Origin: an uncultured Methanosarcinales archaeon | Lineage (GTDB): Archaea > Nanobdellota > Nanobdellia > Woesearchaeales > DATDXC01 | Length of the DNA: 62,515 nucleotides | Reading direction: 5' to 3' | NCBI GenBank assembly: GCA_964510025.1 | Contig: CAZDZV010000009.1 | Span: 1 to 62,515 of the forward strand | Shown: positions 1-62,515 of the stretch, piece by piece | How positions within the stretch are numbered: position 1 is the stretch's first letter | Layout of the letters: the number at the start of each line of letters is the position of its first letter | Notes under the pieces: generated by a model | The model's database searches: none | Told to the model about the DNA's origin: nothing | Seen by the model: only the letters and a program-made list of their open reading frames with translations | Translations under genes and position numbers: made by a program

Positions 1-960
1 CCCTCTTCCATAACGGTTGCTGGTGGATACATATAATATGCCCTCATGCACTGTTACCGACCTTAATCTGCCAAGGCTGTCTATAACAATTGATTCACTT
101 AGGACCTTATGTCCATCCAGGCTCAGCTTTCTTAGCTGCCTTCCCCTTAATCCACTGACATACAGGCTCTGGCTGTCGCTTGCGATGTCCCCTGGAGCCA
201 ACGTAAATTCGGTATAGCATCTTATGGGTTCTACTGTCCCTTCATCCTGCTCTCCGCAAACATTTGGCCAACCGTAATTTGCTCCTTTCTGTATAATATT
301 GATCTCATCATGCCTGCTTGGGCCATGTTCACAGGAGAACAAAGTTCCATTTATCCAGGCAAGGCCTTGAGGATTCCTATGGCCGTAGCTGTAAACAAGG
401 TTGCCAAAAGGGTTGTCTGCGGGCACTGTTCCATCCTTGTTTATCCTTAATATCTTCCCGGCAAGGCTTTGCGTATCCTGGGCGCTGCTGGGATTGGTCG
501 CATCCCCTGTAGTGATATACAGCCTGTTGTCTGGACCGAAAGCTATCCTGCCCCCATCGTGAAATTGAGCTGAAGGGATATTATCGACCAGCACTGTTTC
601 CTGTGCCAAGCCCTGCTCCAGCAGCCTATATCGCGAGACCCTGTTGTGCCCGGCGGTATGAGTGTAGTATACATAGATATGCCTATTTTTCTCAAAATCA
701 GGATCAGCAGCGATCCCCAATAGGCCGCTTTCCGCCACCTCTCTTACATCGATATCTTTGATGGTGCTCCTTTCATCCCCATCAGAGATGCTTACTCTGC
801 CGTTTCTCTCAGTTAACAGCATCCTACCGTCCGGAAGAAAATCAATACCCCATGGTGTATCCAGATTATCGACAAATACATCTAATTGTTGGCTGGAATT
901 TTCCTCTGATATATCGCATCCTACCAAAAAAACCAATGTGCAGATTAGTATGTATTTCAT
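1..960 (-). CDS. PQQ-dependent sugar (glucose/sorbosone) dehydrogenase family lipoprotein, 3'-partial
   Basis: Hand translation from ATG at 960: MKYILICTLVFLVGC (lipobox-like), PWGIDFLPDGRMLLTER, GLLGIAADPDF, HDGGRIAFGPD, GHRNPQGLAW, GANYGWP; runs off the window edge. Confidence 0.88.
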   Translation of the reverse strand, partial: MKYILICTLVFLVGCDISEENSSQQLDVFVDNLDTPWGIDFLPDGRMLLTERNGRVSISDGDERSTIKDIDVREVAESGLLGIAADPDFEKNRHIYVYYTHTAGHNRVSRYRLLEQGLAQETVLVDNIPSAQFHDGGRIAFGPDNRLYITTGDATNPSSAQDTQSLAGKILRINKDGTVPADNPFGNLVYSYGHRNPQGLAWINGTLFSCEHGPSRHDEINIIQKGANYGWPNVCGEQDEGTVEPIRCYTEFTLAPGDIASDSQSLYVSGLRGRQLRKLSLDGHKVLSESIVIDSLGRLRSVTVHEGILYVSTSNRYGRG

Positions 961-1055
961 TTGTCTATCTTATTGCCGTGTTACAGGCATCACGCCCCTG
1001 GAAGCATAAATCCTAGATTCTCCTGCTTTGTCTGCTCCTGCCGACCCATCTGCCT

Positions 1056-1997
1056 CTATTTTAGCTGTTTTCCGTAATGTCTTACGCATTTTTCGCACCT
1101 GTTCCCGATCTGGCCGATGAGCTTGCTGTCCTGGAATATCTGCGTGATCTCGCATTGGTTGCTGCATCCTTTGGCCGTGTATGTTGACGTACTGAAATCC
1201 GAATCGATGATCCTGAATCCCTTGAAGCTGGTTTTTCTTGGCTTGCTTTCCTTGGCCGCCATAGCAACGCCTATAGCCCCCATCAGCGCCGGATTTTCAG
1301 GCACAGTTACCTCATGGCCCAACTCTTCTTGCAGGCACTTCAATAGAGCCTTGTTTTGTGCCGTGGCGCCCTGGAAAACATAAGGTGGTTTAAGCATCAG
1401 ACCTTTGCCTAGCATTGCAAAATAATTTCCGATAAGCCCTCTGCATACGCCCATCAGTATATCCTCTTTATTCATTCCCTTGTTCAGCTTTGAGACCACA
1501 GCTGACTGGCAGAATATGCCGCATTTTGATGGCAGGGAAAGCTTTTTTTTGCTTGTAAGGGCTATAGCGCCTATATTTTGCAGCGGCACGTTCATCCTGC
1601 TGGCTATATTTTCTATCATTGCGCCTGTGCCTCCTCCGCAGTCCCTGTTCATGACAAAATTGGTTATCACCTTATCCTCTACCTGTATGAGTTTGCAATC
1701 CTCACCGCCTATATCAAATATGGTCTTGACCTTAGGGAACATCGAGGTTGTTGCGATATAGTGCGAAATGATCTCTGATTCATTCTTGTCACCCCCTATC
1801 AACGTGGAGATAAATTCCCTGCCTGATCCTGTTACGCCTACGCTTTCTATGTCGTATCCTTCCAGATCCTTAAGCACAAGCTTGACAGTATCGATTAGGC
1901 CGTAGTTCTTTCTGTATGTATGGCTCACAACATCCGACCCTGCATCTATCACTGTCCCTTTCATGGATACGCTGCCGCAGTCTATGCCAAGATACAT
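1056..1997 (-). CDS. 2-hydroxyacyl-CoA dehydratase activator (ASKHA ATPase, BadF/BadG/BcrA/BcrD family)
   Basis: YLGIDCGSVS, GVTGSGR, DIGGED, MNRDCGGGTG, KCGIFCQS Fe-S Cys, C-terminal CSNQC. Confidence 0.9.
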   Translation of the reverse strand: MYLGIDCGSVSMKGTVIDAGSDVVSHTYRKNYGLIDTVKLVLKDLEGYDIESVGVTGSGREFISTLIGGDKNESEIISHYIATTSMFPKVKTIFDIGGEDCKLIQVEDKVITNFVMNRDCGGGTGAMIENIASRMNVPLQNIGAIALTSKKKLSLPSKCGIFCQSAVVSKLNKGMNKEDILMGVCRGLIGNYFAMLGKGLMLKPPYVFQGATAQNKALLKCLQEELGHEVTVPENPALMGAIGVAMAAKESKPRKTSFKGFRIIDSDFSTSTYTAKGCSNQCEITQIFQDSKLIGQIGNRCEKCVRHYGKQLK

Positions 1998-2899
1998 TTT
2001 TTCCTCCTCAATACCGATATGAATGTCTCAATCCTTGTGTCAAACCCAGCCTCAAACCTGTTTTCATCTATCGGAAACCTGTAAATCGGCACCTTATATT
2101 TCTGGCCTACACGGCTCATAAGCATCTCTATGGTTGTCTCTGGCATACAGCTTAACGGAAGAAGGTGTATTATTCCGTCAAATCCCTGCTTTGCATATTC
2201 AATTGCTGAATAAAGGCTGTATCTTCCATGACCGCCGATATCCCCCTGGATGTAGGGCCTGAGGACCTTTTTTTCATGCCGCAATCCCTTGATATCGTAC
2301 TTATGCCACAGGAAATGGGAAAGCTTGGTTGATATGTCAACGGCAATCCCCATTTTTTGAAGCTTCCTTACGATATCATAGTTGATATAGGGTTCAAGCA
2401 GGGTGTAGATTTCTCCTGTGATCCCTATTTTCATGTCTGCTTCCTTATCAAAGGGAAACTGGTTTTTTTCTTCCTCTAGGATGATATGGTAATAGTGCAC
2501 CATCTTCTTTGCAATAACAAGAGGATTTTTACCAGATAATTTATGGAAAGCCCATATCACTCCCCTTGGGGATGAAGGCATATTGATCATTTCAAATCTA
2601 TAGCCTAGGTCTTCCAGGATCTGCCTTGAAATGTTATAATACTGTCCGATCCTGCATAGTGAATTCTGCTGGCCCCACATAACTGTTGTATTTGCCCCTC
2701 TCTCCAAACCGTCTATAAAGCAGCCAAGAACAACCTTGAACGGGAAGCACATCATGTCGCTGCTGTACTTAACGCCCTTCTTTATTATATCCTGGTTTAT
2801 CTGCCTGGTCTTTATTACGTTAACATCAAGCTCTTTTAGCAGATCCTCGAATATCTCGGTGTAAAAGCCTATCCTCGGTATAGTGACTACCCTATCCAT
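1982..2899 (-). CDS. 2-hydroxyacyl-CoA dehydratase-like / CoA-activase partner subunit
   Basis: MCFPFKVVLG, CRIGQY, GEIY, GHG, PLSCMPE, DE...GFDTRIETF motifs; coupled to the activator gene. Confidence 0.8.
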   Translation of the reverse strand: MDRVVTIPRIGFYTEIFEDLLKELDVNVIKTRQINQDIIKKGVKYSSDMMCFPFKVVLGCFIDGLERGANTTVMWGQQNSLCRIGQYYNISRQILEDLGYRFEMINMPSSPRGVIWAFHKLSGKNPLVIAKKMVHYYHIILEEEKNQFPFDKEADMKIGITGEIYTLLEPYINYDIVRKLQKMGIAVDISTKLSHFLWHKYDIKGLRHEKKVLRPYIQGDIGGHGRYSLYSAIEYAKQGFDGIIHLLPLSCMPETTIEMLMSRVGQKYKVPIYRFPIDENRFEAGFDTRIETFISVLRRKKCILA

Positions 2900-2999
2900 T
2901 CTTTTGCTCCAGTTCTTTCCTGCATTTTTCGGAGCAAAAAGGGGCGTCCCCCTCCTTCTGCTCCAGCTTCATGCTGCATATCTTGCAATGGTCTGTCAT
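2892..2999 (-). CDS. 35-aa zinc-ribbon microprotein (DUF2116/YacG-like HCxxC...FCSxxC)
   Basis: Hand translation MTDHCKICSMKLEQKEGDAPFCSEKCRKELEQKNG; ATGA overlap with the upstream stop and overlap with the downstream start. Confidence 0.7.
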   Translation of the reverse strand: MTDHCKICSMKLEQKEGDAPFCSEKCRKELEQKNG

Positions 3000-4342
3000 T
3001 TTTTCGCCCCGGCTGTCGCTTTTTGGATTATTTCAGTCATTGATGGATGTATATGCATGCCTTCGATAATGGGCTTGGTGCTTTCGGCATTCACAACCTC
3101 TTGTATCAGTATGGGCGCGTATGGGCCGATGATATGGCAGCCCAATATCTCCTCCTTCTTAACAACAATCTTGACAATCCCCCTGTCTTCTCTCAAAGCA
3201 GCGCCTTTTGCGACCTCATTATAGCTTATCTTCTTTACCGAAACTCCGCCTTTCTTCCTGGCTTCAGCTTCAGTCATACCGACCGAAGCTATCTGGGGCC
3301 AGCTATAGACCGCATGAGGCACTTTTCGGAAATCGAATGCAGATTTTTTATCTATGACCGCATTATGCCATGCATATCTGGCTTCCTTGTTTGCAGAATG
3401 GGTAAACATTGCCTTTCCGATAGCATCCCCAAAGGCCCAAATGCCTTTTTTTGATGTTTCAAGATATTCATCAACCATGATAAATCCCCTGTTATCTGTC
3501 CTTATTCCCGATCTATCCACCTTCAGAATATCAGCGTTGGATATTCTGCCAACAGCCATCAAAATTCTCTTGCCCCTGCATTTTATATTTGTTTTGCCCA
3601 TCCCAGTTTTTTGCTCTCCATGCAGCAGGCACCCATCGGATGTTTGCCGCAACCCCCTTATTTCAACGTTTGTAAGGATCCTCATCCTTTTTTCCATTGC
3701 TCGCTGCAATATCTCTGATATCTCCGGCTCCTCATCCGGAACGAGCCTCTTGTTACGCTGAACAACCGTCACCTTGGTCCCTATTGCGGCAAAAAAATGC
3801 GCATATTCTACAGCGACAAATCCTCCCCCTAAGATTATTAGGCTTTCGGGCCTCTCTTTCAGCCTGAGCACACTCTCATTTGTAAGAAAATCTATTTTTT
3901 CAAATCCTTTTAGTATCATGGGCCTGGCACCGCAAGCTATGAAGATTTTCTTACCCATTATCTTTTTGTCATTTATCTTAAGTATGTAATCCTCGATAAA
4001 TTCAGCTCGTCCTTCATAAAAATCAAATCCCTTACTGGTCCTTAGGCTTTTTAGGATATTCTTATGCACCGGAACAGTTTCCTTTCTCATGTCTTCCATG
4101 ATTTTTTTGAAGTCTACATTGCCCACTATAGAATCTATTCCGAATTTTTTGGATTCCTTTATCTCCTGTATCCTGTCTGCCGCTGCTATCAGCATCTTGG
4201 ATGGGATGCATCCGGAATTAAGGCAGGTTCCGCCTGCGGGACCTTTATCTATGAGTGCTGTTGTCTTTTTACTCGCAACAGCCTTTTTTATGATATTCAT
4301 GCCGCTGCCTGAGCCTATAACCACGATGTCATACTCTTTCAT
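2996..4342 (-). CDS. Pyridine nucleotide-disulfide oxidoreductase (dihydrolipoamide dehydrogenase-like)
   Basis: VIGSGSG, GGTCLNSGCIPSK redox disulfide, GGGFVAVE, GD, C-terminal HIHPSMTE. Confidence 0.9.
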   Translation of the reverse strand: MKEYDIVVIGSGSGMNIIKKAVASKKTTALIDKGPAGGTCLNSGCIPSKMLIAAADRIQEIKESKKFGIDSIVGNVDFKKIMEDMRKETVPVHKNILKSLRTSKGFDFYEGRAEFIEDYILKINDKKIMGKKIFIACGARPMILKGFEKIDFLTNESVLRLKERPESLIILGGGFVAVEYAHFFAAIGTKVTVVQRNKRLVPDEEPEISEILQRAMEKRMRILTNVEIRGLRQTSDGCLLHGEQKTGMGKTNIKCRGKRILMAVGRISNADILKVDRSGIRTDNRGFIMVDEYLETSKKGIWAFGDAIGKAMFTHSANKEARYAWHNAVIDKKSAFDFRKVPHAVYSWPQIASVGMTEAEARKKGGVSVKKISYNEVAKGAALREDRGIVKIVVKKEEILGCHIIGPYAPILIQEVVNAESTKPIIEGMHIHPSMTEIIQKATAGAKK

Positions 4343-4514
4343 CTATATACCCCCTCCATATTCCGCTTGATCTCTTTTTCGCATAGCTACTGTCAGCGAC
4401 ATAGCCAGGCTCAAGGCCTGGCCTTTTGCCATATATGCCCCTATACATCGCCCTATTCACGCCTCCATGACAGCTTCCTCCAACTACAATGACATGCTTA
4501 TTCCTTGGTTTCAT
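4329..4514 (-). CDS. Hypothetical small protein (~61 aa)
   Basis: Fills the operon gap exactly; ATG overlaps the upstream TGA (ATGA); no recognised motif. Confidence 0.4.
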   Translation of the reverse strand: MKPRNKHVIVVGGSCHGGVNRAMYRGIYGKRPGLEPGYVADSSYAKKRSSGIWRGYIDERV

Positions 4515-5242
4515 TCTGTTGCTATCACAATGTTGCATTCCTCGCACTCCTGGATCCTCTTGAATATATCATCTATCTCTGGCTCTTTCGTATGTATCGT
4601 TGTTCCGTTTTCCAGCAATATGTCGACGCATAGGGAATGCGTCTGGACAACCTGTGCAGCCTGCTGCAGATGCGTTAAGGCCTCTGCATAGCTTATCTGT
4701 GGTTGCATGCATCCAGCGCACCTGCCTTCGGTCCAGTAGTCCACTTTGGAATCTGCGCATGCATGGCATGAATTTGGATAGGTTTGTGCGCAGGGGTATG
4801 CGGGACATTGAATATTTTCGCTGAACCATCCGCAAACAGGGTCATAAAGCTGCGTACATACCTCAGGCCTTTCTGAGCAGTAGTTTCTTTCCATCTCTCG
4901 GCATCCACAACCTATATCGTCCTTGAATGGCACCCTCTCCCCACACTCAGGCATTTTGCAGTCTTTGTCCAGGCTCCTGTAGCTTTTTTCAGCGCTGTTG
5001 AACCTGTTCAGGTTCTCGCATCTTTGTTGCAAACAGCCACAGTCCTCTTCATCGTAGGCAGCGCCAAACCTGAATTCTTCTGTGCAAAATTCCGGCTGAG
5101 GCAGAGTTGCAGCATAGGATGCTCTGACGCATGTGGTGGGGTGGCACCCAGGCCTCGGTACACATTCTGCATCAGAACTGCAATAGTTTGCTGCACACCC
5201 GGTGAGCAATAGCATTATAACCACCGATATCGCAATCTTCAT
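4511..5242 (-). CDS. Cys-rich secreted lipoprotein with Kazal-like segment
   Basis: Signal ending LLTGC; CTQLYDPVCG...TYPNSCHAC Kazal-like pattern; many paired Cys. Confidence 0.65.
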   Translation of the reverse strand: MKIAISVVIMLLLTGCAANYCSSDAECVPRPGCHPTTCVRASYAATLPQPEFCTEEFRFGAAYDEEDCGCLQQRCENLNRFNSAEKSYRSLDKDCKMPECGERVPFKDDIGCGCREMERNYCSERPEVCTQLYDPVCGWFSENIQCPAYPCAQTYPNSCHACADSKVDYWTEGRCAGCMQPQISYAEALTHLQQAAQVVQTHSLCVDILLENGTTIHTKEPEIDDIFKRIQECEECNIVIATE

Positions 5243-6381
5243 TTTACCCTCCGCCGGCTTTCTCGCTGGCCAAACTTGCTTTTTATCTGCTTCTCTATCT
5301 CTTCAAGAGCCATACGCAGGGCTGTGATTATATCCCAGTCCTGGGCCTCAGACGCTATAGTGTTCCCGGGATAGTTGAGCCTTGATTTTATATGGTATAT
5401 GCTCCTCCTGCCTTCTTTTCTTATGGTCTTGAAATGCAGCTGAACATCAAAAAGGTTGTTCACTATGTAAAGATATCTTCCAGCATATTTGGATGCAAGC
5501 TCCCTGATATTTTTCACATCCTTGTCTGACAGGTGCAGATTATCCATTCCGACAAAATAGATGTTCTGCATATCTTCAGGCAGGGTCTTGATAACCAGCC
5601 TGAGTATGGACGCTGCTGTGTATCTTCCCCTGAGCGGATTTCCTTTAGGGAATAATGTCTGGATTGATTTATTTTCCATTATCTTTGCAGCATCCATCAC
5701 GCTGCGATCCAGGCTTATAATTGTGGGCGCAACCGTAATCAGGTTGCCGGCAGGCAGATCGAGCAAGGAGGTAAATTCCGCCCTAAACCCTCTTGTGTCT
5801 GTTCCTGACTTTTGGCCGAAACTCCGGCTAAAATGGTAAGAATAATACTTATCCAATATGTCTTTGTGCCTGATTATGCCAGCTAACCTCTCTTTTTCTA
5901 TCAAAGGTATCTCCACAAAATTCTGGCGATGAAATAGATGTATAATCTTTCCTATGCTGTCCTCGGGCTTTACTTCCAGATATGGCTCCTCAATCTCTCT
6001 TATCCTTATGTTTTTTACCTGGGGAAACTGGTCGATGTTCTTAAGCACGCTAAATACATCAACGATTCCCGCCAGCTTATCATCTTCGTATACAGGCAGC
6101 AAGTCAGCGCTGTGAAGTATCATCGACTTAATGATCCCAACAAGCTCTGTCTCTGGTCCTATTCTGGGCACCCGCTTTATGAAATGCCCCACTTTTACCT
6201 CTTTTATGTCCATCTTTGATCTGAAAAAATCAAAATGCGCAAATAATCCCTCAAATCTTTCCTTGCTGGTTATAATAGCTTCATGTATGCTTCTCTTCCT
6301 CATTTTGCCCAATAACGATGAGATATTCTCTGATTTGTCTACGCTCAGGTAATCTTTTTTCATTATATCTTTGGCTTTCAT
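5239..6381 (-). CDS. Tandem CBS domains fused to C-terminal HPF/RaiA-like domain (archaeal ribosome hibernation factor-like)
   Basis: Four CBS-like repeats (KAKDIM..., LPVYEDDKLAGIV, IPLIEKERLAGII); last ~105 aa have an HPF beta-alpha-beta-beta-beta-alpha pattern ending ASEAQDWDIITALRMALEEIEKQI. Confidence 0.75.
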   Translation of the reverse strand: MKAKDIMKKDYLSVDKSENISSLLGKMRKRSIHEAIITSKERFEGLFAHFDFFRSKMDIKEVKVGHFIKRVPRIGPETELVGIIKSMILHSADLLPVYEDDKLAGIVDVFSVLKNIDQFPQVKNIRIREIEEPYLEVKPEDSIGKIIHLFHRQNFVEIPLIEKERLAGIIRHKDILDKYYSYHFSRSFGQKSGTDTRGFRAEFTSLLDLPAGNLITVAPTIISLDRSVMDAAKIMENKSIQTLFPKGNPLRGRYTAASILRLVIKTLPEDMQNIYFVGMDNLHLSDKDVKNIRELASKYAGRYLYIVNNLFDVQLHFKTIRKEGRRSIYHIKSRLNYPGNTIASEAQDWDIITALRMALEEIEKQIKSKFGQRESRRRVK

Positions 6382-6582
6382 CTAGTGCACCCTGTTTATC
6401 CTTGACAGCACATCTTCTGCGGACCTGTAGGTTATGTTAGGTATCTCTGCTATTATCCTTTTTATGTCTGGATCCTTTGCTGAACTTTCTATAACTTTTT
6501 TCTCCGCAGGATACTTTATCCTTTCCAGAAAGCTGATTAGAGCTTTTTCGTGCTTGCTGACGGAATAATGGTCGTGTCTCAT
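6382..6582 (-). CDS. DUF2795-like small protein
   Basis: LERIKYPAEK...IPNITYRSAEDV pattern; start re-assigned to ATG 6582 (ATGA overlap). Confidence 0.6.
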   Translation of the reverse strand: MRHDHYSVSKHEKALISFLERIKYPAEKKVIESSAKDPDIKRIIAEIPNITYRSAEDVLSRINRVH

Positions 6583-6812
6583 TTGAATGGATTTCCTATT
6601 GCTGCCATTGCAAAGATCGCATGGACTATCACTGAACCTAGGAAAATAATCCAATAATAGCAATGATATCTGTAGAAACCAGCATAGGCTTTGGATTCAG
6701 CTATTGGCTTCGGCAGCCTTATAGGTATGCATCTGCACGACAGTATTACGAGTATTGCGCCCGCAATGTTTAACCAGCCGAATATATAGGTTAACTTAAG
6801 CGCCAGAGCCAT
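6579..6812 (-). CDS. Small two-TM membrane protein with conserved His residues
   Basis: MALALKLTYIFGWLN...SCRC...FYRYHCYYWIIFLGSVIVHA; two hydrophobic helices. Confidence 0.6.
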   Translation of the reverse strand: MALALKLTYIFGWLNIAGAILVILSCRCIPIRLPKPIAESKAYAGFYRYHCYYWIIFLGSVIVHAIFAMAAIGNPFK

Positions 6813-7041
6813 CAAGCTCCACCCCCACGACCAGGTGCATATTTTCAATAAGGTCAAACCATGGCAGGAGTTCCGCATAAAGCGATAACCCGCTCTTGTC
6901 TCCAGATACATTTACCACAGGCTTCGGGTATTGACTTACCAGCATTCGGGTGCATTCAGACCGCTCCTGCACTGTTGCCACGAGCTTGATAGCTACGTTA
7001 TGCTGCATTTCTGAATAGATTAGTGGCTCCACTTCATCCAC
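6796..7041 (-). CDS. Hypothetical protein
   Basis: 81-aa ORF overlapping both neighbours in the operon. Confidence 0.45.
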   Translation of the reverse strand: MDEVEPLIYSEMQHNVAIKLVATVQERSECTRMLVSQYPKPVVNVSGDKSGLSLYAELLPWFDLIENMHLVVGVELDGSGA

Positions 7042-7645
7042 CTGCTAACCTGCCTGCGGTCATAGCAAGCCTCCTACCCTGTTCTTTGGCAATGGCCTTG
7101 TCTGATTCAAGCGGCGCCCTGTCAGCCCCTGGGCCAGATGTAGAGGAAGCGCCATAGGGCCCTCCCCCTGCTATGTTGTCCATCTGGCTTAGGCCAGATA
7201 CAGTGTATGGGATGCCTATGATTATCATGCCATGGTGAAGGAGCAGTGGTATGGAGGTTACCACAGTGGATTCATGCCCGCCATGCTGGGTTGAAGCGCT
7301 TGTAAAGATTGTGGCAACCTTGTCAACAAGCTTTCCCTGCTGCCAAAGGTCTCCGGTATCATCAAGGAAGCTCTTCATCTGTGCGCTCCAGTTGCCGTAT
7401 CTTGTCGGCGTGCCGAATGCTATGCCGTCGGCCCAAACAAGATCGTCCTTGGATGCTATTTTGATATCCTTGAGCTCCTCTTTTACCTCCCTCATTTTCT
7501 CGTTCCATTTCTCCTTTGGGATGATTTCCTCCACCTGCCTTATGCGTACTTTAGCCCCTTGCTCCTTGGCACCGCTCGCAATAGCCTCCTTAAGTTTGGC
7601 TACATTGCCTGTCATGCTGTAGAATATAACCGCTATTTTTGTCAT
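7034..7645 (-). CDS. wrbA: NAD(P)H:quinone oxidoreductase type IV
   Basis: VIFYSMTGNV, ADGIAFGTPTRYGN, STQHGGHEST, GGGPYGAS. Confidence 0.93.
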   Translation of the reverse strand: MTKIAVIFYSMTGNVAKLKEAIASGAKEQGAKVRIRQVEEIIPKEKWNEKMREVKEELKDIKIASKDDLVWADGIAFGTPTRYGNWSAQMKSFLDDTGDLWQQGKLVDKVATIFTSASTQHGGHESTVVTSIPLLLHHGMIIIGIPYTVSGLSQMDNIAGGGPYGASSTSGPGADRAPLESDKAIAKEQGRRLAMTAGRLAGG

Positions 7646-7646
7646 T

Positions 7647-8939
7647 CTATGCACCTCTCCTGAAAAATTCGCTAGATCCCCTGGATTTAACAGCCTGGTC
7701 AATATGATGTATGGCGGCAACATATGCTGCTGTCCTCAGCGGAATTTTTTTGTCCTTGCTTATGCCCCTAATCCTGCTATATATGTCCTTCATTCTCTGC
7801 TTCAACTGGTCATCTATCTCTTCAGCTTTCCAGTAATATGCCTGCCTGTTCTGCACCCATTCAAGATAGCTCACTATAACTCCGCCTGCATTTGCAGCTA
7901 TATCCGGTATGACCAGTACTCCATTTTTTTGAAGTATTTCATCAGCACTATACGTGGTAGGTGAATTGGCAACTTCACATATAAGTTTGGCCTTGATCTT
8001 GTCGGCATTATCCTTGTTTATCACTCCCTCAACGGCCGCTGGAATGACTATATCTACATCAAGCTCAAGGATATCCTCATTTGATATACTATCATATGAG
8101 TCTGAATCGCAAACGCTGCCTTTGCAGTAGTATTTGCTCACCATACCTTTCTCTTTCTTGGCTTTCATTACCTCAACCGGGTCAATGCAATCCTGGTCTG
8201 GCTTGCATCTAATCCCGCCCTTTGAGTCGCTGACAGCCTTAACCTTATAGCTGTTTTTGTGCAGTATTTTTGCAATGTTATACCCTACATTTCCATAGCC
8301 CTGGATAGCAACAGTTGTCTCTTTAGGACTCTTACCATTGCCCTTCCTCCACAGTTCCACCATATGGACCGCGCCTTTAGCAGTCGCATCCTTTCTCCCT
8401 AAGCTGCCACCGTAGCTTACCGGCTTACCGGTAGCGACAGCAAGACAGATTTTCCTGCTGAGCTTGCTGTATTCATCAGCCATCCAAGCCATTATCATCT
8501 CATTTGTGTACATATCCGGCGCAAGGATATCGACATCAGGCCCTATGTTATCATAGATGCAGTTTACATATGATCTGCTCAAATGCTCAAGCTCATGCTT
8601 TGAAATCCTTTTTGGATCAACTTTCACCCCACCTTTGGCCCCCCCGAAAGGCAGCTCAGCAAGTGCACACTTGAATGTCATAAGAAAAGCCAGGCCTTTT
8701 ACCTCCTGCTGCTTAAGGTCCGGGCTGTATCTTATACCTCCTTTTGTAGGCCCCAGTATATCATTATATCTGACCCTATAGCCCGGAAACAGCATGATGC
8801 TACCTTTTTCCGTCCTGATAGGCACCGCAGCCTCTATGAGCTGCATAGGCTGCATCAGCGATGTTTTGGTATCCTCTGAAAGCTTTGCATGCTCACTGGC
8901 CTTTTCAAACTGTTTGATTGCATTGTTGAGAATGTTCAT
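7647..8939 (-). CDS. gdhA: Glu/Leu/Phe/Val dehydrogenase (glutamate dehydrogenase)
   Basis: GPTKGGIRY, MTFK, PFGGAKGG, DILAPD, TGKP..GGSLGR, QGYGNVG, PDIAANAGGVIVSYLEWVQN. Confidence 0.93.
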   Translation of the reverse strand: MNILNNAIKQFEKASEHAKLSEDTKTSLMQPMQLIEAAVPIRTEKGSIMLFPGYRVRYNDILGPTKGGIRYSPDLKQQEVKGLAFLMTFKCALAELPFGGAKGGVKVDPKRISKHELEHLSRSYVNCIYDNIGPDVDILAPDMYTNEMIMAWMADEYSKLSRKICLAVATGKPVSYGGSLGRKDATAKGAVHMVELWRKGNGKSPKETTVAIQGYGNVGYNIAKILHKNSYKVKAVSDSKGGIRCKPDQDCIDPVEVMKAKKEKGMVSKYYCKGSVCDSDSYDSISNEDILELDVDIVIPAAVEGVINKDNADKIKAKLICEVANSPTTYSADEILQKNGVLVIPDIAANAGGVIVSYLEWVQNRQAYYWKAEEIDDQLKQRMKDIYSRIRGISKDKKIPLRTAAYVAAIHHIDQAVKSRGSSEFFRRGA

Positions 8940-9397
8940 GCCCCCTCCGTCATCCATTGATCCTGCATCCAGCCTATTTTCCTGGAATCCACTCCTATAT
9001 CTTCCGCAGACACACCTCTGTGCGCTGCAAACAGGGCCCGGTATTCACTGGCATAGGCCCTGGCAATCTGCTCGACATCAGCCTCTCCTAATCGATTGGG
9101 GCTTAGCTGGACCACCCCTCTTGCTCCGCTCATATGTGGGCCCAATAGCATTTTTTTTATCCTCATAAAGGTTGCTAATCCTGTAACCTCTTCCAAGGTT
9201 ACAGAATCCGCAAACCTTATCCCTCCCTTTGTTGGGGAAAGAGAAGGAAAATGTCTTACCCTGGATCCAGTATACGCTTTAGTGCCGCTCTTCAGCTCAA
9301 CAGCGATCCCCCTTATTATCTTCTCCCGAGGCAACACTACCTCTCCTCTAAATCTATCAGACAAACCTTTGAGATCTTCTTTATTCAGTGGTTTCAT
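8936..9397 (-). CDS. Stand-alone GDH N-terminal (dimerisation/substrate) domain protein, catalytically divergent
   Basis: RVRH...PTKGGIRF, SGARGV in place of GGAKGG, AEDIG...IGWMQDQW; no NAD-binding domain; ATGA-coupled on both sides. Confidence 0.75.
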   Translation of the reverse strand: MKPLNKEDLKGLSDRFRGEVVLPREKIIRGIAVELKSGTKAYTGSRVRHFPSLSPTKGGIRFADSVTLEEVTGLATFMRIKKMLLGPHMSGARGVVQLSPNRLGEADVEQIARAYASEYRALFAAHRGVSAEDIGVDSRKIGWMQDQWMTEGA

Positions 9398-10107
9398 CCT
9401 ATATATGCCTGCTCCGGTTGCTTCATTTTCTGCATCCTGCCCAGAAACTGCTCGAGCTCCTGCTCCATCTTCTCACCTAGCTCTTCAAGGTTCTTGATCT
9501 CAATGTCCATACCAAGGTAATTGTTGATCCCTCTGGTCACATTTGCAGCCGAGCTAGCTGGAGATATGCTCTGCTTTCCCGCCTTTAGGTTGCCTAGAAA
9601 GCATAGGACATCCAGCCCTTTCATGAGCAATGCTGCAGTTGTGCCGCCCACCACAGCATTTTGCAGCGAAGTGGCGTAGCTTTCTATCTTCTTGCATACA
9701 TTGCTCTTGCAATAGTTGGATATATAGAAAAGGTCAGATTCATCTTTTGCTGCGATCCCGTCAGCCACAACTATCTCACTCGCTCCCAGGTCCTTATATA
9801 TCCTTTCAATCAGGTCAGCGACCGCCCATTCCATGCCCTGGGAAGGAGCTAGTATTGATATAGCGATGATATTGCTCTCCTTGTTATGCAGGATGCTAAG
9901 CGGCTTAAGCATCCTGCCCTCCTTGATCGTCAGCATAGGCGGAGCGAGCCTCAGCTCTGAGCTTCCGACTTGCTCAAAGTCCAGGTTTTCGATGAGATTG
10001 TTCAGAGTCAGCGCTCCAACCAGGCCAAAACCCTGGTACCCGCATATTATTTTGGGATTTTTTATGGCGCTGCTGTTCTTTTGCTCTAGCCTTATTTTTT
10101 GTACCAT
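9394..10107 (-). CDS. PAC2 family proteasome assembly chaperone
   Basis: IICGYQGFGLVG, acidic C-terminal helix, C-terminal YIG. Confidence 0.8.
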   Translation of the reverse strand: MVQKIRLEQKNSSAIKNPKIICGYQGFGLVGALTLNNLIENLDFEQVGSSELRLAPPMLTIKEGRMLKPLSILHNKESNIIAISILAPSQGMEWAVADLIERIYKDLGASEIVVADGIAAKDESDLFYISNYCKSNVCKKIESYATSLQNAVVGGTTAALLMKGLDVLCFLGNLKAGKQSISPASSAANVTRGINNYLGMDIEIKNLEELGEKMEQELEQFLGRMQKMKQPEQAYIG

Positions 10108-10109
10108 GA

Positions 10110-10964
10110 TTATCCCCCTATTATCTCTCCGCCGTTCGGATGCAGTACCTGTCCTGTCATATATGCTGAATCTTCAGATGCCAAAAAGACATAGCATCCT
10201 GCCACTTCTTCCGGCTGTCCCGCTCTTCCCATGGGGACATCGCTGCCGAACGACGGAATATGGTCCTTCGGAAAGCTTGAAGGTATCAACGGCGTCCATA
10301 TCGGACCCGGCGCTACTGCATTGACCCTGATCCCCTTTTCAATAAGTGATTTGGAGAGTGATCTTGTGAAGCCTATGATGGCGCCCTTGCTTGCTGCATA
10401 GTCTATCAGGTGATGGCTTCCCCTGTAAGCTGTCACCGAGCTGGTATTGATTATTACTGAACCTTTTTTCATGCATTTCAGCGCTGCCTTGGTAAGATGG
10501 AACATCGCAAACACATTGACCGCAAATGTCTTTTCCAGCTGCTGCGCCGATATATCTGTAATGCTTTTTGCGTGATATTGCACAGCTGCGTTGTTTACCA
10601 GTATATCTATCTTCTTGAACCTCGAGGCGACCATACCTATAGATGTCCTGCAAAAACTCTCGTCCGATATATCGCCGTCGATAAGCATACATTTCCTGCC
10701 CAGGTCCTGGATTATCTTCTGGGTCGCCTCTGCATCCTCATGCTCGTTCAGATATATTATGGCGATATCAGCTCCTTCCCTGGCAAATGTGATCGCAACC
10801 GATTTTCCGATTCCTGAATCTCCTCCGGTGATCGCAGCAACCTTACCTGCTAGCTTTCCGGCTGGTATGTAGCCTATATTTAGGCTAGCTGGTTCAGGTC
10901 TCATCAGGTGTTCCTTTCCCGGATGTTCTTCCTGATGCTGCGGAGGAAAATGTTCCTCCTCCAT
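10110..10964 (-). CDS. SDR oxidoreductase (YhdF/YghA general-stress type)
   Basis: ITGGDSGIG, NNAA, YAASK, NAVAPGPIWTPLIP, GQVLHPNGG. Confidence 0.9.
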   Translation of the reverse strand: MEEEHFPPQHQEEHPGKEHLMRPEPASLNIGYIPAGKLAGKVAAITGGDSGIGKSVAITFAREGADIAIIYLNEHEDAEATQKIIQDLGRKCMLIDGDISDESFCRTSIGMVASRFKKIDILVNNAAVQYHAKSITDISAQQLEKTFAVNVFAMFHLTKAALKCMKKGSVIINTSSVTAYRGSHHLIDYAASKGAIIGFTRSLSKSLIEKGIRVNAVAPGPIWTPLIPSSFPKDHIPSFGSDVPMGRAGQPEEVAGCYVFLASEDSAYMTGQVLHPNGGEIIGG

Positions 10965-10966
10965 AT

Positions 10967-11101
10967 TCAATCCCTTGACAGCTTATACAATGCCTTGATG
11001 GCCACGACTGCCGGCGTCGGCAGCACGATGGATATAAGCCCTGCCAGCAGAACAGCTCCCCCTGCGATGGCAACAGATATCTTCCTTACAAGCTTCAGCA
11101 T
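10967..11101 (-). CDS. 44-aa membrane peptide (PGPGW-family-like)
   Basis: Hand translation MLKLVRKISVAIAGGAVLLAGLISIVLPTPAVVAIKALYKLSRD; first gene of the minus-strand run. Confidence 0.5.
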   Translation of the reverse strand: MLKLVRKISVAIAGGAVLLAGLISIVLPTPAVVAIKALYKLSRD

Positions 11102-11186
11102 CTCCCGTGGAAGTCGAACCCAGTATATAAAGTCTCACAATATGCTAATCGCAAATTATAAATAGTTTCTAGTTTCCTTGCTATGC

Positions 11187-11714
11187 ATGTCCATAGATAT
11201 ATTTATTAGAAAAGAAAAGATAATTTCAAAGGTAAAAGAGCTAGCTGCCAGGATAGTCAAGGACAATATTGATAAAGACATCCTGCATCTTGTTATTGTG
11301 CTCACCGGAGCTAAGACATTTGCAGCAGACCTCGCAAGGGAGATAAGAAAACTGCATCCATTTAGCATAAAAGAGCACTATGTGAAGCTCAGCAGCTATT
11401 CCGGAGAGAGATCTACAGGCAGTATAAAGGTGAAGAAGGACATAGGCAATATCAGGGGCTACGATGTCATCATAGTGGAAGATATAGTTGACACAGGGCT
11501 TACCTTAAGCTTCCTCAGGAAGCATCTTCTGGACAAAGGCGCCAGATCAGTGAAGATAGCCTCTTTTTTAGACAAGCCTTCAAGAAGAAGATTTCCTGTG
11601 AAGATAGATTATGCAGGATTCACGGTTCCTGACAAGTTCATTGTCGGCTACGGCCTTGATTACAATGAGAAGTACAGGGAGCTGAGATATATAGGTGTTT
11701 TGGTTGAAGATTAA
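11187..11714 (+). CDS. hpt: Hypoxanthine phosphoribosyltransferase
   Basis: VLTGAKTFAADL, LSSY, VIIVEDIVDTGLTL, DKPSRR, FIVGYGLDYNEKYR. Confidence 0.93.
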   Translation: MSIDIFIRKEKIISKVKELAARIVKDNIDKDILHLVIVLTGAKTFAADLAREIRKLHPFSIKEHYVKLSSYSGERSTGSIKVKKDIGNIRGYDVIIVEDIVDTGLTLSFLRKHLLDKGARSVKIASFLDKPSRRRFPVKIDYAGFTVPDKFIVGYGLDYNEKYRELRYIGVLVED

Positions 11715-12690
11715 AGGAAGGGACTACAGGACAGTATGGCTGGAAGCCGGCACCATAAAGATAATCGACCAGTCGCTATTGCCTCATAAATTCAGGATAG
11801 TATCCATAAGGTCTCCCAGGGAGGCGGCAGCAGCTATAAAGACCATGAGGATCAGGGGAGCCCCTGCGATAGGCGCTCTGGCAGCCTATAGCCTAGCTGT
11901 TGCGATATCGAAGGGCTTGGATCCAGGAAAAACAAAAAAGCTTCTTAAGCAGACCAGGCCGACAGGTTATGACCTTTCATATGCCCTTGACTGCATCTAC
12001 GGCAGCTTCAGGAAAAATGGCAGACAGGGAATCATCGAGGCTGCAGAAGATTATGCAGCAAAAAGCATCAAGGCATGCATGCTAATAGGCAGGTTTGGCG
12101 CAAAACTGATAAAGAGGAATTCCAGGATCCTGACCCACTGCAACGCCGGTGCTTTAGCTGCAGTCGATCATGGGACAGCGCTTGCTCCTATAAGGGCAGC
12201 AAAGAAAAAGGATATCTTTGTATATGTTGATGAGACAAGGCCGAGGCTGCAGGGAGCAAGGCTCACCGCTTTTGAGCTTGCTGAAGAAAAGATACCTCAT
12301 GCTGTCATCACAGACAATGCAGCTGGCTATTTTATGCAGACGGGCCAGGTGGATCTGGTGATAACAGGTGCTGACAGGATTGCGTTGAACGGCGATGCAG
12401 CCAACAAGATAGGGACATATGAGAAAGCAGTGCTGGCAAAAGAGAACAACATCCCATTTTATATTGCAGCTCCTGTATCCACCATCGACCTAAACACAGC
12501 TTCAGGCAAAGAGATAGCTATAGAGGAGAGATCGCCTGAGGAGGTGCTGTCTGTTATGGGCAGGAGGATAGCTTCCAGGAGCAGCGTAGCCCTGAATCCC
12601 TCTTTTGATGTGACCCCTGCCAGGTATATCAGGGGGATAATAACCGAGAAAGGCATAATGAAGCCCAAAGAGATACGGCACCTAAAATGA
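11695..12690 (+). CDS. mtnA: S-methyl-5-thioribose-1-phosphate isomerase
   Basis: IRGAPAIG, LTHCNAGALA, DETRPRLQGARLTA, GADRI, NKIGTY, NPSFDVTP. Confidence 0.93.
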   Translation: MFWLKIKGRDYRTVWLEAGTIKIIDQSLLPHKFRIVSIRSPREAAAAIKTMRIRGAPAIGALAAYSLAVAISKGLDPGKTKKLLKQTRPTGYDLSYALDCIYGSFRKNGRQGIIEAAEDYAAKSIKACMLIGRFGAKLIKRNSRILTHCNAGALAAVDHGTALAPIRAAKKKDIFVYVDETRPRLQGARLTAFELAEEKIPHAVITDNAAGYFMQTGQVDLVITGADRIALNGDAANKIGTYEKAVLAKENNIPFYIAAPVSTIDLNTASGKEIAIEERSPEEVLSVMGRRIASRSSVALNPSFDVTPARYIRGIITEKGIMKPKEIRHLK

Positions 12691-13283
12691 CTGAGATCTA
12701 TTCTGGCATAAAGTTTAAGGTGACCTTTGACAAGAACAGAAAGCCTGTTTCGAAAAAATCAGAGCTTCTAAAAGCCTGGTCTAGAAAATTTTCAGAGCTG
12801 GGCCTGGCTCCAAGATACGAAAACGGCTGCGGAGGCAACCTAAGCTTCAGGACATCAGGCGGATTCATAATCACTGCAGCTGGCTCAGATCTGGGCAAGC
12901 TGGATGACAGTGACCTTGTCGAGGTGCTTGCTGCGGACATAAGCACCAGGCAGGTCTTTGTTATTGGGGTGAAAGAGCCTTCCTCAGAATCCATCCTGCA
13001 TCATGAGATATACCAAAGGAGGCATGACATAAATGCGGTTTTTCACGGGCATGATGACCTGGTGCTCCGGTACAACTCTCAGCTAAAGCTTCCAGTCACA
13101 GAGAAAGAGCATCCCTACGGCACCATTGCACTTGTATGGGCAGTCACAAGACTGCTCAAAGACGACTATATCCTGCTGAAAAACCACGGGTTTCTTGCTC
13201 TGGGAAAAGATATGGATGAAGCTGGAAAGCTCTCGCTGAAAAAGCACTATGATGCGCTGAAGGTTTCAGAATTCTCCGTCTAG
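12687..13283 (+). CDS. Class II aldolase/adducin family protein (FucA/MtnB-like)
   Basis: GGNLSFR, PSSESILH, AVFHGH, LKNHG metal-binding His set. Confidence 0.85.
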   Translation: MTEIYSGIKFKVTFDKNRKPVSKKSELLKAWSRKFSELGLAPRYENGCGGNLSFRTSGGFIITAAGSDLGKLDDSDLVEVLAADISTRQVFVIGVKEPSSESILHHEIYQRRHDINAVFHGHDDLVLRYNSQLKLPVTEKEHPYGTIALVWAVTRLLKDDYILLKNHGFLALGKDMDEAGKLSLKKHYDALKVSEFSV

Positions 13284-13289
13284 ATGCAT

Positions 13290-14528
13290 CTATGTGAATG
13301 TTCTGGCAACTTCATTTGCTTCTGCCACTATCTCCTCCTCTCCTGCTATCTTCCTTCCCTGCATCACTATCCTGCCGTCACAGATTGTGCTGTCCACACA
13401 GCTTCCGTTTGCCGAATAGACTATGTTTGATACCAGGTTGTGCCGAGGATTCAGGCTTATATCATTTAGATTTACCAGTATGATGTCTGCGAGCCTTCCC
13501 TCTGCTATCTCTCCGCATCGCAGCCCGAAAGCTTTTGCGCAGCCTGCTGTAGCCATCTGAAAAGCCTCTGCCGCAGGCATAACTATCGGGCTCTCTATCT
13601 TCTGCAGCAGGGCTGCAAACTTCATCTCTTCGAACATGTCTAGATTGTTGTTGGAGGCGCATCCGTCGGTGCCTAAGGCGATCGTAAGTCCTGCTTTTCT
13701 CATCTCCTTGTAAGGCAATATCCCGCTTGACAGCTTCATGTTCGAGCAGGGATTGTGCGCTATCTTTACATCATGCTTCTTAAGCAGCCTTATCTCATTT
13801 TTGTTCAGCCATATGGCATGGCATGCTATAAGCTTGCCGCTAAGGAATCCGATATCATCCAGGTATTCTACAGGCCTTTTCTTGTGCTTCTTTACACATT
13901 CATCCACCTCATGCTTGGACTCTGACACGTGCATGTGTATGATGACATCATTCTTGTCAGAAAATTCCTTTGCCCATCTCAGGCTTTCTTCTGAAACTGT
14001 ATAGACCGCATGCGGCCCCAGCGAAAACATGATCCTCCTGCTGTATTTTTTCGTCTCTTCAAACAGTTTTTTGTTAAGCTTTATCTGCTCTTCTGCTTTT
14101 TGCTTGTCAAACATGTCTATGAATACAGCTGACACAGCTGCCCTTATCCCCATCTCCTCAGCTGCCCTTGCTGTCCCATGATAGTGCCAGTACATGTCAT
14201 TGAAAAAAGTGGTACCAGACTTTATCATCTCCAGGCATGCCAATTTCGCTCCAGTATATATCTCCTTTTCTGAAAGCTTGGCTTCCAGCGGCCATATCTT
14301 TTTCTGCAGCCATTCCATGACATCCATGTCATCCGCATATCCCCTCATCAGCGACATTGCAGCATGGGTATGCGCATTCATCAATGACGGGAAAGCTGCC
14401 TTGCCCTTGCCGTCGATCTTGTGTTCAGCTTCGCTGCTTACGCTGCCTATTTCAGAGATGATGTTCTCTTCGATAAGGATGTCTGTTTGCTTGCCGTTGA
14501 CCAGAACATCCTTTATGACTATGCTCAT
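13290..14528 (-). CDS. mtaD: MTA/SAH/5'-deoxyadenosine deaminase (amidohydrolase)
   Basis: NAHTH, GPHAVYT, HMHVSES, HNPCSNMKL, LGTDGCASNNNLDMFEEMK. Confidence 0.88.
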   Translation of the reverse strand: MSIVIKDVLVNGKQTDILIEENIISEIGSVSSEAEHKIDGKGKAAFPSLMNAHTHAAMSLMRGYADDMDVMEWLQKKIWPLEAKLSEKEIYTGAKLACLEMIKSGTTFFNDMYWHYHGTARAAEEMGIRAAVSAVFIDMFDKQKAEEQIKLNKKLFEETKKYSRRIMFSLGPHAVYTVSEESLRWAKEFSDKNDVIIHMHVSESKHEVDECVKKHKKRPVEYLDDIGFLSGKLIACHAIWLNKNEIRLLKKHDVKIAHNPCSNMKLSSGILPYKEMRKAGLTIALGTDGCASNNNLDMFEEMKFAALLQKIESPIVMPAAEAFQMATAGCAKAFGLRCGEIAEGRLADIILVNLNDISLNPRHNLVSNIVYSANGSCVDSTICDGRIVMQGRKIAGEEEIVAEANEVARTFT

Positions 14529-15145
14529 TTTAGCGCATCAAGGATGCTCTTTATCTTATGTATGTTTTCCATCTGCATTTTCCTGATCATCTCAAAGCTT
14601 AATGGCTTCTTTCCGATGCCGTTCGCATAGTTGTCCACAGAGCAAAGGCAGGCATACTTTAGGCCCTGCTCTTTTGCCAAGGTCGCTTCATCCGGCATCG
14701 TCATGCCCACTATGTCAGCATAGTCGCTTATGAACCTTACCTCAGCCTGAGTTTCGAACCTGGGGCCCATGGTGCGGATATACACTGCCTTTTTCACTGT
14801 CTTTATCCTGGCTTTTTTTGCTGCTTCAATCAGCTTCTTTCTGAGACTTTCATCAAGACCAGGGACAATATGCCTTGCTTTTATGTCATGGTAGGTCTCT
14901 ATGTGCTTTAGATTTATATAATCATGCGGCACTACAATAGCGCCCGGCCTTATCTTTTCCTTTAATGAGCCTACTGAACTTATCCCTATTATATTCTTGA
15001 TGCCTTTTTTTTTGATCCTGACTATGTTCTTCCTGTGGTTGATCTTGTGCGGTGGAATCCCTTTCCCATGCCTTTGCAGGAATACTATTCCTTTCTTCCT
15101 GTAATGCCTGAACCCTGAGCCGCCTATTATTGCTGTCTTTTGCAT
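14525..15145 (-). CDS. S-methyl-5'-thioinosine phosphorylase-type (MTAP family)
   Basis: IIGGSG, QRHG, PPHKIN, GPRFETQAE, VGMT; DNYA (Asn, 6-oxopurine type) rather than TDYD. Confidence 0.82.
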   Translation of the reverse strand: MQKTAIIGGSGFRHYRKKGIVFLQRHGKGIPPHKINHRKNIVRIKKKGIKNIIGISSVGSLKEKIRPGAIVVPHDYINLKHIETYHDIKARHIVPGLDESLRKKLIEAAKKARIKTVKKAVYIRTMGPRFETQAEVRFISDYADIVGMTMPDEATLAKEQGLKYACLCSVDNYANGIGKKPLSFEMIRKMQMENIHKIKSILDALK

Positions 15146-15328
15146 AGCATAACCTCTTTTTGGCGATTATTTAAATATTTTGGTTTCTGCCATCAACAAT
15201 GTTTTTTGGTCTGTTCCTCTCCTGGCGCTATGAAGCAGCAGTTATCTGAAATTGATTGGCACAACCATAAATTTTATAAATAGCAAAGCTCCATATCCTA
15301 TAATGCAGCATTCTCATGGAGGCAACTG

Positions 15329-17023
15329 ATGGTCAGATATATCGTAGTTGTAGGGGGCGTGATCTCAGGTGTCGGCAAAGGTGTTACGACAGCCTCTATA
15401 GCCAAGATCCTGCAGGAATACGGATATAAGGTAACTGCGATAAAGATAGACCCATACATAAATTTTGATGCAGGCACCCTCAGGCCTACAGAGCATGGCG
15501 AAGTATGGGTCACATCGGACGGTGGGGAGATCGACCAGGACCTTGGAAATTATGAAAGGTTTCTGGGCATGGACATACCCAAGATGAACAACATCACCAC
15601 TGGCCAGATCTACAAGAAGGTCATAGATAACGAGAGAGAAGGCAGGTACCTCGGAAAGACAGTCCAGTTCATCCCCCACATCCCAGATGAGATAAAGAGA
15701 AGGATAAAGAATGCGTCAAAAGGATATGATTTCTGCCTTATCGAGATAGGCGGGACTATCGGAGATTATGAGAACATCCCTTTCCTGTTCTCTGTAAAAA
15801 GCCTTGAGACAGAGGTTGGCAGGAACAACCTTTCGTATATACTGATCACATATCTGCCTATCCCCACCCATATATCTGAGATGAAGACAAAGCCTACACA
15901 GCAGGCCATCCGCCTGCTGACAGAACAGGGAATCATACCTGATTTCATAATCTGCAGGGCCAACAAGCCTCTTGATGCTATCAGGAAAAAAAAGATAGAG
16001 ACCTATGCCAACATAAAGTCAGACCATATCATCTCAGAGCCAGACATTGACACTATCTACAGGATACCTCTTGACCTGGAAAAGGAAAAGCTGGGCGCTA
16101 AGCTGCTGAAGAAATTCTCCCTTAAGCAAAGGAAGAAGCCGGACTGGAAAAGATGGAAAAAGCTGGTGGAGGCCATTGTTTCCAGCAAAAAAGAGGTAAA
16201 GGTGGCCATGGTAGGCAAATACGTGGATATCGGAGACTATAGCCTGGCTGATTCATATATCTCGATAAACCAGGCATTGCAGCATGCAGCTGCCAATCTG
16301 AACGTGAATGTTGCAATAGACTGGCTTGATGCTAAGACCTTTGAGAGGGGTGATGCCTCATGCCTAAGTTCATATGACGGGATAATCGTGCCTGGTGGTT
16401 TTGGAAGCTCTGGCGTCGAAGGAAAGATCAAGGCCATAAGATATGCAAGGGAGAATAACATACCCTATCTTGGCCTATGCCTTGGCCTGCAGCTGGCGGT
16501 AGTGGAATTTGCCAGAAATGTCTGCGGCATGCATGGTGCGCATTCCACAGAGGTATCCAAGGGGAGATATCCTGTTATAGACATGCTGCCCACCCAGAAA
16601 AAGATTATCGAGGAGAATAGGTATGGGGGCACTATGCGTCTGGGAGCATATGCAGCTATACTTAGGGAAAAAACCAGGGTGGCTGGCCTCTACAGGAAAA
16701 GGATACAGGATGATAGGGGCAAGATATTGAAACTGAAAAATAGAAATTCCTTCAGGCTGGGCATATTGGAAAAAGGGAAAAAGGTTGTACTTGAAAGGCA
16801 CCGCCATAGGTATGAGGTAAATCCGATATTCATCGACAGGCTGGAAAGCAAGGGCATGGTATTTTCCGGATACCATACGAGAAAAGACAAGAAAAAACTG
16901 ATGGAATTTATTGAGCTCCCTAAGCATAGGTTCTTTATAGCTACCCAGGCTCATCCAGAGTTTAAGTCAACGCTTACAGACCCCGCCCCTTTGTTCTACG
17001 GTTTCCTGAAAGCAGCTATCTAG
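15329..17023 (+). CDS. pyrG: CTP synthase
   Basis: GGVISGVGKG, KIDPYIN, HGEV, KTKPTQ, GLCLG, ERHRHRYE, QAHPEF. Confidence 0.97.
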   Translation: MVRYIVVVGGVISGVGKGVTTASIAKILQEYGYKVTAIKIDPYINFDAGTLRPTEHGEVWVTSDGGEIDQDLGNYERFLGMDIPKMNNITTGQIYKKVIDNEREGRYLGKTVQFIPHIPDEIKRRIKNASKGYDFCLIEIGGTIGDYENIPFLFSVKSLETEVGRNNLSYILITYLPIPTHISEMKTKPTQQAIRLLTEQGIIPDFIICRANKPLDAIRKKKIETYANIKSDHIISEPDIDTIYRIPLDLEKEKLGAKLLKKFSLKQRKKPDWKRWKKLVEAIVSSKKEVKVAMVGKYVDIGDYSLADSYISINQALQHAAANLNVNVAIDWLDAKTFERGDASCLSSYDGIIVPGGFGSSGVEGKIKAIRYARENNIPYLGLCLGLQLAVVEFARNVCGMHGAHSTEVSKGRYPVIDMLPTQKKIIEENRYGGTMRLGAYAAILREKTRVAGLYRKRIQDDRGKILKLKNRNSFRLGILEKGKKVVLERHRHRYEVNPIFIDRLESKGMVFSGYHTRKDKKKLMEFIELPKHRFFIATQAHPEFKSTLTDPAPLFYGFLKAAI

Positions 17024-17039
17024 CGCAGAAACAGGATAT

Positions 17040-18662
17040 CTAGTGCAGAAACAGCCTTGTCCCTGTAAAAACCATCACAAGGCCATGCTCATTAGCTGCT
17101 TCAATGACTTCTTTGTCTCTTATCGAGCCGCCTGGCTGGATTACAGCATCTATACCTGATTTTGCAGCCTCATCGATCCCGTCCCTGAAAGGGAAGAATG
17201 CGTCGGATGCCATCACAGCCCCCTTTGCCCTGCCTGCTGATTTTCTTGTAGCTATGATAGTGGCATCTACCCTTGACATCTGGCCAGCTCCTATGCCGAC
17301 TGTAACCATGTCCTTTGCGTACAATACAGAGTTGGATTTGACATGCTTGCACACTTTCATCGCAAATACCATGTCTTTAAGCTGTTCAGCTGTAGGCTGC
17401 TTTTTGGTTACGCATATAAGCTCTTTTAGTCTGTCTTTCCTGGCATCTTCTGTAAGCTTCATTATGTCTTCCTTTGTCGGAGAGTTGTTTTTCACCACCC
17501 TGACTTCAGATGGATTCAGCGCTGGAAAGTTTCTTGACTGAACCAGCATACCTCCGACAACCTTCTTCATTGTCCACGGCTCCTTTCCTCCTGAGCCATA
17601 GCAAGCTTCAAGATTAGCAAGCTTCAATACTCTCCTGTTCTTCTTTTTCTTGAGCATCTCCAGCGCCTCTTCATCATAGTCTGGCGCGATTATTACTTCG
17701 ATAAATTTGTCCTTTAGGAACTCGGCACATCTTGCGTTGCATTTCCTGTTCAGCGCGATGATGCAGCCAAATGCGCTCAATGCATCAGCATTGTATGCCT
17801 CTCTCAAGGCATCTTCTATCTTGTGCCTCACAGCCACACCGCTTGGGTTGGCATGCTTGATCACAGCTGCGCAGGGCTCGCAGAATTCCTTGATTATCTC
17901 CAAAGCCCCGTCGCTGTCCATGATATTATTGTAAGACATCTCCTTCCCGTAGAGCTGTTCTGCGTCGCCTATCCCAGGCTCATTTATCAGCGCATCAACA
18001 TAGAAGGCAGCATCCTGGTATGGGTTTTCACCGTACCTCATCTCCTGCTTTTTCAGCATGGTCCCTATCAGTATCTCAGGGAACTCATGCTCATTGTATG
18101 CAAGATACCTGGCGATATTTGCATCATACTGGAAGGTTTCCTGGAACACCTTGAAAGCGAACTCCTTTCTTTTCTCCAAAGGTATCTCCTTTCCCGCCTT
18201 AAGCTGCTCGATGACATATTTATAGTCCGCAGGATCGATAAGAACGACAACATCCCTGAAATTTTTGGCAGCTGATCTGATCATGGACGGCCCTCCGATG
18301 TCGATCATCTCTATCGTATCCTCAAAGCTCTTGTGCTGCCTTACAGTATCTTCGAATGGATACAGGTTGACGACCACCATATCTATCATCTCTATCTTAT
18401 TTTCTTTAGCCTGCACCATATGCTCCTTGTTGTCCCTTAGGGCCAGCAATCCGCCGTGTATCTTAGGGTGAAGGGTCTTTACCCTGCCATCCATCATCTC
18501 AGGAAACCCCGTATAGCCAGAAACATCCCTGACCTTTATCCCTTCCTGCTTCAGCTTTTTAGCTGTCCCTCCTGTGGAGACTATCTCCACTCCCAGCTTG
18601 TCAAGCTCTCTGGCGAATTCAACTATCCCTGTTTTGTCATAGACAGATATTAATGCTTTCAT
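17040..18662 (-). CDS. purH: Bifunctional AICAR transformylase/IMP cyclohydrolase
   Basis: ALISVYDK, GRVKTLHP, IDIGGP, RYGENP, KHANP, GAGQMSRVD, SDAFFPF. Confidence 0.96.
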   Translation of the reverse strand: MKALISVYDKTGIVEFARELDKLGVEIVSTGGTAKKLKQEGIKVRDVSGYTGFPEMMDGRVKTLHPKIHGGLLALRDNKEHMVQAKENKIEMIDMVVVNLYPFEDTVRQHKSFEDTIEMIDIGGPSMIRSAAKNFRDVVVLIDPADYKYVIEQLKAGKEIPLEKRKEFAFKVFQETFQYDANIARYLAYNEHEFPEILIGTMLKKQEMRYGENPYQDAAFYVDALINEPGIGDAEQLYGKEMSYNNIMDSDGALEIIKEFCEPCAAVIKHANPSGVAVRHKIEDALREAYNADALSAFGCIIALNRKCNARCAEFLKDKFIEVIIAPDYDEEALEMLKKKKNRRVLKLANLEACYGSGGKEPWTMKKVVGGMLVQSRNFPALNPSEVRVVKNNSPTKEDIMKLTEDARKDRLKELICVTKKQPTAEQLKDMVFAMKVCKHVKSNSVLYAKDMVTVGIGAGQMSRVDATIIATRKSAGRAKGAVMASDAFFPFRDGIDEAAKSGIDAVIQPGGSIRDKEVIEAANEHGLVMVFTGTRLFLH

Positions 18663-19255
18663 GTTTTGGTCACGTGATTCTCAAAATTGCTTAGTACATC
18701 ATTCCATGGCATATCCGGGAACCTTTCAGTAGAGCAATCCCTCAATACCTCAATCACGACCTCCTTAACAAGCGCCCGGCCGCTGTACTCTCTTTCTTTG
18801 CTGGCCGTTACAGCGCCTATTGCCTGGCTTATGTCAAACCTAAGGTTGCCTTCGATAACAGCAGGATGTCTTCTCTTCACCTCCGTTACAAGATAGTCGG
18901 CAAGGGCTCTATAAAGGTCATCTCCATGGTCATATATATCATAACGCTGCACTGTAAGCTCCCCAGTCCTGATAAGCCTGTCCACCCAGTTTATCTTTCT
19001 CTCCCGCGCAGCCTTGTGCATACCAGGTTCCATATCTTCCCATTCACCTATCAGCCTTCCGAGATAAGGGATTAGTTCAGCTCTTTCGCTTGCCTTGATC
19101 CTGTTCCTGGCTGCTGTCCTATAGGCCTGCTGCGCTGTAGTCAGGCTATGATATAGCTCAAGCTCGTACATGCAGTCTGCAAGGCACCACAACGGTAGTG
19201 TCCTGAAATCTCTTTCATATCTTCTTACCAATGAAGCATATGTAATATCCCTCAC
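18659..19255 (-). CDS. Hypothetical protein inserted between purN and purH
   Basis: 198-aa ORF abutting the purN stop and overlapping the purH start. Confidence 0.6.
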   Translation of the reverse strand: MRDITYASLVRRYERDFRTLPLWCLADCMYELELYHSLTTAQQAYRTAARNRIKASERAELIPYLGRLIGEWEDMEPGMHKAARERKINWVDRLIRTGELTVQRYDIYDHGDDLYRALADYLVTEVKRRHPAVIEGNLRFDISQAIGAVTASKEREYSGRALVKEVVIEVLRDCSTERFPDMPWNDVLSNFENHVTKT

Positions 19256-19879
19256 CTATTCCAGTATATGCACTATCCTTCCTTCGACCTTTAGCTTTCT
19301 GTCCCTGAAAAGCTCGATCCCCCTTATTATCAGCTCCTGCTCAGCTTCCTGGACCTTTTCCTTCAGGCTGTTGATTGTCTCATCTTCTTCGACATCCACT
19401 GCTTTCTGCAGGATAACAGGGCCTGTATCAGCTCCCTCATCGATGAATATCAGCGAACACCCTGTGATCTTACAGCCGTATCTCAGCACCTCTTCGTGCA
19501 CATTCTTGTCCATCCCGCCTGCAAAGGCAGGCAGCAGGCTTGGATGTATATTCATCACCCTGTTTCTCCACTTTTCAACAAACCAGCCAGACAAGAGCTT
19601 CATGTATCCTATCAGAATGGCCAGGCCTACATGGTGCTCGACCAGCAGCTTATCGATTGCCTGGTCATATTCCTGTTTGGATTTATCCTTTGGATCCAGG
19701 AATATAGCTTTTAGGTTATGGTTTCTGGCCCTTTCAAGAATCACAGCATCCTTCCTGTTGCTCAGCACAAAAGCGATCTCCACATTCTGTATCTTCTCTG
19801 CTTCAATAGCATCTATCAACGCCTGCAGGTCTGTCCCGCGTGTGCTTCCAAGTACGGCAATCCTTAAAATCAAAACCAC
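19256..19879 (-). CDS. purN: Phosphoribosylglycinamide formyltransferase
   Basis: IAVLGSTRGTDLQA, MNIHPSLLPAF, DEGADTGPVILQ. Confidence 0.95.
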   Translation of the reverse strand: MVLILRIAVLGSTRGTDLQALIDAIEAEKIQNVEIAFVLSNRKDAVILERARNHNLKAIFLDPKDKSKQEYDQAIDKLLVEHHVGLAILIGYMKLLSGWFVEKWRNRVMNIHPSLLPAFAGGMDKNVHEEVLRYGCKITGCSLIFIDEGADTGPVILQKAVDVEEDETINSLKEKVQEAEQELIIRGIELFRDRKLKVEGRIVHILE

Positions 19880-19981
19880 CGTAATAAAAAGAAATAATGC
19901 CTCTTTATAAAATTTGCTATAAATAATAATATTAACTTCAAAATAGTTACATTTATAAGAAAGCTACCAACCTTCATAGCT

Positions 19982-20980
19982 ATGCCAAGCCGTCCTATTT
20001 TTGACTATAAGGGTATATTTGTGCCTATCGTATCTCCTTTTGATGAGGATATTAATCTGGATCTGCCTAGCTTAGAAAGGCTTATTGAGCATATCATCGG
20101 CACAGTGGACGGTTTTGTCATTAATGGAAAGACTCAGGAATTTACGCACCTACAGGATAGCCAAAGAAAGGATATACTGACAAGGGCAGCAGGCCAGATA
20201 GGCAGAAAAAAACCTATCGTCGCCAACGTTACCTATCCATGGGCATACCCTGCTGCGATGCAGATGGTGCTGGAAGCAGTGAAGCATGAGATAGACTTGG
20301 CTGCAGAGGCAGGAGCTGATGCAGTCATGGTCTGCCCGTTCTACAGCAAACCTGTGTCAACCTCAAGACTGTTTGATTTTGTCGGGGCTCTTGCTGAGCA
20401 TTCGCCCTTGCCTTTGTTCCTGTATAATAATCCTGAGCTTCACCACAAAAGGGTGGCAGAGCCTGGTTTGCTTGGGAAACTTAGGCTGCCTAAGGCTCAG
20501 CTGGACCGTTTCAGAGAGCCGTATAATATTCCAGCTTCAGTTGTTGGCGCATTATCATCTCATAGAAATGTCCTGGGTATCAAGGACAGCTCAGGGGATC
20601 TGGCTTACTTCTTCAGATTGATGGAATATGCAACAGACACTTTCCGTGTTTTCCAGGGTTCAGAAAAGCACATAGCCAAATCCCACGCTGATGCACGAGA
20701 ACCTCATGGCATTGTACCGAGCCTTGCTAATGTTGCTCCAGGGCTGGTGAGATACCTGTATGAAGATCCTACAGGCTTCAAGCAGTATCTGCTGAACCTC
20801 GGCTGAAGCCTCCTGTACGGTGAATCTTATCAGCATATAGTTGCAGGGATAAAATATGCTCTTTATGAAGAAGGCATAATCTCCACTCCCTTGATGGCAG
20901 ATGGATCATCTGTGGCTATTGGAAAGCTGGCTATGCACAGGTTCAGGAGGCTCGCCAGATATGCTGCCCCTCAAAGGTAG
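19982..20980 (+). pseudogene. Dihydrodipicolinate synthase family protein interrupted by in-frame TGA at 20804-20806
   Basis: PIVSPF, NGKTQE, LYNNP, GIKDSSGD; frame continues 57 codons past the TGA with DHDPS-like AGIKYAL..EGI to TAG at 20980. Confidence 0.75.
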
Positions 20981-21933
20981 CCTTTAAGGTTGCTCCTTAT
21001 CCTTTCGAGTACGCTTCCAGCTTCTGCCTTAAAGCTTTTTGCTGTTATCATCTCATACAGCTGGATATATCTTCTGCTCAGCTCTACGACAAGCTTTTCC
21101 GGGGCTTCCGGCAGCTTCTCGTCCTTGTATGGATCGCAATGCTCCTTGAACCACAGCCTCAAGAACTCCTTGTCTATGTTTTCAGGCTCCTCCCCTCTTT
21201 GAAACCTTTTTTCATAGCTTTCGCTGATCCAATATCTTGACGAATCAGGCGTATGTATCTCATCTGCAAGGAATATGTTCCCATCCTCATCATACCCGAA
21301 CTCATATTTGGTATCCACAAGTATCAGGCCGTTTTTTGCCGCTATCTCAGTCCCTCTTTCAAACAGCTCCAGGGCCTTGCCAGCAACATAATCCCACTGC
21401 TTCTGGCTCATCATGCCTTTTTGAACAACTTCCTTTCCAGAGATCTTCTCGTCATGCACATCCGACTTGGTGGTGGGTGTGATGATAGGTTTCTCAAATT
21501 TCTGGTTCTTTTTCAGCCCTTCAGGCAGAATGTTTCCGCAGAATTCTCTCTCACCTTTCGAGTAGGCTGTCCATGCTGAAGTGGATGTGACGCCTGTTAT
21601 GTATCCCCTGACGACCAGTTCAACAGGGAATATCTTCAGTTTCCGGCAGACAACAACATTAGGATCAGGTATGGCGATGACATGGTTTGCTATTATATCC
21701 TCTGTATTTTTGAACCAGAAAGCGCTGGTCTGGGTCAGCACCTGGCCCTTGAACGGTATGTTTGCCAGGTTCCTGTCAAATGCAGACTGCCTGTCTGTCG
21801 CAATCAAAAATAGCTTGTCATTCCCGACATAGACATCCCTCACCTTCCCTCTGTATTTCTTTCCCAGCCCTGAAAGGTCTGTATCTTTTAGTGTATATCT
21901 TATCTGTTCTTTGATAACATCCTCGCTGATCAT
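20971..21933 (-). CDS. purC: SAICAR synthetase
   Basis: YRGKVRDVY, TDRQSAFD, PVELVVRGY, VDTKYEFG, DEIHTPDSSRYW. Confidence 0.95.
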   Translation of the reverse strand: MISEDVIKEQIRYTLKDTDLSGLGKKYRGKVRDVYVGNDKLFLIATDRQSAFDRNLANIPFKGQVLTQTSAFWFKNTEDIIANHVIAIPDPNVVVCRKLKIFPVELVVRGYITGVTSTSAWTAYSKGEREFCGNILPEGLKKNQKFEKPIITPTTKSDVHDEKISGKEVVQKGMMSQKQWDYVAGKALELFERGTEIAAKNGLILVDTKYEFGYDEDGNIFLADEIHTPDSSRYWISESYEKRFQRGEEPENIDKEFLRLWFKEHCDPYKDEKLPEAPEKLVVELSRRYIQLYEMITAKSFKAEAGSVLERIRSNLKGYL

Positions 21934-21937
21934 TCTC

Positions 21938-22711
21938 TCACCCCTCTAGCACCTTTTGCCTCCCTTCCTTCCTCAGCCCGTCAAGCTTATCAGTATATTT
22001 TCCGTCTATATTCATGATCTCACAGGCAGCTATTGCTGCGTTGTCTCCCCTGTTCAGGCCTACCCATAGCCCGTGGTCAGAATGCTTAAGTATGTTCAGG
22101 GCTGCCTCTGCCTTGTCATCGTCCTTCAGAAGCATCGGGCAGTATATCACAAGCTCATCTTTTTTCTCTATAGGCTCGTCAAAATATGTAAACTCTATGT
22201 TTACAGCATCCTTTTCAGGCTTGTCAGCATATCCATAGCTTATTCCTAACCTGTCCAGCACATCTGTTGCCTTTTTTACAGCCTTTTCATCCTTTTTCCC
22301 TATTATGTTTACCTTACTATATCTGACAAGCATGTTCTTAGCCCCCCTTGCAGCTATCTCAGCCTGATTTACTCCCACGCTCAGCACAGGTATACCTGGC
22401 GGCATCTGCATTATGCTCAGAAGGGCGTCTAATCCCGAGTAGTTTGAATGCACCGGAACCCCTATTACAGGTTTTGTGGTCTTCGAAGCCACTACTCCAG
22501 GAAGCGCTGCACTCAGGCCTGCGCCTGCTATCACAACATCAAAATCCCCCTCTTTGACAGCCTGCTCCAGCTCATCAGGGGTCCTATGGGCTGACAGCAC
22601 CTTAGATACATGATCTATGCTGTCTGATCTTAACTGCCCTATAACCCTACTATAGACATCTGCATCTGATTTTGATCCAAACACAACCAAGACTTTCGCC
22701 ATTTCTATCAC
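21938..22711 (-). CDS. purE: AIR carboxylase/mutase PurE with C-terminal extension
   Basis: GSKSD, SAHRTP, IAGAGLSAALPG, PVIGVP, QMPPGIPV; 257 aa versus ~165 typical. Confidence 0.88.
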   Translation of the reverse strand: MIEMAKVLVVFGSKSDADVYSRVIGQLRSDSIDHVSKVLSAHRTPDELEQAVKEGDFDVVIAGAGLSAALPGVVASKTTKPVIGVPVHSNYSGLDALLSIMQMPPGIPVLSVGVNQAEIAARGAKNMLVRYSKVNIIGKKDEKAVKKATDVLDRLGISYGYADKPEKDAVNIEFTYFDEPIEKKDELVIYCPMLLKDDDKAEAALNILKHSDHGLWVGLNRGDNAAIAACEIMNIDGKYTDKLDGLRKEGRQKVLEG

Positions 22712-23142
22712 CTCACAAGCATTGCTTCCTGGTAATTCTCATTGCATAATAGCTCTTTTGCGATTTTTTCAGCTGCCCCATTGGAATCCACACCAAGCTC
22801 CCATAACACTCCCCTCTGCATGGACTTTATCTCAGCCAATCCTAGCCTTTCTCGCAGGATATGCAGCAGCTCTTCACAATCATCATCCAGGTTCATGACA
22901 AGCACGCAAAAGTTACCTTCATCCTTTTGGATGTCAAAGGAGTGGATATTCTTGTTGGCATTGATCAGGATATCCACCTTGCTGATTTTTTTCTTGAACT
23001 CTTCTTCATCTCCTGTTATATCAAATCGGTAATAAAAATTTCTTCTGACCTTGCCTATATCAAACCCCATGCGTTCAAGCGTATGCTTGGTGGTTATTGC
23101 AGTATTATCAGCTATCTTCAGTCCCACAAATAGCTCTATCAT
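22708..23142 (-). CDS. PurS-like FGAM synthase subunit (double length)
   Basis: Follows purL-purQ; ends KIAKELLCNENYQ like the PurS LL.N motif; start re-assigned to 23142 (ATGA overlap). Confidence 0.6.
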   Translation of the reverse strand: MIELFVGLKIADNTAITTKHTLERMGFDIGKVRRNFYYRFDITGDEEEFKKKISKVDILINANKNIHSFDIQKDEGNFCVLVMNLDDDCEELLHILRERLGLAEIKSMQRGVLWELGVDSNGAAEKIAKELLCNENYQEAMLVR

Positions 23143-23894
23143 CTTTTTAGATACCCCTTTATGCTTTGGAATATCTTCAGGCCGGGGCCTGCATCCTCCC
23201 CAATATAGTGCTGCTCTGGCACCTGTCTCATCCATGATGATCTTTCAGGATGAGGCATCATCGCCATGACATTTCCCTTTTCATTTACAACACCTGCTAT
23301 GTTTATCAGGCTGCCGTTCGGGTTATGGGGAAACTTATCTGCTATATTCCCATTTTCATCGCAATAGCGCAATGCCAGCTGCTCATTCCTTATCAACTTC
23401 TGTACGAGCGCCTTGTCTTTTGCTGCAAACCTTCCTTCTCCATGCGCAATTGGCATCTGCAGCATCTCACCTTCTTGCAAAGCAATGTTAAAAGCTGTCT
23501 TCCTCTTGATGCTGTTCCTGACCCTTATCCAGCTGCAGTAGAATCCAGAGACCATCGGGTTTATGTTGGGGGCTATAGCCATCTCCACCTTGCCGCCTAA
23601 GCCCGGGATTATGCCTGCTTCTACAAGCACCTGGCACCCGTTGCATATGCCCAGTATGACCTTTCCGTCAGCTGCTTCCTGCCTGAGTTTCCCAACAACA
23701 GGGTCCTTTGAGGCTATCACACCTGCCCTTATCCTGTCCTCGTATGAAAATCCCCCTGGCAGCACATAGCCTTCATAATCACCTATGGGCTGGTTCCACC
23801 TCACTACATCTGCCCTTATCCCTGCTGCTTCTATCGCCCTCTTTGTCTCGTTTTCGCAGTTGTTTCCTGGAAACATTATTACAGCTATCCTCAT
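23139..23894 (-). CDS. purQ: FGAM synthase glutaminase subunit
   Basis: FPGNNCE, PGGFSYED, GICNGCQ, PIAHGEGRF, NPNGS, MMPHPER. Confidence 0.95.
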   Translation of the reverse strand: MRIAVIMFPGNNCENETKRAIEAAGIRADVVRWNQPIGDYEGYVLPGGFSYEDRIRAGVIASKDPVVGKLRQEAADGKVILGICNGCQVLVEAGIIPGLGGKVEMAIAPNINPMVSGFYCSWIRVRNSIKRKTAFNIALQEGEMLQMPIAHGEGRFAAKDKALVQKLIRNEQLALRYCDENGNIADKFPHNPNGSLINIAGVVNEKGNVMAMMPHPERSSWMRQVPEQHYIGEDAGPGLKIFQSIKGYLKR

Positions 23895-26218
23895 CCCATC
23901 GCCTCTCTGACACCTGAGGTCCAGGCTTTTTTTAGCTCTTCTGCCCTAAGCTTCAGGACCTGCCTGCCTTTTTCTCGGACAGTAAGCGAATCCTCTGCAA
24001 CAGTTTGGCCCAGCTCTATAATATCCAGATGATATTTGTCAAATATCTGCCTGACCTCATCCTTGGTCTCAAATATAAATCCCGGGGATTCTGAAAAAAG
24101 CGTCTTGACAGCATCAAGCTCTGAAAAGCCTATCTCTGCCTCTATGCCGATCTTTCCGTCTGCCTCACCACCAAGCATCATTTCTGCCATGCTGACCAGC
24201 AGGCCGCCGTCTGATATATCATGACAGCTCAGCAATAGTCCCTGCTCTATGCATTCGATTATAGCATAGACCATCTTCTTGTGGTTCTCGAAATCCACTA
24301 CAGGCACATTCGCACCAATCTCGTCGTTGACAGCATAGTACACGCTGCCCCCAAGCTCGTCCTTTCTTCTGCCCACCATATAGATCTTGGAGCCCTCTTC
24401 CTTAACCTTCATCGTAATTGCCTTCCTGTAATCATCAAGATATCCAACGCACGCTATTATCGGCGACGGATCCACCTGCCTGCCGTTTATGCTCTCATTG
24501 TAGAAGCTCACATTTCCCGAAACAAACGGCACCGGGCTTTTCTGGTCTCCCTTCCAGCAAAGGTTAGTGGCAGCATCCCTCAGCCCCTTTACGCTCTCTA
24601 CAAAGTCGCTGAAAGCTTCTGGCTTTTCCGGGTTGCCGAAGTTCAGGCAGTCTGTCATGCCGTAAGGCACAGCTCCAACTGCAGCCACATTCCTCATGGC
24701 TTCAGCAACGGCATTTACTGCTCCCATATATGGGTCTATCCTGGAGTATCTTGGGTTATGGTCAACAGATAATGCAACACACTGATGGTATCCTGGGATA
24801 GGAGCCTGCACACCAGCATCTGCCTCTCCCGGCCTTATCACAGCCAGCCCCTGGACCTCTGTGTCATAATGCTTGTAGACAACAGCTTTTGAGGCTACGT
24901 TCGGGTGGCTCAAAACCTTCAGCGCAGAAGCCTTGACAGCATCTGGAGCGAATTTGGGCTCGACAAAACGTCTTTTTCCCTTTTTTTGCTCTCTTCTATA
25001 CACAATTCCCTGTGTAAGGGTATGGACAGGCACGTTGCATACAGTCCTGCCCTTATGCCTCATTATATAATCTGTAGATTTCGTCACCTTTCCGATCACA
25101 GCTGCTCTTGCTCCTTCTGCCACCATAGGCAGCTCAAAATCCCTGTTGTATATGTCCAGGATCCTTTTCGTGAAGTCAGGCGGGCTGATCCATGTGAACC
25201 TTTCCTGTGTCTCTCCGCAGGCAATCACATAGGGCTTCAGGTTCTTCATGGAGACGTGTATCTTGTCGATATCGATGTCTGCTCCGAATCCAGAAGCGTC
25301 GGCAAGCTCTGATGTGGAGCACATGATGCCGCCCGCACCCATATCCTTGAACCCGAGCTTGATCCCTTTTTCCCTTGCTTCCTTGAAAACAGATTCAGTC
25401 GCCCGTATCAATATGTTTTTCAGGAAAGGGTCAGGCACCTGCACAGCGCCTTTGTTATATTCTTCCTCTTTCTCATCCAATACAAGGGAAGCGAAAGCTG
25501 CTCCTCCGAATCCAGAGGTATCTGTCGCCTTGCCTACTATGACTATATCATAACCATCAGAAGGAGCTGCAGAATGTATTATGTCTTCCTCCTTGATGAG
25601 CCCCAGGCTGGCCACATTGACCAGGCAGTTTTCATCGAAGCTGGAGTTGAAATATATGTCTCCTGCAAGGTTCGGAACCCCTATCGGGTTGCCATAACCT
25701 GCTATGCCATCCACAACAGAATTCGCCACATACCTTACATAATCAGCTTTCTTGCCCTTTGGATCGCCGAACCTCAACGGGTCAGCAGTGGCTATTATCC
25801 TCGCTCCCATGCACAAAACATCCCTCACGATGCCGCCTATTCCTGTAGCAGCGCCCTCATATGGCACAACCTGGCTGGGATGGTTGTGGGACTCATGGGC
25901 TATCACAATGCCGAACTGCACCCCTGAGATGTTGGCAAACCTGATTATGCCTGCATCCTCTTTTGGCCCCTGGATTACGCTTGGGCCTTCTGTCGGCAGC
26001 ATCTTCAGGATCTCTTTGCTGGACTTATAGCTGCAATGCTCGCTCCATTCTATGTTGAACATATGTATCTCTGTCAATGTCGGATCTCTTCCTATCAGCT
26101 TCACTATCTTCCTGCACTCTTCTGCCTTCAATGCCAGGCTGTTTTTGCGTATGAAATCTGCTATCTCAGAATCAGACATCTCACTGATCTGCACTTTTTC
26201 AATATCCACTTCTCCCAT
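23891..26218 (-). CDS. purL: FGAM synthase large subunit
   Basis: WSEHCSYKSS, ESHNHPS, GAATGIGG, DMGAGG, ETQER, DCLNFGNP, SGNVSFYN, HDISDGG. Confidence 0.97.
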   Translation of the reverse strand: MGEVDIEKVQISEMSDSEIADFIRKNSLALKAEECRKIVKLIGRDPTLTEIHMFNIEWSEHCSYKSSKEILKMLPTEGPSVIQGPKEDAGIIRFANISGVQFGIVIAHESHNHPSQVVPYEGAATGIGGIVRDVLCMGARIIATADPLRFGDPKGKKADYVRYVANSVVDGIAGYGNPIGVPNLAGDIYFNSSFDENCLVNVASLGLIKEEDIIHSAAPSDGYDIVIVGKATDTSGFGGAAFASLVLDEKEEEYNKGAVQVPDPFLKNILIRATESVFKEAREKGIKLGFKDMGAGGIMCSTSELADASGFGADIDIDKIHVSMKNLKPYVIACGETQERFTWISPPDFTKRILDIYNRDFELPMVAEGARAAVIGKVTKSTDYIMRHKGRTVCNVPVHTLTQGIVYRREQKKGKRRFVEPKFAPDAVKASALKVLSHPNVASKAVVYKHYDTEVQGLAVIRPGEADAGVQAPIPGYHQCVALSVDHNPRYSRIDPYMGAVNAVAEAMRNVAAVGAVPYGMTDCLNFGNPEKPEAFSDFVESVKGLRDAATNLCWKGDQKSPVPFVSGNVSFYNESINGRQVDPSPIIACVGYLDDYRKAITMKVKEEGSKIYMVGRRKDELGGSVYYAVNDEIGANVPVVDFENHKKMVYAIIECIEQGLLLSCHDISDGGLLVSMAEMMLGGEADGKIGIEAEIGFSELDAVKTLFSESPGFIFETKDEVRQIFDKYHLDIIELGQTVAEDSLTVREKGRQVLKLRAEELKKAWTSGVREAMG

Positions 26219-26260
26219 GGTTCCGAAGGAATTATGTATTTATTTAAAGTTTTTGGTAGC

Positions 26261-27007
26261 TCAATCATAGCCCAGCTTTTCCAGCAGCTCAGGATATCTT
26301 CGGTTGAACAGTCCCTTGACCTTGGCCGGCAGGGATCTCCACTGACCTGGCCTGCCATATGCAGCGTGCTTTCCCTGGCCTGTTCTTTTCTTTCTGGCCA
26401 GGGTCCCAAATTTGTGCTTCTCTACGATCCCCAACAGCTTCTCAGCATGCATGGCGCTAAATCCAAGGTGCTTCAGTATCTTCCTGAACTGCTTTTCTTC
26501 ATTGCCGAACATTTCTTCATATCTTAACTCAAGGATATTTTTCTTGCTATAATCCCAGCCAAGCATCTGCCTGAAATGCGCATCTCTCCAGCTCAGCTCA
26601 AGCAATAGCCCTGTCTCTGTGTCCACAGAATTCAACAGCTCCTGATATGATCCAGCTTGGATGCCCAGTCCATCCAATTTCAGCCTTTGCCTCAGTTTAT
26701 CATCCATCTCTTCTCTTGTCCATCTTTCCCCGCACCATAGGTGATAGCTGTACCCTGAGACCAGCAGATCCCTCGGGTCCCTTATTATATGTGTTCCCTT
26801 AAGATCAGGAAGCATCCTGAAATCAACAGCAACATTGTTTACGCTTATATGGTTGAAAGCAAAGTCAGCTTTAGATGCTTCATAGAACTTTTCCAGGTCT
26901 TCGTTATAATGCCTGTGGAATCCACCATATCTATTAGCTATATCTCCGAACACCTGGTCAAAAAAAGAGGTCATGCATCTATGGTATCCGAAATGTACAA
27001 GCAGCAT
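26261..27007 (-). CDS. Sulfotransferase-domain protein
   Basis: GYHRCMTS (5'-PSB-like), IIRDPRDLLVSGY (3'-PB), LRYEEM, GRPGQWR. Confidence 0.75.
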   Translation of the reverse strand: MLLVHFGYHRCMTSFFDQVFGDIANRYGGFHRHYNEDLEKFYEASKADFAFNHISVNNVAVDFRMLPDLKGTHIIRDPRDLLVSGYSYHLWCGERWTREEMDDKLRQRLKLDGLGIQAGSYQELLNSVDTETGLLLELSWRDAHFRQMLGWDYSKKNILELRYEEMFGNEEKQFRKILKHLGFSAMHAEKLLGIVEKHKFGTLARKKRTGQGKHAAYGRPGQWRSLPAKVKGLFNRRYPELLEKLGYD

Positions 27008-27080
27008 TCACGCCAATATTCCGACCGCCTATATAAAATTTAGGAAAATATTTATAATCCGGCCATATTTGTCTTCAGGT

Positions 27081-27515
27081 ATGAAAAAGATCAATCCTGA
27101 CACATTGTTTATCCTTCTTCTTTTATTGATGTTTATTTTGGATTTTATGTTCCCTCGCAGATATGTCCTGTTTCCGATAAGCCTGGCAGGCATACCTGTG
27201 CTGCTGCTTGGATTCTGGTTGATGATATGGTCTCATGCATATTTTAAGGCTACGACGATAAAGCCAGAGCAAAGACCCACAAGATTCATCCTTGAAGGCC
27301 CGTACATGATTTCCAGAAACCCGATGTATCTCGGAGGTATAGTGATGATGGCCGGCATATCTATGCTGCTGCAAAGCTTTGCCAGCCTTGTCGGTCCTTT
27401 GCTCCTTTTTTTGCTACTTGAACTATATTACATCCCGATGGAGGAGAGAAATCTAGAGGCAGCATTCAGGAAGAGGTACATAGATTACAAGCATAGGATA
27501 AGAAGATGGATTTAA
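27081..27515 (+). CDS. Isoprenylcysteine carboxylmethyltransferase/PEMT family membrane protein
   Basis: GPYMISRNPMYLG, EERNL..F...YIDYK..IRRWI. Confidence 0.88.
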   Translation: MKKINPDTLFILLLLLMFILDFMFPRRYVLFPISLAGIPVLLLGFWLMIWSHAYFKATTIKPEQRPTRFILEGPYMISRNPMYLGGIVMMAGISMLLQSFASLVGPLLLFLLLELYYIPMEERNLEAAFRKRYIDYKHRIRRWI

Positions 27516-27572
27516 GAAATACATTATAGAGACCACAAATCTTTAAATATTTACTGGTCTTATATATTCCAT

Positions 27573-27812
27573 ATGAACAAAGCTGCGCAGGCTATTGCCT
27601 CTTTTCTGTTGAGTATCGCCGGCCTTGCTCTAGCTGTGCTTTCCTGGGGCCTCCTGCCCACAATAATGCTGTTTGCCTATTTTTTTGCAATCATCGGATT
27701 TATTTTTGGTATCATAGCCATGATACAGGTATCAGACCTTTTCACAGAAAGCCTTTCTGTTATAGGCGTGGTTCTGTGCATAGTCACTTTTCTTTTTCCT
27801 TTCCTATTCTGA
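27573..27812 (+). CDS. Small membrane protein
   Basis: Three hydrophobic segments; TATA-like TTTAAATA upstream. Confidence 0.65.
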   Translation: MNKAAQAIASFLLSIAGLALAVLSWGLLPTIMLFAYFFAIIGFIFGIIAMIQVSDLFTESLSVIGVVLCIVTFLFPFLF

Positions 27813-29186
27813 TGCAGTGCTTATTCCGTACCACCAGGGTTTCTCTTCTTTGATGATTTCAGCTTCTTCGCTTGATGCATCCAGCTCTATCTCTTTCTCT
27901 GCCTCAGCGTCGATCAAGCCCAATATCTTTCTTTTTTCCTGGGTTTTGATCTGATATTTCAGCCTATCCTTCTCCTTAAGCAGGACAACCCTTCTTATCC
28001 TGGTCTTTACCCTCTCCTTTATCTTATCGGGCAATGCCTTAAGCTCCATATCCTCTATCTTGATCTTGTCTGAAAGCTCGACATCACTGGCCTCGACCTC
28101 TACATCATCCACCTTCAGCATAACTTTCTCTTTCAGTGCCTTTATCCTTATATCCTTATCATCTATCGTCTTTGTTATCTCCTTGTTCTCAGCTTCGATC
28201 CCCACCTCATCTGCGATGATCTCTTTGGGCCTCACCCTGAACTTCTCTACCAAACCTGAGAAGTCGTCTGCTTCAATGGATTCCTTCTTCTCCAACAGCT
28301 GCCTTATCATCTCATCGATCCTCTCTCTCAGGGTTTTCAACGATCTTATCTGCCCATCTATGGAATCTTCCTTGGAAAGGATGGTGTCCATCTTCGCCTG
28401 GTAATAGGTGGCTATGCTTGACGGTTCAGTCTCTTCCTCGATCCATTCTGTCGCTATCTCCTCACCTTCTGATTGCTGCTCCCTAGAGCATTCTTTTGCC
28501 TTTTCCCTTATCTCTTGCTCGTAGTCTTGTATATGCCTTTCAAGCTCTGCAATGTCGCTTCCCTCATAGGCAGCCAGCTTGTCTTTTAATATCTCCAGGT
28601 TCTTCTTCATCCGCTGGTATTGCAGCTCGCATTCCGGCCTTGAGCTGGTCTCGACAGCTCTTACAACAGCAGGCTGCCAGCAAATCCTCTTGTTTTCCTC
28701 TATCTTCTCTTTTATCTTATGGATATGTTCTTTTATACGCTCCAGATCCTCATCATCTGCTGATCTTGCCTTTTCCAGCGCCAGTTCCAGCTCCTTCCTT
28801 AGCTCGGCATTTATGGAATTGCACCTGTTTTCTGCCCTTGACTGGACAGGCTTTTCGCTGTACATCTCCCTGCATTTGTTCTTCAGTCTCTGCTTATCCT
28901 CATCAGGATGCTCTTCCAGCAGCTTCTTATAGCACCTTGCAATATCAGCCTCAAAATTTTCAGGCCTGGATATCGTGCTAGCAACTGTCTGCCTGACCCT
29001 CTGTTTGCTGCCTATTGTTCCGTTTTCCTGCTCTATAGCTGTCTGGACCATATCAGAATTTTCCTCATATCCGCCACCAGCTCCGGTGGCATTGCTTTCT
29101 ACGCTAGCGACCTGAGTTTCTGCACTAGCAATCAAAGCCATACAAATTAATATCCCTATCAGAATAATTTTCCTCAATGAAATCAC
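27804..29186 (-). CDS. Secreted coiled-coil protein
   Basis: Signal peptide, E/K-rich helices with paired Cys, C-terminal KILGLI...KPWW. Confidence 0.75.
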   Translation of the reverse strand: MISLRKIILIGILICMALIASAETQVASVESNATGAGGGYEENSDMVQTAIEQENGTIGSKQRVRQTVASTISRPENFEADIARCYKKLLEEHPDEDKQRLKNKCREMYSEKPVQSRAENRCNSINAELRKELELALEKARSADDEDLERIKEHIHKIKEKIEENKRICWQPAVVRAVETSSRPECELQYQRMKKNLEILKDKLAAYEGSDIAELERHIQDYEQEIREKAKECSREQQSEGEEIATEWIEEETEPSSIATYYQAKMDTILSKEDSIDGQIRSLKTLRERIDEMIRQLLEKKESIEADDFSGLVEKFRVRPKEIIADEVGIEAENKEITKTIDDKDIRIKALKEKVMLKVDDVEVEASDVELSDKIKIEDMELKALPDKIKERVKTRIRRVVLLKEKDRLKYQIKTQEKRKILGLIDAEAEKEIELDASSEEAEIIKEEKPWWYGISTASE

Positions 29187-29200
29187 CTCACAACTAAACT

Positions 29201-29232
29201 TGAAAACTTTGATATTTAAATTTATTGATTAT
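29201..29232. repeat. 32-bp direct repeat copy 1 (promoter-containing)
   Basis: TGAAAACTTTGATATTTAAATTTATTGATTAT, identical to 30018-30049. Confidence 0.9.
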
Positions 29233-29309
29233 TCGTAACTGATCGTATTATAGAATGCTGCACTTTTTCTGCTTACTTTCAATCTATGTCTTAAGCTATA
29301 TTATAGTCG

Positions 29310-29954
29310 TTAAATAGATTTTTCTGAGCTTTGAGCAGCTTCGAATCCCTGCACTATAGATGCCTGCGCATGCATCAATCTCCGGAGCTCCTCGGCCTTT
29401 CTTTCCGTCTCTTTATGCATTGCCAGCATCTTTCTGCCGAGTTCAGGGTCAACTGGCTTATATTTCCCCCCATATATGCTTCCACCAGCCCTATCTATCG
29501 CTAATTTTTCTCCATCCTTTGCCACAGTGCTCAACATGCCTGCACTATTGCGGATAATGGCATGGATTAGCCGCTCCATCCTTTTTACATAGTCGCTCTC
29601 AATCCTGCGCGTGATCGCCTCTATCTGCCTAAGATATCCTTCCATGAATTTCGCCCGATGCAGGACCTCGCTAAAATATTTTATGCCTTCATCTTTAGTC
29701 TGAACCACCATCCCCTTATCCCCAGGCGGAACACCTGGAAATCCTTTGGTTTTTTGAGCTAGCGCATCAGCATCCAATCTCGCAGCTCTCCAGCTGTCTT
29801 CTAATCTATCCATCTTTATACCTCCAACATAAGATTCTTGCAGCATCTGCCATCTCATAAAGACCTTCATGCCTGTTAATCCGGCCTCCAACCGCAGCCT
29901 GATCGGCTGCAGGATCTGCTCTAGCGGCCCGCCCATCCACCGCTGAATAGGCAA
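29310..29954 (-). CDS. Hypothetical protein (start uncertain)
   Basis: 214-aa ORF, no recognised motif. Confidence 0.6.
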   Translation of the reverse strand: MPIQRWMGGPLEQILQPIRLRLEAGLTGMKVFMRWQMLQESYVGGIKMDRLEDSWRAARLDADALAQKTKGFPGVPPGDKGMVVQTKDEGIKYFSEVLHRAKFMEGYLRQIEAITRRIESDYVKRMERLIHAIIRNSAGMLSTVAKDGEKLAIDRAGGSIYGGKYKPVDPELGRKMLAMHKETERKAEELRRLMHAQASIVQGFEAAQSSEKSI

Positions 29955-30017
29955 CCAGACTAATTAATATGCTTGCTAGAATGATCTTCTTCAGCGGATT
30001 CACCTCAGAAACGATAC

Positions 30018-30049
30018 TGAAAACTTTGATATTTAAATTTATTGATTAT
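30018..30049. repeat. 32-bp direct repeat copy 2
   Basis: Identical to 29201-29232. Confidence 0.9.
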
Positions 30050-30686
30050 CCCTAAGAAAGGTTATTATCTTTTCAGCAAGGCCGTCTGCTGCCTTTCCTT
30101 CGATGCCTGCTCCAAACTCTCTTAATCTTTCCCTAAGTTCAGCAGCAGCTGTATCCAAAGGATCCTCTGGATCAGGAACATCTAAGATTAGATCATTATA
30201 GTCCACATGGACCATTCCATCGCTATCTACGCCAATCCTCACAAGATAGGGTATAGCGGCATTTCCGGCATAGTGTTCCTGTAATCCTTTCCTTTCGATG
30301 TTCAGCGTGATCTTCACTTCCTCTCTGAATTTTGTGCTACCCTGCGCCAGGGTTTCCTCCGATGGAATTTCATAATGCAAAAGAAATCTTCCAACAATGC
30401 CCTTTCTGCAGAAGACATAAGAAGGGATCTCGCCGTTTGCGATTCCCTCATCTTCTGTGCATTGTGCAGCCTTAAGAAGCCTTAGCGTCTTCTCATCAAA
30501 GTGTTCAGCTGGTATCCCTGCCCTGTGCAGTTCACTTGGAGGATTTTGTTCGCCGACAACTTGGTCTAGGCTTGCATATGCAGCAGACTCTGCAGCTGTC
30601 TTTCTAGGCCCGAACTCTCCGTCTAATGCATATATACATGTAGCTAGCCCGCCTTCCAAAGGTGTCATAGCATAAGCAGGTTGCAT
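30039..30686 (-). CDS. Hypothetical protein
   Basis: 215-aa ORF with upstream TTTATA box. Confidence 0.65.
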   Translation of the reverse strand: MQPAYAMTPLEGGLATCIYALDGEFGPRKTAAESAAYASLDQVVGEQNPPSELHRAGIPAEHFDEKTLRLLKAAQCTEDEGIANGEIPSYVFCRKGIVGRFLLHYEIPSEETLAQGSTKFREEVKITLNIERKGLQEHYAGNAAIPYLVRIGVDSDGMVHVDYNDLILDVPDPEDPLDTAAAELRERLREFGAGIEGKAADGLAEKIITFLRDNQ

Positions 30687-30800
30687 ATCTCCCAGATAAA
30701 ACAGTTTACTATATAAATCTTTCTATTAATTTACTACCATTTAGTAACTAAAAGTATATATCTGTAAAACTTTATATATCAGCCTGATTATATACACCTA

Positions 30801-31181
30801 ATGCAGCTTCCAAAGCCAATCAAAAAGGCCATGATCTACGAAGACAGCAGATTGTATGCATGCCTGGCAACATATCCCATCGTTAGGGGGCATACAATTG
30901 TTGCCTGGAAAAAGCCTGCTGCTGACCTTCATCTGCTTCCAAGAAAAGACTACGAATACCTGATGGACAAGGTAGATGAGGTAAGGAACGCTATGCTGGC
31001 TGCATTAAGGATCAGAAAGGTCTACCTTATGTACATGGATGAAGCTAATCAGGTTCATTGGCATCTCCTGCCAAGATACAATATCAAAGGATACAACCTC
31101 CTTAAGCATAAACCTTCAAGGATCAAGGACCTATCCCTCGCAAAAGAGATAAGGAAGAATCTTCTGCTGAGAATAGGTTGA
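30801..31181 (+). CDS. HIT family protein
   Basis: YPIVRGHTIV, QVHWHLLPRY (first His of the triad replaced by Q). Confidence 0.85.
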   Translation: MQLPKPIKKAMIYEDSRLYACLATYPIVRGHTIVAWKKPAADLHLLPRKDYEYLMDKVDEVRNAMLAALRIRKVYLMYMDEANQVHWHLLPRYNIKGYNLLKHKPSRIKDLSLAKEIRKNLLLRIG

Positions 31182-31221
31182 CCGCAAGCTTTTTAAATAA
31201 GTTCTCAATTCTTAGAACACT

Positions 31222-31512
31222 ATGGCAAAGAGGATTCGCGGTTTCAGAAGGAAGACAAGATACAAGTTCAAGAAAGAGCCCAGAAGAAAAGGGAAGATGA
31301 ATATCTCCGAGTACATGAAAAACCTGAAACAAGGGGATAAGGTCACGCTGGCTGTGGAATCAAGCGTGCAGAAAGGTATGTACTCTCCACGATTTATGGG
31401 AAAGATGGGCATTATAAGGTCCAGAAAGGGCAGGTGCTATGAGATAGACATCAAGGATGGCGGAAAGACCAAGACCATAATAGCGCATCCTGTCCACCTG
31501 AAGAGGCTATAA
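31222..31512 (+). CDS. rpl21e: 50S ribosomal protein eL21
   Basis: GFRRKTRYKF, GDKV, KGM..RFMGKMG, IKDGGKTKTIIAHPVHLKR. Confidence 0.95.
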   Translation: MAKRIRGFRRKTRYKFKKEPRRKGKMNISEYMKNLKQGDKVTLAVESSVQKGMYSPRFMGKMGIIRSRKGRCYEIDIKDGGKTKTIIAHPVHLKRL

Positions 31513-31514
31513 AG

Positions 31515-31853
31515 ATGGCTGAAGCTAAGATATTAAACGAAATCCCGATAAGCATGCATGATCTGAAGCAGGAGCTTGCGAGCATAAAGAAGCGGGACAA
31601 AGAGCTTAACTTCCGCGCAAATAAGACAGAGGAATATCTTAACCATTTTACTGACTTCAAGAATGCTGAGAAGCTTGAGCAGGACCTTACAAAGCTGAAC
31701 ATACCCAGGCTTAAGGACCAGCACATAAAGAAGATAATTGACATATTGCCAAAGAGCGTGGATGAGCTCAAGATCCTGATCCAGGGCTATCCGATTAGCG
31801 TCAACAACGAAAATCTGAAGAAGATCGTTGAGACAGTTAAGAAGCATATATAA
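31515..31853 (+). CDS. rpo4: RNA polymerase subunit Rpo4/RpoF
   Basis: Follows rpl21e; KIIDILPKSVDELK HRDC-like motif. Confidence 0.85.
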   Translation: MAEAKILNEIPISMHDLKQELASIKKRDKELNFRANKTEEYLNHFTDFKNAEKLEQDLTKLNIPRLKDQHIKKIIDILPKSVDELKILIQGYPISVNNENLKKIVETVKKHI

Positions 31854-31913
31854 TTCTGTTCCTTGTCCGCAGCATAATATTTATAAACAGCAAAGCTTTC
31901 AGAGCATACCAAG

Positions 31914-32768
31914 ATGAAAAAAATGGGGGGAGCAGACAGCTTAGTGAGCAGCGTGAATGCTGCTGTAAGGGATTTTAAGAAAAGGTCGTACAGGCTGGAT
32001 AGGTCTGCAATTGACAGGCTTGTATCTTCTGTCGACAAATCCATAGAGAAGAAGAAAAATGACCTGATGAGGGCGCTTCATGACTCGGTCATCCAGACCT
32101 TTTCGATAAACCTTGGCAAGATAACGAAAGAAGAGCTGCAGAAAGAGATCGGAGAGAACATCCTGGCGCTCAGGAACATTGTGCGAAAGCTGATAGCGAT
32201 CAACTACTACCTGTCCACGTCATTTTCAGAAGAGGCTGATCTGCCTGAAAGACCAGGGCCTGTGCTCAGCAGAAAAGACTGGCAGAAGCTTGAATCAAGG
32301 ATCTGCCATTTTATCGATAAGATAATCATACTGGACAACAGGCTGCTGAAGAATTACAGGCAGAAGCAGGATAAGGCTGAAAAAGAGGAAAAGAAGGACT
32401 TCCGGGAGCTGACAAGGATCCTGAAGAGGCAGAAAGAGCTGCTATACCACATGGAAGCGAAGCTTCCGCCCAAGGTAAGCAGCAGGCTGATCCAGAAGCC
32501 CAAGATAGACTATTGGATATCGACGGTGCTGGCCCTGCTGGATGCGATAGAGTCAGAGTACGATGACGAGCTGAAGATATTCATGCATCTTAAGAAGGAT
32601 AAGCTCCTCAAAAAGAAAATTAATTTAAAGGTAAGGCACTTAATGAAAGAAAAGACTGAAGCGCTTAAGCTCAAGGAAGGCCGCATACTGATGTCCGACG
32701 AGCTGCAGCAGATGGACAAGGACTGGAAAAAGCATATCCGTGACTGGATGGCTGCTTCAGAGTTGTAA
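31914..32768 (+). CDS. Hypothetical helical protein
   Basis: 284-aa K/E-rich ORF between rpo4 and DUF655. Confidence 0.7.
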   Translation: MKKMGGADSLVSSVNAAVRDFKKRSYRLDRSAIDRLVSSVDKSIEKKKNDLMRALHDSVIQTFSINLGKITKEELQKEIGENILALRNIVRKLIAINYYLSTSFSEEADLPERPGPVLSRKDWQKLESRICHFIDKIIILDNRLLKNYRQKQDKAEKEEKKDFRELTRILKRQKELLYHMEAKLPPKVSSRLIQKPKIDYWISTVLALLDAIESEYDDELKIFMHLKKDKLLKKKINLKVRHLMKEKTEALKLKEGRILMSDELQQMDKDWKKHIRDWMAASEL

Positions 32769-32769
32769 G

Positions 32770-33327
32770 ATGGAACACGCAAAAGAAGAAAAGGCGATTG
32801 TGCTGGATTTTTTGCCGCACGGCTATCCGTTCGACGAAAGGCCAATGCACCTGAAGACTGCCATAGCTCAGGCTATAGGCGCAGACCATTTTGTGCTGCT
32901 TGAGCTTGTGCCAAAGAAGGGAGTGCATCTGCAGCCCTATGAGGAGGTCTATATAGGCGAAGGCAAGAGGGACAAGGTCCATCATATAATGGGCAAGCTT
33001 ACATTGGATAAGCTGACCCAGACGGCCAAGAAAGAGGTCGAATATATAGTGAAGGACATGGTGAACAAGAAAGAAGAGAGGTTCATTGAATTTTTCAACC
33101 AAGCCCGGCCCCTGAGCACCAGGATGCACCAGCTCGAGCTGCTGCCAGGCCTTGGCAAGAAGCATATGTGGGAGATAATCGCTGCGCGAAAGGAAAAGCC
33201 TTTTGAAAATTTTGCAGACCTAAAGAAAAGGGTCAAGCTCATGCCCAATCCAGAGAAGGCCGTAATAAAAAGGATTATGAAAGAGCTCAGCGGAAAGGAA
33301 AAACACCATATCTTTGTTGATATCTAA
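32770..33327 (+). CDS. DUF655 RNA-binding protein (HhH)
   Basis: IVLDFLPHG, AQAIG..F.LLEL, HQLELLPGLGKK; conserved archaeal context. Confidence 0.92.
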   Translation: MEHAKEEKAIVLDFLPHGYPFDERPMHLKTAIAQAIGADHFVLLELVPKKGVHLQPYEEVYIGEGKRDKVHHIMGKLTLDKLTQTAKKEVEYIVKDMVNKKEERFIEFFNQARPLSTRMHQLELLPGLGKKHMWEIIAARKEKPFENFADLKKRVKLMPNPEKAVIKRIMKELSGKEKHHIFVDI

Positions 33328-33360
33328 AGCTTTTTAAATCAGCTGTTCTTACATAGTTGC

Positions 33361-33927
33361 ATGCTGAAAAAGATTAGGGAACTGGCCAATATCAAGCAGG
33401 AGATAGACAGCCTTGCGAGAAGCATGGAGCTGAACAGGAAAAGCCTGGATGCGTTTGAGTCCTCTTTTAAGGCTTTTGAAGGCCAGCTAAAGGGGATGCA
33501 CAAAAGCCATGACCACATGCTTGATAAATTCAAGGAAGAGATAGATTCCATAGATGAGCTCAAGCAAAGGATGCATGAAGAGCTCTATGATTTGAAGCTC
33601 ATCAAATCACAGGTTAAGAACAGGATAATCGAAAAGTTCGAGCAGGAGCTTAGCCAGGAGCTGAAGATAAGTCTGGAGATGCTCAAGCAGCAGATGGGGA
33701 GCTACAGCCAAGTCAGGGAAGATATATCAAACCTCTCTGCAAAAGCTGTAAAAGCTTCAGAAGGTGTAGATAAGCTAATCGAGATAAGCTCCTCTATCCG
33801 GAAGGAGGATTTCGAGCTTAAGAAGTGCGCTGATGAGCTAAGGAAAAACGACAAAGAAAAGCTGGAACTCATGAAAAGGATAGATGGGCTGGAAAGGCTC
33901 ATATCAAAGATGCGAAGGAGAAGATAG
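33361..33927 (+). CDS. Coiled-coil protein
   Basis: Heptad-rich, ends LERLISKMRRRR. Confidence 0.7.
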   Translation: MLKKIRELANIKQEIDSLARSMELNRKSLDAFESSFKAFEGQLKGMHKSHDHMLDKFKEEIDSIDELKQRMHEELYDLKLIKSQVKNRIIEKFEQELSQELKISLEMLKQQMGSYSQVREDISNLSAKAVKASEGVDKLIEISSSIRKEDFELKKCADELRKNDKEKLELMKRIDGLERLISKMRRRR

Positions 33928-33928
33928 C

Positions 33929-34531
33929 ATGTACAAGAAGATCAGCAGCAGAATGTTCTCTGAAGAGGAGATGACAGACCTGCTGAAGGCATGGTTCGCG
34001 ATAAGCCTGGCATTTGCCATAGTATTGGACGGCTTTTCCCTAAGCATCCGGTTTGCCTACAGCTTTGTCCTGGCTTCACTTACTGTGGGCATAGCTTTTA
34101 TCGCCCATGAGCTGAGCCATAGGGCAGTGGCAAGGCATTTTGGCTGCCACGCAGAGTTCAGGAGCTTTGACCAGATGCTCATTCTGGCTGTGCTGATGTC
34201 TTTTCTGGGATTTGTCTTGGCAGCTCCCGGAGCTGTCATGATATCCGGACCTGTGGGCCGAATAAGGAACGGAAAGATAAGCGCTTCAGGCCCCGCAGCG
34301 AACCTTGTGCTGGCGCTGCTTTTCCTGGTGATCATGCTATCTCTAAATCCCAGCTCATTCATAGGCAGTATTGTTAGCTATGGATTTGTGATCAATAGCT
34401 GGCTGGCTCTCTTTAATCTGCTTCCTTTTGGCAATTTTGACGGAAGGAAGATACTGCGCTGGAGCAGGCCTGTTTACAGCATAATGCTGGCAGCTGGCGT
34501 GATATTTCTGGTGCTCCAGGCTGTGGTTTAA
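33929..34531 (+). CDS. M50 family intramembrane zinc metalloprotease
   Basis: HELSH, AAPGAV, SGPAANL, FNLLPFGNFDG. Confidence 0.9.
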   Translation: MYKKISSRMFSEEEMTDLLKAWFAISLAFAIVLDGFSLSIRFAYSFVLASLTVGIAFIAHELSHRAVARHFGCHAEFRSFDQMLILAVLMSFLGFVLAAPGAVMISGPVGRIRNGKISASGPAANLVLALLFLVIMLSLNPSSFIGSIVSYGFVINSWLALFNLLPFGNFDGRKILRWSRPVYSIMLAAGVIFLVLQAVV

Positions 34532-34567
34532 GAAAGATTAATAAAGATAAAGCATATATGGCAGGCC

Positions 34568-34909
34568 ATGGCTAAGTGTCCTTATTGCGGCAGGCTGCTG
34601 ACAAAGCATGAAAGGTTCTGCTATCATTGCGAGCAGGATGTGGGCAAGGCCGTCGATGAGTCAGAAAGGCCGCATATGCCCAGACCCAAGCCATATGATC
34701 TGAAAAAAGACGTGCAGGAATTTAAGAAGACCTTCAGCTCATTGTTCAGGAAGCCGGTAAAGGCATACTGCGTGAAATGCCGGAAAAAGGTAGATGTAAG
34801 GGATCCAACGCACTATAAGATGAAGAATGGCACACCTTCGATCAAGGGGAGCTGCCCTCATTGCGGGACCAAGGTATTCAGGATTATCAGCAAGACTACT
34901 TCTCCATAA
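34568..34909 (+). CDS. Double zinc-ribbon protein with DUF5679-like C-terminal domain
   Basis: CPYC...CYHC; AYCVKCR...MKNG...KGSCPHCGTKVFRI. Confidence 0.8.
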   Translation: MAKCPYCGRLLTKHERFCYHCEQDVGKAVDESERPHMPRPKPYDLKKDVQEFKKTFSSLFRKPVKAYCVKCRKKVDVRDPTHYKMKNGTPSIKGSCPHCGTKVFRIISKTTSP

Positions 34910-34974
34910 ATTCAGACATCTTATCATAGCTTTTAAGCAGAAAATACCGCTTAAAGAAGCTTTCATAGTCTTCT

Positions 34975-35091
34975 TCAGAGATACCTTTCATGTTCTGACC
35001 TCTCCTTCTTGCTGCCAAATAATCCTAATAGGTTGCCTATCAAGCTAAGCGCCAAAATACCTGCACTTCTAGCCATATTTTTGAATGTCAT
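34975..35091 (-). CDS. 38-aa membrane peptide C2 (microprotein operon copy 2)
   Basis: MTFKNMARSAGILALSLIGNLLGLFGSKKERSEHERYL; ATGA overlap; paralog of 35519-35638. Confidence 0.75.
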   Translation of the reverse strand: MTFKNMARSAGILALSLIGNLLGLFGSKKERSEHERYL

Positions 35092-35219
35092 AGGTCCAGA
35101 TACCCATATCTTTCTTTTACGCTCTTGATTTCCATGCTGCATTTTCTGCAGAGATAAGGGTCATAGATAGCGCTTTTGTTGATTATGTTGCCGCACTTCA
35201 CGCATCTGTTGTATCTCAT
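35088..35219 (-). CDS. 43-aa zinc-finger microprotein B2
   Basis: MRYNRCVKCGNIINKSAIYDPYLCRKCSMEIKSVKERYGYLDL; ATGA overlap; paralog of 35640-35750. Confidence 0.8.
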   Translation of the reverse strand: MRYNRCVKCGNIINKSAIYDPYLCRKCSMEIKSVKERYGYLDL

Positions 35220-35371
35220 TTTGCCTGGAATCTCATCTGGCAGTTCGGGCATATGCATCCTGACTTGCCGCATTTCATCTCAGCCCCGCAGTTTCCGCAG
35301 TAGTACACTGGATTGAAGTCATGGACCTGTACTTCATCTACCCCGTGCATATATTCAACAGTCATTTTCAT
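35216..35371 (-). CDS. 51-aa zinc-ribbon microprotein A2
   Basis: MKMTVEYMHGVDEVQVHDFNPVYYCGNCGAEMKCGKSGCICPNCQMRFQAK; paralog of 35759-35932. Confidence 0.8.
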   Translation of the reverse strand: MKMTVEYMHGVDEVQVHDFNPVYYCGNCGAEMKCGKSGCICPNCQMRFQAK

Positions 35372-35518
35372 CCCCCGGAATATTTACGGAAAAGCAGGGT
35401 TTGATTATATATTTTGTCCTTAAATTTTATAAATAATTAATAATTATAATGTATTATATAAAATTGCTATTTTTATATTATTTTGATCATCTCTGCCGAT
35501 CCGGGCTGAAACTCCTTG

Positions 35519-35638
35519 CTATAAATACCGTTGATATTCGTCCTGTTCTGATGATATGAGCGCAAGGATTGATGCAATAAAGCTCAAAAATACCAATCCA
35601 AGCGCCCTGGCTATGGCGTTTGTCATGCCGGTTTTCAT
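35519..35638 (-). CDS. 39-aa membrane peptide C1
   Basis: MKTGMTNAIARALGLVFLSFIASILALISSEQDEYQRYL; GGAGG RBS upstream. Confidence 0.75.
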   Translation of the reverse strand: MKTGMTNAIARALGLVFLSFIASILALISSEQDEYQRYL

Positions 35639-35639
35639 T

Positions 35640-35750
35640 TCAGGTATCCTCCTCCACCTTTCTTAGCTCATAGATGCATTCTCTGCATATGTAGGATTCA
35701 TGTAATCCCGAAATCCTGCGACCGCAGGATATGCATCTGTCATAGTCCAT
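35640..35750 (-). CDS. 36-aa zinc-finger microprotein B1
   Basis: MDYDRCISCGRRISGLHESYICRECIYELRKVEEDT; AGGTGG RBS. Confidence 0.8.
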   Translation of the reverse strand: MDYDRCISCGRRISGLHESYICRECIYELRKVEEDT

Positions 35751-35758
35751 CAGACCAC

Positions 35759-35932
35759 CTAGCATAGCAATGTTTCGTTTCTTTGCGAAAAGATCATGTG
35801 GCATATAGGGCATTCAAAACTGTATGCGCCATCATCCATCCTGCACCCACATCTTCCGCAATAGTATGTGTGGGAAAAATCATGCTCTACCATCTCCTCA
35901 TAGCCATGTATCCTTTCCCAGCTGTCCAGCAT
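35759..35932 (-). CDS. 57-aa zinc-ribbon microprotein A1
   Basis: MLDSWERIHGYEEMVEHDFSHTYYCGRCGCRMDDGAYSFECPICHMIFSQRNETLLC; GAGGTGA RBS. Confidence 0.8.
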   Translation of the reverse strand: MLDSWERIHGYEEMVEHDFSHTYYCGRCGCRMDDGAYSFECPICHMIFSQRNETLLC

Positions 35933-36107
35933 CCTTATCACCTCATTTTTGGGATGCCTGCCCCCCTAATCGTAAGTTATACGACACTCTTTATAGAAAC
36001 TTTTAAATATATATAGCTATTCCATATATAATATAATACATATAGATTATATATTCAAGATTTAAATTTTACATAAAATATATAGATTATAAATAAGGGG
36101 GGTAGAA

Positions 36108-37115
36108 ATGGAACTAAGGAAGCTTATAAGCTTTGGAAAAGGGTCATATATCATATCCCTGCCAAAGCAATGGATCATCAAGAATAAGCTTAAGAAAGGA
36201 GACATGATAGGCCTCGAGGAAACCAACCAGGGACTGACATTAAGAACCCAAACTGTACACCCAGACAAAGACTATGAAAAGATCACGATCAATATCGAGG
36301 GCAAGGACCTAGACCTGATAAAAGCAGAGATCATCAGCGCCTATCTAAATAATTATGGTGTCATAGAGATATTCTCCCACAGGCTCGAGAATAAGTCAAA
36401 AGAGATAAAAGAGATTATTCACAGCCTGGCCGGGCTGGAGATATTAGAGCAGACAGCTAATCGGCTGGTAGCTAAAGACCTCATAGACATCACAGAAATA
36501 TCTGTCAGTTCGATAATCAGGAGGATGGACATAATCACCCGCTCCATGATAGAAGACACTATCGAATGCCTGGGTGGCGTGGACAAGGCAGAGGACCTTG
36601 CGCAAAGGGACCTGGAAGTGAACAGGCTGCATTTCTTGGGATACCGGGTCATAAGAAAAGCTCTTACAAATCCCACAATTGCCAGGTCTTTTAAGAAAGA
36701 TCCATGGGAGCTTCAGTGCGACAAGTCAGTGGTCATGAGACTGGAGAAGATTGCTGACAGGCAAAAGAGGATTGTCCGCTACCTGAAGGACTCAATGCTA
36801 GACCCAGGCGAGTTGGCTGAACTCAAAAAGATAGTGAAAGACATGCAGGAGGCATACCTTAAGGTGATGAAAGCCTACTACTCATCAGACCAGAAGCTGG
36901 CCTATGAGGTTGAACTCACGAACAGGAAAAGGATAGAGCAATGCGATGAATTCTTCAGGAGCCATACACACTGCAGCCTGTCCATAAAAGGCACAAAAAA
37001 GCAGAGATGCGACTATAGGATGGCATGCGCAGCAACAGCGCTTATCATCGAAAAGCTGAAGGCTATGACAACATCAATCAAGTATATCGCCAGAAGTGTG
37101 ATGGGAGGAGAATAG
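36108..37115 (+). CDS. AbrB-domain/PhoU-family regulator (archaeal phosphate uptake regulator type)
   Basis: RKLISFGKGSYIISLPKQWI..LKKGD, IISAYL, GLEILE, RDLEVNRL, LEKIAD. Confidence 0.85.
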   Translation: MELRKLISFGKGSYIISLPKQWIIKNKLKKGDMIGLEETNQGLTLRTQTVHPDKDYEKITINIEGKDLDLIKAEIISAYLNNYGVIEIFSHRLENKSKEIKEIIHSLAGLEILEQTANRLVAKDLIDITEISVSSIIRRMDIITRSMIEDTIECLGGVDKAEDLAQRDLEVNRLHFLGYRVIRKALTNPTIARSFKKDPWELQCDKSVVMRLEKIADRQKRIVRYLKDSMLDPGELAELKKIVKDMQEAYLKVMKAYYSSDQKLAYEVELTNRKRIEQCDEFFRSHTHCSLSIKGTKKQRCDYRMACAATALIIEKLKAMTTSIKYIARSVMGGE

Positions 37116-37121
37116 GAATTT

Positions 37122-37370
37122 GTGGCAGAGTACTGCACACATGCTAACCCTGATGATTCTAAATACCGGATCATCTATGAGTACCCAACTTCAGGAGCTG
37201 CAGAGCTGATTGGAGAGCCAATCACATTGACTGTTACGCGACAGAGATCCCCCGGCTTGGGCGTGCCCCATGACCTTTCTCAGGCTGTTCAGAAAATACT
37301 GGCTGATGCTCAACACGGCCCGGTTGTGGATAGGATTGTGACAATAGGCCTTAGTACCCTTCAAAGATAA
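37122..37370 (+). CDS. Hypothetical protein
   Basis: 82-aa ORF directly after the regulator. Confidence 0.4.
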   Translation: MAEYCTHANPDDSKYRIIYEYPTSGAAELIGEPITLTVTRQRSPGLGVPHDLSQAVQKILADAQHGPVVDRIVTIGLSTLQR

Positions 37371-38451
37371 TCTTCCTTTTATTTCTCATCAGTACTGTGC
37401 CAGCTCCTTTTCTTACCTCGCCCACAACCTTTGCCTCCTCCTTGAACTTCTCTGCTATCGACAAGGCCATCTCTGCATCTTTCTTATCGACTATCAAGAA
37501 GAAGCCCATACCCATGTTGAATTTCTGGTACATCTGCCTGTCATCAAATCCGGACTCATCCTGCATGAGCCGGAATATAGGTTGTGGCTCTATGGGCTTT
37601 TCTATCAGAAACTGGAACCCCTTTATCCTGTTAAGGTTCTTAAGCCCGTAGCCTGTATTGTTGATGCCTTGCATCCTTGTGCATTCAGCTATCGCAGATA
37701 CAGATTTTGAGTATATTCGTGTAGGCTCCAGCAGCTGCTGGCCAATCGTGGAGCCTGAAAATCTATCATCGATCCTGTGCTTGCCCTTATATTGTTTCCT
37801 GTATTCGATTCTTGTCTCGAACTCGCCCTTAAGCAGCTTCAGCCTGAGCTCTGTATAGCCGTTGGAATGCGGGCCAGAACTCTTCAGCGCTATGATCTTA
37901 TCTCCTGCCTTGATCTTGGTATTAACATCTTCCTTCTTTATGAAGCCGATCATGCCGCCCGCTATATCAAATCCATAGCCTGGCCTGAAAGAAGAGATAA
38001 GCTCATCTACACTGGCTGTCTCTCCTTTGCCCAGATTTATATGCACCGAGCTCCTCAGGATATGCCCGACCTCCGACATCTCCAATCCCCTGATCACCCC
38101 TTTCATTATATCTCCTGTGATGCCCTCCTCCTGTATCTTAGACTGGACTGCAAAATAGTCAATAAACAAAAAAGGTGACACCTTTCCAAGCGTAGCCAGG
38201 TCATTTGCAGACATCGCCACCAGGTCTATGCCTACTGTGTCATATTTCTGCATAGCTTCTGCGACTATAAGCTTTGTCCCTACCCCGTCTATGGCGCATG
38301 CCAAAAGATGGTTAGGGAAAACAGCATCATTAGAATACAGCTCAGCAAACATGCCTTCTGATGCCTTATCCATATTCTGCTTTAGCTTGGGGGGGATTGC
38401 TTTCTTGATAGCAGAAACAGCCCTGGATTCCCTTGCCTGGTAGTCTGACAT
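37351..38451 (-). CDS. purM: AIR synthetase
   Basis: DGVGTK, GIDLVAMSANDL, GETA, SSGPHSNGY, LLEPTRIY, FNMGMGF. Confidence 0.92.
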   Translation of the reverse strand: MSDYQARESRAVSAIKKAIPPKLKQNMDKASEGMFAELYSNDAVFPNHLLACAIDGVGTKLIVAEAMQKYDTVGIDLVAMSANDLATLGKVSPFLFIDYFAVQSKIQEEGITGDIMKGVIRGLEMSEVGHILRSSVHINLGKGETASVDELISSFRPGYGFDIAGGMIGFIKKEDVNTKIKAGDKIIALKSSGPHSNGYTELRLKLLKGEFETRIEYRKQYKGKHRIDDRFSGSTIGQQLLEPTRIYSKSVSAIAECTRMQGINNTGYGLKNLNRIKGFQFLIEKPIEPQPIFRLMQDESGFDDRQMYQKFNMGMGFFLIVDKKDAEMALSIAEKFKEEAKVVGEVRKGAGTVLMRNKRKIIFEGY

Positions 38452-38628
38452 AGCAATATGTATTATTTTATGCTATATAAATCTTATTGTTCCGGCCTTT
38501 GTTGCATGCCAGCCCTCCACTATGTCTTTTTCACCAGGAGCATGTTTCCAGCAGGTTCATTATCTGCAGACATGAATCCCATCTTATTCCCTGTCATGAT
38601 ATAAGGCAGATAAGCACTAAAAAAACAA

Positions 38629-40284
38629 CTAAATCTTCAGCTCTTTCTTCCAGAACCTGCAGATCATTTCAACCTTCTTTTCTGCTATCCCTGTGTATTT
38701 TTCAGGACTCTTCAGGATGTCTGTCTGGGTTTTAGTGAACTTAGATATGTAAGGCTTCAGTTTTTTATCCTTGAAGACTATCTCCCTGAAGGGTTTTCCG
38801 CTTTTCTGGCTCTTCAGGGTGATATCCCTTACATACTCATGCGCATCTGGATGGTTGTGGGCCGCCAGCAGTATATAGGCAGGCTCTGCTGTGATCATAT
38901 CCTTGTTGAGTTCAAAATTCCTCTTCAGGCTCTGCCTGTCGACGACCAGCTTGGCCATCACCCTGTTCAGCCTTGCAATGGAAACATATAATCCAGCCAG
39001 GATCTCAGGTATGAATCTTGAGGTTGCGCTGTTTGTCAGGTCCCTCTGATGCTCGCATATCTGGTCCATGTACACAGTTGACATCCTTGGCATGAATGCC
39101 TTCCACATTGACTTCACATTCTCAAAATTGATAGGGTTTCTCTTATGCGGCATCGTAGAGCTTCCCACCTGCTTGGCCCCGAAAGCCTCTGCCACCTCAG
39201 ATATCTCGCTCCTCTGCAGGTGCCTCATGTCATCCGCCAGGTTTGCAACCACCCCGAAAGAACTGGTTATTGAATGCATAAAATCTGCCATATACTCAGC
39301 TTCTACAACCTGGGTGGAGATGGGCGAAGCCTTTAGCTTGAGCTCTGACAGCACCGCTTTCTCGAAGCTTTCCGGATCCCTGAAGAACAGGGAAGATGCA
39401 TTATATGCGCCCACGGCGCCTGCGATCTTTCCCCTAAGGTTGTTTGCAGCTTTCTCTATAGATTTTATCCTTGTTCCGATTCTTGACACATATTGCGCTA
39501 TCGCAAACCCGAACGTGATGGGTTCAGCATGCTGTCCGTGCGTCCGGCCGATCTGTAGGGTGCTTTTTTCCGCCGTAGCCAGCCTGATCAGCGTCTTTTC
39601 AAGCTCGATCAGCTCAGGCAGAAGGACATCGTTGGAGAAGTCCTTGAACCTTGCAGCATCAGCTGTGCATATGATATCATGCGAGGTTGTCGTGAAATGA
39701 ACATAAGGCTTAGCCTTATCAGAAACCCTGTTCCGGATGGAATTTGCCAGCGCCCTGATATTATGCTTTATCCTGTCCTCCTCATCATAGACCTCCTGGG
39801 CTGTTATCCTTTTTGAAGCCTCTACTATCTCTTCTGCAACTGTCCTGCTGCATATCCCTTTCTTCGCCAGAGCCTTTGCCAGCGCAGCTTCCACCTTGGC
39901 CATATATCTTACCGCGCCTGCCTCTGAAAGGTATGGCTTAAGCTTGTCCTTGATCTTCTCTTTTCTGCCGTAATATCTGAAATCCAGCGAAGAAATATTG
40001 TCGAAGATGTCAACCCTCTCATTCTGGTTGCCTGATCCATCATCGCCCAGAAGCCCTTCGATAGGCTTTAGCAGCCTGTTCCTGTGGTTCAGCCTTATTA
40101 CAACCCTGTTCTTGTCCTTCGCTTCCCTGATCAGGTCATATCTCCTGAAGGTCTGCAGGGTATCGTGCACCTTTCCTGGGCTTATCTGCAGCCTTTCAGC
40201 AATCTCCCTCAGGTGCAGATCCTGCTTTTGCAGCAGTCTAAGCACCATAAGGTTTTTCTTGGTAAATATTCTTGAGATCTCCAT
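38629..40284 (-). CDS. purB: Adenylosuccinate lyase with N-terminal winged-HTH
   Basis: HFTTTSHDI, GRTHGQHAEP, GAVG, GSSTMPHKRNPINFE, HQRDLTNS; N-term LHLREIAERLQISPGKVHDTL. Confidence 0.92.
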   Translation of the reverse strand: MEISRIFTKKNLMVLRLLQKQDLHLREIAERLQISPGKVHDTLQTFRRYDLIREAKDKNRVVIRLNHRNRLLKPIEGLLGDDGSGNQNERVDIFDNISSLDFRYYGRKEKIKDKLKPYLSEAGAVRYMAKVEAALAKALAKKGICSRTVAEEIVEASKRITAQEVYDEEDRIKHNIRALANSIRNRVSDKAKPYVHFTTTSHDIICTADAARFKDFSNDVLLPELIELEKTLIRLATAEKSTLQIGRTHGQHAEPITFGFAIAQYVSRIGTRIKSIEKAANNLRGKIAGAVGAYNASSLFFRDPESFEKAVLSELKLKASPISTQVVEAEYMADFMHSITSSFGVVANLADDMRHLQRSEISEVAEAFGAKQVGSSTMPHKRNPINFENVKSMWKAFMPRMSTVYMDQICEHQRDLTNSATSRFIPEILAGLYVSIARLNRVMAKLVVDRQSLKRNFELNKDMITAEPAYILLAAHNHPDAHEYVRDITLKSQKSGKPFREIVFKDKKLKPYISKFTKTQTDILKSPEKYTGIAEKKVEMICRFWKKELKI

Positions 40285-40358
40285 AATGCTCACCTCGATA
40301 CTCAGATAAATGTTCAATATTTATAAACTTTTCTAGATTATAGCCTATATATTGTCTT

Positions 40359-41117
40359 TTATTTTAGAACATTTAGCACTTTCCTGTGCAGCTTTCCGTT
40401 CGAAGCAACATAGTCCTTTACATTTGATGTCCAGCTATTGCCGTTCACATCGCTGACCTGCCCGCCCGCCTCTTCCACGATCAGCAGGGCAGCTGAATGG
40501 TCCCATGGATTGCTGCTGAAGTCCACATTGAAACCTGCAAATCCCTCAGCGACAAGAAGGTTATGGTAGACAGAGACGCCAAATACCCTGAACCTCCAGG
40601 TAGATTTCGCCAGCTTGGCCAGCAGCCTGAGCTTTATCTTTGTCTTATCCCTTAGCTTCGCATCGAATATAAACAAGGATTTCCGTAAGCTGCCTTCACT
40701 GGATACATGTATCCTTGAGCTGTTGCAGTAGGCGCCCTTGTTCTTTTCTGCATGGTATAGCCGGTCGAGATAGGGGAAATACACCACACCCAGTATGATC
40801 TTTTTCTTATGCTCCAGCGCTATAGACACCCCGAACAGCGGATTGCCCATCAGAAAATTATGGGTGCCGTCCAGAGGGTCTACGATCCACCGGTATTCAG
40901 CTCCCTTGTTCTTTTCCCCTGATTCCTCATCAAAGAGTCCATGGCCCGGGTATTTCCCAAGCAGGATTCTTTCTATCCTCTTTGCGCTTTCGATATCTGA
41001 TTTTGATACAAGGCTGTCCCCTTTTTTCCACCTGGTAGATATCTCTTTCCTGAAATATCTCATGTGGATGCTGCCTGCCTCTTTCGCAGCCTTTATAGCA
41101 GTGTCTATGTATGCCAT
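40359..41117 (-). CDS. Inositol monophosphatase family protein
   Basis: EESG, WIVDPLDGTHNF, PWDHSAA.LIVEEAGG. Confidence 0.92.
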   Translation of the reverse strand: MAYIDTAIKAAKEAGSIHMRYFRKEISTRWKKGDSLVSKSDIESAKRIERILLGKYPGHGLFDEESGEKNKGAEYRWIVDPLDGTHNFLMGNPLFGVSIALEHKKKIILGVVYFPYLDRLYHAEKNKGAYCNSSRIHVSSEGSLRKSLFIFDAKLRDKTKIKLRLLAKLAKSTWRFRVFGVSVYHNLLVAEGFAGFNVDFSSNPWDHSAALLIVEEAGGQVSDVNGNSWTSNVKDYVASNGKLHRKVLNVLK

Positions 41118-41953
41118 CTTTTTTGCAGTTCCATGCATTCAACTGTATTTTCAAGCAGGCATGCTATGGTCATAGGCCCGACGCCTCCAGGTACAGGCGT
41201 TATGTACGACGCTACCCTGCTCACGCCCTTAAAATCAACGTCGCCCACAAGCTTTCCATCGACCTTGTTTGTGCCAACATCGATCACAACAGCACCTTTC
41301 TTGACCATGTCCTTATTTATGATCCCGGGCTTTCCTGCTGCCACTACCAGAATATCTGCCTCTCTTGTGTATCCAGCCAGCTCTGCTGTCCTGGAATGGC
41401 ACATCGTCACTGTGCAATTTTCCTGCTGCAGCAGGACAGATACAGGCTTGCCCACTATGTTGCTCCTTCCCACCACCACTGCGTGCTTTCCTTCTAGCTC
41501 AACATATGTTGATTTTATCAGCTTCATTATGCCCTTGGGCGTGGCTGGCACTATCATATTGTTCCCTATAAGAAGATTTCCCATATTGATGGGATTGAAG
41601 CCATCTGCATCCTTGTGGGGAAGGATCGCATCGATTATAAGATTGGAGTCTATATGCTGAGGCAATGGCAGCTGCACCAGCATCCCATGGATCTTTGGGT
41701 CATTGTTCAGCTCATCTATTATCCTGAGAAGCTCCTGTTCTGATGTTTCCTTGGCAAGCAAGATCTTTCTGGAATAGAAGCCCACTTCCCTGCATTTTTT
41801 TTCCTTCATATTAACATAGACCTGAGAAGCAGGATGATCGCCCACCAGCACCACTGCAAGCCCTGGCTTGATCTTAAGCTCATTTATTTTCTGCTTGAGA
41901 TCCTTTCTTATTCGCTCAGCCACCTTTTTTCCGTCTATTATCTTTGCAGCCAT
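41105..41953 (-). CDS. folD: Methylene-THF dehydrogenase/cyclohydrolase
   Basis: YVNMK, HGMLVQLPLP, KDADG, GRSNIVGKP, TPVPGGVGPMT. Confidence 0.96.
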   Translation of the reverse strand: MAAKIIDGKKVAERIRKDLKQKINELKIKPGLAVVLVGDHPASQVYVNMKEKKCREVGFYSRKILLAKETSEQELLRIIDELNNDPKIHGMLVQLPLPQHIDSNLIIDAILPHKDADGFNPINMGNLLIGNNMIVPATPKGIMKLIKSTYVELEGKHAVVVGRSNIVGKPVSVLLQQENCTVTMCHSRTAELAGYTREADILVVAAGKPGIINKDMVKKGAVVIDVGTNKVDGKLVGDVDFKGVSRVASYITPVPGGVGPMTIACLLENTVECMELQKRWHT

Positions 41954-42071
41954 ATTTAGAGTTTAACCTGCGTATTATTTAAATCTTGTTGTTGAGCTAA
42001 AAGATTTATTTATCACAAAAGGGTAGTAAAAAATAGAAAAATTTATATATATCAAAGCATGCCTAGTCTGT

Positions 42072-42362
42072 ATGAGAGCAAGTTCCATGGGAAATATCAG
42101 AACAGCGCTGGCTGTTGGACTATGCACAGTCACGCTGGCACTTTCTGGTTGTGATAATCGACAGCACCTGATACAGCTGGAACAGGGGCCAAAGGCAGGC
42201 CAGCACGTCGATCCCCACAGGTTTGTTAGGGATGGTGTAAGGGCCAGCAGGATGGACTATCAGGGCCAGACACCAGAAGGCTACATGGTATTTGAGCACA
42301 GGGGAAAAACATACGTCATAGATGTTTATTCTACAGAAGAAGAGCTGGATAATCAATATTAG
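42072..42362 (+). CDS. Small putative lipoprotein
   Basis: LALSGC lipobox-like; TTTATA box upstream. Confidence 0.6.
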   Translation: MRASSMGNIRTALAVGLCTVTLALSGCDNRQHLIQLEQGPKAGQHVDPHRFVRDGVRASRMDYQGQTPEGYMVFEHRGKTYVIDVYSTEEELDNQY

Positions 42363-42365
42363 CAT

Positions 42366-43379
42366 CTAGATGGCAGCGCTGGAAACCCATTTTCCAAGGC
42401 TGGAATCCACAAAAAAAGGCTGCTCCAGCTCCAGATTATTGAATATGCCTGCCACATCCACATAGCTGTCTCCGTTTGTATCATACGATGTTCTTGTCCC
42501 TCTCTCACGCGCGCAGTAGCAGTATGATCTTCCTGCAAGGTCCCAATCCACATAGAAATAAGCGCCTTTGCCATATCTGTTTTTGCAGTCTGTCTCGCAT
42601 TGCTTGCATTTATAGTTACTGCCTTTCTCTTCATAGTCTCTGCTGCATCCTGGATCCCTGTAGGGATCAGTGCACATCCTCGAGCAATATGTGGCAGTGT
42701 CATCTGTAAGGTAGCATCTGTAAGAATTATGATATCCAGGGTCTCTGCTGTCAAGCTCAGACCATGTTCCGGACCTTTTCACACATACATACCCTGCATA
42801 CGTGCTTCCCGACGGGCATATCCCGCCGTGTGCAACCACTTGTGACGAAGGGGTCTGTCCCTTGTGCTTCAGCCACTTCAGGTCTGAATCTGTTGCTCCG
42901 CCTTTTGCATTGCAGTCGCATCTGCATGGAGCGTTGACACAAACCCCATCTCTGCAGATGCTCCATAAGGAATTGTCCGCATAGTTGGAGGGCTGCCGGG
43001 GCTCTCTTACTGCAGAAGTGAAATAATAGCAGTCTATATATCCATCGTTTGCAACATCATCCTTGTCCCCTTCATCAAGAATGGCATCACCATCACAGTC
43101 TACGCCGTAGCTGGCATCATCCTTCCTGTTCTCATAGGTGCAGCCGGATCCATATGGGGATGTCACGCATGTGCCGCAGCTAATCTTGTTGTAATATGCA
43201 AGGCATACTTCTCCCCAGCGCATATATCGGCACTCATGCGGCGGAGGATCAGGGCATGTTGTTGTTGTGGCGAATATCATGGCTTCCCCTACTGTTGCCA
43301 TGCTGCTTTCGCTGAAAAAATAGTACACACCTATCCCGGCCGCTATGATTAAAACAGCAAAAAAAATCCCCTTAAGCAT
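42366..43379 (-). CDS. Cys-rich surface/secreted protein
   Basis: N-terminal TM anchor, many Cys, DCDGDAILDEGD Ca-binding-like motif. Confidence 0.7.
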   Translation of the reverse strand: MLKGIFFAVLIIAAGIGVYYFFSESSMATVGEAMIFATTTTCPDPPPHECRYMRWGEVCLAYYNKISCGTCVTSPYGSGCTYENRKDDASYGVDCDGDAILDEGDKDDVANDGYIDCYYFTSAVREPRQPSNYADNSLWSICRDGVCVNAPCRCDCNAKGGATDSDLKWLKHKGQTPSSQVVAHGGICPSGSTYAGYVCVKRSGTWSELDSRDPGYHNSYRCYLTDDTATYCSRMCTDPYRDPGCSRDYEEKGSNYKCKQCETDCKNRYGKGAYFYVDWDLAGRSYCYCARERGTRTSYDTNGDSYVDVAGIFNNLELEQPFFVDSSLGKWVSSAAI

Positions 43380-43474
43380 ATTATGCCCTATAGCCTGTCA
43401 ATTATATAAATTTTGCTCTTTACATTCTTTAACAGGCCAAAAAATTTATAAATGACTATCTTTTGCCTAGGATC

Positions 43475-44638
43475 ATGAAAATAGAGCCTTCAGATAGGAT
43501 AAAGGGCCTTGGCAGCTATGCGTTCGCCGATGTGGATGAAGAGGTCGCAAAGCTGAAGAAGGCTGGCATAGAGCCGATCGACTTCGGTGTGGGCGACCCG
43601 AAACAACCTACCCCTGGAGCGATAAGGAACTACTGCAAACGTGCTATTGATAAGCGGAAGTTTTCAGGCTATCCCAGCTACATTGGCACCAGTGACTACA
43701 GGGGATCGATAGCCAAATGGACAAAGGAGAGGTTTGGTGTTTCCCTGGATCCTGAAAAGGAGATAACCTCTACGATTGGCGCAAAAGAGGCTGTATTCAA
43801 CTTCCACGAGGGCCTGATAAACCCTGGAGACTATGTGATAATGCCCAATCCAGGATACCCGCCGTATGAAAGGGGCACATTGTTTGCAGAGGGCAGGCCA
43901 TATTTCTATTCGCTGTCGAAAGATAATGGTTTTCTTCCTGATCTGGAATCGATACAGGATAAGATAAGAAAAAAAGCAAAGCTGATGTGGATCAACTATC
44001 CGAACAACCCGACCGGCGCTGCAATATCCCGGGATAAGCTGAAGGAAATCGTGGATTTTGGGCAGGATAACAGGATAATAATCGGTTCTGACGAATGCTA
44101 TACTGAGATATATTTTGAAGAGAAGCCGCTGTCCATCTTAGAAATAACCAGGGAGGATGTGTTCGTCATCCAAAGCCTGTCAAAGAGGTCAGCCATGACG
44201 ACATACAGGGTAGGCTGGCTTGCTGGAGACAGCAGGATTGTCGACATCTTCAAGAAAGTGAAGACAAACATAGATTCAGGCACGCCCACTTTTATCCAGG
44301 ATGCTGCAGCAGCTGCCCTGCTTGATGAGACCCATGTGGATCTCTTCAGAAAAGAATATAAGAAGAAAAGAGACATAATGTGCGATGCATTGGTGTCGGC
44401 AGGCCTGGAGGACTGCAGGCCTGATGCCACCCTGTACATCTGGCAGAAGACACCTGATGTCAGTTCTGTTGATTTCGCCAAGAGGCTACTCTCCGAGATA
44501 GCTATCGTGACCACGCCTGGCTCATGGATCTCAAGAGATGTTGATGGCATCAATCCAGGCGAAGGCTATGTAAGGTTTGCGCTAGTGCCTTCCATATCTG
44601 AATGCAGGAAAGCTGCAGAACGGATCAGGAACCTTTAG
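43475..44638 (+). CDS. Class I/II PLP aminotransferase (LL-diaminopimelate aminotransferase-like)
   Basis: DFGVGDP, GAKEA, NYPNNPTGA, DECY, SLSK...YRVG, GEGYVRFAL. Confidence 0.9.
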   Translation: MKIEPSDRIKGLGSYAFADVDEEVAKLKKAGIEPIDFGVGDPKQPTPGAIRNYCKRAIDKRKFSGYPSYIGTSDYRGSIAKWTKERFGVSLDPEKEITSTIGAKEAVFNFHEGLINPGDYVIMPNPGYPPYERGTLFAEGRPYFYSLSKDNGFLPDLESIQDKIRKKAKLMWINYPNNPTGAAISRDKLKEIVDFGQDNRIIIGSDECYTEIYFEEKPLSILEITREDVFVIQSLSKRSAMTTYRVGWLAGDSRIVDIFKKVKTNIDSGTPTFIQDAAAAALLDETHVDLFRKEYKKKRDIMCDALVSAGLEDCRPDATLYIWQKTPDVSSVDFAKRLLSEIAIVTTPGSWISRDVDGINPGEGYVRFALVPSISECRKAAERIRNL

Positions 44639-45209
44639 CAATATAGCCCACAGCTGCTGCCAGCGGCGCATTTGTTCTTGCGATGTTTCCCAGCATGCCG
44701 ATCTCTATCATTTTTGTATCCTTGAAATCTGGATTACCAGGGACAACATATATGACCTGTCCATCTTTTTCCAGCCTATTGTCAGCAGGCAGAAGATCCC
44801 CTACCTTTATGGAATCTGGCACTTCTGCCAGCAGGTATCTTGTCTGTTCTGGTTCAGCTGCAACAGGCCTTTTCAATCTGGCATAGAGCCTTCTGATAAG
44901 CGTGTCCCTTCTTTCCTTTGTCTTCTTTTCAACAACCTTTCCGACAAGATATGCCTTGACTTCACCTTCTCTCCTTATATATATGATCTTAGAACCATCC
45001 AATTCAACCTCTTCAGGAAAAAGATCCTGCAATCCTTCAGTGTCATAAAGCCTCAGAAAGGTCTTGCTTCCTGTTCCATACCTTACTGCAAATTTATTGA
45101 GGTCCAGGCCGCCAAATGTCTCTTCTGCTGCAGCTACCAGGCTTTCCGAAAACTGCGCTGTTAATCCGGGCACATCTCCCTTCTGCTCGAAGGTAAGTTC
45201 TTGTGCCAT
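44625..45209 (-). CDS. Hypothetical protein
   Basis: 194-aa ORF. Confidence 0.65.
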   Translation of the reverse strand: MAQELTFEQKGDVPGLTAQFSESLVAAAEETFGGLDLNKFAVRYGTGSKTFLRLYDTEGLQDLFPEEVELDGSKIIYIRREGEVKAYLVGKVVEKKTKERRDTLIRRLYARLKRPVAAEPEQTRYLLAEVPDSIKVGDLLPADNRLEKDGQVIYVVPGNPDFKDTKMIEIGMLGNIARTNAPLAAAVGYIAKGS

Positions 45210-45228
45210 TGGCTATGAGAATATGTTT

Positions 45229-46020
45229 TTAAAAAGGTTGCGGCAGGTACCCTATAGTGACGCCAACAGGGACAGGACACGGCCTCACTGTTGCTGCCCC
45301 GCTCAACGCCTGAGCCAGCACCCCATCATACCTTTGCACCCTTGCCAGCGCTGCCTCGACCATAACCTTTAGTGTTCCGTAAAATCCAATCCTTCTTATC
45401 CCCAGCTCCTGCGCTGCCTGCCGGGCAGCATCTCCAGCTGCACGATGTTCCACCCCTTCCATCATATAGGCTCTTCTCACCTCTGGTTGGCTGGCTGCTT
45501 CCCTTTCTATCTCCAGCCTTGCATCCAGACCCACTATCCTAAGCCCAAGCGCCTCTTCAGCAGGCATACAACCCATAGCTTCGCTCATCAAACCAAGATA
45601 GTCGCTGTTAGCCTGCCGGCCGAGCAGCTGCCTAAGCAGCCAGGTTATATCCTCCTGCCTGTCATGCGCAGCTGTCACCAGCCTGCAGACAGCATCCTCG
45701 CCTGCTGATTGTACCAGCCTGTAAGCTGGCTCAAAAGCAGCTGGCTTAAGGTGTGTGTCAATAGAAGCAGGATTTCTTGCAGCAAACCAGGCAGCATCTC
45801 TCCCGTATACCACGCCTTTGCAAACAACCTGAAGTTTACCAAGCAGCATATCTGAAGATTCATCCAGCGCATAAGACAGCACCAGCGCAGCCTGTTCTAC
45901 CACACCCCTGCCCATCACGCTTCTTTGCCTTTCCAAAGCTGCAGCTATCGCTTCCTTATCCTCTGCCCAGGGGAAATAGCTATCTACAAGACCACCAGCA
46001 TCGAACTTTCTGAACCACAT
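45229..46020 (-). CDS. Hypothetical protein
   Basis: 263-aa Ala-rich ORF. Confidence 0.6.
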   Translation of the reverse strand: MWFRKFDAGGLVDSYFPWAEDKEAIAAALERQRSVMGRGVVEQAALVLSYALDESSDMLLGKLQVVCKGVVYGRDAAWFAARNPASIDTHLKPAAFEPAYRLVQSAGEDAVCRLVTAAHDRQEDITWLLRQLLGRQANSDYLGLMSEAMGCMPAEEALGLRIVGLDARLEIEREAASQPEVRRAYMMEGVEHRAAGDAARQAAQELGIRRIGFYGTLKVMVEAALARVQRYDGVLAQALSGAATVRPCPVPVGVTIGYLPQPF

Positions 46021-46059
46021 TGTTAGAGCACCAAAAAATAGCCCTATTTCCCTTGCCTT

Positions 46060-46989
46060 TTATAAACCTTTAGAAAGCGCAAGATAGACAGCTCCCCTCA
46101 ATCCTGGCTCAGCTACCGAAGTCTTCACTATCCTGGGCATCTCCAGGCCGTCCATAAGCATGTCAGGCACCTGCTTTTTTATAGGGTCAAGAATCTGTCC
46201 CTCATTCTTTAGTATGGACTCGCCAAAAAAGATGGCTTCTGGATCGAATATTGTGATCAGATTGGCTACAGCCACAGAGTTATAGTGTGAGATGTCTTCA
46301 ACTATCTTTTTGGCCAGTATATCCCCTTTTGCAGCTGCATCAAACACGTCCTTGGAGGTTATCTCCTTGATGTTCCTCAATACCCCCTTATCGTACTGGT
46401 ACATCGACCTTTTTGCTGTCCTGGCTATTGCCCAGCCTGATGAATATGCTTCCCAATGCCCCTTCCTGCCGCAGCTGCATCCTGCCTCATCAGCCACTAT
46501 GCTGTGGCCTATCTCTGATGCAAAGCCATGGAAGCCAGTGTACAGCCTGCCGCCTATTATTATGCCTCCGCCTATCCCTGATCCCATAACAACATAGATG
46601 ATATTTTTCATGCCTTTTGCCTTCGGGTCAAGCTTATAGACCCCAAGCGCAGCTGCATTTCCATCGTTAAGCAGCCTGAACGGGACCTTGAACCCCCTAA
46701 GGCCTTTCTTCAGGTCTATGTTTTTTGCATCTTTTATATTGGGCGAATGGACAACTATGCCCTTCCTGCTGTCGCATATGCCTGCATGGCTTCCGCCTAT
46801 TGCAGCCAGCTTCGGCCTCCGCAAACCTTTCATCATCTCCTGTATAGCTTCTGTTATCATACCAGGGATATCCTTTCCAGACACATCCCTTGTTGGCCGG
46901 TTCTGCCTTGTCAATATCCTGCCTTTAGAATCAGCCAGCGCAAACCTGGCATTTGTACCGCCTATATCAAATGCTGCGATGCACTTCAT
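46060..46989 (-). CDS. ROK family sugar kinase (glucokinase)
   Basis: DIGGTN, NDGNAAALG, GSGIGGG, EIGH, CSCGRKGHWEA. Confidence 0.92.
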   Translation of the reverse strand: MKCIAAFDIGGTNARFALADSKGRILTRQNRPTRDVSGKDIPGMITEAIQEMMKGLRRPKLAAIGGSHAGICDSRKGIVVHSPNIKDAKNIDLKKGLRGFKVPFRLLNDGNAAALGVYKLDPKAKGMKNIIYVVMGSGIGGGIIIGGRLYTGFHGFASEIGHSIVADEAGCSCGRKGHWEAYSSGWAIARTAKRSMYQYDKGVLRNIKEITSKDVFDAAAKGDILAKKIVEDISHYNSVAVANLITIFDPEAIFFGESILKNEGQILDPIKKQVPDMLMDGLEMPRIVKTSVAEPGLRGAVYLALSKGL

Positions 46990-47234
46990 ACCCCTTCCTT
47001 ATGCGCTTTAGTTTAAATAATTTTCTTTAATTACAGCTTCATGGGCGGATGGCCTCATCAGCAGTGGCTGTTTGTTTCCCAATCAGGGAAACTTCGCTTT
47101 TGACATCAAATCTCTACATCAATAAAACTACGCTTAATGGGTGATAATTTGAATATTACTCGAAAAACCTTAATTATTGAAAGAAGCCTAGACCTAACGA
47201 AAAATTTATATACAATGTATCTAATTTACAAATT

Positions 47235-47663
47235 ATGTTTGATGATTCATTCGCACCAAAAAGAGGAAGAAAAAATTCTAATCCACTTGAAGGAGGTTTA
47301 GATTTCGTATTAGGTCCTAAAAAAGAAGCCAAACCCAAAAGGCAACCAACTAAAACTTCTCAGAAAGCTGCTGTTTTTGATAAACAAAATGGCAAATGTT
47401 ATCGATGTAAGAAAAAATTAAAATTGGGTCATACTGATTATCATCATCTCAAATTTGTAAGCAAAGGAGGTAAGACTACTAGAGATAATCTAGTAGCTTT
47501 ATGTGCAAATTGTCATAGGGAAATACATGTTGAAGAAAAAGCAAAAAAAGCTGATAAAAAAGCTAAAACAACAAAAAAAGATGATTCTCCTTTAGGTGGA
47601 AGCATTTTTGGTGCACCTCCTAAACGAAGAAAATCTAAAGGTTTATTTGATTTTGGATTTTAA
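47235..47663 (+). CDS. HNH endonuclease
   Basis: CYRC...DYHHLKFVSKGGKTTRDNLVALCANCHREIH. Confidence 0.88.
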   Translation: MFDDSFAPKRGRKNSNPLEGGLDFVLGPKKEAKPKRQPTKTSQKAAVFDKQNGKCYRCKKKLKLGHTDYHHLKFVSKGGKTTRDNLVALCANCHREIHVEEKAKKADKKAKTTKKDDSPLGGSIFGAPPKRRKSKGLFDFGF

Positions 47664-47943
47664 CGGTCTGGGCTTTTAATTCTATATTTTGATTGTGCTT
47701 CGCACTTGAAGAACGGGTTTCTCTGCATCATACTGTGCCTACGCTTCGCTTCGGCATTTTTTCTTGCAGAAAGAACACATAACAGCGCGATGCTAGCCAA
47801 AATATTACTCGGGGTACACAATATAATTTTTTTTACAAAGAAGGGGGCCACTCAGTAAGGCACTTCGTGCTTAATGTATTTCTTCAAAGAATCGGGGGCA
47901 TTAGATAAAAATTAAAATGGATAGTTTCGGGGGCTTTACTATA

Positions 47944-49551
47944 TCAATAATTAACAGTTCCTTTATGATTATTTAGATTTGATAAAACCGATCTCAAAAT
48001 ACCTTCGTTTTCTCCAGCTTTATTAATCTTCTGCTCAAACAAATTCTTTAAAAAACGGTCTAGCTTTCTAGAGGGTAGTTTACTCAGGTCAGGAGCATCA
48101 ATTTCAAATCTTTTATGATAATTAGCTAATCTTTTAAGTAACATAACTCTACTGTTCACGATGGGATTATTCTCAATTATAGACATTCTCGGAGGTTTTC
48201 CAAGATTAAAAAGTTTGTAAACCCCATGAACAGAACTCCATTTTTCCATTTTTGGATCATATTTTAAACCTTTATCTCTTGCATATCTAATCCAGATATT
48301 ATGTTTTCTAACTTTTTTTCTAAAATCTCTTATTTTTTTACTCAATTCTACTTGTTCTTCATCAAACGATTCTATTTGATCTATCATTTCTCTTAATTTA
48401 CCCTGCATACCAATTACTTCAGAACAGATATCTGAATCAGTAGAAATTCTTTTCAATAGATCTTTTATCAGTTTTTTACATTTAGGATCTGTTAAGTCTC
48501 GACCACAGATGCATTTATTCTTTTTTAGTAAAGGTTCAATAAAGTCTTTTTTTGCGTCTGGAGGATATTTTCCATCTGCAATACCTTTATCAACCATTTT
48601 CTTTGCTTCTACTAATGCATCATAAGCTATAATTGAGTTGGAAACTTTGAGTAGTCTTTTTAATTTCTCACCTTTCAGAAATTTAATATCATCTTCAATT
48701 TTTTCTATTTTTTCTTCAATCTCTATTCTTCTATTTTCATATTCTGCAGAATCTGGATACTGTCTAAGTTCTTCGCTTTTTTCATTTTCAATTTTTTCAG
48801 CTTGTTCCTTATCCCATTTCTTTTTCTTTAGGTCTGTCTTGTAATTTTCTAATGAATCTCCCCTTATCTTAATTTCCTCTTTTAATCTCTCAATATTGGG
48901 ACCCAAATCGCCACTATCTCTAATTAAATCTCTTCTTTTACGGATTAATCTATCAATTAAATTTTCTATAACTGTAATTTGTGAAACATTAAATACAGCT
49001 TCTTTAATTTTTTCACCAGAAGATTCCTTGAAATATTGATTTAACTGCTCACCATCGAAGAAAAAATATTCTTTAATATCTTCAGGCATTATCTGCTCTA
49101 AAAAAAATCTTGGTTCTGGCAATTTCTTAGATTGTCCATTTTCTTCTCTAAAATACATGAAAATAGAACCATCTTTTTCTTTGGATGAAGGATCAGGAAC
49201 TATCGACTCTTGCCCATCACTATCTTTTCTATAGTTTATACTCCTAATCACATTGTGTTTTCTACCTTCTTCATCAATCATTTGTATTTCTACTTCAACA
49301 TTCAGGATTTTTCCTTTCTCTAAATTATCGAAAGCCTCGGTATTACAAAGAGGAAGACCTTTTAAGCCCTTAGTAAGATGTATTTCTTCATCATATAAAC
49401 ACCAAGTAATTGCATTTAGCAAACTAGACTTTCCAGCCCCGTTTGCGCCTTGTATTATTGTGAAATTTTTCTTCTTTTCATCACTACTAAATATTATTTC
49501 TTCATCAACATAAGGTCTAAAATTTTTTAATTTAATCAGGTCAATCCTCAT
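47944..49551 (-). CDS. SMC/Rad50/DndD-like ATPase (PbeC-like), C-terminally truncated or chimeric
   Basis: LKNFRPY, GANGAGKSS, YFFFDGE, coiled coil, CICG hook; no signature or Walker B half. Confidence 0.75.
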   Translation of the reverse strand: MRIDLIKLKNFRPYVDEEIIFSSDEKKKNFTIIQGANGAGKSSLLNAITWCLYDEEIHLTKGLKGLPLCNTEAFDNLEKGKILNVEVEIQMIDEEGRKHNVIRSINYRKDSDGQESIVPDPSSKEKDGSIFMYFREENGQSKKLPEPRFFLEQIMPEDIKEYFFFDGEQLNQYFKESSGEKIKEAVFNVSQITVIENLIDRLIRKRRDLIRDSGDLGPNIERLKEEIKIRGDSLENYKTDLKKKKWDKEQAEKIENEKSEELRQYPDSAEYENRRIEIEEKIEKIEDDIKFLKGEKLKRLLKVSNSIIAYDALVEAKKMVDKGIADGKYPPDAKKDFIEPLLKKNKCICGRDLTDPKCKKLIKDLLKRISTDSDICSEVIGMQGKLREMIDQIESFDEEQVELSKKIRDFRKKVRKHNIWIRYARDKGLKYDPKMEKWSSVHGVYKLFNLGKPPRMSIIENNPIVNSRVMLLKRLANYHKRFEIDAPDLSKLPSRKLDRFLKNLFEQKINKAGENEGILRSVLSNLNNHKGTVNY

Positions 49552-49741
49552 GGTTATCCACCCTTAATTTTGCTGCCCCTTGCTTAATATCTAATTCCAA
49601 TTCCTTTGTATAAGCATACTTTTCACCAGCGGAGGTACTTTGTAGTTCCAACAATAATGCTCTTTCTAAGAATGTTTTAATTTCATCAGGCGCATCACTT
49701 TCTCTGATTTTTTTCTCAATAAGGGGATTAAATTTCACCAT
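49541..49741 (-). CDS. Small protein between helicase and SMC ATPase (PbeB-like)
   Basis: 66 aa, IKTFLERALLLE...Y; position in the operon. Confidence 0.6.
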   Translation of the reverse strand: MVKFNPLIEKKIRESDAPDEIKTFLERALLLELQSTSAGEKYAYTKELELDIKQGAAKLRVDNHED

Positions 49742-49749
49742 AGTATCAC

Positions 49750-51870
49750 CTAATTAAATATTTCACCTTCAAAATCGATAACTTTCTTCAAACAATCTAC
49801 TCTATTATCAGCAGAGTCTGCAAATTCTTTGTATCTTTTCATTTCTTTCTCAAATATTTTCATTTCCATCTCATGTAATTCTTTTATGCTTATATGTTTT
49901 ATTGGCGGAACCACAATAAAGTCATAAATTACTGCTTTATCTTTATTCGGGTATGGTCTAAGGATTCTACCCCTTCTTTGTATATATTCTTTTGGATTTC
50001 CGGTGCTAGCTAATATAATGGCAGTTCTTGCAGATTTAACATCAACACCTTCATCTAAGCATTTCATAGCAACTAAAATAGAATAATTCCTCTTTTCAAA
50101 CTCTTCTAGAAGGAAATCTCTCTCAGATAATCCACCATATTTATCTTCTGGCTTAATGCCCTCTTTGCTAGTAAATTTATGTTGTCTAATATCAAATTCA
50201 GATATTATTGATTGTACCCTATCCATTTGTTCTGGAGAAACATACACCAAACAATTATTTATTGAGATAATTTTTTTAAGAAGGTCTCTAAAAACATTGT
50301 ATTTTTCTCTAGAATTGGTTATTATCTTTTGTCTTTTAATATATAGAAGGTTAAATAATTCATCTTTTTCCTTTTTATCTTTTATTACAAAAAACGATCT
50401 AGCTATCTTTTTTGTCTGTTCTTCATATTCTTGTAATTCAGACTCAGTCAATTTAACAAAAAGAGGTATATAATCATATTTCACAAGAAAAGTTTTCCCG
50501 GTATCTGGATTAATAGTACTAATAGCTTTTTTTAGGGAAAATTCATAGACTGTTCCTTTAAAAAATTCCATGATGATATCCGTACCTTCATCATCAAACC
50601 ATCTGCTAGGCGTTGCACTTAATCCCAATTTATATTTATATAATTCCTCAATTAATCCCTTTCTCCTTTCGATTGATCCTATGCCATGAACTTCGTCACA
50701 TATCAGTAGAATAGGATATTGGATTTTCTTGATCCTATCAACAAAATCGGGCATCGCAAATGTTGTGTGTGTTGTTAAAACTATTAACTTATTCAGAACT
50801 TTATTTCTTATATCATAAGTTTTATCCATTAATTCACTTTTCCACCTAGGATTGCTACTATCAGCGATAAGAGTTTCAAAATCCATATCAAAATCATTAA
50901 TATTATCAAGCCATTGCTTAACAAGATGAGTATATGGAGCAGATATTACAACAACAAGATCCCTAATTTCCTTATTGATCTCTTTTACACAACCTAATGC
51001 AGTAAATGTTTTTCCTGTTCCTGTAGCCATTTCAAATATACCATGAGAACCATTATCAATCCATTTAGATATCGCTTCATCTTGATACTCCCTTAATTTT
51101 ATTTTCTTAGTTTTCTTTTTGATAATCAAATCTTCGATTTCTTTTCTATGGATTATTTCTTCAGCAATTTCTTTTCTAATTCTTATAAATTCCTCATTAT
51201 CTCTAGGTGCTTTTTGTATTAGCCCTTTGTTAAAAGCTTCAGATACTTCATATACTCTTACCCTTTTCCCCTCATCATTCCATAAAATATCAAATCTCTG
51301 AATATCTGGATTAAGGTGTGCTAAATCTCCTTCTTTCCAACTGCAGAAAACATGAAATTGTTCATCATTATTTAGCCAACCACCCACTGTCTCGTTCTCT
51401 GAACCTGAAAAAGACAGGATATTTCCTTCATCATCATATAATACCCCAATTTTTTGGTGTTCTATTCCCTTATTAACAACAGCAATTTTAATCTCTAACC
51501 GACCTTCTTTAATCATCCATCCTAGCATTCTAATATGATCTCTCTGGAGTTCATCTTCAATATTCTCCATATCTACTAAAATTTCTTGCTCTTTGTCCCT
51601 AATAGCTGACTTTATGGATTCTTGGTCTTCCTTTGAGATAACTACATTTGCTATAAGCCTTACTTTCCCATTTTTCTTTATTAATTCAGTTATACCTTTT
51701 GCAGCTATAGCTAGAGCATTAGAACAGAAAAACCCTGCAACTCTATCATATTTAACAGATTTGGAAAGAACAGGAATATAGAAATCAGTAAGTAAAGTAA
51801 CTTCATCTGAATAATATACCGGTTTAATATCTAATTCTTTGAATCCCACTTTTGTAATGTAAATTGACAA
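49750..51870 (-). CDS. PLD-nuclease + SF2 DEAH helicase (PbeA / phosphorothioation-associated restriction enzyme-like)
   Basis: YDRVAGFF, HQK...FSGSENET, LREYQ, MATGTGKT, DEVH, LGLSATP, LDEGVDV, QRRGRILR. Confidence 0.85.
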   Translation of the reverse strand: MSIYITKVGFKELDIKPVYYSDEVTLLTDFYIPVLSKSVKYDRVAGFFCSNALAIAAKGITELIKKNGKVRLIANVVISKEDQESIKSAIRDKEQEILVDMENIEDELQRDHIRMLGWMIKEGRLEIKIAVVNKGIEHQKIGVLYDDEGNILSFSGSENETVGGWLNNDEQFHVFCSWKEGDLAHLNPDIQRFDILWNDEGKRVRVYEVSEAFNKGLIQKAPRDNEEFIRIRKEIAEEIIHRKEIEDLIIKKKTKKIKLREYQDEAISKWIDNGSHGIFEMATGTGKTFTALGCVKEINKEIRDLVVVISAPYTHLVKQWLDNINDFDMDFETLIADSSNPRWKSELMDKTYDIRNKVLNKLIVLTTHTTFAMPDFVDRIKKIQYPILLICDEVHGIGSIERRKGLIEELYKYKLGLSATPSRWFDDEGTDIIMEFFKGTVYEFSLKKAISTINPDTGKTFLVKYDYIPLFVKLTESELQEYEEQTKKIARSFFVIKDKKEKDELFNLLYIKRQKIITNSREKYNVFRDLLKKIISINNCLVYVSPEQMDRVQSIISEFDIRQHKFTSKEGIKPEDKYGGLSERDFLLEEFEKRNYSILVAMKCLDEGVDVKSARTAIILASTGNPKEYIQRRGRILRPYPNKDKAVIYDFIVVPPIKHISIKELHEMEMKIFEKEMKRYKEFADSADNRVDCLKKVIDFEGEIFN

Positions 51871-52048
51871 GATTATTTAAAAATAATGGTTATTTTTCGA
51901 TTTTTAGCCCCCAACTCCGGATTCCTACGGAAATTTACACTGCTTCGCAGAATCTACAATATTAGTCTCTTTTGTTTTAAAAATATAGGCTCGCCTACGG
52001 CTCGTAAGTTACATGTAGCCACTCACATATTCTTCGAGAAAAAGCCCT

Positions 52049-52288
52049 CTATTTCTTAAATAGTTTTATCAGTCCTACTACTCCGACTATTGCCCAGGTG
52101 GCTTCAAGAATTACAAACGGCAGAAAGCCGATTAATATAGAAGCATAACAAGCAAGACCTCCACCAAGTATGTTCATTATTACATATGTCTTTGTATCTT
52201 GCATTAAGATCTTAAACAGATTCAGAAAAAATGCTAACAACAGAAGAAATACTCCAACCGAACCAACAATAACTGGAAATTCTATCAT
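52049..52288 (-). CDS. CBU_0592-like small membrane protein
   Basis: VGSVGV.LLLLAF, Y..MNILG, PFVILE..W. Confidence 0.7.
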   Translation of the reverse strand: MIEFPVIVGSVGVFLLLLAFFLNLFKILMQDTKTYVIMNILGGGLACYASILIGFLPFVILEATWAIVGVVGLIKLFKK

Positions 52289-52501
52289 ACATTCTTATGT
52301 TAATTACTTCTATTTATATTTATCGGGCTTTCCTTGCTCCCCCCACTTCGTTCTGTTCGTTTCGGCTAACAGGGCCCAGATGTTGTATTCAATTGAAAAT
52401 CGGTCTAATATTAGTAAGAGCCCCCCAGAAAATCTCGACTGTTTATTAGAAAGGTTTTTATAATTATACAAATCCTAAGTTAATAAGTTGGGGAAAATAC
52501 A

Positions 52502-53608
52502 ATGAAGATTTACTGGATTATTGTAATAATTTCTTCTACTTTAATGCTTATATCTTGTGGTATAGAAGTTCCAGAAGTAAAGGGCAGGAAAATATTCAAA
52601 GAATTTAAAGAATATGGGGTTTCATTTGAAACTGACAGCAAGACAATTAATGAATATACGGAACTTCTAAGTACTGGAACTCGAAAAAGAGCAGATACTA
52701 CAAAATATTTAACATCGAATAAACCCAATATAATCAAACTTGCAAATGATTTAAGAGCTAAAGCAGAAGAAAATGAAGAATCAGTAGTGGATTATATTAT
52801 CAATTTCGTTCAGTCAATCGGATATAGATTTGATGACACTGTCGGTTACGACGAATTTCCAAAATATCCAGAAGAAACAATCTATGAAGGGAATGGAGAT
52901 TGTGAAGATATGTCTTATGTACTTTATTCACTTTTAGAGGCATTGGGTTACGATGTTATCTTAATTGATTTATCTGGGCACATGATGGTGGGCTTAGCTT
53001 GTGAAGAAGCTGAGTCAGGATTATGTGGTAAATCCTACTATGAAAAAGGTAGAAAAAAATATTATCCTATTGAAACAACAGGCGAAGGCTGAAAATTAGG
53101 TAGTCTTCCAGATGAATACAGGGAAATGAAAGCTTCTTTAATAAAAAATGAAGGAACAGAAGCATTTAGAGCTTTGAATTGTTACAATAAAGAGATCCAA
53201 GAAGTTAAAGAAGTAACTGTTGCAGTTCCAGAACAGTATGAAACTAAAGAGCCCTGTGAATATAGGGTGTCAAGTGTAACTGCTGTGGAAAAGACTTCTG
53301 GATTAATCGCAATTTGGGAATATGGTTTAAAATATACTGAACTTTCATTTACTGTAACAAATACTGATGATGTTTCATGTAGTTATGCAGTTGAACTAGA
53401 TGTCAATGGTAAAACCATATTAAGAGATACTGCTTCCTTGTATTCCGGAGAAAAAGATACATTTGAAAAAATATATGATAATTCTGGAGATGAAAAAGTG
53501 AGGGCTGAAGCAAATGTCATACCAGAAGCAAAAACAGTTACAAAAACTAGATATATAGAAAAAACTGAATCAAAAGTTGCAACTAAGGAGGTTAAGTATT
53601 GTCACTAA
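52502..53608 (+). pseudogene. Transglutaminase-like lipoprotein interrupted by in-frame TGA at 53090-53092
   Basis: LISC lipobox; FVQSIGY..D, PKYPEET, GDCED, HMMVG, IETTGEG*KLGSLPDEY continuing in frame into ORF 53126-53608. Confidence 0.8.
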
Positions 53609-53824
53609 TTAGATTTTCTGGGCTTCTATAATCTATAAACGGACAGCCTCTGCTTTATTAGGGTGGATTTTTGTGATGGCTCTGTCCACGAGGAGAATTT
53701 TTCGAGAAAATCGAACTTCCTTTAATTCCGATGTTAGATACAATCCAATTTTAGAGATAGCAAAGTCGGGGCACCACCCTACAATCTGCAAACATTTTTA
53801 TAATAGCTAATTAATTTACTATAG

Positions 53825-54436
53825 ATGGTAAGCGCCGTGACAAAATGGGTTATAGCTATATTTATTGCTGTTTTTATAATCCCAACTATTGTCACTTTTT
53901 TTATTGTCTCGAAAGGAACAGATTCATTTGATCCCAATCTTATAGGCACACTTGCCATTATCATAGGGATAATCATTCCTCTTATTTTAGTTTGTGGATT
54001 ATTCTACTGGATTTTCACATTCCAAAAGAAAAGAGAAAAGGATTTGATGAAATATGCTTCGGAATTAGGATTATCCTATGGTTCAGATGAGGGAGAGCAA
54101 ATTTTTGGAGAAATCAAAAATTTTGAAATTTTTAGTAAAGGCATATTGCCTGCAATATGGCACATGATTAAAGGCAAATGGTCTGGAATTCCGGTTGTAG
54201 TTTTGGATTATAGCTATAAGGCCGGAACTATTCAAAATAGGGTAAATCGGTATCAAACAATAGCCTATGCCAAGGTCAAAAATGCAAATTACAAACGGAC
54301 AAAAATTGAAAAAGACGGATTTACTTTTGAGACAGAAGGAGATAAGATAATTGGATATAAAAGATCTTATTACATCAAGCCAAAAGAATTGAGGAACTTC
54401 TTGGATAAAATTGTGGAGAATATAAAAGCATTATAA
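53825..54436 (+). CDS. Membrane-anchored hypothetical protein
   Basis: Two N-terminal TM helices, soluble C-terminal domain. Confidence 0.7.
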   Translation: MVSAVTKWVIAIFIAVFIIPTIVTFFIVSKGTDSFDPNLIGTLAIIIGIIIPLILVCGLFYWIFTFQKKREKDLMKYASELGLSYGSDEGEQIFGEIKNFEIFSKGILPAIWHMIKGKWSGIPVVVLDYSYKAGTIQNRVNRYQTIAYAKVKNANYKRTKIEKDGFTFETEGDKIIGYKRSYYIKPKELRNFLDKIVENIKAL

Positions 54437-54555
54437 CCTAGTCTATTATTTTCTGGGAGAAATATCTAAGTGAACAGAATCTATGTAAGTAGCAGTCCAA
54501 TCGCCAAACCCTATAACACCGTGCAAACGCCGATATGTGCCTGTAATTCTTTGAG

Positions 54556-54587
54556 ACTCCACTTATAGTGTAGTGATAGTGGGAATA
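54556..54587. repeat. 32-bp imperfect direct repeat copy 1 (candidate recombination/operator site)
   Basis: ACTCCACTTATAGTGTAGTGATAGTGGGAATA; 28/32 identical to 56158-56189. Confidence 0.8.
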
Positions 54588-54626
54588 TGCCTATAATTCT
54601 CTCATGATAATTAGATTGTGAGGTGA

Positions 54627-55049
54627 ATGAAAGTGGCAAAGAATGTTTTAGATAAGGCTGATGAATTTGTGAAGTTAGTTCAAAGACAGCTACCAAGGAT
54701 GGATAAGGATTCAATAAGAAGTGCAGTGTCAAGACTAAACAACCATTTCTATTATAAGAAAAAATCCAAGAAATACAAGCCTTCAGCAAATGAAATGAAG
54801 ATCTGTGAGATTATGATAAGGGAGGGTTTGAGTCCTTCACAGGTTTACAAATGGTTGCTTCTTATGGATGCTGACCCAGAGATAAAGGAACTTCTGCGAC
54901 AGAAAAAAATCAGTATCAAAAATGCATTCAAAAAGATGAATGAAGCTAGATTTGAAGAATACAAAATGACAGTTGGAAGGATTAAATTAAGGTCAGATAT
55001 TGAAGAAGCTTTCAAACTTTATATCCACCCGAGAATTGGAACACCATAA
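54627..55049 (+). CDS. ParB/Spo0J-type HTH DNA-binding protein lacking the CTPase domain
   Basis: GLSPSQVYKWLLLMDADPEIKELLRQKKISIKNA pattern; GAGGTGA RBS. Confidence 0.55.
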   Translation: MKVAKNVLDKADEFVKLVQRQLPRMDKDSIRSAVSRLNNHFYYKKKSKKYKPSANEMKICEIMIREGLSPSQVYKWLLLMDADPEIKELLRQKKISIKNAFKKMNEARFEEYKMTVGRIKLRSDIEEAFKLYIHPRIGTP

Positions 55050-55064
55050 TTGGAGGTGAAGAAT

Positions 55065-55853
55065 ATGGTAAAAAGAAAGGATGAAATTAAGAAAAGAAAA
55101 TCAAAGCCAAAAAAATTGAGGAGATACAGGAGTAAAAAAGGAGCTTTGCCAAGGATACCTCTGAAAAGCCAGATGATTACCATAGTGCAAAGTTGCAGTG
55201 ACATGAGGTTTTTGATTATTTATACATTAGGCTGTTTTCTTGCTTTGAGGATTGGAAGCATAATTCGATTAGAATGGGATCATGTGAACTTTGAATTGAA
55301 TAAGATAGGGATATTTAATGATAAAAATGTTAATCGGACTGTTGAAGGGGACTACGGATGTGATAGGTATCTGACAATACCTCATTTCCTTGTGCCCATA
55401 CTGAAATCATGGAAAGCAATGAACAGAGGAGAGGAGTATATAATACCTCGTGATAGGTGTGGTGCAAAAGAAAAGAGCGTCATTAGATTCTGGGAAAAAA
55501 GATACCATGCATACTACAAATCATTAGGTATGTTGAAAGAATGGCTTCCAACAAAGAATGGGGTAAGATGGAATTTTAATGCCCATACTCCAAGGCATAT
55601 TGGACTGACAAATCTTTATTTGAGAGGTATGCCTATTGGAGACATTCAAGAATTTGCAGGTCATAAGGATATTAAGACAACAATGAGATATATCCATATT
55701 GCAGGCGAGTGCATGAGAAAAAGCATAGAAATGGCATATCAGCCAGATGTTCAGGTAACAATACAACCAGAGGTAAAGACTCTTGTCTATGCATTAAGAC
55801 AAATGATGAAGGAGGTTCCAGAAAATGGCATTTTGCAACAACAAATCGTTTGA
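55065..55853 (+). CDS. Tyrosine recombinase/integrase (catalytic domain only)
   Basis: ALRIGSI (R), DK (K), HTPRH, AGH, TTMRY; GGAGGTG RBS. Confidence 0.92.
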   Translation: MVKRKDEIKKRKSKPKKLRRYRSKKGALPRIPLKSQMITIVQSCSDMRFLIIYTLGCFLALRIGSIIRLEWDHVNFELNKIGIFNDKNVNRTVEGDYGCDRYLTIPHFLVPILKSWKAMNRGEEYIIPRDRCGAKEKSVIRFWEKRYHAYYKSLGMLKEWLPTKNGVRWNFNAHTPRHIGLTNLYLRGMPIGDIQEFAGHKDIKTTMRYIHIAGECMRKSIEMAYQPDVQVTIQPEVKTLVYALRQMMKEVPENGILQQQIV

Positions 55854-56175
55854 GAATAAATATTGTCTTTGGAAAAGGTCAAAAGGTCATATAGCAATGC
55901 GAATTGCAGGCAGTGGTAAATCAGATGGTGCAATATGCGATTGTGTTGTTATTGACAACCACAATGTTAAGTTTGTGGAAGTTAAAGCATGCAAGGATGA
56001 GGTATTCTATGTTAGGACTGACATAAAAAAACAGCTATCACATCTCCGTGCTGCTTGTTTGTTATATAACCTTAAGGCTGGGCTTGCTATAAGATTCAAA
56101 AACAGAGGATGGATTGAGGTAGATATATCTTGTGACATCCCAAATAAAGTGAAATATACTCCGCCTATAGTGTAG
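55825..56175 (+). CDS. Hjc-like Holliday junction resolvase (PD-(D/E)XK)
   Basis: FE...KG..AMRIAGSG...DCVV...FVEVK...LAIRF...W. Confidence 0.8.
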   Translation: MAFCNNKSFENKYCLWKRSKGHIAMRIAGSGKSDGAICDCVVIDNHNVKFVEVKACKDEVFYVRTDIKKQLSHLRAACLLYNLKAGLAIRFKNRGWIEVDISCDIPNKVKYTPPIV

Positions 56176-56189
56176 TATTAGTGGGAATA
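56158..56189. repeat. 32-bp imperfect direct repeat copy 2
   Basis: ACTCCGCCTATAGTGTAGTATTAGTGGGAATA. Confidence 0.8.
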
Positions 56190-56215
56190 AACATATCCAT
56201 AGGATCAACGATCCT

Positions 56216-57055
56216 ATGTTTATGATAAAGGAAGTTTCAAAGACGGCTGTTTTAAGGCTCATAGTAAATGAGCACTACAGAAAAAGCTTACCACGATTAA
56301 ATAAAACCTTTCTGGGGTGGTATGTCGGAGATAAATTAGTAGCTGCCATGTCTTTAGGCTGGGGCGTCAGACCACTGCATACAATAAGAAAATTATTCCC
56401 AAGCTTAACAAGTCAAGACTATTTTGAGATTGGAAGGCTATGTCTTCTTGGGGATATGCCTAAAAACTCTGAAAGTCATTTCATTTCTCAATGTATGGAT
56501 TATGTGAAGAAGAACTATCTCGATATTAAGCTAATTTTCACATGGGCAGATGGCTTGCTCGGAAAACCTGGATATGTATATCAGGCTTCGAATTTTCTTT
56601 TCGGAGGTCATATTTGGACAGATGCATATTTCTCAACTAATGGTGAATGCATTCATCCTAGGACCAGCAGCAAGGTGGGAGGAAGGCTCGGTATTCAAGA
56701 GTCAAAGAACATCAAACATTTCTGGGGGAAACAGTTCAGGTATGTGTATTTCCTTTGTTCTAACAAGGAGAGAAAGCAGCTTCTCGATGAAAGCCCAATT
56801 GATTGGACTATGAATTATCCCAAAGCAGTTGATCTTGAATGGAAGAAATCTGTGGGTGGCAAGAGAATCAATTGCCAAGCTCCTTTTTATGATAAATCAT
56901 GTAATGATTTTAGTGATAATGCAAAAGCAAATTTGAGTTTTATCCAAAACAAGTCTTTGTTGAATTTCATTTATGCGGGGAAGGACTCAAGAGAGAGTCA
57001 TCAGTTTTCCAAACTGAAGGGGCTGGGGCAGTTCCAGCTCTCCGCACTACAATAA
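56216..57055 (+). CDS. Mom-family adenine-modifying GNAT-fold protein
   Basis: HY, EIGRLCL, PKNSESHFIS, IFTWAD...GYVYQASNFLFGG, HPR, KQFRYVYFL, YPK: motif order typical of phage Mu Mom homologs. Confidence 0.8.
   Translation: MFMIKEVSKTAVLRLIVNEHYRKSLPRLNKTFLGWYVGDKLVAAMSLGWGVRPLHTIRKLFPSLTSQDYFEIGRLCLLGDMPKNSESHFISQCMDYVKKNYLDIKLIFTWADGLLGKPGYVYQASNFLFGGHIWTDAYFSTNGECIHPRTSSKVGGRLGIQESKNIKHFWGKQFRYVYFLCSNKERKQLLDESPIDWTMNYPKAVDLEWKKSVGGKRINCQAPFYDKSCNDFSDNAKANLSFIQNKSLLNFIYAGKDSRESHQFSKLKGLGQFQLSALQ
56975..57046 (+). ncRNA. tRNA-Gly(UCC)-like cloverleaf, non-canonical, embedded in the 3' end of the Mom-family ORF
   Basis: Acceptor GCGGGGA/TCTCCGC + A73; D-arm GACTC-AAGAGA-GAGTC; anticodon arm TCAGT-TTTCCAA-ACTGA; 4-nt variable loop; T-arm GCTGG-GGCAGTT-CCAGC; 72 nt. 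Confidence 0.8.
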
Positions 57056-57075
57056 ATCATTGGAGGTAAGCAAAA

Positions 57076-57339
57076 ATGCTAGGCAAAGAATTAGAAAAAT
57101 ATGAAAGAAAAAAAGTAGTTTTGTATGTTAAGGCAAATGAAAAAGCAGAGAGATTCTATCTGATTCTGATGAGGCTTTCTGACAACGGCATTGAATGTAT
57201 AGATGCAAGAGGGCGAAATATGACCTTTAGCTTTGAGGCAGTGGAAGGTATATCAGAGATGACAGCTAAACAGAAAGAGAAGTTTGACTACATAAGACAC
57301 GGAAAAGCAGGCATTCAAAATGATTTATCTTCATATTAA
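57076..57339 (+). CDS. Small beta-barrel (Sm/SH3-like) hypothetical protein
   Basis: GGAGGT RBS; short beta-strand pattern. Confidence 0.55.
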   Translation: MLGKELEKYERKKVVLYVKANEKAERFYLILMRLSDNGIECIDARGRNMTFSFEAVEGISEMTAKQKEKFDYIRHGKAGIQNDLSSY

Positions 57340-57366
57340 TTGTGTGCATATTGGAGGTGTGTACAG

Positions 57367-60297
57367 GTGGCAGATGAGAAAGAAGTAATTATCAGATTTA
57401 TTCAATTGTGCAGTAATGAATGCATTGAGGGCTGGGCTAAAGAAAGAAAATACAGCATTGCACTTCTGAAAGAGCTAAACATAGGTTGTTGCACATTGGA
57501 TGTTATGAACACGCTTATTCAAGAATTTGGCAAAGAGATATTACAGCAGCTAAAATTTATCCAGCAGGGAAAATTCAAATATGTTAATAGGATAATAATT
57601 CCTTATACAAAGAGATATTTTGCAGCCAGGTCCAAGTTGTCTGGTGTGAAATACAAGAATCTTTTCCCTATCGATCTTAAGAAAGAACCATTCTACATCA
57701 AAGGAGATGAGGATTCACCCTGCATCATAGTTGAGGGTGAAACAGACGCTATTGCTCTTAAGCATATATACCTCACTTACAATATATTCTCAATTGGTGG
57801 AACAACTTCCACCAGTCTATTAACAAAACTTAATGATTATTACAAAGGAAATGATATACTTTTATGTTTTGATAATGATTCGGCAGGTGGGGAAGCATTA
57901 AACAAATCAATAAGGATATTGAATCAGAAGAAATTAAGTAAACTTACATTTCCAGAACAATACAAGGATATTGATGAGTTCTTTAAATCAGGAGATATAG
58001 ATACTATAAGGAAAGCATTAAGCATAGTTGAATTAGAGTTTGAGGACATAGAACCAAAAACACCTGTTGAGCATCCACACGATCTTCAATCCATATATGA
58101 TAACATTAAGAAATGCAAAGCATATGCTAATATGCTTGTTAATACCCAGAATTGGAGAGAAAGGGGCTGGTTGACGCTTCTATTAAAGAATAAATATGGA
58201 TTATCTCAAGAGGAATTAATCTCATTCTATGAACAATACAATGAATGGGAAGATTATGATCCTGAAATAACAGCAAGGGAAGTTGCAAGATACTTTAACA
58301 AAGAAACCAGCAGTGGGAAGTTAGAGAAGTTTGTAAGTAAACGCAAGCTAATTGAACAGGGATACTGCATGGAGAATTGTGCAGATTGTCCGATCTATTC
58401 TGAAGCAAATATCATGGCTCCAAGAGCTGCTTTGAATAATGGATATTCCTTAACGATATTCAAAGACAAAGACAAGTTCAAGATTCAAATAAGGGATTCT
58501 AATGAGACCATAAAGGCAGTGGTTTCAGCAAAGGATGAAGATATTCTTGACATGCCTTCAGTTGAAAATAAGCTTATCCAGAAATTACGATTACTAAAGG
58601 TAGCAAAAGACAAGGATGGTGCTGAACTTCTGGTCATGAATGCCTATGAAGAACTTCGTAAATCCTTTGAAGAATATTTAAGCATTATTGAGAAAGATGA
58701 GAATTTCTTGAGTGATGATGAGATTAATAGCAATATGAGTGTGGTAGAGGAAGAAGAAGCACTAAATCTCTTGAATGATGCAGCCATCTTATTGAAGATA
58801 TTAGAGTTTAAAGAAAATAGGCTTGGTCATGCTGGTGAATATAATAACTGCATATTGTTGTTGCTGACTTACACTTCAAGAAAACTGAGAAAACCTATTG
58901 GCATTATTGTGAAAGGCGATTCTGCAGGTGGAAAAAGCTTTACAGCAATGACAATGATCTTATTTGTTCCTACTGAAGATATCAGAGATTTTACTCGAAT
59001 TACGCCTCAAGACTTGTTTTATGTTAAGCAAGACTACTTAAAAAATAAGTTATTGATAATATTTGAACGACCTGGTGCTGAAGGAAGTGATTATAGCATA
59101 AGGACTTTGCAAAGCGAAAGAAAGCTGAAGCTGGGTATTCCTTTAAAAAATCCAAGAACAGGAGATATTGAGCATAGAGAAAAGATAGTTGAGGGTCCTG
59201 TAGCTTATGTTGAAACAACAACTAAATCAACTATTCATGCTGAAAATGAAACTAGAGTTTTTAGTTGTTTCATTGATGACAGTGAAGAACAAACAATAGC
59301 CATATTTGAGAAAGATAATCAAAATATTATCCCAATTGATGTTGAAAAGCAAAAGGAATCTATGCGTTTGTTTAAGAATACTCAAAGACTGTTAAAGCAA
59401 TACGATGTAATTGTGCCTTTCAAACAATTTATTGAGTTTCCCAAAAAACCATTAAGAGTAAGAAGGGATAGAAATCAATTCTTGGCAATAATTGATGCAT
59501 GTGCTTTATTACACCAGAACCAAAGAGAGAAGATTAAGATCGGTGAAACAGAATATCTGATTGCTAATTTCTTTGATTATGGTGTTGCCTTAATTCTTTC
59601 ACTAAATATACTCAAGGATATTGTGAGTGGTTTGCCTGGCAAGAGTAAGGAGCTTCTTGATGCGGCAACAAGGCTACATAATGCTGGCAAGATAAATAAT
59701 ATCACATATAAAGATTTGATGAAAGAATTGGATTGGTCTAAAGGCAAGATTTCTCAAAACATTGGACCTTGTTATGACCAAGGATATCTCACAGCAATTC
59801 AGAGCGGAAAAGGCAAGAAAACAATATTAGGAGTAGAACATAACACAAGACCCGAGTGTTCATTAGTGTTTATTAAACAGTTAGAGGACTTATTCAGGGT
59901 AAAAGAAAGTGAAATAGCCAAAAAGCTGGGTAGAGTTAGCGTTTACAATGAGAACAACAGTAATTTTGTCACAGAGAATGAAAAATACAAGAAAATTCTC
60001 ACAACCCTGTATGCTCTTTGCCTAAACAGAAACACCTCTCTGGAAATCCTTAAAGAAAGCCCAGATGTGCTCAAAGAGGCTGAAAACTGTTTACTAAATG
60101 GTTTTACACAGTCTCAAGATATTCCTATTAAAAGAGAAGAAACCTTCACCAAGCTACCTTCTGGGGAGGTTGGAAAATGCAGCTACTGTGGTAGAGACAG
60201 CTATCTTGAATACAAAGATCAGGATGGCAACTATTGTTGTAAGCAATGTAAAGGTGATTCTTTATCTGTGGAGGAGGAATCAATATCAGATTCATAA
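57367..60297 (+). CDS. Primase-ATPase fusion replication protein (TOPRIM + P-loop + wHTH + Zn finger)
   Basis: IIVEGETDAIAL, CFDNDSAG, KDIDEF; GDSAGGKS Walker A, ENETR; C-terminal CSYC...CCKQC; GGAGGTG RBS before GTG 57367. Confidence 0.85.
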   Translation: MADEKEVIIRFIQLCSNECIEGWAKERKYSIALLKELNIGCCTLDVMNTLIQEFGKEILQQLKFIQQGKFKYVNRIIIPYTKRYFAARSKLSGVKYKNLFPIDLKKEPFYIKGDEDSPCIIVEGETDAIALKHIYLTYNIFSIGGTTSTSLLTKLNDYYKGNDILLCFDNDSAGGEALNKSIRILNQKKLSKLTFPEQYKDIDEFFKSGDIDTIRKALSIVELEFEDIEPKTPVEHPHDLQSIYDNIKKCKAYANMLVNTQNWRERGWLTLLLKNKYGLSQEELISFYEQYNEWEDYDPEITAREVARYFNKETSSGKLEKFVSKRKLIEQGYCMENCADCPIYSEANIMAPRAALNNGYSLTIFKDKDKFKIQIRDSNETIKAVVSAKDEDILDMPSVENKLIQKLRLLKVAKDKDGAELLVMNAYEELRKSFEEYLSIIEKDENFLSDDEINSNMSVVEEEEALNLLNDAAILLKILEFKENRLGHAGEYNNCILLLLTYTSRKLRKPIGIIVKGDSAGGKSFTAMTMILFVPTEDIRDFTRITPQDLFYVKQDYLKNKLLIIFERPGAEGSDYSIRTLQSERKLKLGIPLKNPRTGDIEHREKIVEGPVAYVETTTKSTIHAENETRVFSCFIDDSEEQTIAIFEKDNQNIIPIDVEKQKESMRLFKNTQRLLKQYDVIVPFKQFIEFPKKPLRVRRDRNQFLAIIDACALLHQNQREKIKIGETEYLIANFFDYGVALILSLNILKDIVSGLPGKSKELLDAATRLHNAGKINNITYKDLMKELDWSKGKISQNIGPCYDQGYLTAIQSGKGKKTILGVEHNTRPECSLVFIKQLEDLFRVKESEIAKKLGRVSVYNENNSNFVTENEKYKKILTTLYALCLNRNTSLEILKESPDVLKEAENCLLNGFTQSQDIPIKREETFTKLPSGEVGKCSYCGRDSYLEYKDQDGNYCCKQCKGDSLSVEEESISDS

Positions 60298-60312
60298 AAA
60301 ACTTTAGGAGGA

Positions 60313-60678
60313 TTGATAAAAATGGAAATAGCAGTTGAGAAATCGAATAAGTTGAAAGATGGACTGCACCAAGGAGTTATTGTTGATGTGCAGTATCGGG
60401 ACCAACCATTCGAGTACACAGATGTCCTGATTGAAGCAGAGGGAGCAAAGCTAAAAGCTGGATATCCGACAAAGATAATGAAAAACAGTAAATTGGGTAA
60501 GTTGTTACAGCGATTCGGTTCAGAACTTGTTGAAGGAAATACAATAGACCCTAATAAAGTGTTAGTAGGGAAGCAATGTAATTTTATGACTATGACCAAG
60601 GACAGCGAAAACGGTTCATTTGCAACAGTAATTAGCGATTCAGTAAAACCAATGGAAGAAAAAGTAGGGGATAAATAA
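60313..60678 (+). CDS. Putative OB-fold single-stranded DNA-binding protein of viral/plasmid type
   Basis: DGLHQGVIVDV, SKLGKLLQRFG, LVGKQC pattern; follows the primase gene. Confidence 0.55.
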   Translation: MIKMEIAVEKSNKLKDGLHQGVIVDVQYRDQPFEYTDVLIEAEGAKLKAGYPTKIMKNSKLGKLLQRFGSELVEGNTIDPNKVLVGKQCNFMTMTKDSENGSFATVISDSVKPMEEKVGDK

Positions 60679-60690
60679 ATCCCCTATTTT
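60665..60690 (+). terminator. Stem-loop followed by T-run
   Basis: TAGGGGAT-AAATAA-ATCCCCTA-TTTT at the end of the SSB-like gene. Confidence 0.5.
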
Positions 60691-60718
60691 ATGTAACATT
60701 ATGTAACTGGTATGTAAA

Positions 60719-61300
60719 ATGCAAAGATGGGAAAGAGATGAAATAATACTGAAAGAGAAGATTGATTATTTGAAGAAAGCCTTGATTAGCTACAAGAAGG
60801 CAAATAAGCAACTTCAATATAAGAACCAGGAATTAAGAAAATTAATTGACAAGAATAGTTTAGTTAGTGAGAAACAACATCTAGAATATGAACTTGACAG
60901 AATGAAACAACAACTTAACTCAATAAGAAAGAATTATCAGTTAAGGATAGATAGGTTAGAAACCACTATTAAAGAGCAATCAGCTGATATAATTCATAAA
61001 GAAGCCCTAACACTTTGGAAAAGAGGAAGAAGTTTATCTGCTAATGAGATTTTGATAATGCAAATCCTTAAAGCCTGTGAGAAAAAGCCTAGCATTTCTC
61101 AAATAGAATTGTTATCAAAACTTCCCAGACAGACTACATATGATACAGTTGGATATTTAAGAAAGAAAGGGTTGATAAAAACAATTAAGAAAGGCAAATG
61201 CAGATTAGTTTCATTAAAAGAAAAACATATTCCGAATAATATTCCCAACAATTCTTCAAAAAAGTTAGACGGGACTGATCATAACAATAAACACGGTTGA
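60719..61300 (+). CDS. Coiled-coil + winged-HTH protein
   Basis: N-terminal heptads; ISQIELLSKLPRQTTYDTVGYLRKKGLI. Confidence 0.7.
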   Translation: MQRWERDEIILKEKIDYLKKALISYKKANKQLQYKNQELRKLIDKNSLVSEKQHLEYELDRMKQQLNSIRKNYQLRIDRLETTIKEQSADIIHKEALTLWKRGRSLSANEILIMQILKACEKKPSISQIELLSKLPRQTTYDTVGYLRKKGLIKTIKKGKCRLVSLKEKHIPNNIPNNSSKKLDGTDHNNKHG

Positions 61301-61358
61301 TTATGCTTACGGTCAGAAGATCCAATATTTTAAATACCTGGTCGAGATCATTTATTTT

Positions 61359-61802
61359 ATGGTCATTTACAACATATCATATTTTAAGCCGATGAGTAAC
61401 CAGACAAAAGCAAAACTCAAGCAGGACCCAAAGGGTAAGCATTTGTTAAATGGTGAGAACTTACATTCTATGGTAAGCCTTGGTAGGGGGTTTATTTGTT
61501 CTGAAAAACATAAGAGATATGGTTGGTTTGATAAACTGATAAAGTCTGAAAAATATAAGGTTGCTGCAGTTCTTTCAGGGAAATGTAAGAATCCTGGTAG
61601 GTATTCAATAACAGCTAATATAAAGAGCAAAAGAAAAGGTCACCAATTAAAGCATGTTGCTAATGTTACTTTGAACAATCAAGACTTTAAGAAAAAGAAA
61701 GAATATGTAAAAGAGGCTATATCCATAATTCAACCTGTTCCACAACATGGAACAGTCCCTAAAAAGGCTAAAGAACTATCAATAAGGGATATATTTGAAT
61801 GA
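61359..61802 (+). CDS. Hypothetical basic protein
   Basis: 147-aa Lys-rich ORF co-oriented with the element. Confidence 0.55.
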   Translation: MVIYNISYFKPMSNQTKAKLKQDPKGKHLLNGENLHSMVSLGRGFICSEKHKRYGWFDKLIKSEKYKVAAVLSGKCKNPGRYSITANIKSKRKGHQLKHVANVTLNNQDFKKKKEYVKEAISIIQPVPQHGTVPKKAKELSIRDIFE

Positions 61803-62202
61803 TCCAATGAAGTATAGAAATTAATATATAGCTCCTTTGCCTTATGTTCATCATTCAATCATGCATTCATTCTAGAGATAGGTCTGGCAACAAGGAGTCG
61901 GGGATTTTTTGCCACAACGGTTAATAAATCACCTCCAATGAAGTTTAACTTTCGTGAAATTCTCCCCGACTTCCTCTTTATTTTAGAGGTCTTAATTTCA
62001 TTATTGGTCTGTTATAGAAATAGAAATCAAACCTGTATTTATCATAACTTTGGGCTGCCCAGCTAACTAATGCATCATTATCAAGTAAGCTGGAAATCTT
62101 CCATCCCATTGAGGGCAGGGAAGTTGAGATGGTACGGCTTGCTATAGAAATAATAAGATTATAAAAAAAAGACTATAAATTTTATCTAAAATTATCAATA
62201 AT

Positions 62203-62515
62203 CTAGATAGTTGCTCCAAACAGTAATCCTCCAATTGTTGCATAAACTATGACGAGCCCTACATAAACAGCTGTTTTCTTTGTTCCAAGAACGCCTCTTA
62301 CTACTAGCATGTTTGGTAAGCTTAAGCTAGGTCCCGCCAGTAGTAATGCTAGTGCAGGTCCTGAGTGCATTCCTTTAGCTATGAGTGCTTGTAAGATAGG
62401 TATTTCTGTTAATGTTGAGAAATACATGAATGCTCCAAATATTGATGCAACCAAGTTTCCTATGACTGTGTTTTGTCCAACCAGATTGGTGATTATGGTT
62501 TCGGGGAGTAATGGC
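62203..62515 (-). CDS. DUF318/ArsP-family permease, 5'-partial
   Basis: MYFSTLTEIPI, GM..GPALALLLAGPSLSLP. Confidence 0.88.
   Translation of the reverse strand, partial: PLLPETIITNLVGQNTVIGNLVASIFGAFMYFSTLTEIPILQALIAKGMHSGPALALLLAGPSLSLPNMLVVRGVLGTKKTAVYVGLVIVYATIGGLLFGATI

Follow-up and report, generated by a model that had tools for sequence, protein, structure and literature searches.

A tRNA-Gly-like cloverleaf conserved at the 3' end of an archaeal Mom-family gene is a candidate glycine carrier for DNA modification

Introduction

Mu Mom is a GNAT-fold enzyme that places glycine on N6 of adenine in double-stranded DNA and so shields it from restriction, and the sections of the recent report drawn on here describe transfer of the glycine from Gly-tRNAGly, with Gly-tRNAAla being rejected (Silva et al., Nat Commun 2026, PMC13219725). 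The enzyme accepts each of the three tRNAGly isoacceptors of E. coli, and the authors consider the 3' end together with the glycine probably sufficient for recognition; word searches of the main text turned up nothing on tRNA genes next to mom homologs (PMC13219725). An earlier note on the DNA described below, made from its sequence, had named Gly-tRNA as a proposed Mom donor, and for Mu Mom this is now in print. Mom is the first enzyme shown, and only recently, to modify DNA with a charged tRNA.

Glycine tRNAs set aside from translation are described in staphylococci, where FmhB, FemA and FemB draw on the non-proteogenic species NP1-3 (Rietmeyer et al., NAR 2021, PMC7826273). As set out in the parts of that report consulted, GlyRS charges these tRNAGly(UCC) species, but their binding to EF-Tu and to the ribosome is poor and their D and T arms are different; they are the preferred substrates of a GNAT-fold aminoacyl-transferase, and their lineage is described as found only in staphylococci (PMC7826273).

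A tRNA-like sequence within a mom homolog has also been seen before. The ssrA islands of Dehalococcoides carry a 76-bp tRNA-Gly-like 'pseudo-tRNA' in such a gene (McMurdie et al., BMC Genomics 2011, PMC3146451). In the passages of that report available to us it appears as an unexplained locus and a primer site, at a time when Mom was thought to act 'via methylation'; no function was given for it in 2011 (PMC3146451).

Here we analyse a window of 62,515 nucleotides of archaeal DNA (contig CAZDZV010000009.1) in which the 3' end of a Mom-family gene spells a tRNA-Gly-like cloverleaf. The cloverleaf is conserved as RNA with covariation in its stems, it keeps the marks of glycine identity, and its discriminator base follows the domain of the host.

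Results

An archaeal Mom homolog in a low-GC island

All features described below lie on the forward strand of the window. The open reading frame at 56216..57055 comprises 279 codons and a stop codon (57053..57055). Its product matches Pfam family PF25680 over residues 2-187, the GNAT/Mom core of the protein, with an E-value of 2.5e-42 and 145.3 bits against a cut-off of 27.1, and by sequence it matches the Mu Mom structure, PDB 8bv8, at E 3.5e-19 (phmmer). When an AlphaFold model of the protein (pLDDT 77.6) was submitted to Foldseek, the best matches were 8bv8_B (E 2.6e-14) and 8bv8_A (E 1.6e-13), with TM scores by target of 0.76 and 0.72, respectively, and other GNATs followed from E 5.7e-06. 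The earlier note had placed the frame in the Mom family while reserving the possibility that it might belong elsewhere; profile and fold agree on the placement, and the reservation falls away. Only this frame matched Mom in a profile search of the host genome.

In the phmmer alignment R74 and S87 of the archaeal protein stand opposite R at residue 102 and A at residue 115 of the 8bv8 chain, the latter being the S124A change. With a deduced numbering offset of 9, R74 and S87 would correspond to R111 and S124, both essential in Mu Mom. S87 is invariant across our Mom alignment A1, and catalysis by the archaeal homolog is plausible. The tail of the model, residues 245-279, has a pLDDT below 50; a tail motif of the form SRE ... 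GQF recurs in many Mom homologs in the databases.

The gene sits among those of a mobile element. Upstream are a tyrosine integrase of the low-GC island (55050..55853; PF00589, E 6.5e-15) and a Hjc-type Holliday junction resolvase (55825..56175; PF01870, E 9.9e-09), and just 5' of the Mom start is a 39-nt element (56158..56196) with an 82% identical copy at 54556-54594, upstream of the frame at 54627; the repeat is a candidate shared promoter or operator. Directly 3' of Mom are an 87-codon frame without a confident family (57076..57339) and a Toprim primase-like protein of 985 residues (57340..60297). Among the island genes that were counted, GGA is used more often than any other glycine codon (75 of 210).

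With regard to the host, its genome encodes a dimeric GlyRS and lacks GlyQ, and the cellular tRNA-Gly genes of five related archaeal genomes all have A73 and canonical loops. Neither ARAGORN with introns allowed, at default and 95% thresholds, nor blastn with six tRNA-Gly sequences taken from relatives (five model matches and a GCC neighbour) found a tRNA-Gly(UCC) in the host assembly (97.7% complete). Given that only 22 tRNAs were found genome-wide, 10 of them with introns, this absence is weak evidence.

A tRNA-Gly-like cloverleaf within the Mom reading frame

The earlier note had described a fully paired 72-nt cloverleaf with a single G-U near the end of the Mom frame, and threading confirmed it, with 21 of 21 stem pairs formed. 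From position 1 to the discriminator this non-canonical, tRNA-Gly-like element occupies 56975..57046. It begins at codon 254 of the 279-codon frame, in frame 0, and lies over the last 26 codons, spelling Mom residues 254-277; the last base of the stop codon is 9 nt beyond its own last base. The minimum-free-energy fold of the RNA is the same cloverleaf (-31.4 kcal/mol, z -3.55), and none of 200 shuffled sequences folded as well.

The 5' strand of the acceptor stem (56975..56981) pairs with its 3' strand (57039..57045) over 7 bp, one of them the G-U, and the first pairs are G1-C72, C2-G71 and G3-C70. Position 8 is A in place of U8. The D arm (56984..56999) has a stem of 4 bp and a loop of 8 nt, CAAGAGAG, whose '18' and '19' places hold A and G, respectively. 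The anticodon arm (57001..57017) has a 5-bp stem and the loop TTTCCAA, with U33, A37 and the anticodon UCC (57008..57010), and is followed by a variable loop of 4 nt, AGGG (57018..57021). The T arm (57022..57038) has a 5-bp stem and the loop GGCAGTT, giving G54, G55, C56 and G58 equivalents. The discriminator is A (57046), after which no CCA is encoded, the next bases being CTA. Every statement that the earlier note had made on the anticodon and its place, the variable loop, the acceptor pairs and the discriminator proved accurate.

Glycine identity in tRNA rests on C35, C36, G1-C72, C2-G71, G3-C70 and a domain-specific discriminator, and the window copy has the complete set, with A as its discriminator. 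Its anticodon loop is likewise that of an elongator tRNA, with 7 nt, U33, an NCC anticodon and a purine at 37. The elbow and core, on the other hand, depart from the canonical set of U8, G18-G19, T54-Psi55-C56 and A58, of which the sole remnant is the equivalent of the 19:56 G:C pair.

Detection against background

The cloverleaf escapes general tRNA finders, as the earlier note had anticipated. ARAGORN at default settings reported no tRNA anywhere in the window, and Rfam gave no tRNA match at E <= 10 within 56700-57300. A snoRNA-like Rfam match upstream was sub-threshold (E 1.2), and we took it as chance. The relaxed search that the note had proposed did recover the element: at 90% thresholds the sole ARAGORN call in the window was a tRNA-Gly(tcc) at 56975-57047.

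A purpose-written cloverleaf threader, run on both strands of 80 loci and the window (1.27 Mb), returned just two matches with 21 of 21 pairs, namely the window cloverleaf and a canonical tRNA-Gly adjoining another Mom gene. Covariance model R2, which was built from 25 other loci with the window left out, scored the window cloverleaf at 85.9 bits over its full length (E about 4e-18, a rough value) and found no other match at E <= 10 in the 62.5 kb. Across the window and 192 Mom loci (1.2 Mb), R1 gave 27 matches of 71.6-91 bits, the next best being 40.5 bits, and all 27 lie on the strand of Mom and touch it. The window cloverleaf scores 88 bits with R1 versus 44-49 bits for the cellular tRNA-Gly of related archaea, and in 150 other genomes of the same phylum, searched under stricter filters, R1 found nothing above 50 bits.

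Conservation of the element as RNA

The same element is present at the 3' end of Mom in 25 other bacterial and archaeal loci and upstream of Mom in one more, and on this comparison it appears to travel with Mom genes in many viruses. For the analysis of pairing we used a gapless alignment of 26 rows, A3, in preference to a MAFFT alignment, A2, which mixed tRNA types and misplaced gaps. Stem cells in A3 are paired in 96.2% of cases, compared with 67.6% after shuffling and at most 49.1% when the partners were slid, and 16 of the 21 pairs change on both sides, with 156 covarying cells versus 46 in the shuffled alignment. Retrieval by loop motifs, pairing being ignored, gave 26 distinct matches, of which 19 are at Mom 3' ends and form 20-21 of 21 pairs each; the remaining seven form 7-13 of 21 and are chance matches. 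C35, C36, G1-C72 and C2-G71 are invariant in all 26 rows. The comparison of homologs that the earlier note had called for therefore yields a 3'-end cloverleaf with an invariant NCC core and covarying stems across bacterial and archaeal Mom loci.

The element also persists where the protein tail diverges, again in line with what the note had looked for. It is intact at loci where it is not translated as such, a stop codon lying just 5' of it in L099, at nt 7-9 in L125 and at nt 37-39 in L183, and in L102 it is intact and read in another frame. Column 15, the third base of a fourfold-degenerate codon, is A in 26/26. In 22 of the 26 loci, nonetheless, the Mom frame runs through the whole element in one common frame, and therefore the protein tail may matter as well.

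Within this conserved framework the elbow varies in a concerted way. Positions 18:55 are A:G in 16 rows and G:T in 10, with no mixed rows; 54:58 is G:G in 18, T:A in seven and T:T in one; and 19:56 is G:C in 25 of 26. The window copy has A18:G55, in common with 15 other rows, and G54:G58, in common with 17, and it conforms to the family in A8, an 8-nt D loop beginning CAAG, the 4-nt variable loop and C35/C36. The earlier note had spoken of lost elbow residues; A8, the D loop without GG and the T loop GGCAGTT bear this out, but the 19:56 G:C pair is kept and 18:55 and 54:58 switch together, and so the elbow is rebuilt or remodelled rather than lost.

Other positions are looser. U33 is kept in only 11 of the 26 members, and at position 34 there are 14 members with C, nine with T and three with A. 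CCA is encoded directly after the discriminator in 10 of 27 members. As discriminator, the window copy and that of L179, the one named archaeal MAG, have A, and all nine named bacterial MAGs have T; the neighbours of the A73 loci are DNA methylases, helicases and an integrase, among which no domain-specific marker of the host was found. By eye, the 60 nt 5' of the 27 family elements share no common motif that might be a promoter of their own.

Other tRNA-like elements beside Mom genes

Association of Mom with glycine tRNAs extends beyond this family. At default settings ARAGORN called 31 tRNAs in 155 unique Mom loci; the Gly-type calls among them number 12, each of which touches Mom and shares its strand. 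Of 156 unique rows, 38 have a Gly-type tRNA or look-alike contiguous with Mom. Free-standing, canonical tRNA-Gly(UCC) genes stand directly beside other Mom genes (the L071 group, L088 and L173), and a separate Mom-linked group (L149, L151, L172 and L052) combines a glycine-type acceptor, T73 and CCA with anticodon loops of 5-6 nt. Non-glycine tRNAs adjoin Mom at four loci (Ser twice in one locus, Gln, Leu and Ser), and part of the adjacency may simply reflect tRNA-rich neighbourhoods. In a quick Mom tree of 147 of the 156 rows, from which nine with short matches were left out and which we used only for the clustering of labels, the tRNA-element label was clustered and the window lay on a long branch.

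No contiguous tRNA-like element was found in 114 of the 156 unique Mom rows, although a few of these loci end at a contig edge. Mu Mom, moreover, works without a private tRNA, and both observations count against a private carrier.

Discussion

Given that Mu Mom takes its glycine from Gly-tRNAGly, the reading that best accommodates these data is that the cloverleaf is the gene for a specialised tRNA-Gly-like RNA that serves Mom as a private glycyl carrier, and we hold this to be probable, with moderate confidence. How the RNA would be made, used and kept from translation we infer as follows. The element would be inherited together with Mom and its RNA would form the tail end of the mom transcript, from which the enzymes that process tRNA ends in the host would excise it, and it would receive CCA. 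The host's dimeric, archaeal-type GlyRS would load glycine after recognising C35 and C36, the opening pairs of the acceptor stem and A73, and the glycine would pass to Mom and not to the ribosome. Separation from the translating tRNA pool would come from the rebuilt elbow (A18:G55 and G54:G58) and from the loosened anticodon loop of the family. Since the anticodon loop of the window copy is fully canonical, exclusion from translation would rest on the family pattern (U33 in 11/26) and not on this copy. The module proposed in the earlier note, an enzyme with a dedicated glycyl carrier, is supported in part, by the conservation of the family, the glycine marks and the donor of Mu Mom.

Excision of the RNA would truncate the mom message, a point that weighs against a carrier, as does the lack of a shared promoter motif 5' of the family elements. 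The enzymes that process tRNAs and add CCA rely on the tRNA elbow, and so a rebuilt elbow might hinder maturation.

In a broader proposal, which we regard as doubtful at present, the same sequence would serve three ends, as the C-terminal tail of Mom, as a glycine carrier insulated from translation and as a means of dosing coupled to the message, with an elbow that can be rebuilt in bacteria and archaea. Because the RNA must be excised from the mom message, the supply of carrier would be tied to the end of that message, and each excision would close its coding life and thereby dose a hazardous DNA-modifying enzyme. Were this so, the near-universal elbow would prove rebuildable (G18:U55 to A18:G55, T54:A58 to G54:G58), and a tRNA could be chargeable and yet ignored by the ribosome in bacteria and archaea alike.

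The location of the element is open to other interpretations. That all 27 strong matches lie in or touch the mom frame on its strand, with no conserved promoter of their own visible, and that their position varies like that of a punctuation mark (at the 3' end, at the 5' end or just outside the frame; the 2011 report, as far as consulted, has its pseudo-tRNA within the first 150 bp of mom, PMC3146451) would suit a cis-acting tRNA-like element of the mom message that is not a donor. Such an element might recruit processing enzymes, GlyRS or Mom and set the 3' end, stability or translation of the mRNA, or it might separate the message of a potentially harmful enzyme from the downstream primase genes. 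A processing signal, however, needs the acceptor and T arms and not invariant C35/C36, a domain-matched discriminator or an encoded CCA, and free-standing canonical tRNA-Gly(UCC) genes occupy the same place beside other Mom genes (the L071 group, L088 and L173); we consider the cis-acting role unlikely. It is decidedly unlikely, in our judgement, that the element is an ordinary if odd decoding tRNA-Gly(UCC) for the GGA codons of an AT-rich element, incidentally located in mom. Viruses often carry tRNAs, the anticodon loop of the window copy is of the canonical 7-nt form (U33, UCC and A37), GGA leads among the island's glycine codons (75/210), and the host assembly yielded no cellular tRNA-Gly(UCC), although with 22 tRNAs found in the whole genome that last point is weak evidence. 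What speaks against decoding is the family, in which U33 is kept in only 11 of 26 members, A34 and C34 forms occur and related Mom-linked forms have 5-6-nt loops unable to decode, and the specificity of the link to Mom, which all 12 Gly-type ARAGORN calls touch.

Selection on the protein offers a further account, in which the 24 residues spelled by the cloverleaf are a functional Mom tail and the fold is a by-product or relic of tRNA capture. Readthrough in the same frame at 22 of 26 loci and the SRE ... GQF motif in many database homologs agree with it, yet compensatory stem changes alter amino acids freely, the element is kept where it is untranslated or in another frame, synonymous third positions are frozen and, as weak evidence, the modelled tail has a pLDDT below 50 at residues 245-279; this account is accordingly very improbable. 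It is barely credible, finally, that the element is an att-site remnant, that integration left behind a copied host tRNA-Gly, or that the fold arose by chance. tRNA genes are frequent targets of integrative elements, and a tyrosine integrase lies 1.1 kb upstream of the cloverleaf. Against this, nothing similar was found elsewhere in the host genome by blastn-short or R1, and so the match to a host tRNA-Gly that the earlier note had named as a possible refutation failed to appear. No repeat of the cloverleaf was found within 46800-62515, and the cellular tRNA-Gly genes of relatives (five genomes), whose loops are canonical, reach no more than 44-49 bits. The cloverleaf has low-GC element genes on either side, and it is interior to the island and not at its edge because the primase-like gene (57340..60297) lies downstream. 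For the Dehalococcoides islands with the published counterpart, the integration site is ssrA rather than a tRNA-Gly gene, according to the portion of the report used here (PMC3146451). We therefore rejected the remnant, and chance is excluded by the 1.27-Mb threader scan and the 85.9 bits of R2.

If many Mom genes do bring their own glycine carrier, the anti-restriction module would be self-contained and could move between hosts, even across the divide between bacteria and archaea, with a discriminator base that seems retuned to the GlyRS of the host. With the staphylococcal cell-wall tRNAs as the one clear precedent, the carrier would be the second tRNA kept from translation for a GNAT transferase. 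No earlier case would lie on mobile DNA or inside the reading frame of its own enzyme. The family offers a natural series of intermediates in the rebuilding of a tRNA elbow. In practical terms, tRNA finders of the general type overlook this class of element, and gene callers run Mom frames straight through it.

Comparison with known systems

The archaeal Mom and Mu Mom belong to one family by Pfam, sequence and fold, with R111 and S124 equivalents apparently kept. They differ in that the host here is an archaeon, in some 90 extra C-terminal residues in the window protein, and in that Mu Mom, on the published account as consulted, draws on host tRNAs, whereas the mom gene of the window itself spells a tRNA-Gly look-alike.

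Beside a canonical tRNA-Gly, the cloverleaf shares the geometry, the NCC anticodon and the glycine-type acceptor and discriminator, and differs in A8 for U8, a D loop without GG and the T loop GGCAGTT for TTCRANY. The staphylococcal NP tRNAGly species would resemble it in the outline of how they work and not by membership. Their genes, in the sections of the report consulted, are chromosomal, free-standing and devoted to cell-wall synthesis (PMC7826273), whereas the RNA of the window lies inside the reading frame of its enzyme, on mobile elements and viruses, and its acceptor would be DNA.

A published counterpart, compared here by its description as far as seen, is that of Dehalococcoides, which likewise has a conserved tRNA-Gly-like cloverleaf inside a mom homolog and an integration module with recombinases and a primase-like gene (PMC3146451). 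There the pseudo-tRNA is 76 bp long and falls within the first 150 bp of a bacterial gene that has serine recombinases beside it; in the archaeal window the cloverleaf has 72 nt and stands at the 3' end.

A Mom-family gene with an embedded cloverleaf

The ORF at window positions 56216-57055 (forward strand, 279 residues) had been taken for a Mom-family enzyme, and both sequence and fold bear this out: residues 2-187 match PF25680 (Pfam, E 2.5e-42), a sequence search matches it to 8bv8, the crystal structure of Mu Mom (E 3.5e-19), and an AlphaFold model (mean pLDDT 77.6) finds both 8bv8 chains as its top fold matches (E 2.6e-14 and 1.6e-13), with generic GNATs ranking behind them from E 5.7e-06. 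R111 and S124 are reported to be essential in Mu Mom (Silva et al. 2026, PMC13219725). From the alignment with 8bv8 we infer that R74 and S87 are their counterparts, because only a chain-index shift of 9 gives an arginine at 111 and the alanine of S124A at 124; S87 is unchanged throughout a 22-sequence homolog alignment. Within the length band searched there were 797 homologs at E <= 1e-5; the tails of many of the nearest are translated cloverleaf, and some near homologs terminate in an apparent translated canonical T arm.

From codon 254 of the ORF on, nucleotides 56975-57046 (forward strand) form a 72-nt tRNA-Gly-like cloverleaf, and threading matched every feature that the earlier note had described: a 7-bp acceptor stem including one G-U, A8 and G9, a 4-bp D stem with the loop CAAGAGAG, a 5-bp anticodon stem with the loop TTTCCAA (UCC at 57008-57010), the variable loop AGGG, a 5-bp T stem with the loop GGCAGTT, and the discriminator A at 57046. 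The observation is confirmed. CCA is not encoded, and the Mom stop codon ends 9 nt beyond the final cloverleaf base. The minimum free energy fold of 73 nt is the same cloverleaf (-31.4 kcal/mol, z -3.55), with 0 of 200 shuffles equally stable.

Standard tRNA finders miss the element, as had been anticipated: ARAGORN at default settings made no tRNA calls in the window, and Rfam gave no tRNA match around the cloverleaf at E <= 10. With ARAGORN thresholds relaxed to 90% it was the sole call in 62.5 kb, typed tRNA-Gly(tcc); at 85% five further window calls appeared. A custom threader scoring the 21 canonical stem pairs, applied to both strands of the window and of 80 viral Mom loci (1.27 Mb in all), returned two perfect matches, the window cloverleaf and a canonical tRNA-Gly adjoining another Mom gene.

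A conserved RNA family linked to Mom

Contigs with Mom relatives were taken from viruses (the best 80 of 586 confirmed), metagenomes (the best 80 of 519) and genomes (32). The total is 192 loci, and 155 of their Mom DNA stretches are distinct; near-copies persist among them, and therefore counts do not equal independent lineages. A gapless alignment of 26 rows and 72 columns, window included, displays the shared cloverleaf, invariant C35/C36 and stem covariation that the earlier note had envisaged for Mom homologs. The covariance model built from it, searched on both strands of the window and the 192 loci (1.2 Mb), gave 27 strong matches at 71.6-91 bits, namely the 26 training rows and L146, with the runner-up at 40.5 bits; matches at 19.5-40.5 bits were ordinary tRNAs or short-anticodon-loop forms. 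All 27 contact Mom on the same strand, 26 of them at its 3' end, and in L019 the element ends 2 nt ahead of the Mom start. A second model, from 25 homologous elements with the window left out, scored the window cloverleaf at 85.9 bits (E ~4e-18, E-values being rough) and had no second match over the window at E <= 10. The family loci come from viral contigs, metagenomes, a Woesearchaeota MAG (L179) and nine bacterial MAGs (Planctomycetota, Verrucomicrobiota, Elusimicrobiota and 'Deltaproteobacteria'). The window cloverleaf belongs to a family of tRNA-Gly-like RNAs that are conserved, structured and linked to Mom, and is an archaeal version of it, with A73.

L019 is the nearest viral relative (3559-3852 and 3920-4774). 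Its class-A tRNA-Gly upstream of Mom is directly preceded by a small ORF, and a Mom ORF started from an ATG further upstream would translate the tRNA as an N-terminal extension (database protein P0016).

Standard pairs occupy 96.2% of the paired cells in the 26-row alignment, against 67.6% when shuffled and no more than 49.1% after partners are displaced by 1-3 columns. Two-sided change was seen at 16 of 21 pairs (13.6 shuffled) and in 156 cells (46 shuffled), and the covariation score was 0.776 against 0.202 in the control. Because the original threader demands pairing, retrieval was repeated with two loop motifs alone, yielding 26 distinct matches: 19 lie at Mom 3' ends, each with 20-21 of 21 pairs, and the 7 lying elsewhere have 7-13.

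Glycine identity and a rebuilt elbow

The glycine identity set considered here is that of the tRNA literature. G1-C72, C2-G71, A8, C35 and C36 are invariant (26/26), and acceptor pair 3 is G-C in 22 of the 26 rows. Position 34 is C in 14, T in 9 and A in 3; position 33, a near-universal U in decoding tRNAs, is T in 11, A in 11, G in 3 and C in 1. The discriminator is A in 10 rows and T in 16; by named organism it is A at the archaeal locus (1/1) and T at the bacterial loci (9/9), and the window element, archaeal by host, likewise has A. In 10 of the 27 family elements the discriminator is immediately followed by CCA. Such frozen glycine marks, together with a host-domain discriminator and relaxed decoding marks, are what is expected of a GlyRS substrate with no need to decode. 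That the host is archaeal is supported by its dimeric-type GlyRS (TIGR00389, 514 bits summed), by the lack of any GlyQ match in it, and by introns in 10 of its 22 ARAGORN tRNAs; the host tRNA-Gly(CCC) also terminates in A. The 26-row model had no strong match in a further 150 genomes from the same phylum; its top five (44-49 bits) were cellular tRNA-Gly of canonical type, in which A73 is constant and the D and T loops are ordinary, and their fetched flanks held no Mom gene.

The earlier note had regarded the elbow residues as lost, but the alignment shows an elbow that was rebuilt instead. Pair 18:55 (columns 18/54) is A:G in 16 rows and G:T in 10, with no mixed rows; 54:58 (columns 53/57) is G:G in 18, T:A in 7 and T:T in 1; and 19:56 (columns 19/55) is retained as G:C in 25 of 26. 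The co-variation is perfect at 18:55 and near-perfect at 54:58, three rows that pair G54:G58 with G18:T55 being apparent intermediates. On a quick protein tree the 18:55 states interleave among close relatives (L183 and L190, sisters from one MAG; L100/L102 beside L025/L104), and therefore the switches seem to have arisen more than once. The elbow pairs support an L-shaped fold with an altered corner.

Other tRNAs beside Mom

Default ARAGORN made 31 calls across the 155 unique loci. Twelve are Gly-type (9 tcc, 2 ccc, and 1 whose loop has 6 nt), each of them touching or overlapping Mom on its strand. Canonical bacterial-type tRNA-Gly(UCC) with T73 and CCA precedes Mom by 7 nt in L141 and the L071 group, and follows the Mom stop by 1 nt in L088 and L173. 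A further group (three duplicates included) combines T73, CCA and a glycine-type acceptor with anticodon loops of 5-6 nt containing NCC; its elements end 11 nt (L052:3915-3987) or 23-27 nt (L149:2903-2975, L151:2360-2429, L172:359-429) upstream of the Mom start, and ARAGORN types two of them as tRNA-Trp. Of 156 unique rows, 38 have a Gly-type tRNA or look-alike contiguous with Mom. In 26 it is embedded; upstream forms are of the embedded class in 1, canonical in 5 and short-loop in 4, and the 2 downstream forms are canonical. Non-Gly tRNAs occur in 4 rows (L111 with two Ser, one row with Gln, one with Leu, and one with a Ser called at a relaxed threshold), and 114, some ending at a contig edge, have no contiguous tRNA-like element. 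At L111 Ser(cga) precedes and Ser(gga) follows one Mom gene (348-438 and 1243-1331); canonical Gln and Leu tRNAs flank Mom genes at L138:2904-2977 and L145:2772-2855. The non-Gly cases may reflect tRNA-cluster neighbourhoods, or other aminoacyl donors for some Mom relatives.

Island context

GC content drops from ~46% to 30-37% between about 47.9 kb and a point close to the contig end, and the low-GC island is placed at about 47200-62000. An HNH nuclease lies at the left boundary. An SMC/AAA_23-like ATPase and the ResIII/DEAD helicase next to it resemble a defence pair; the island further encodes a transglutaminase-like protein, a tyrosine integrase, an Hjc resolvase and Mom, whose gene holds the cloverleaf, followed by an 87-codon ORF and then by a Toprim primase-like protein of 985 residues. 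A search for flanking direct repeats came back empty, and the right end lies close to an ArsP permease fragment at the contig edge. The integrase and Hjc ORFs overlap by 29 nt in different frames (55825-55853). A 39-nt element, possibly a shared island promoter or operator, occurs in copies 82% identical at 54556-54594 (upstream of the HTH-like ORF 54627) and 56158-56196 (upstream of the Mom start). In relatives, Mom and the cloverleaf adjoin orphan DNA methylases (N6/N4, including a helicase-N6/N4 fusion, C5 and MT-A70; L025:1601-3814 and 5123-5740, L104:1465-2070, L102:100-627, L179:1226-2110), which fits an anti-restriction module.

Function of the cloverleaf

Judged from sequence, the most likely function of the RNA is that of a private glycyl donor for Mom, and we consider this reading probable. 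A cis-acting tRNA-like element for processing or regulation would also lie against Mom on its strand, as all 27 strong matches do; given the glycine marks frozen across the family, we think it unlikely. That the cloverleaf is a plain decoding tRNA is rather improbable, the decoding marks being relaxed across the family. A weak point in its favour is that no tRNA-Gly(UCC) was detected on any host contig, nor a (GCC), where ARAGORN recovers only 22 tRNAs in total. The host genome is rated 97.7% complete; 10 of its 22 ARAGORN tRNA genes are intron-bearing, the Rfam tRNA model finds 18, and a 100-nt 'Gly(acc)' call (C5:102372-102471) looks spurious.

Selection might instead act on the Mom protein tail, with the RNA fold a relic. 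The whole element is read through in one frame at 22 of 26 loci, which speaks against a purely incidental overlap; the tail may therefore be used, or at least tolerated, as protein too. The element is nevertheless intact where Mom stops just ahead of it (L099), where Mom stops at element nt 7-9 (L125), in L102, though translated there in a different frame, and in L183, where a stop falls at nt 37-39 in the anticodon loop and the T arm is still conserved. Column 15, which in the usual frame is the fourfold-degenerate third position of a serine codon, is A in 26/26 rows, and the modelled tail (residues 245-279) has pLDDT < 50, a weak hint of disorder. We hold this explanation very unlikely. An att remnant or host tRNA copy, or chance, is scarcely credible: an element at an integrase-bearing island could have such an origin, but the host genome holds no sequence like this element elsewhere, 46800-62515 contains no repeat of it, and it lies among the island genes and thus internal to the island.

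Comparison with known systems

A private glycyl donor would join two lines of work that no paper found in the open-access library searched connects, Mom-embedded or adjacent tRNA-Gly genes and a tRNA-dependent Mom mechanism. The main text of Silva et al. (2026, PMC13219725) has no mention that we found of tRNA genes beside mom homologs, and the account of jumbo-phage Mom by Iyer et al. (2021, PMC7824862), in the part consulted, discusses an acyl-CoA donor and draws no tRNA link. McMurdie et al. (2011, PMC3146451) described a tRNA-Gly-like locus of 76 bp, conserved within the first 150 bp of a mom homolog in Dehalococcoides ssrA islands and a marine fosmid, and left without a functional reading in the passages concerned. 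Non-proteogenic tRNAGly is documented in staphylococci (Rietmeyer et al. 2021, PMC7826273). Gly-tRNA as the Mom donor, which the earlier note had mentioned as a recent proposal, is demonstrated for the Mu enzyme: Mu Mom moves glycine from Gly-tRNAGly onto adenine N6 in dsDNA, with all three E. coli tRNAGly isoacceptors working and Gly-tRNAAla failing (Silva et al. 2026, PMC13219725).
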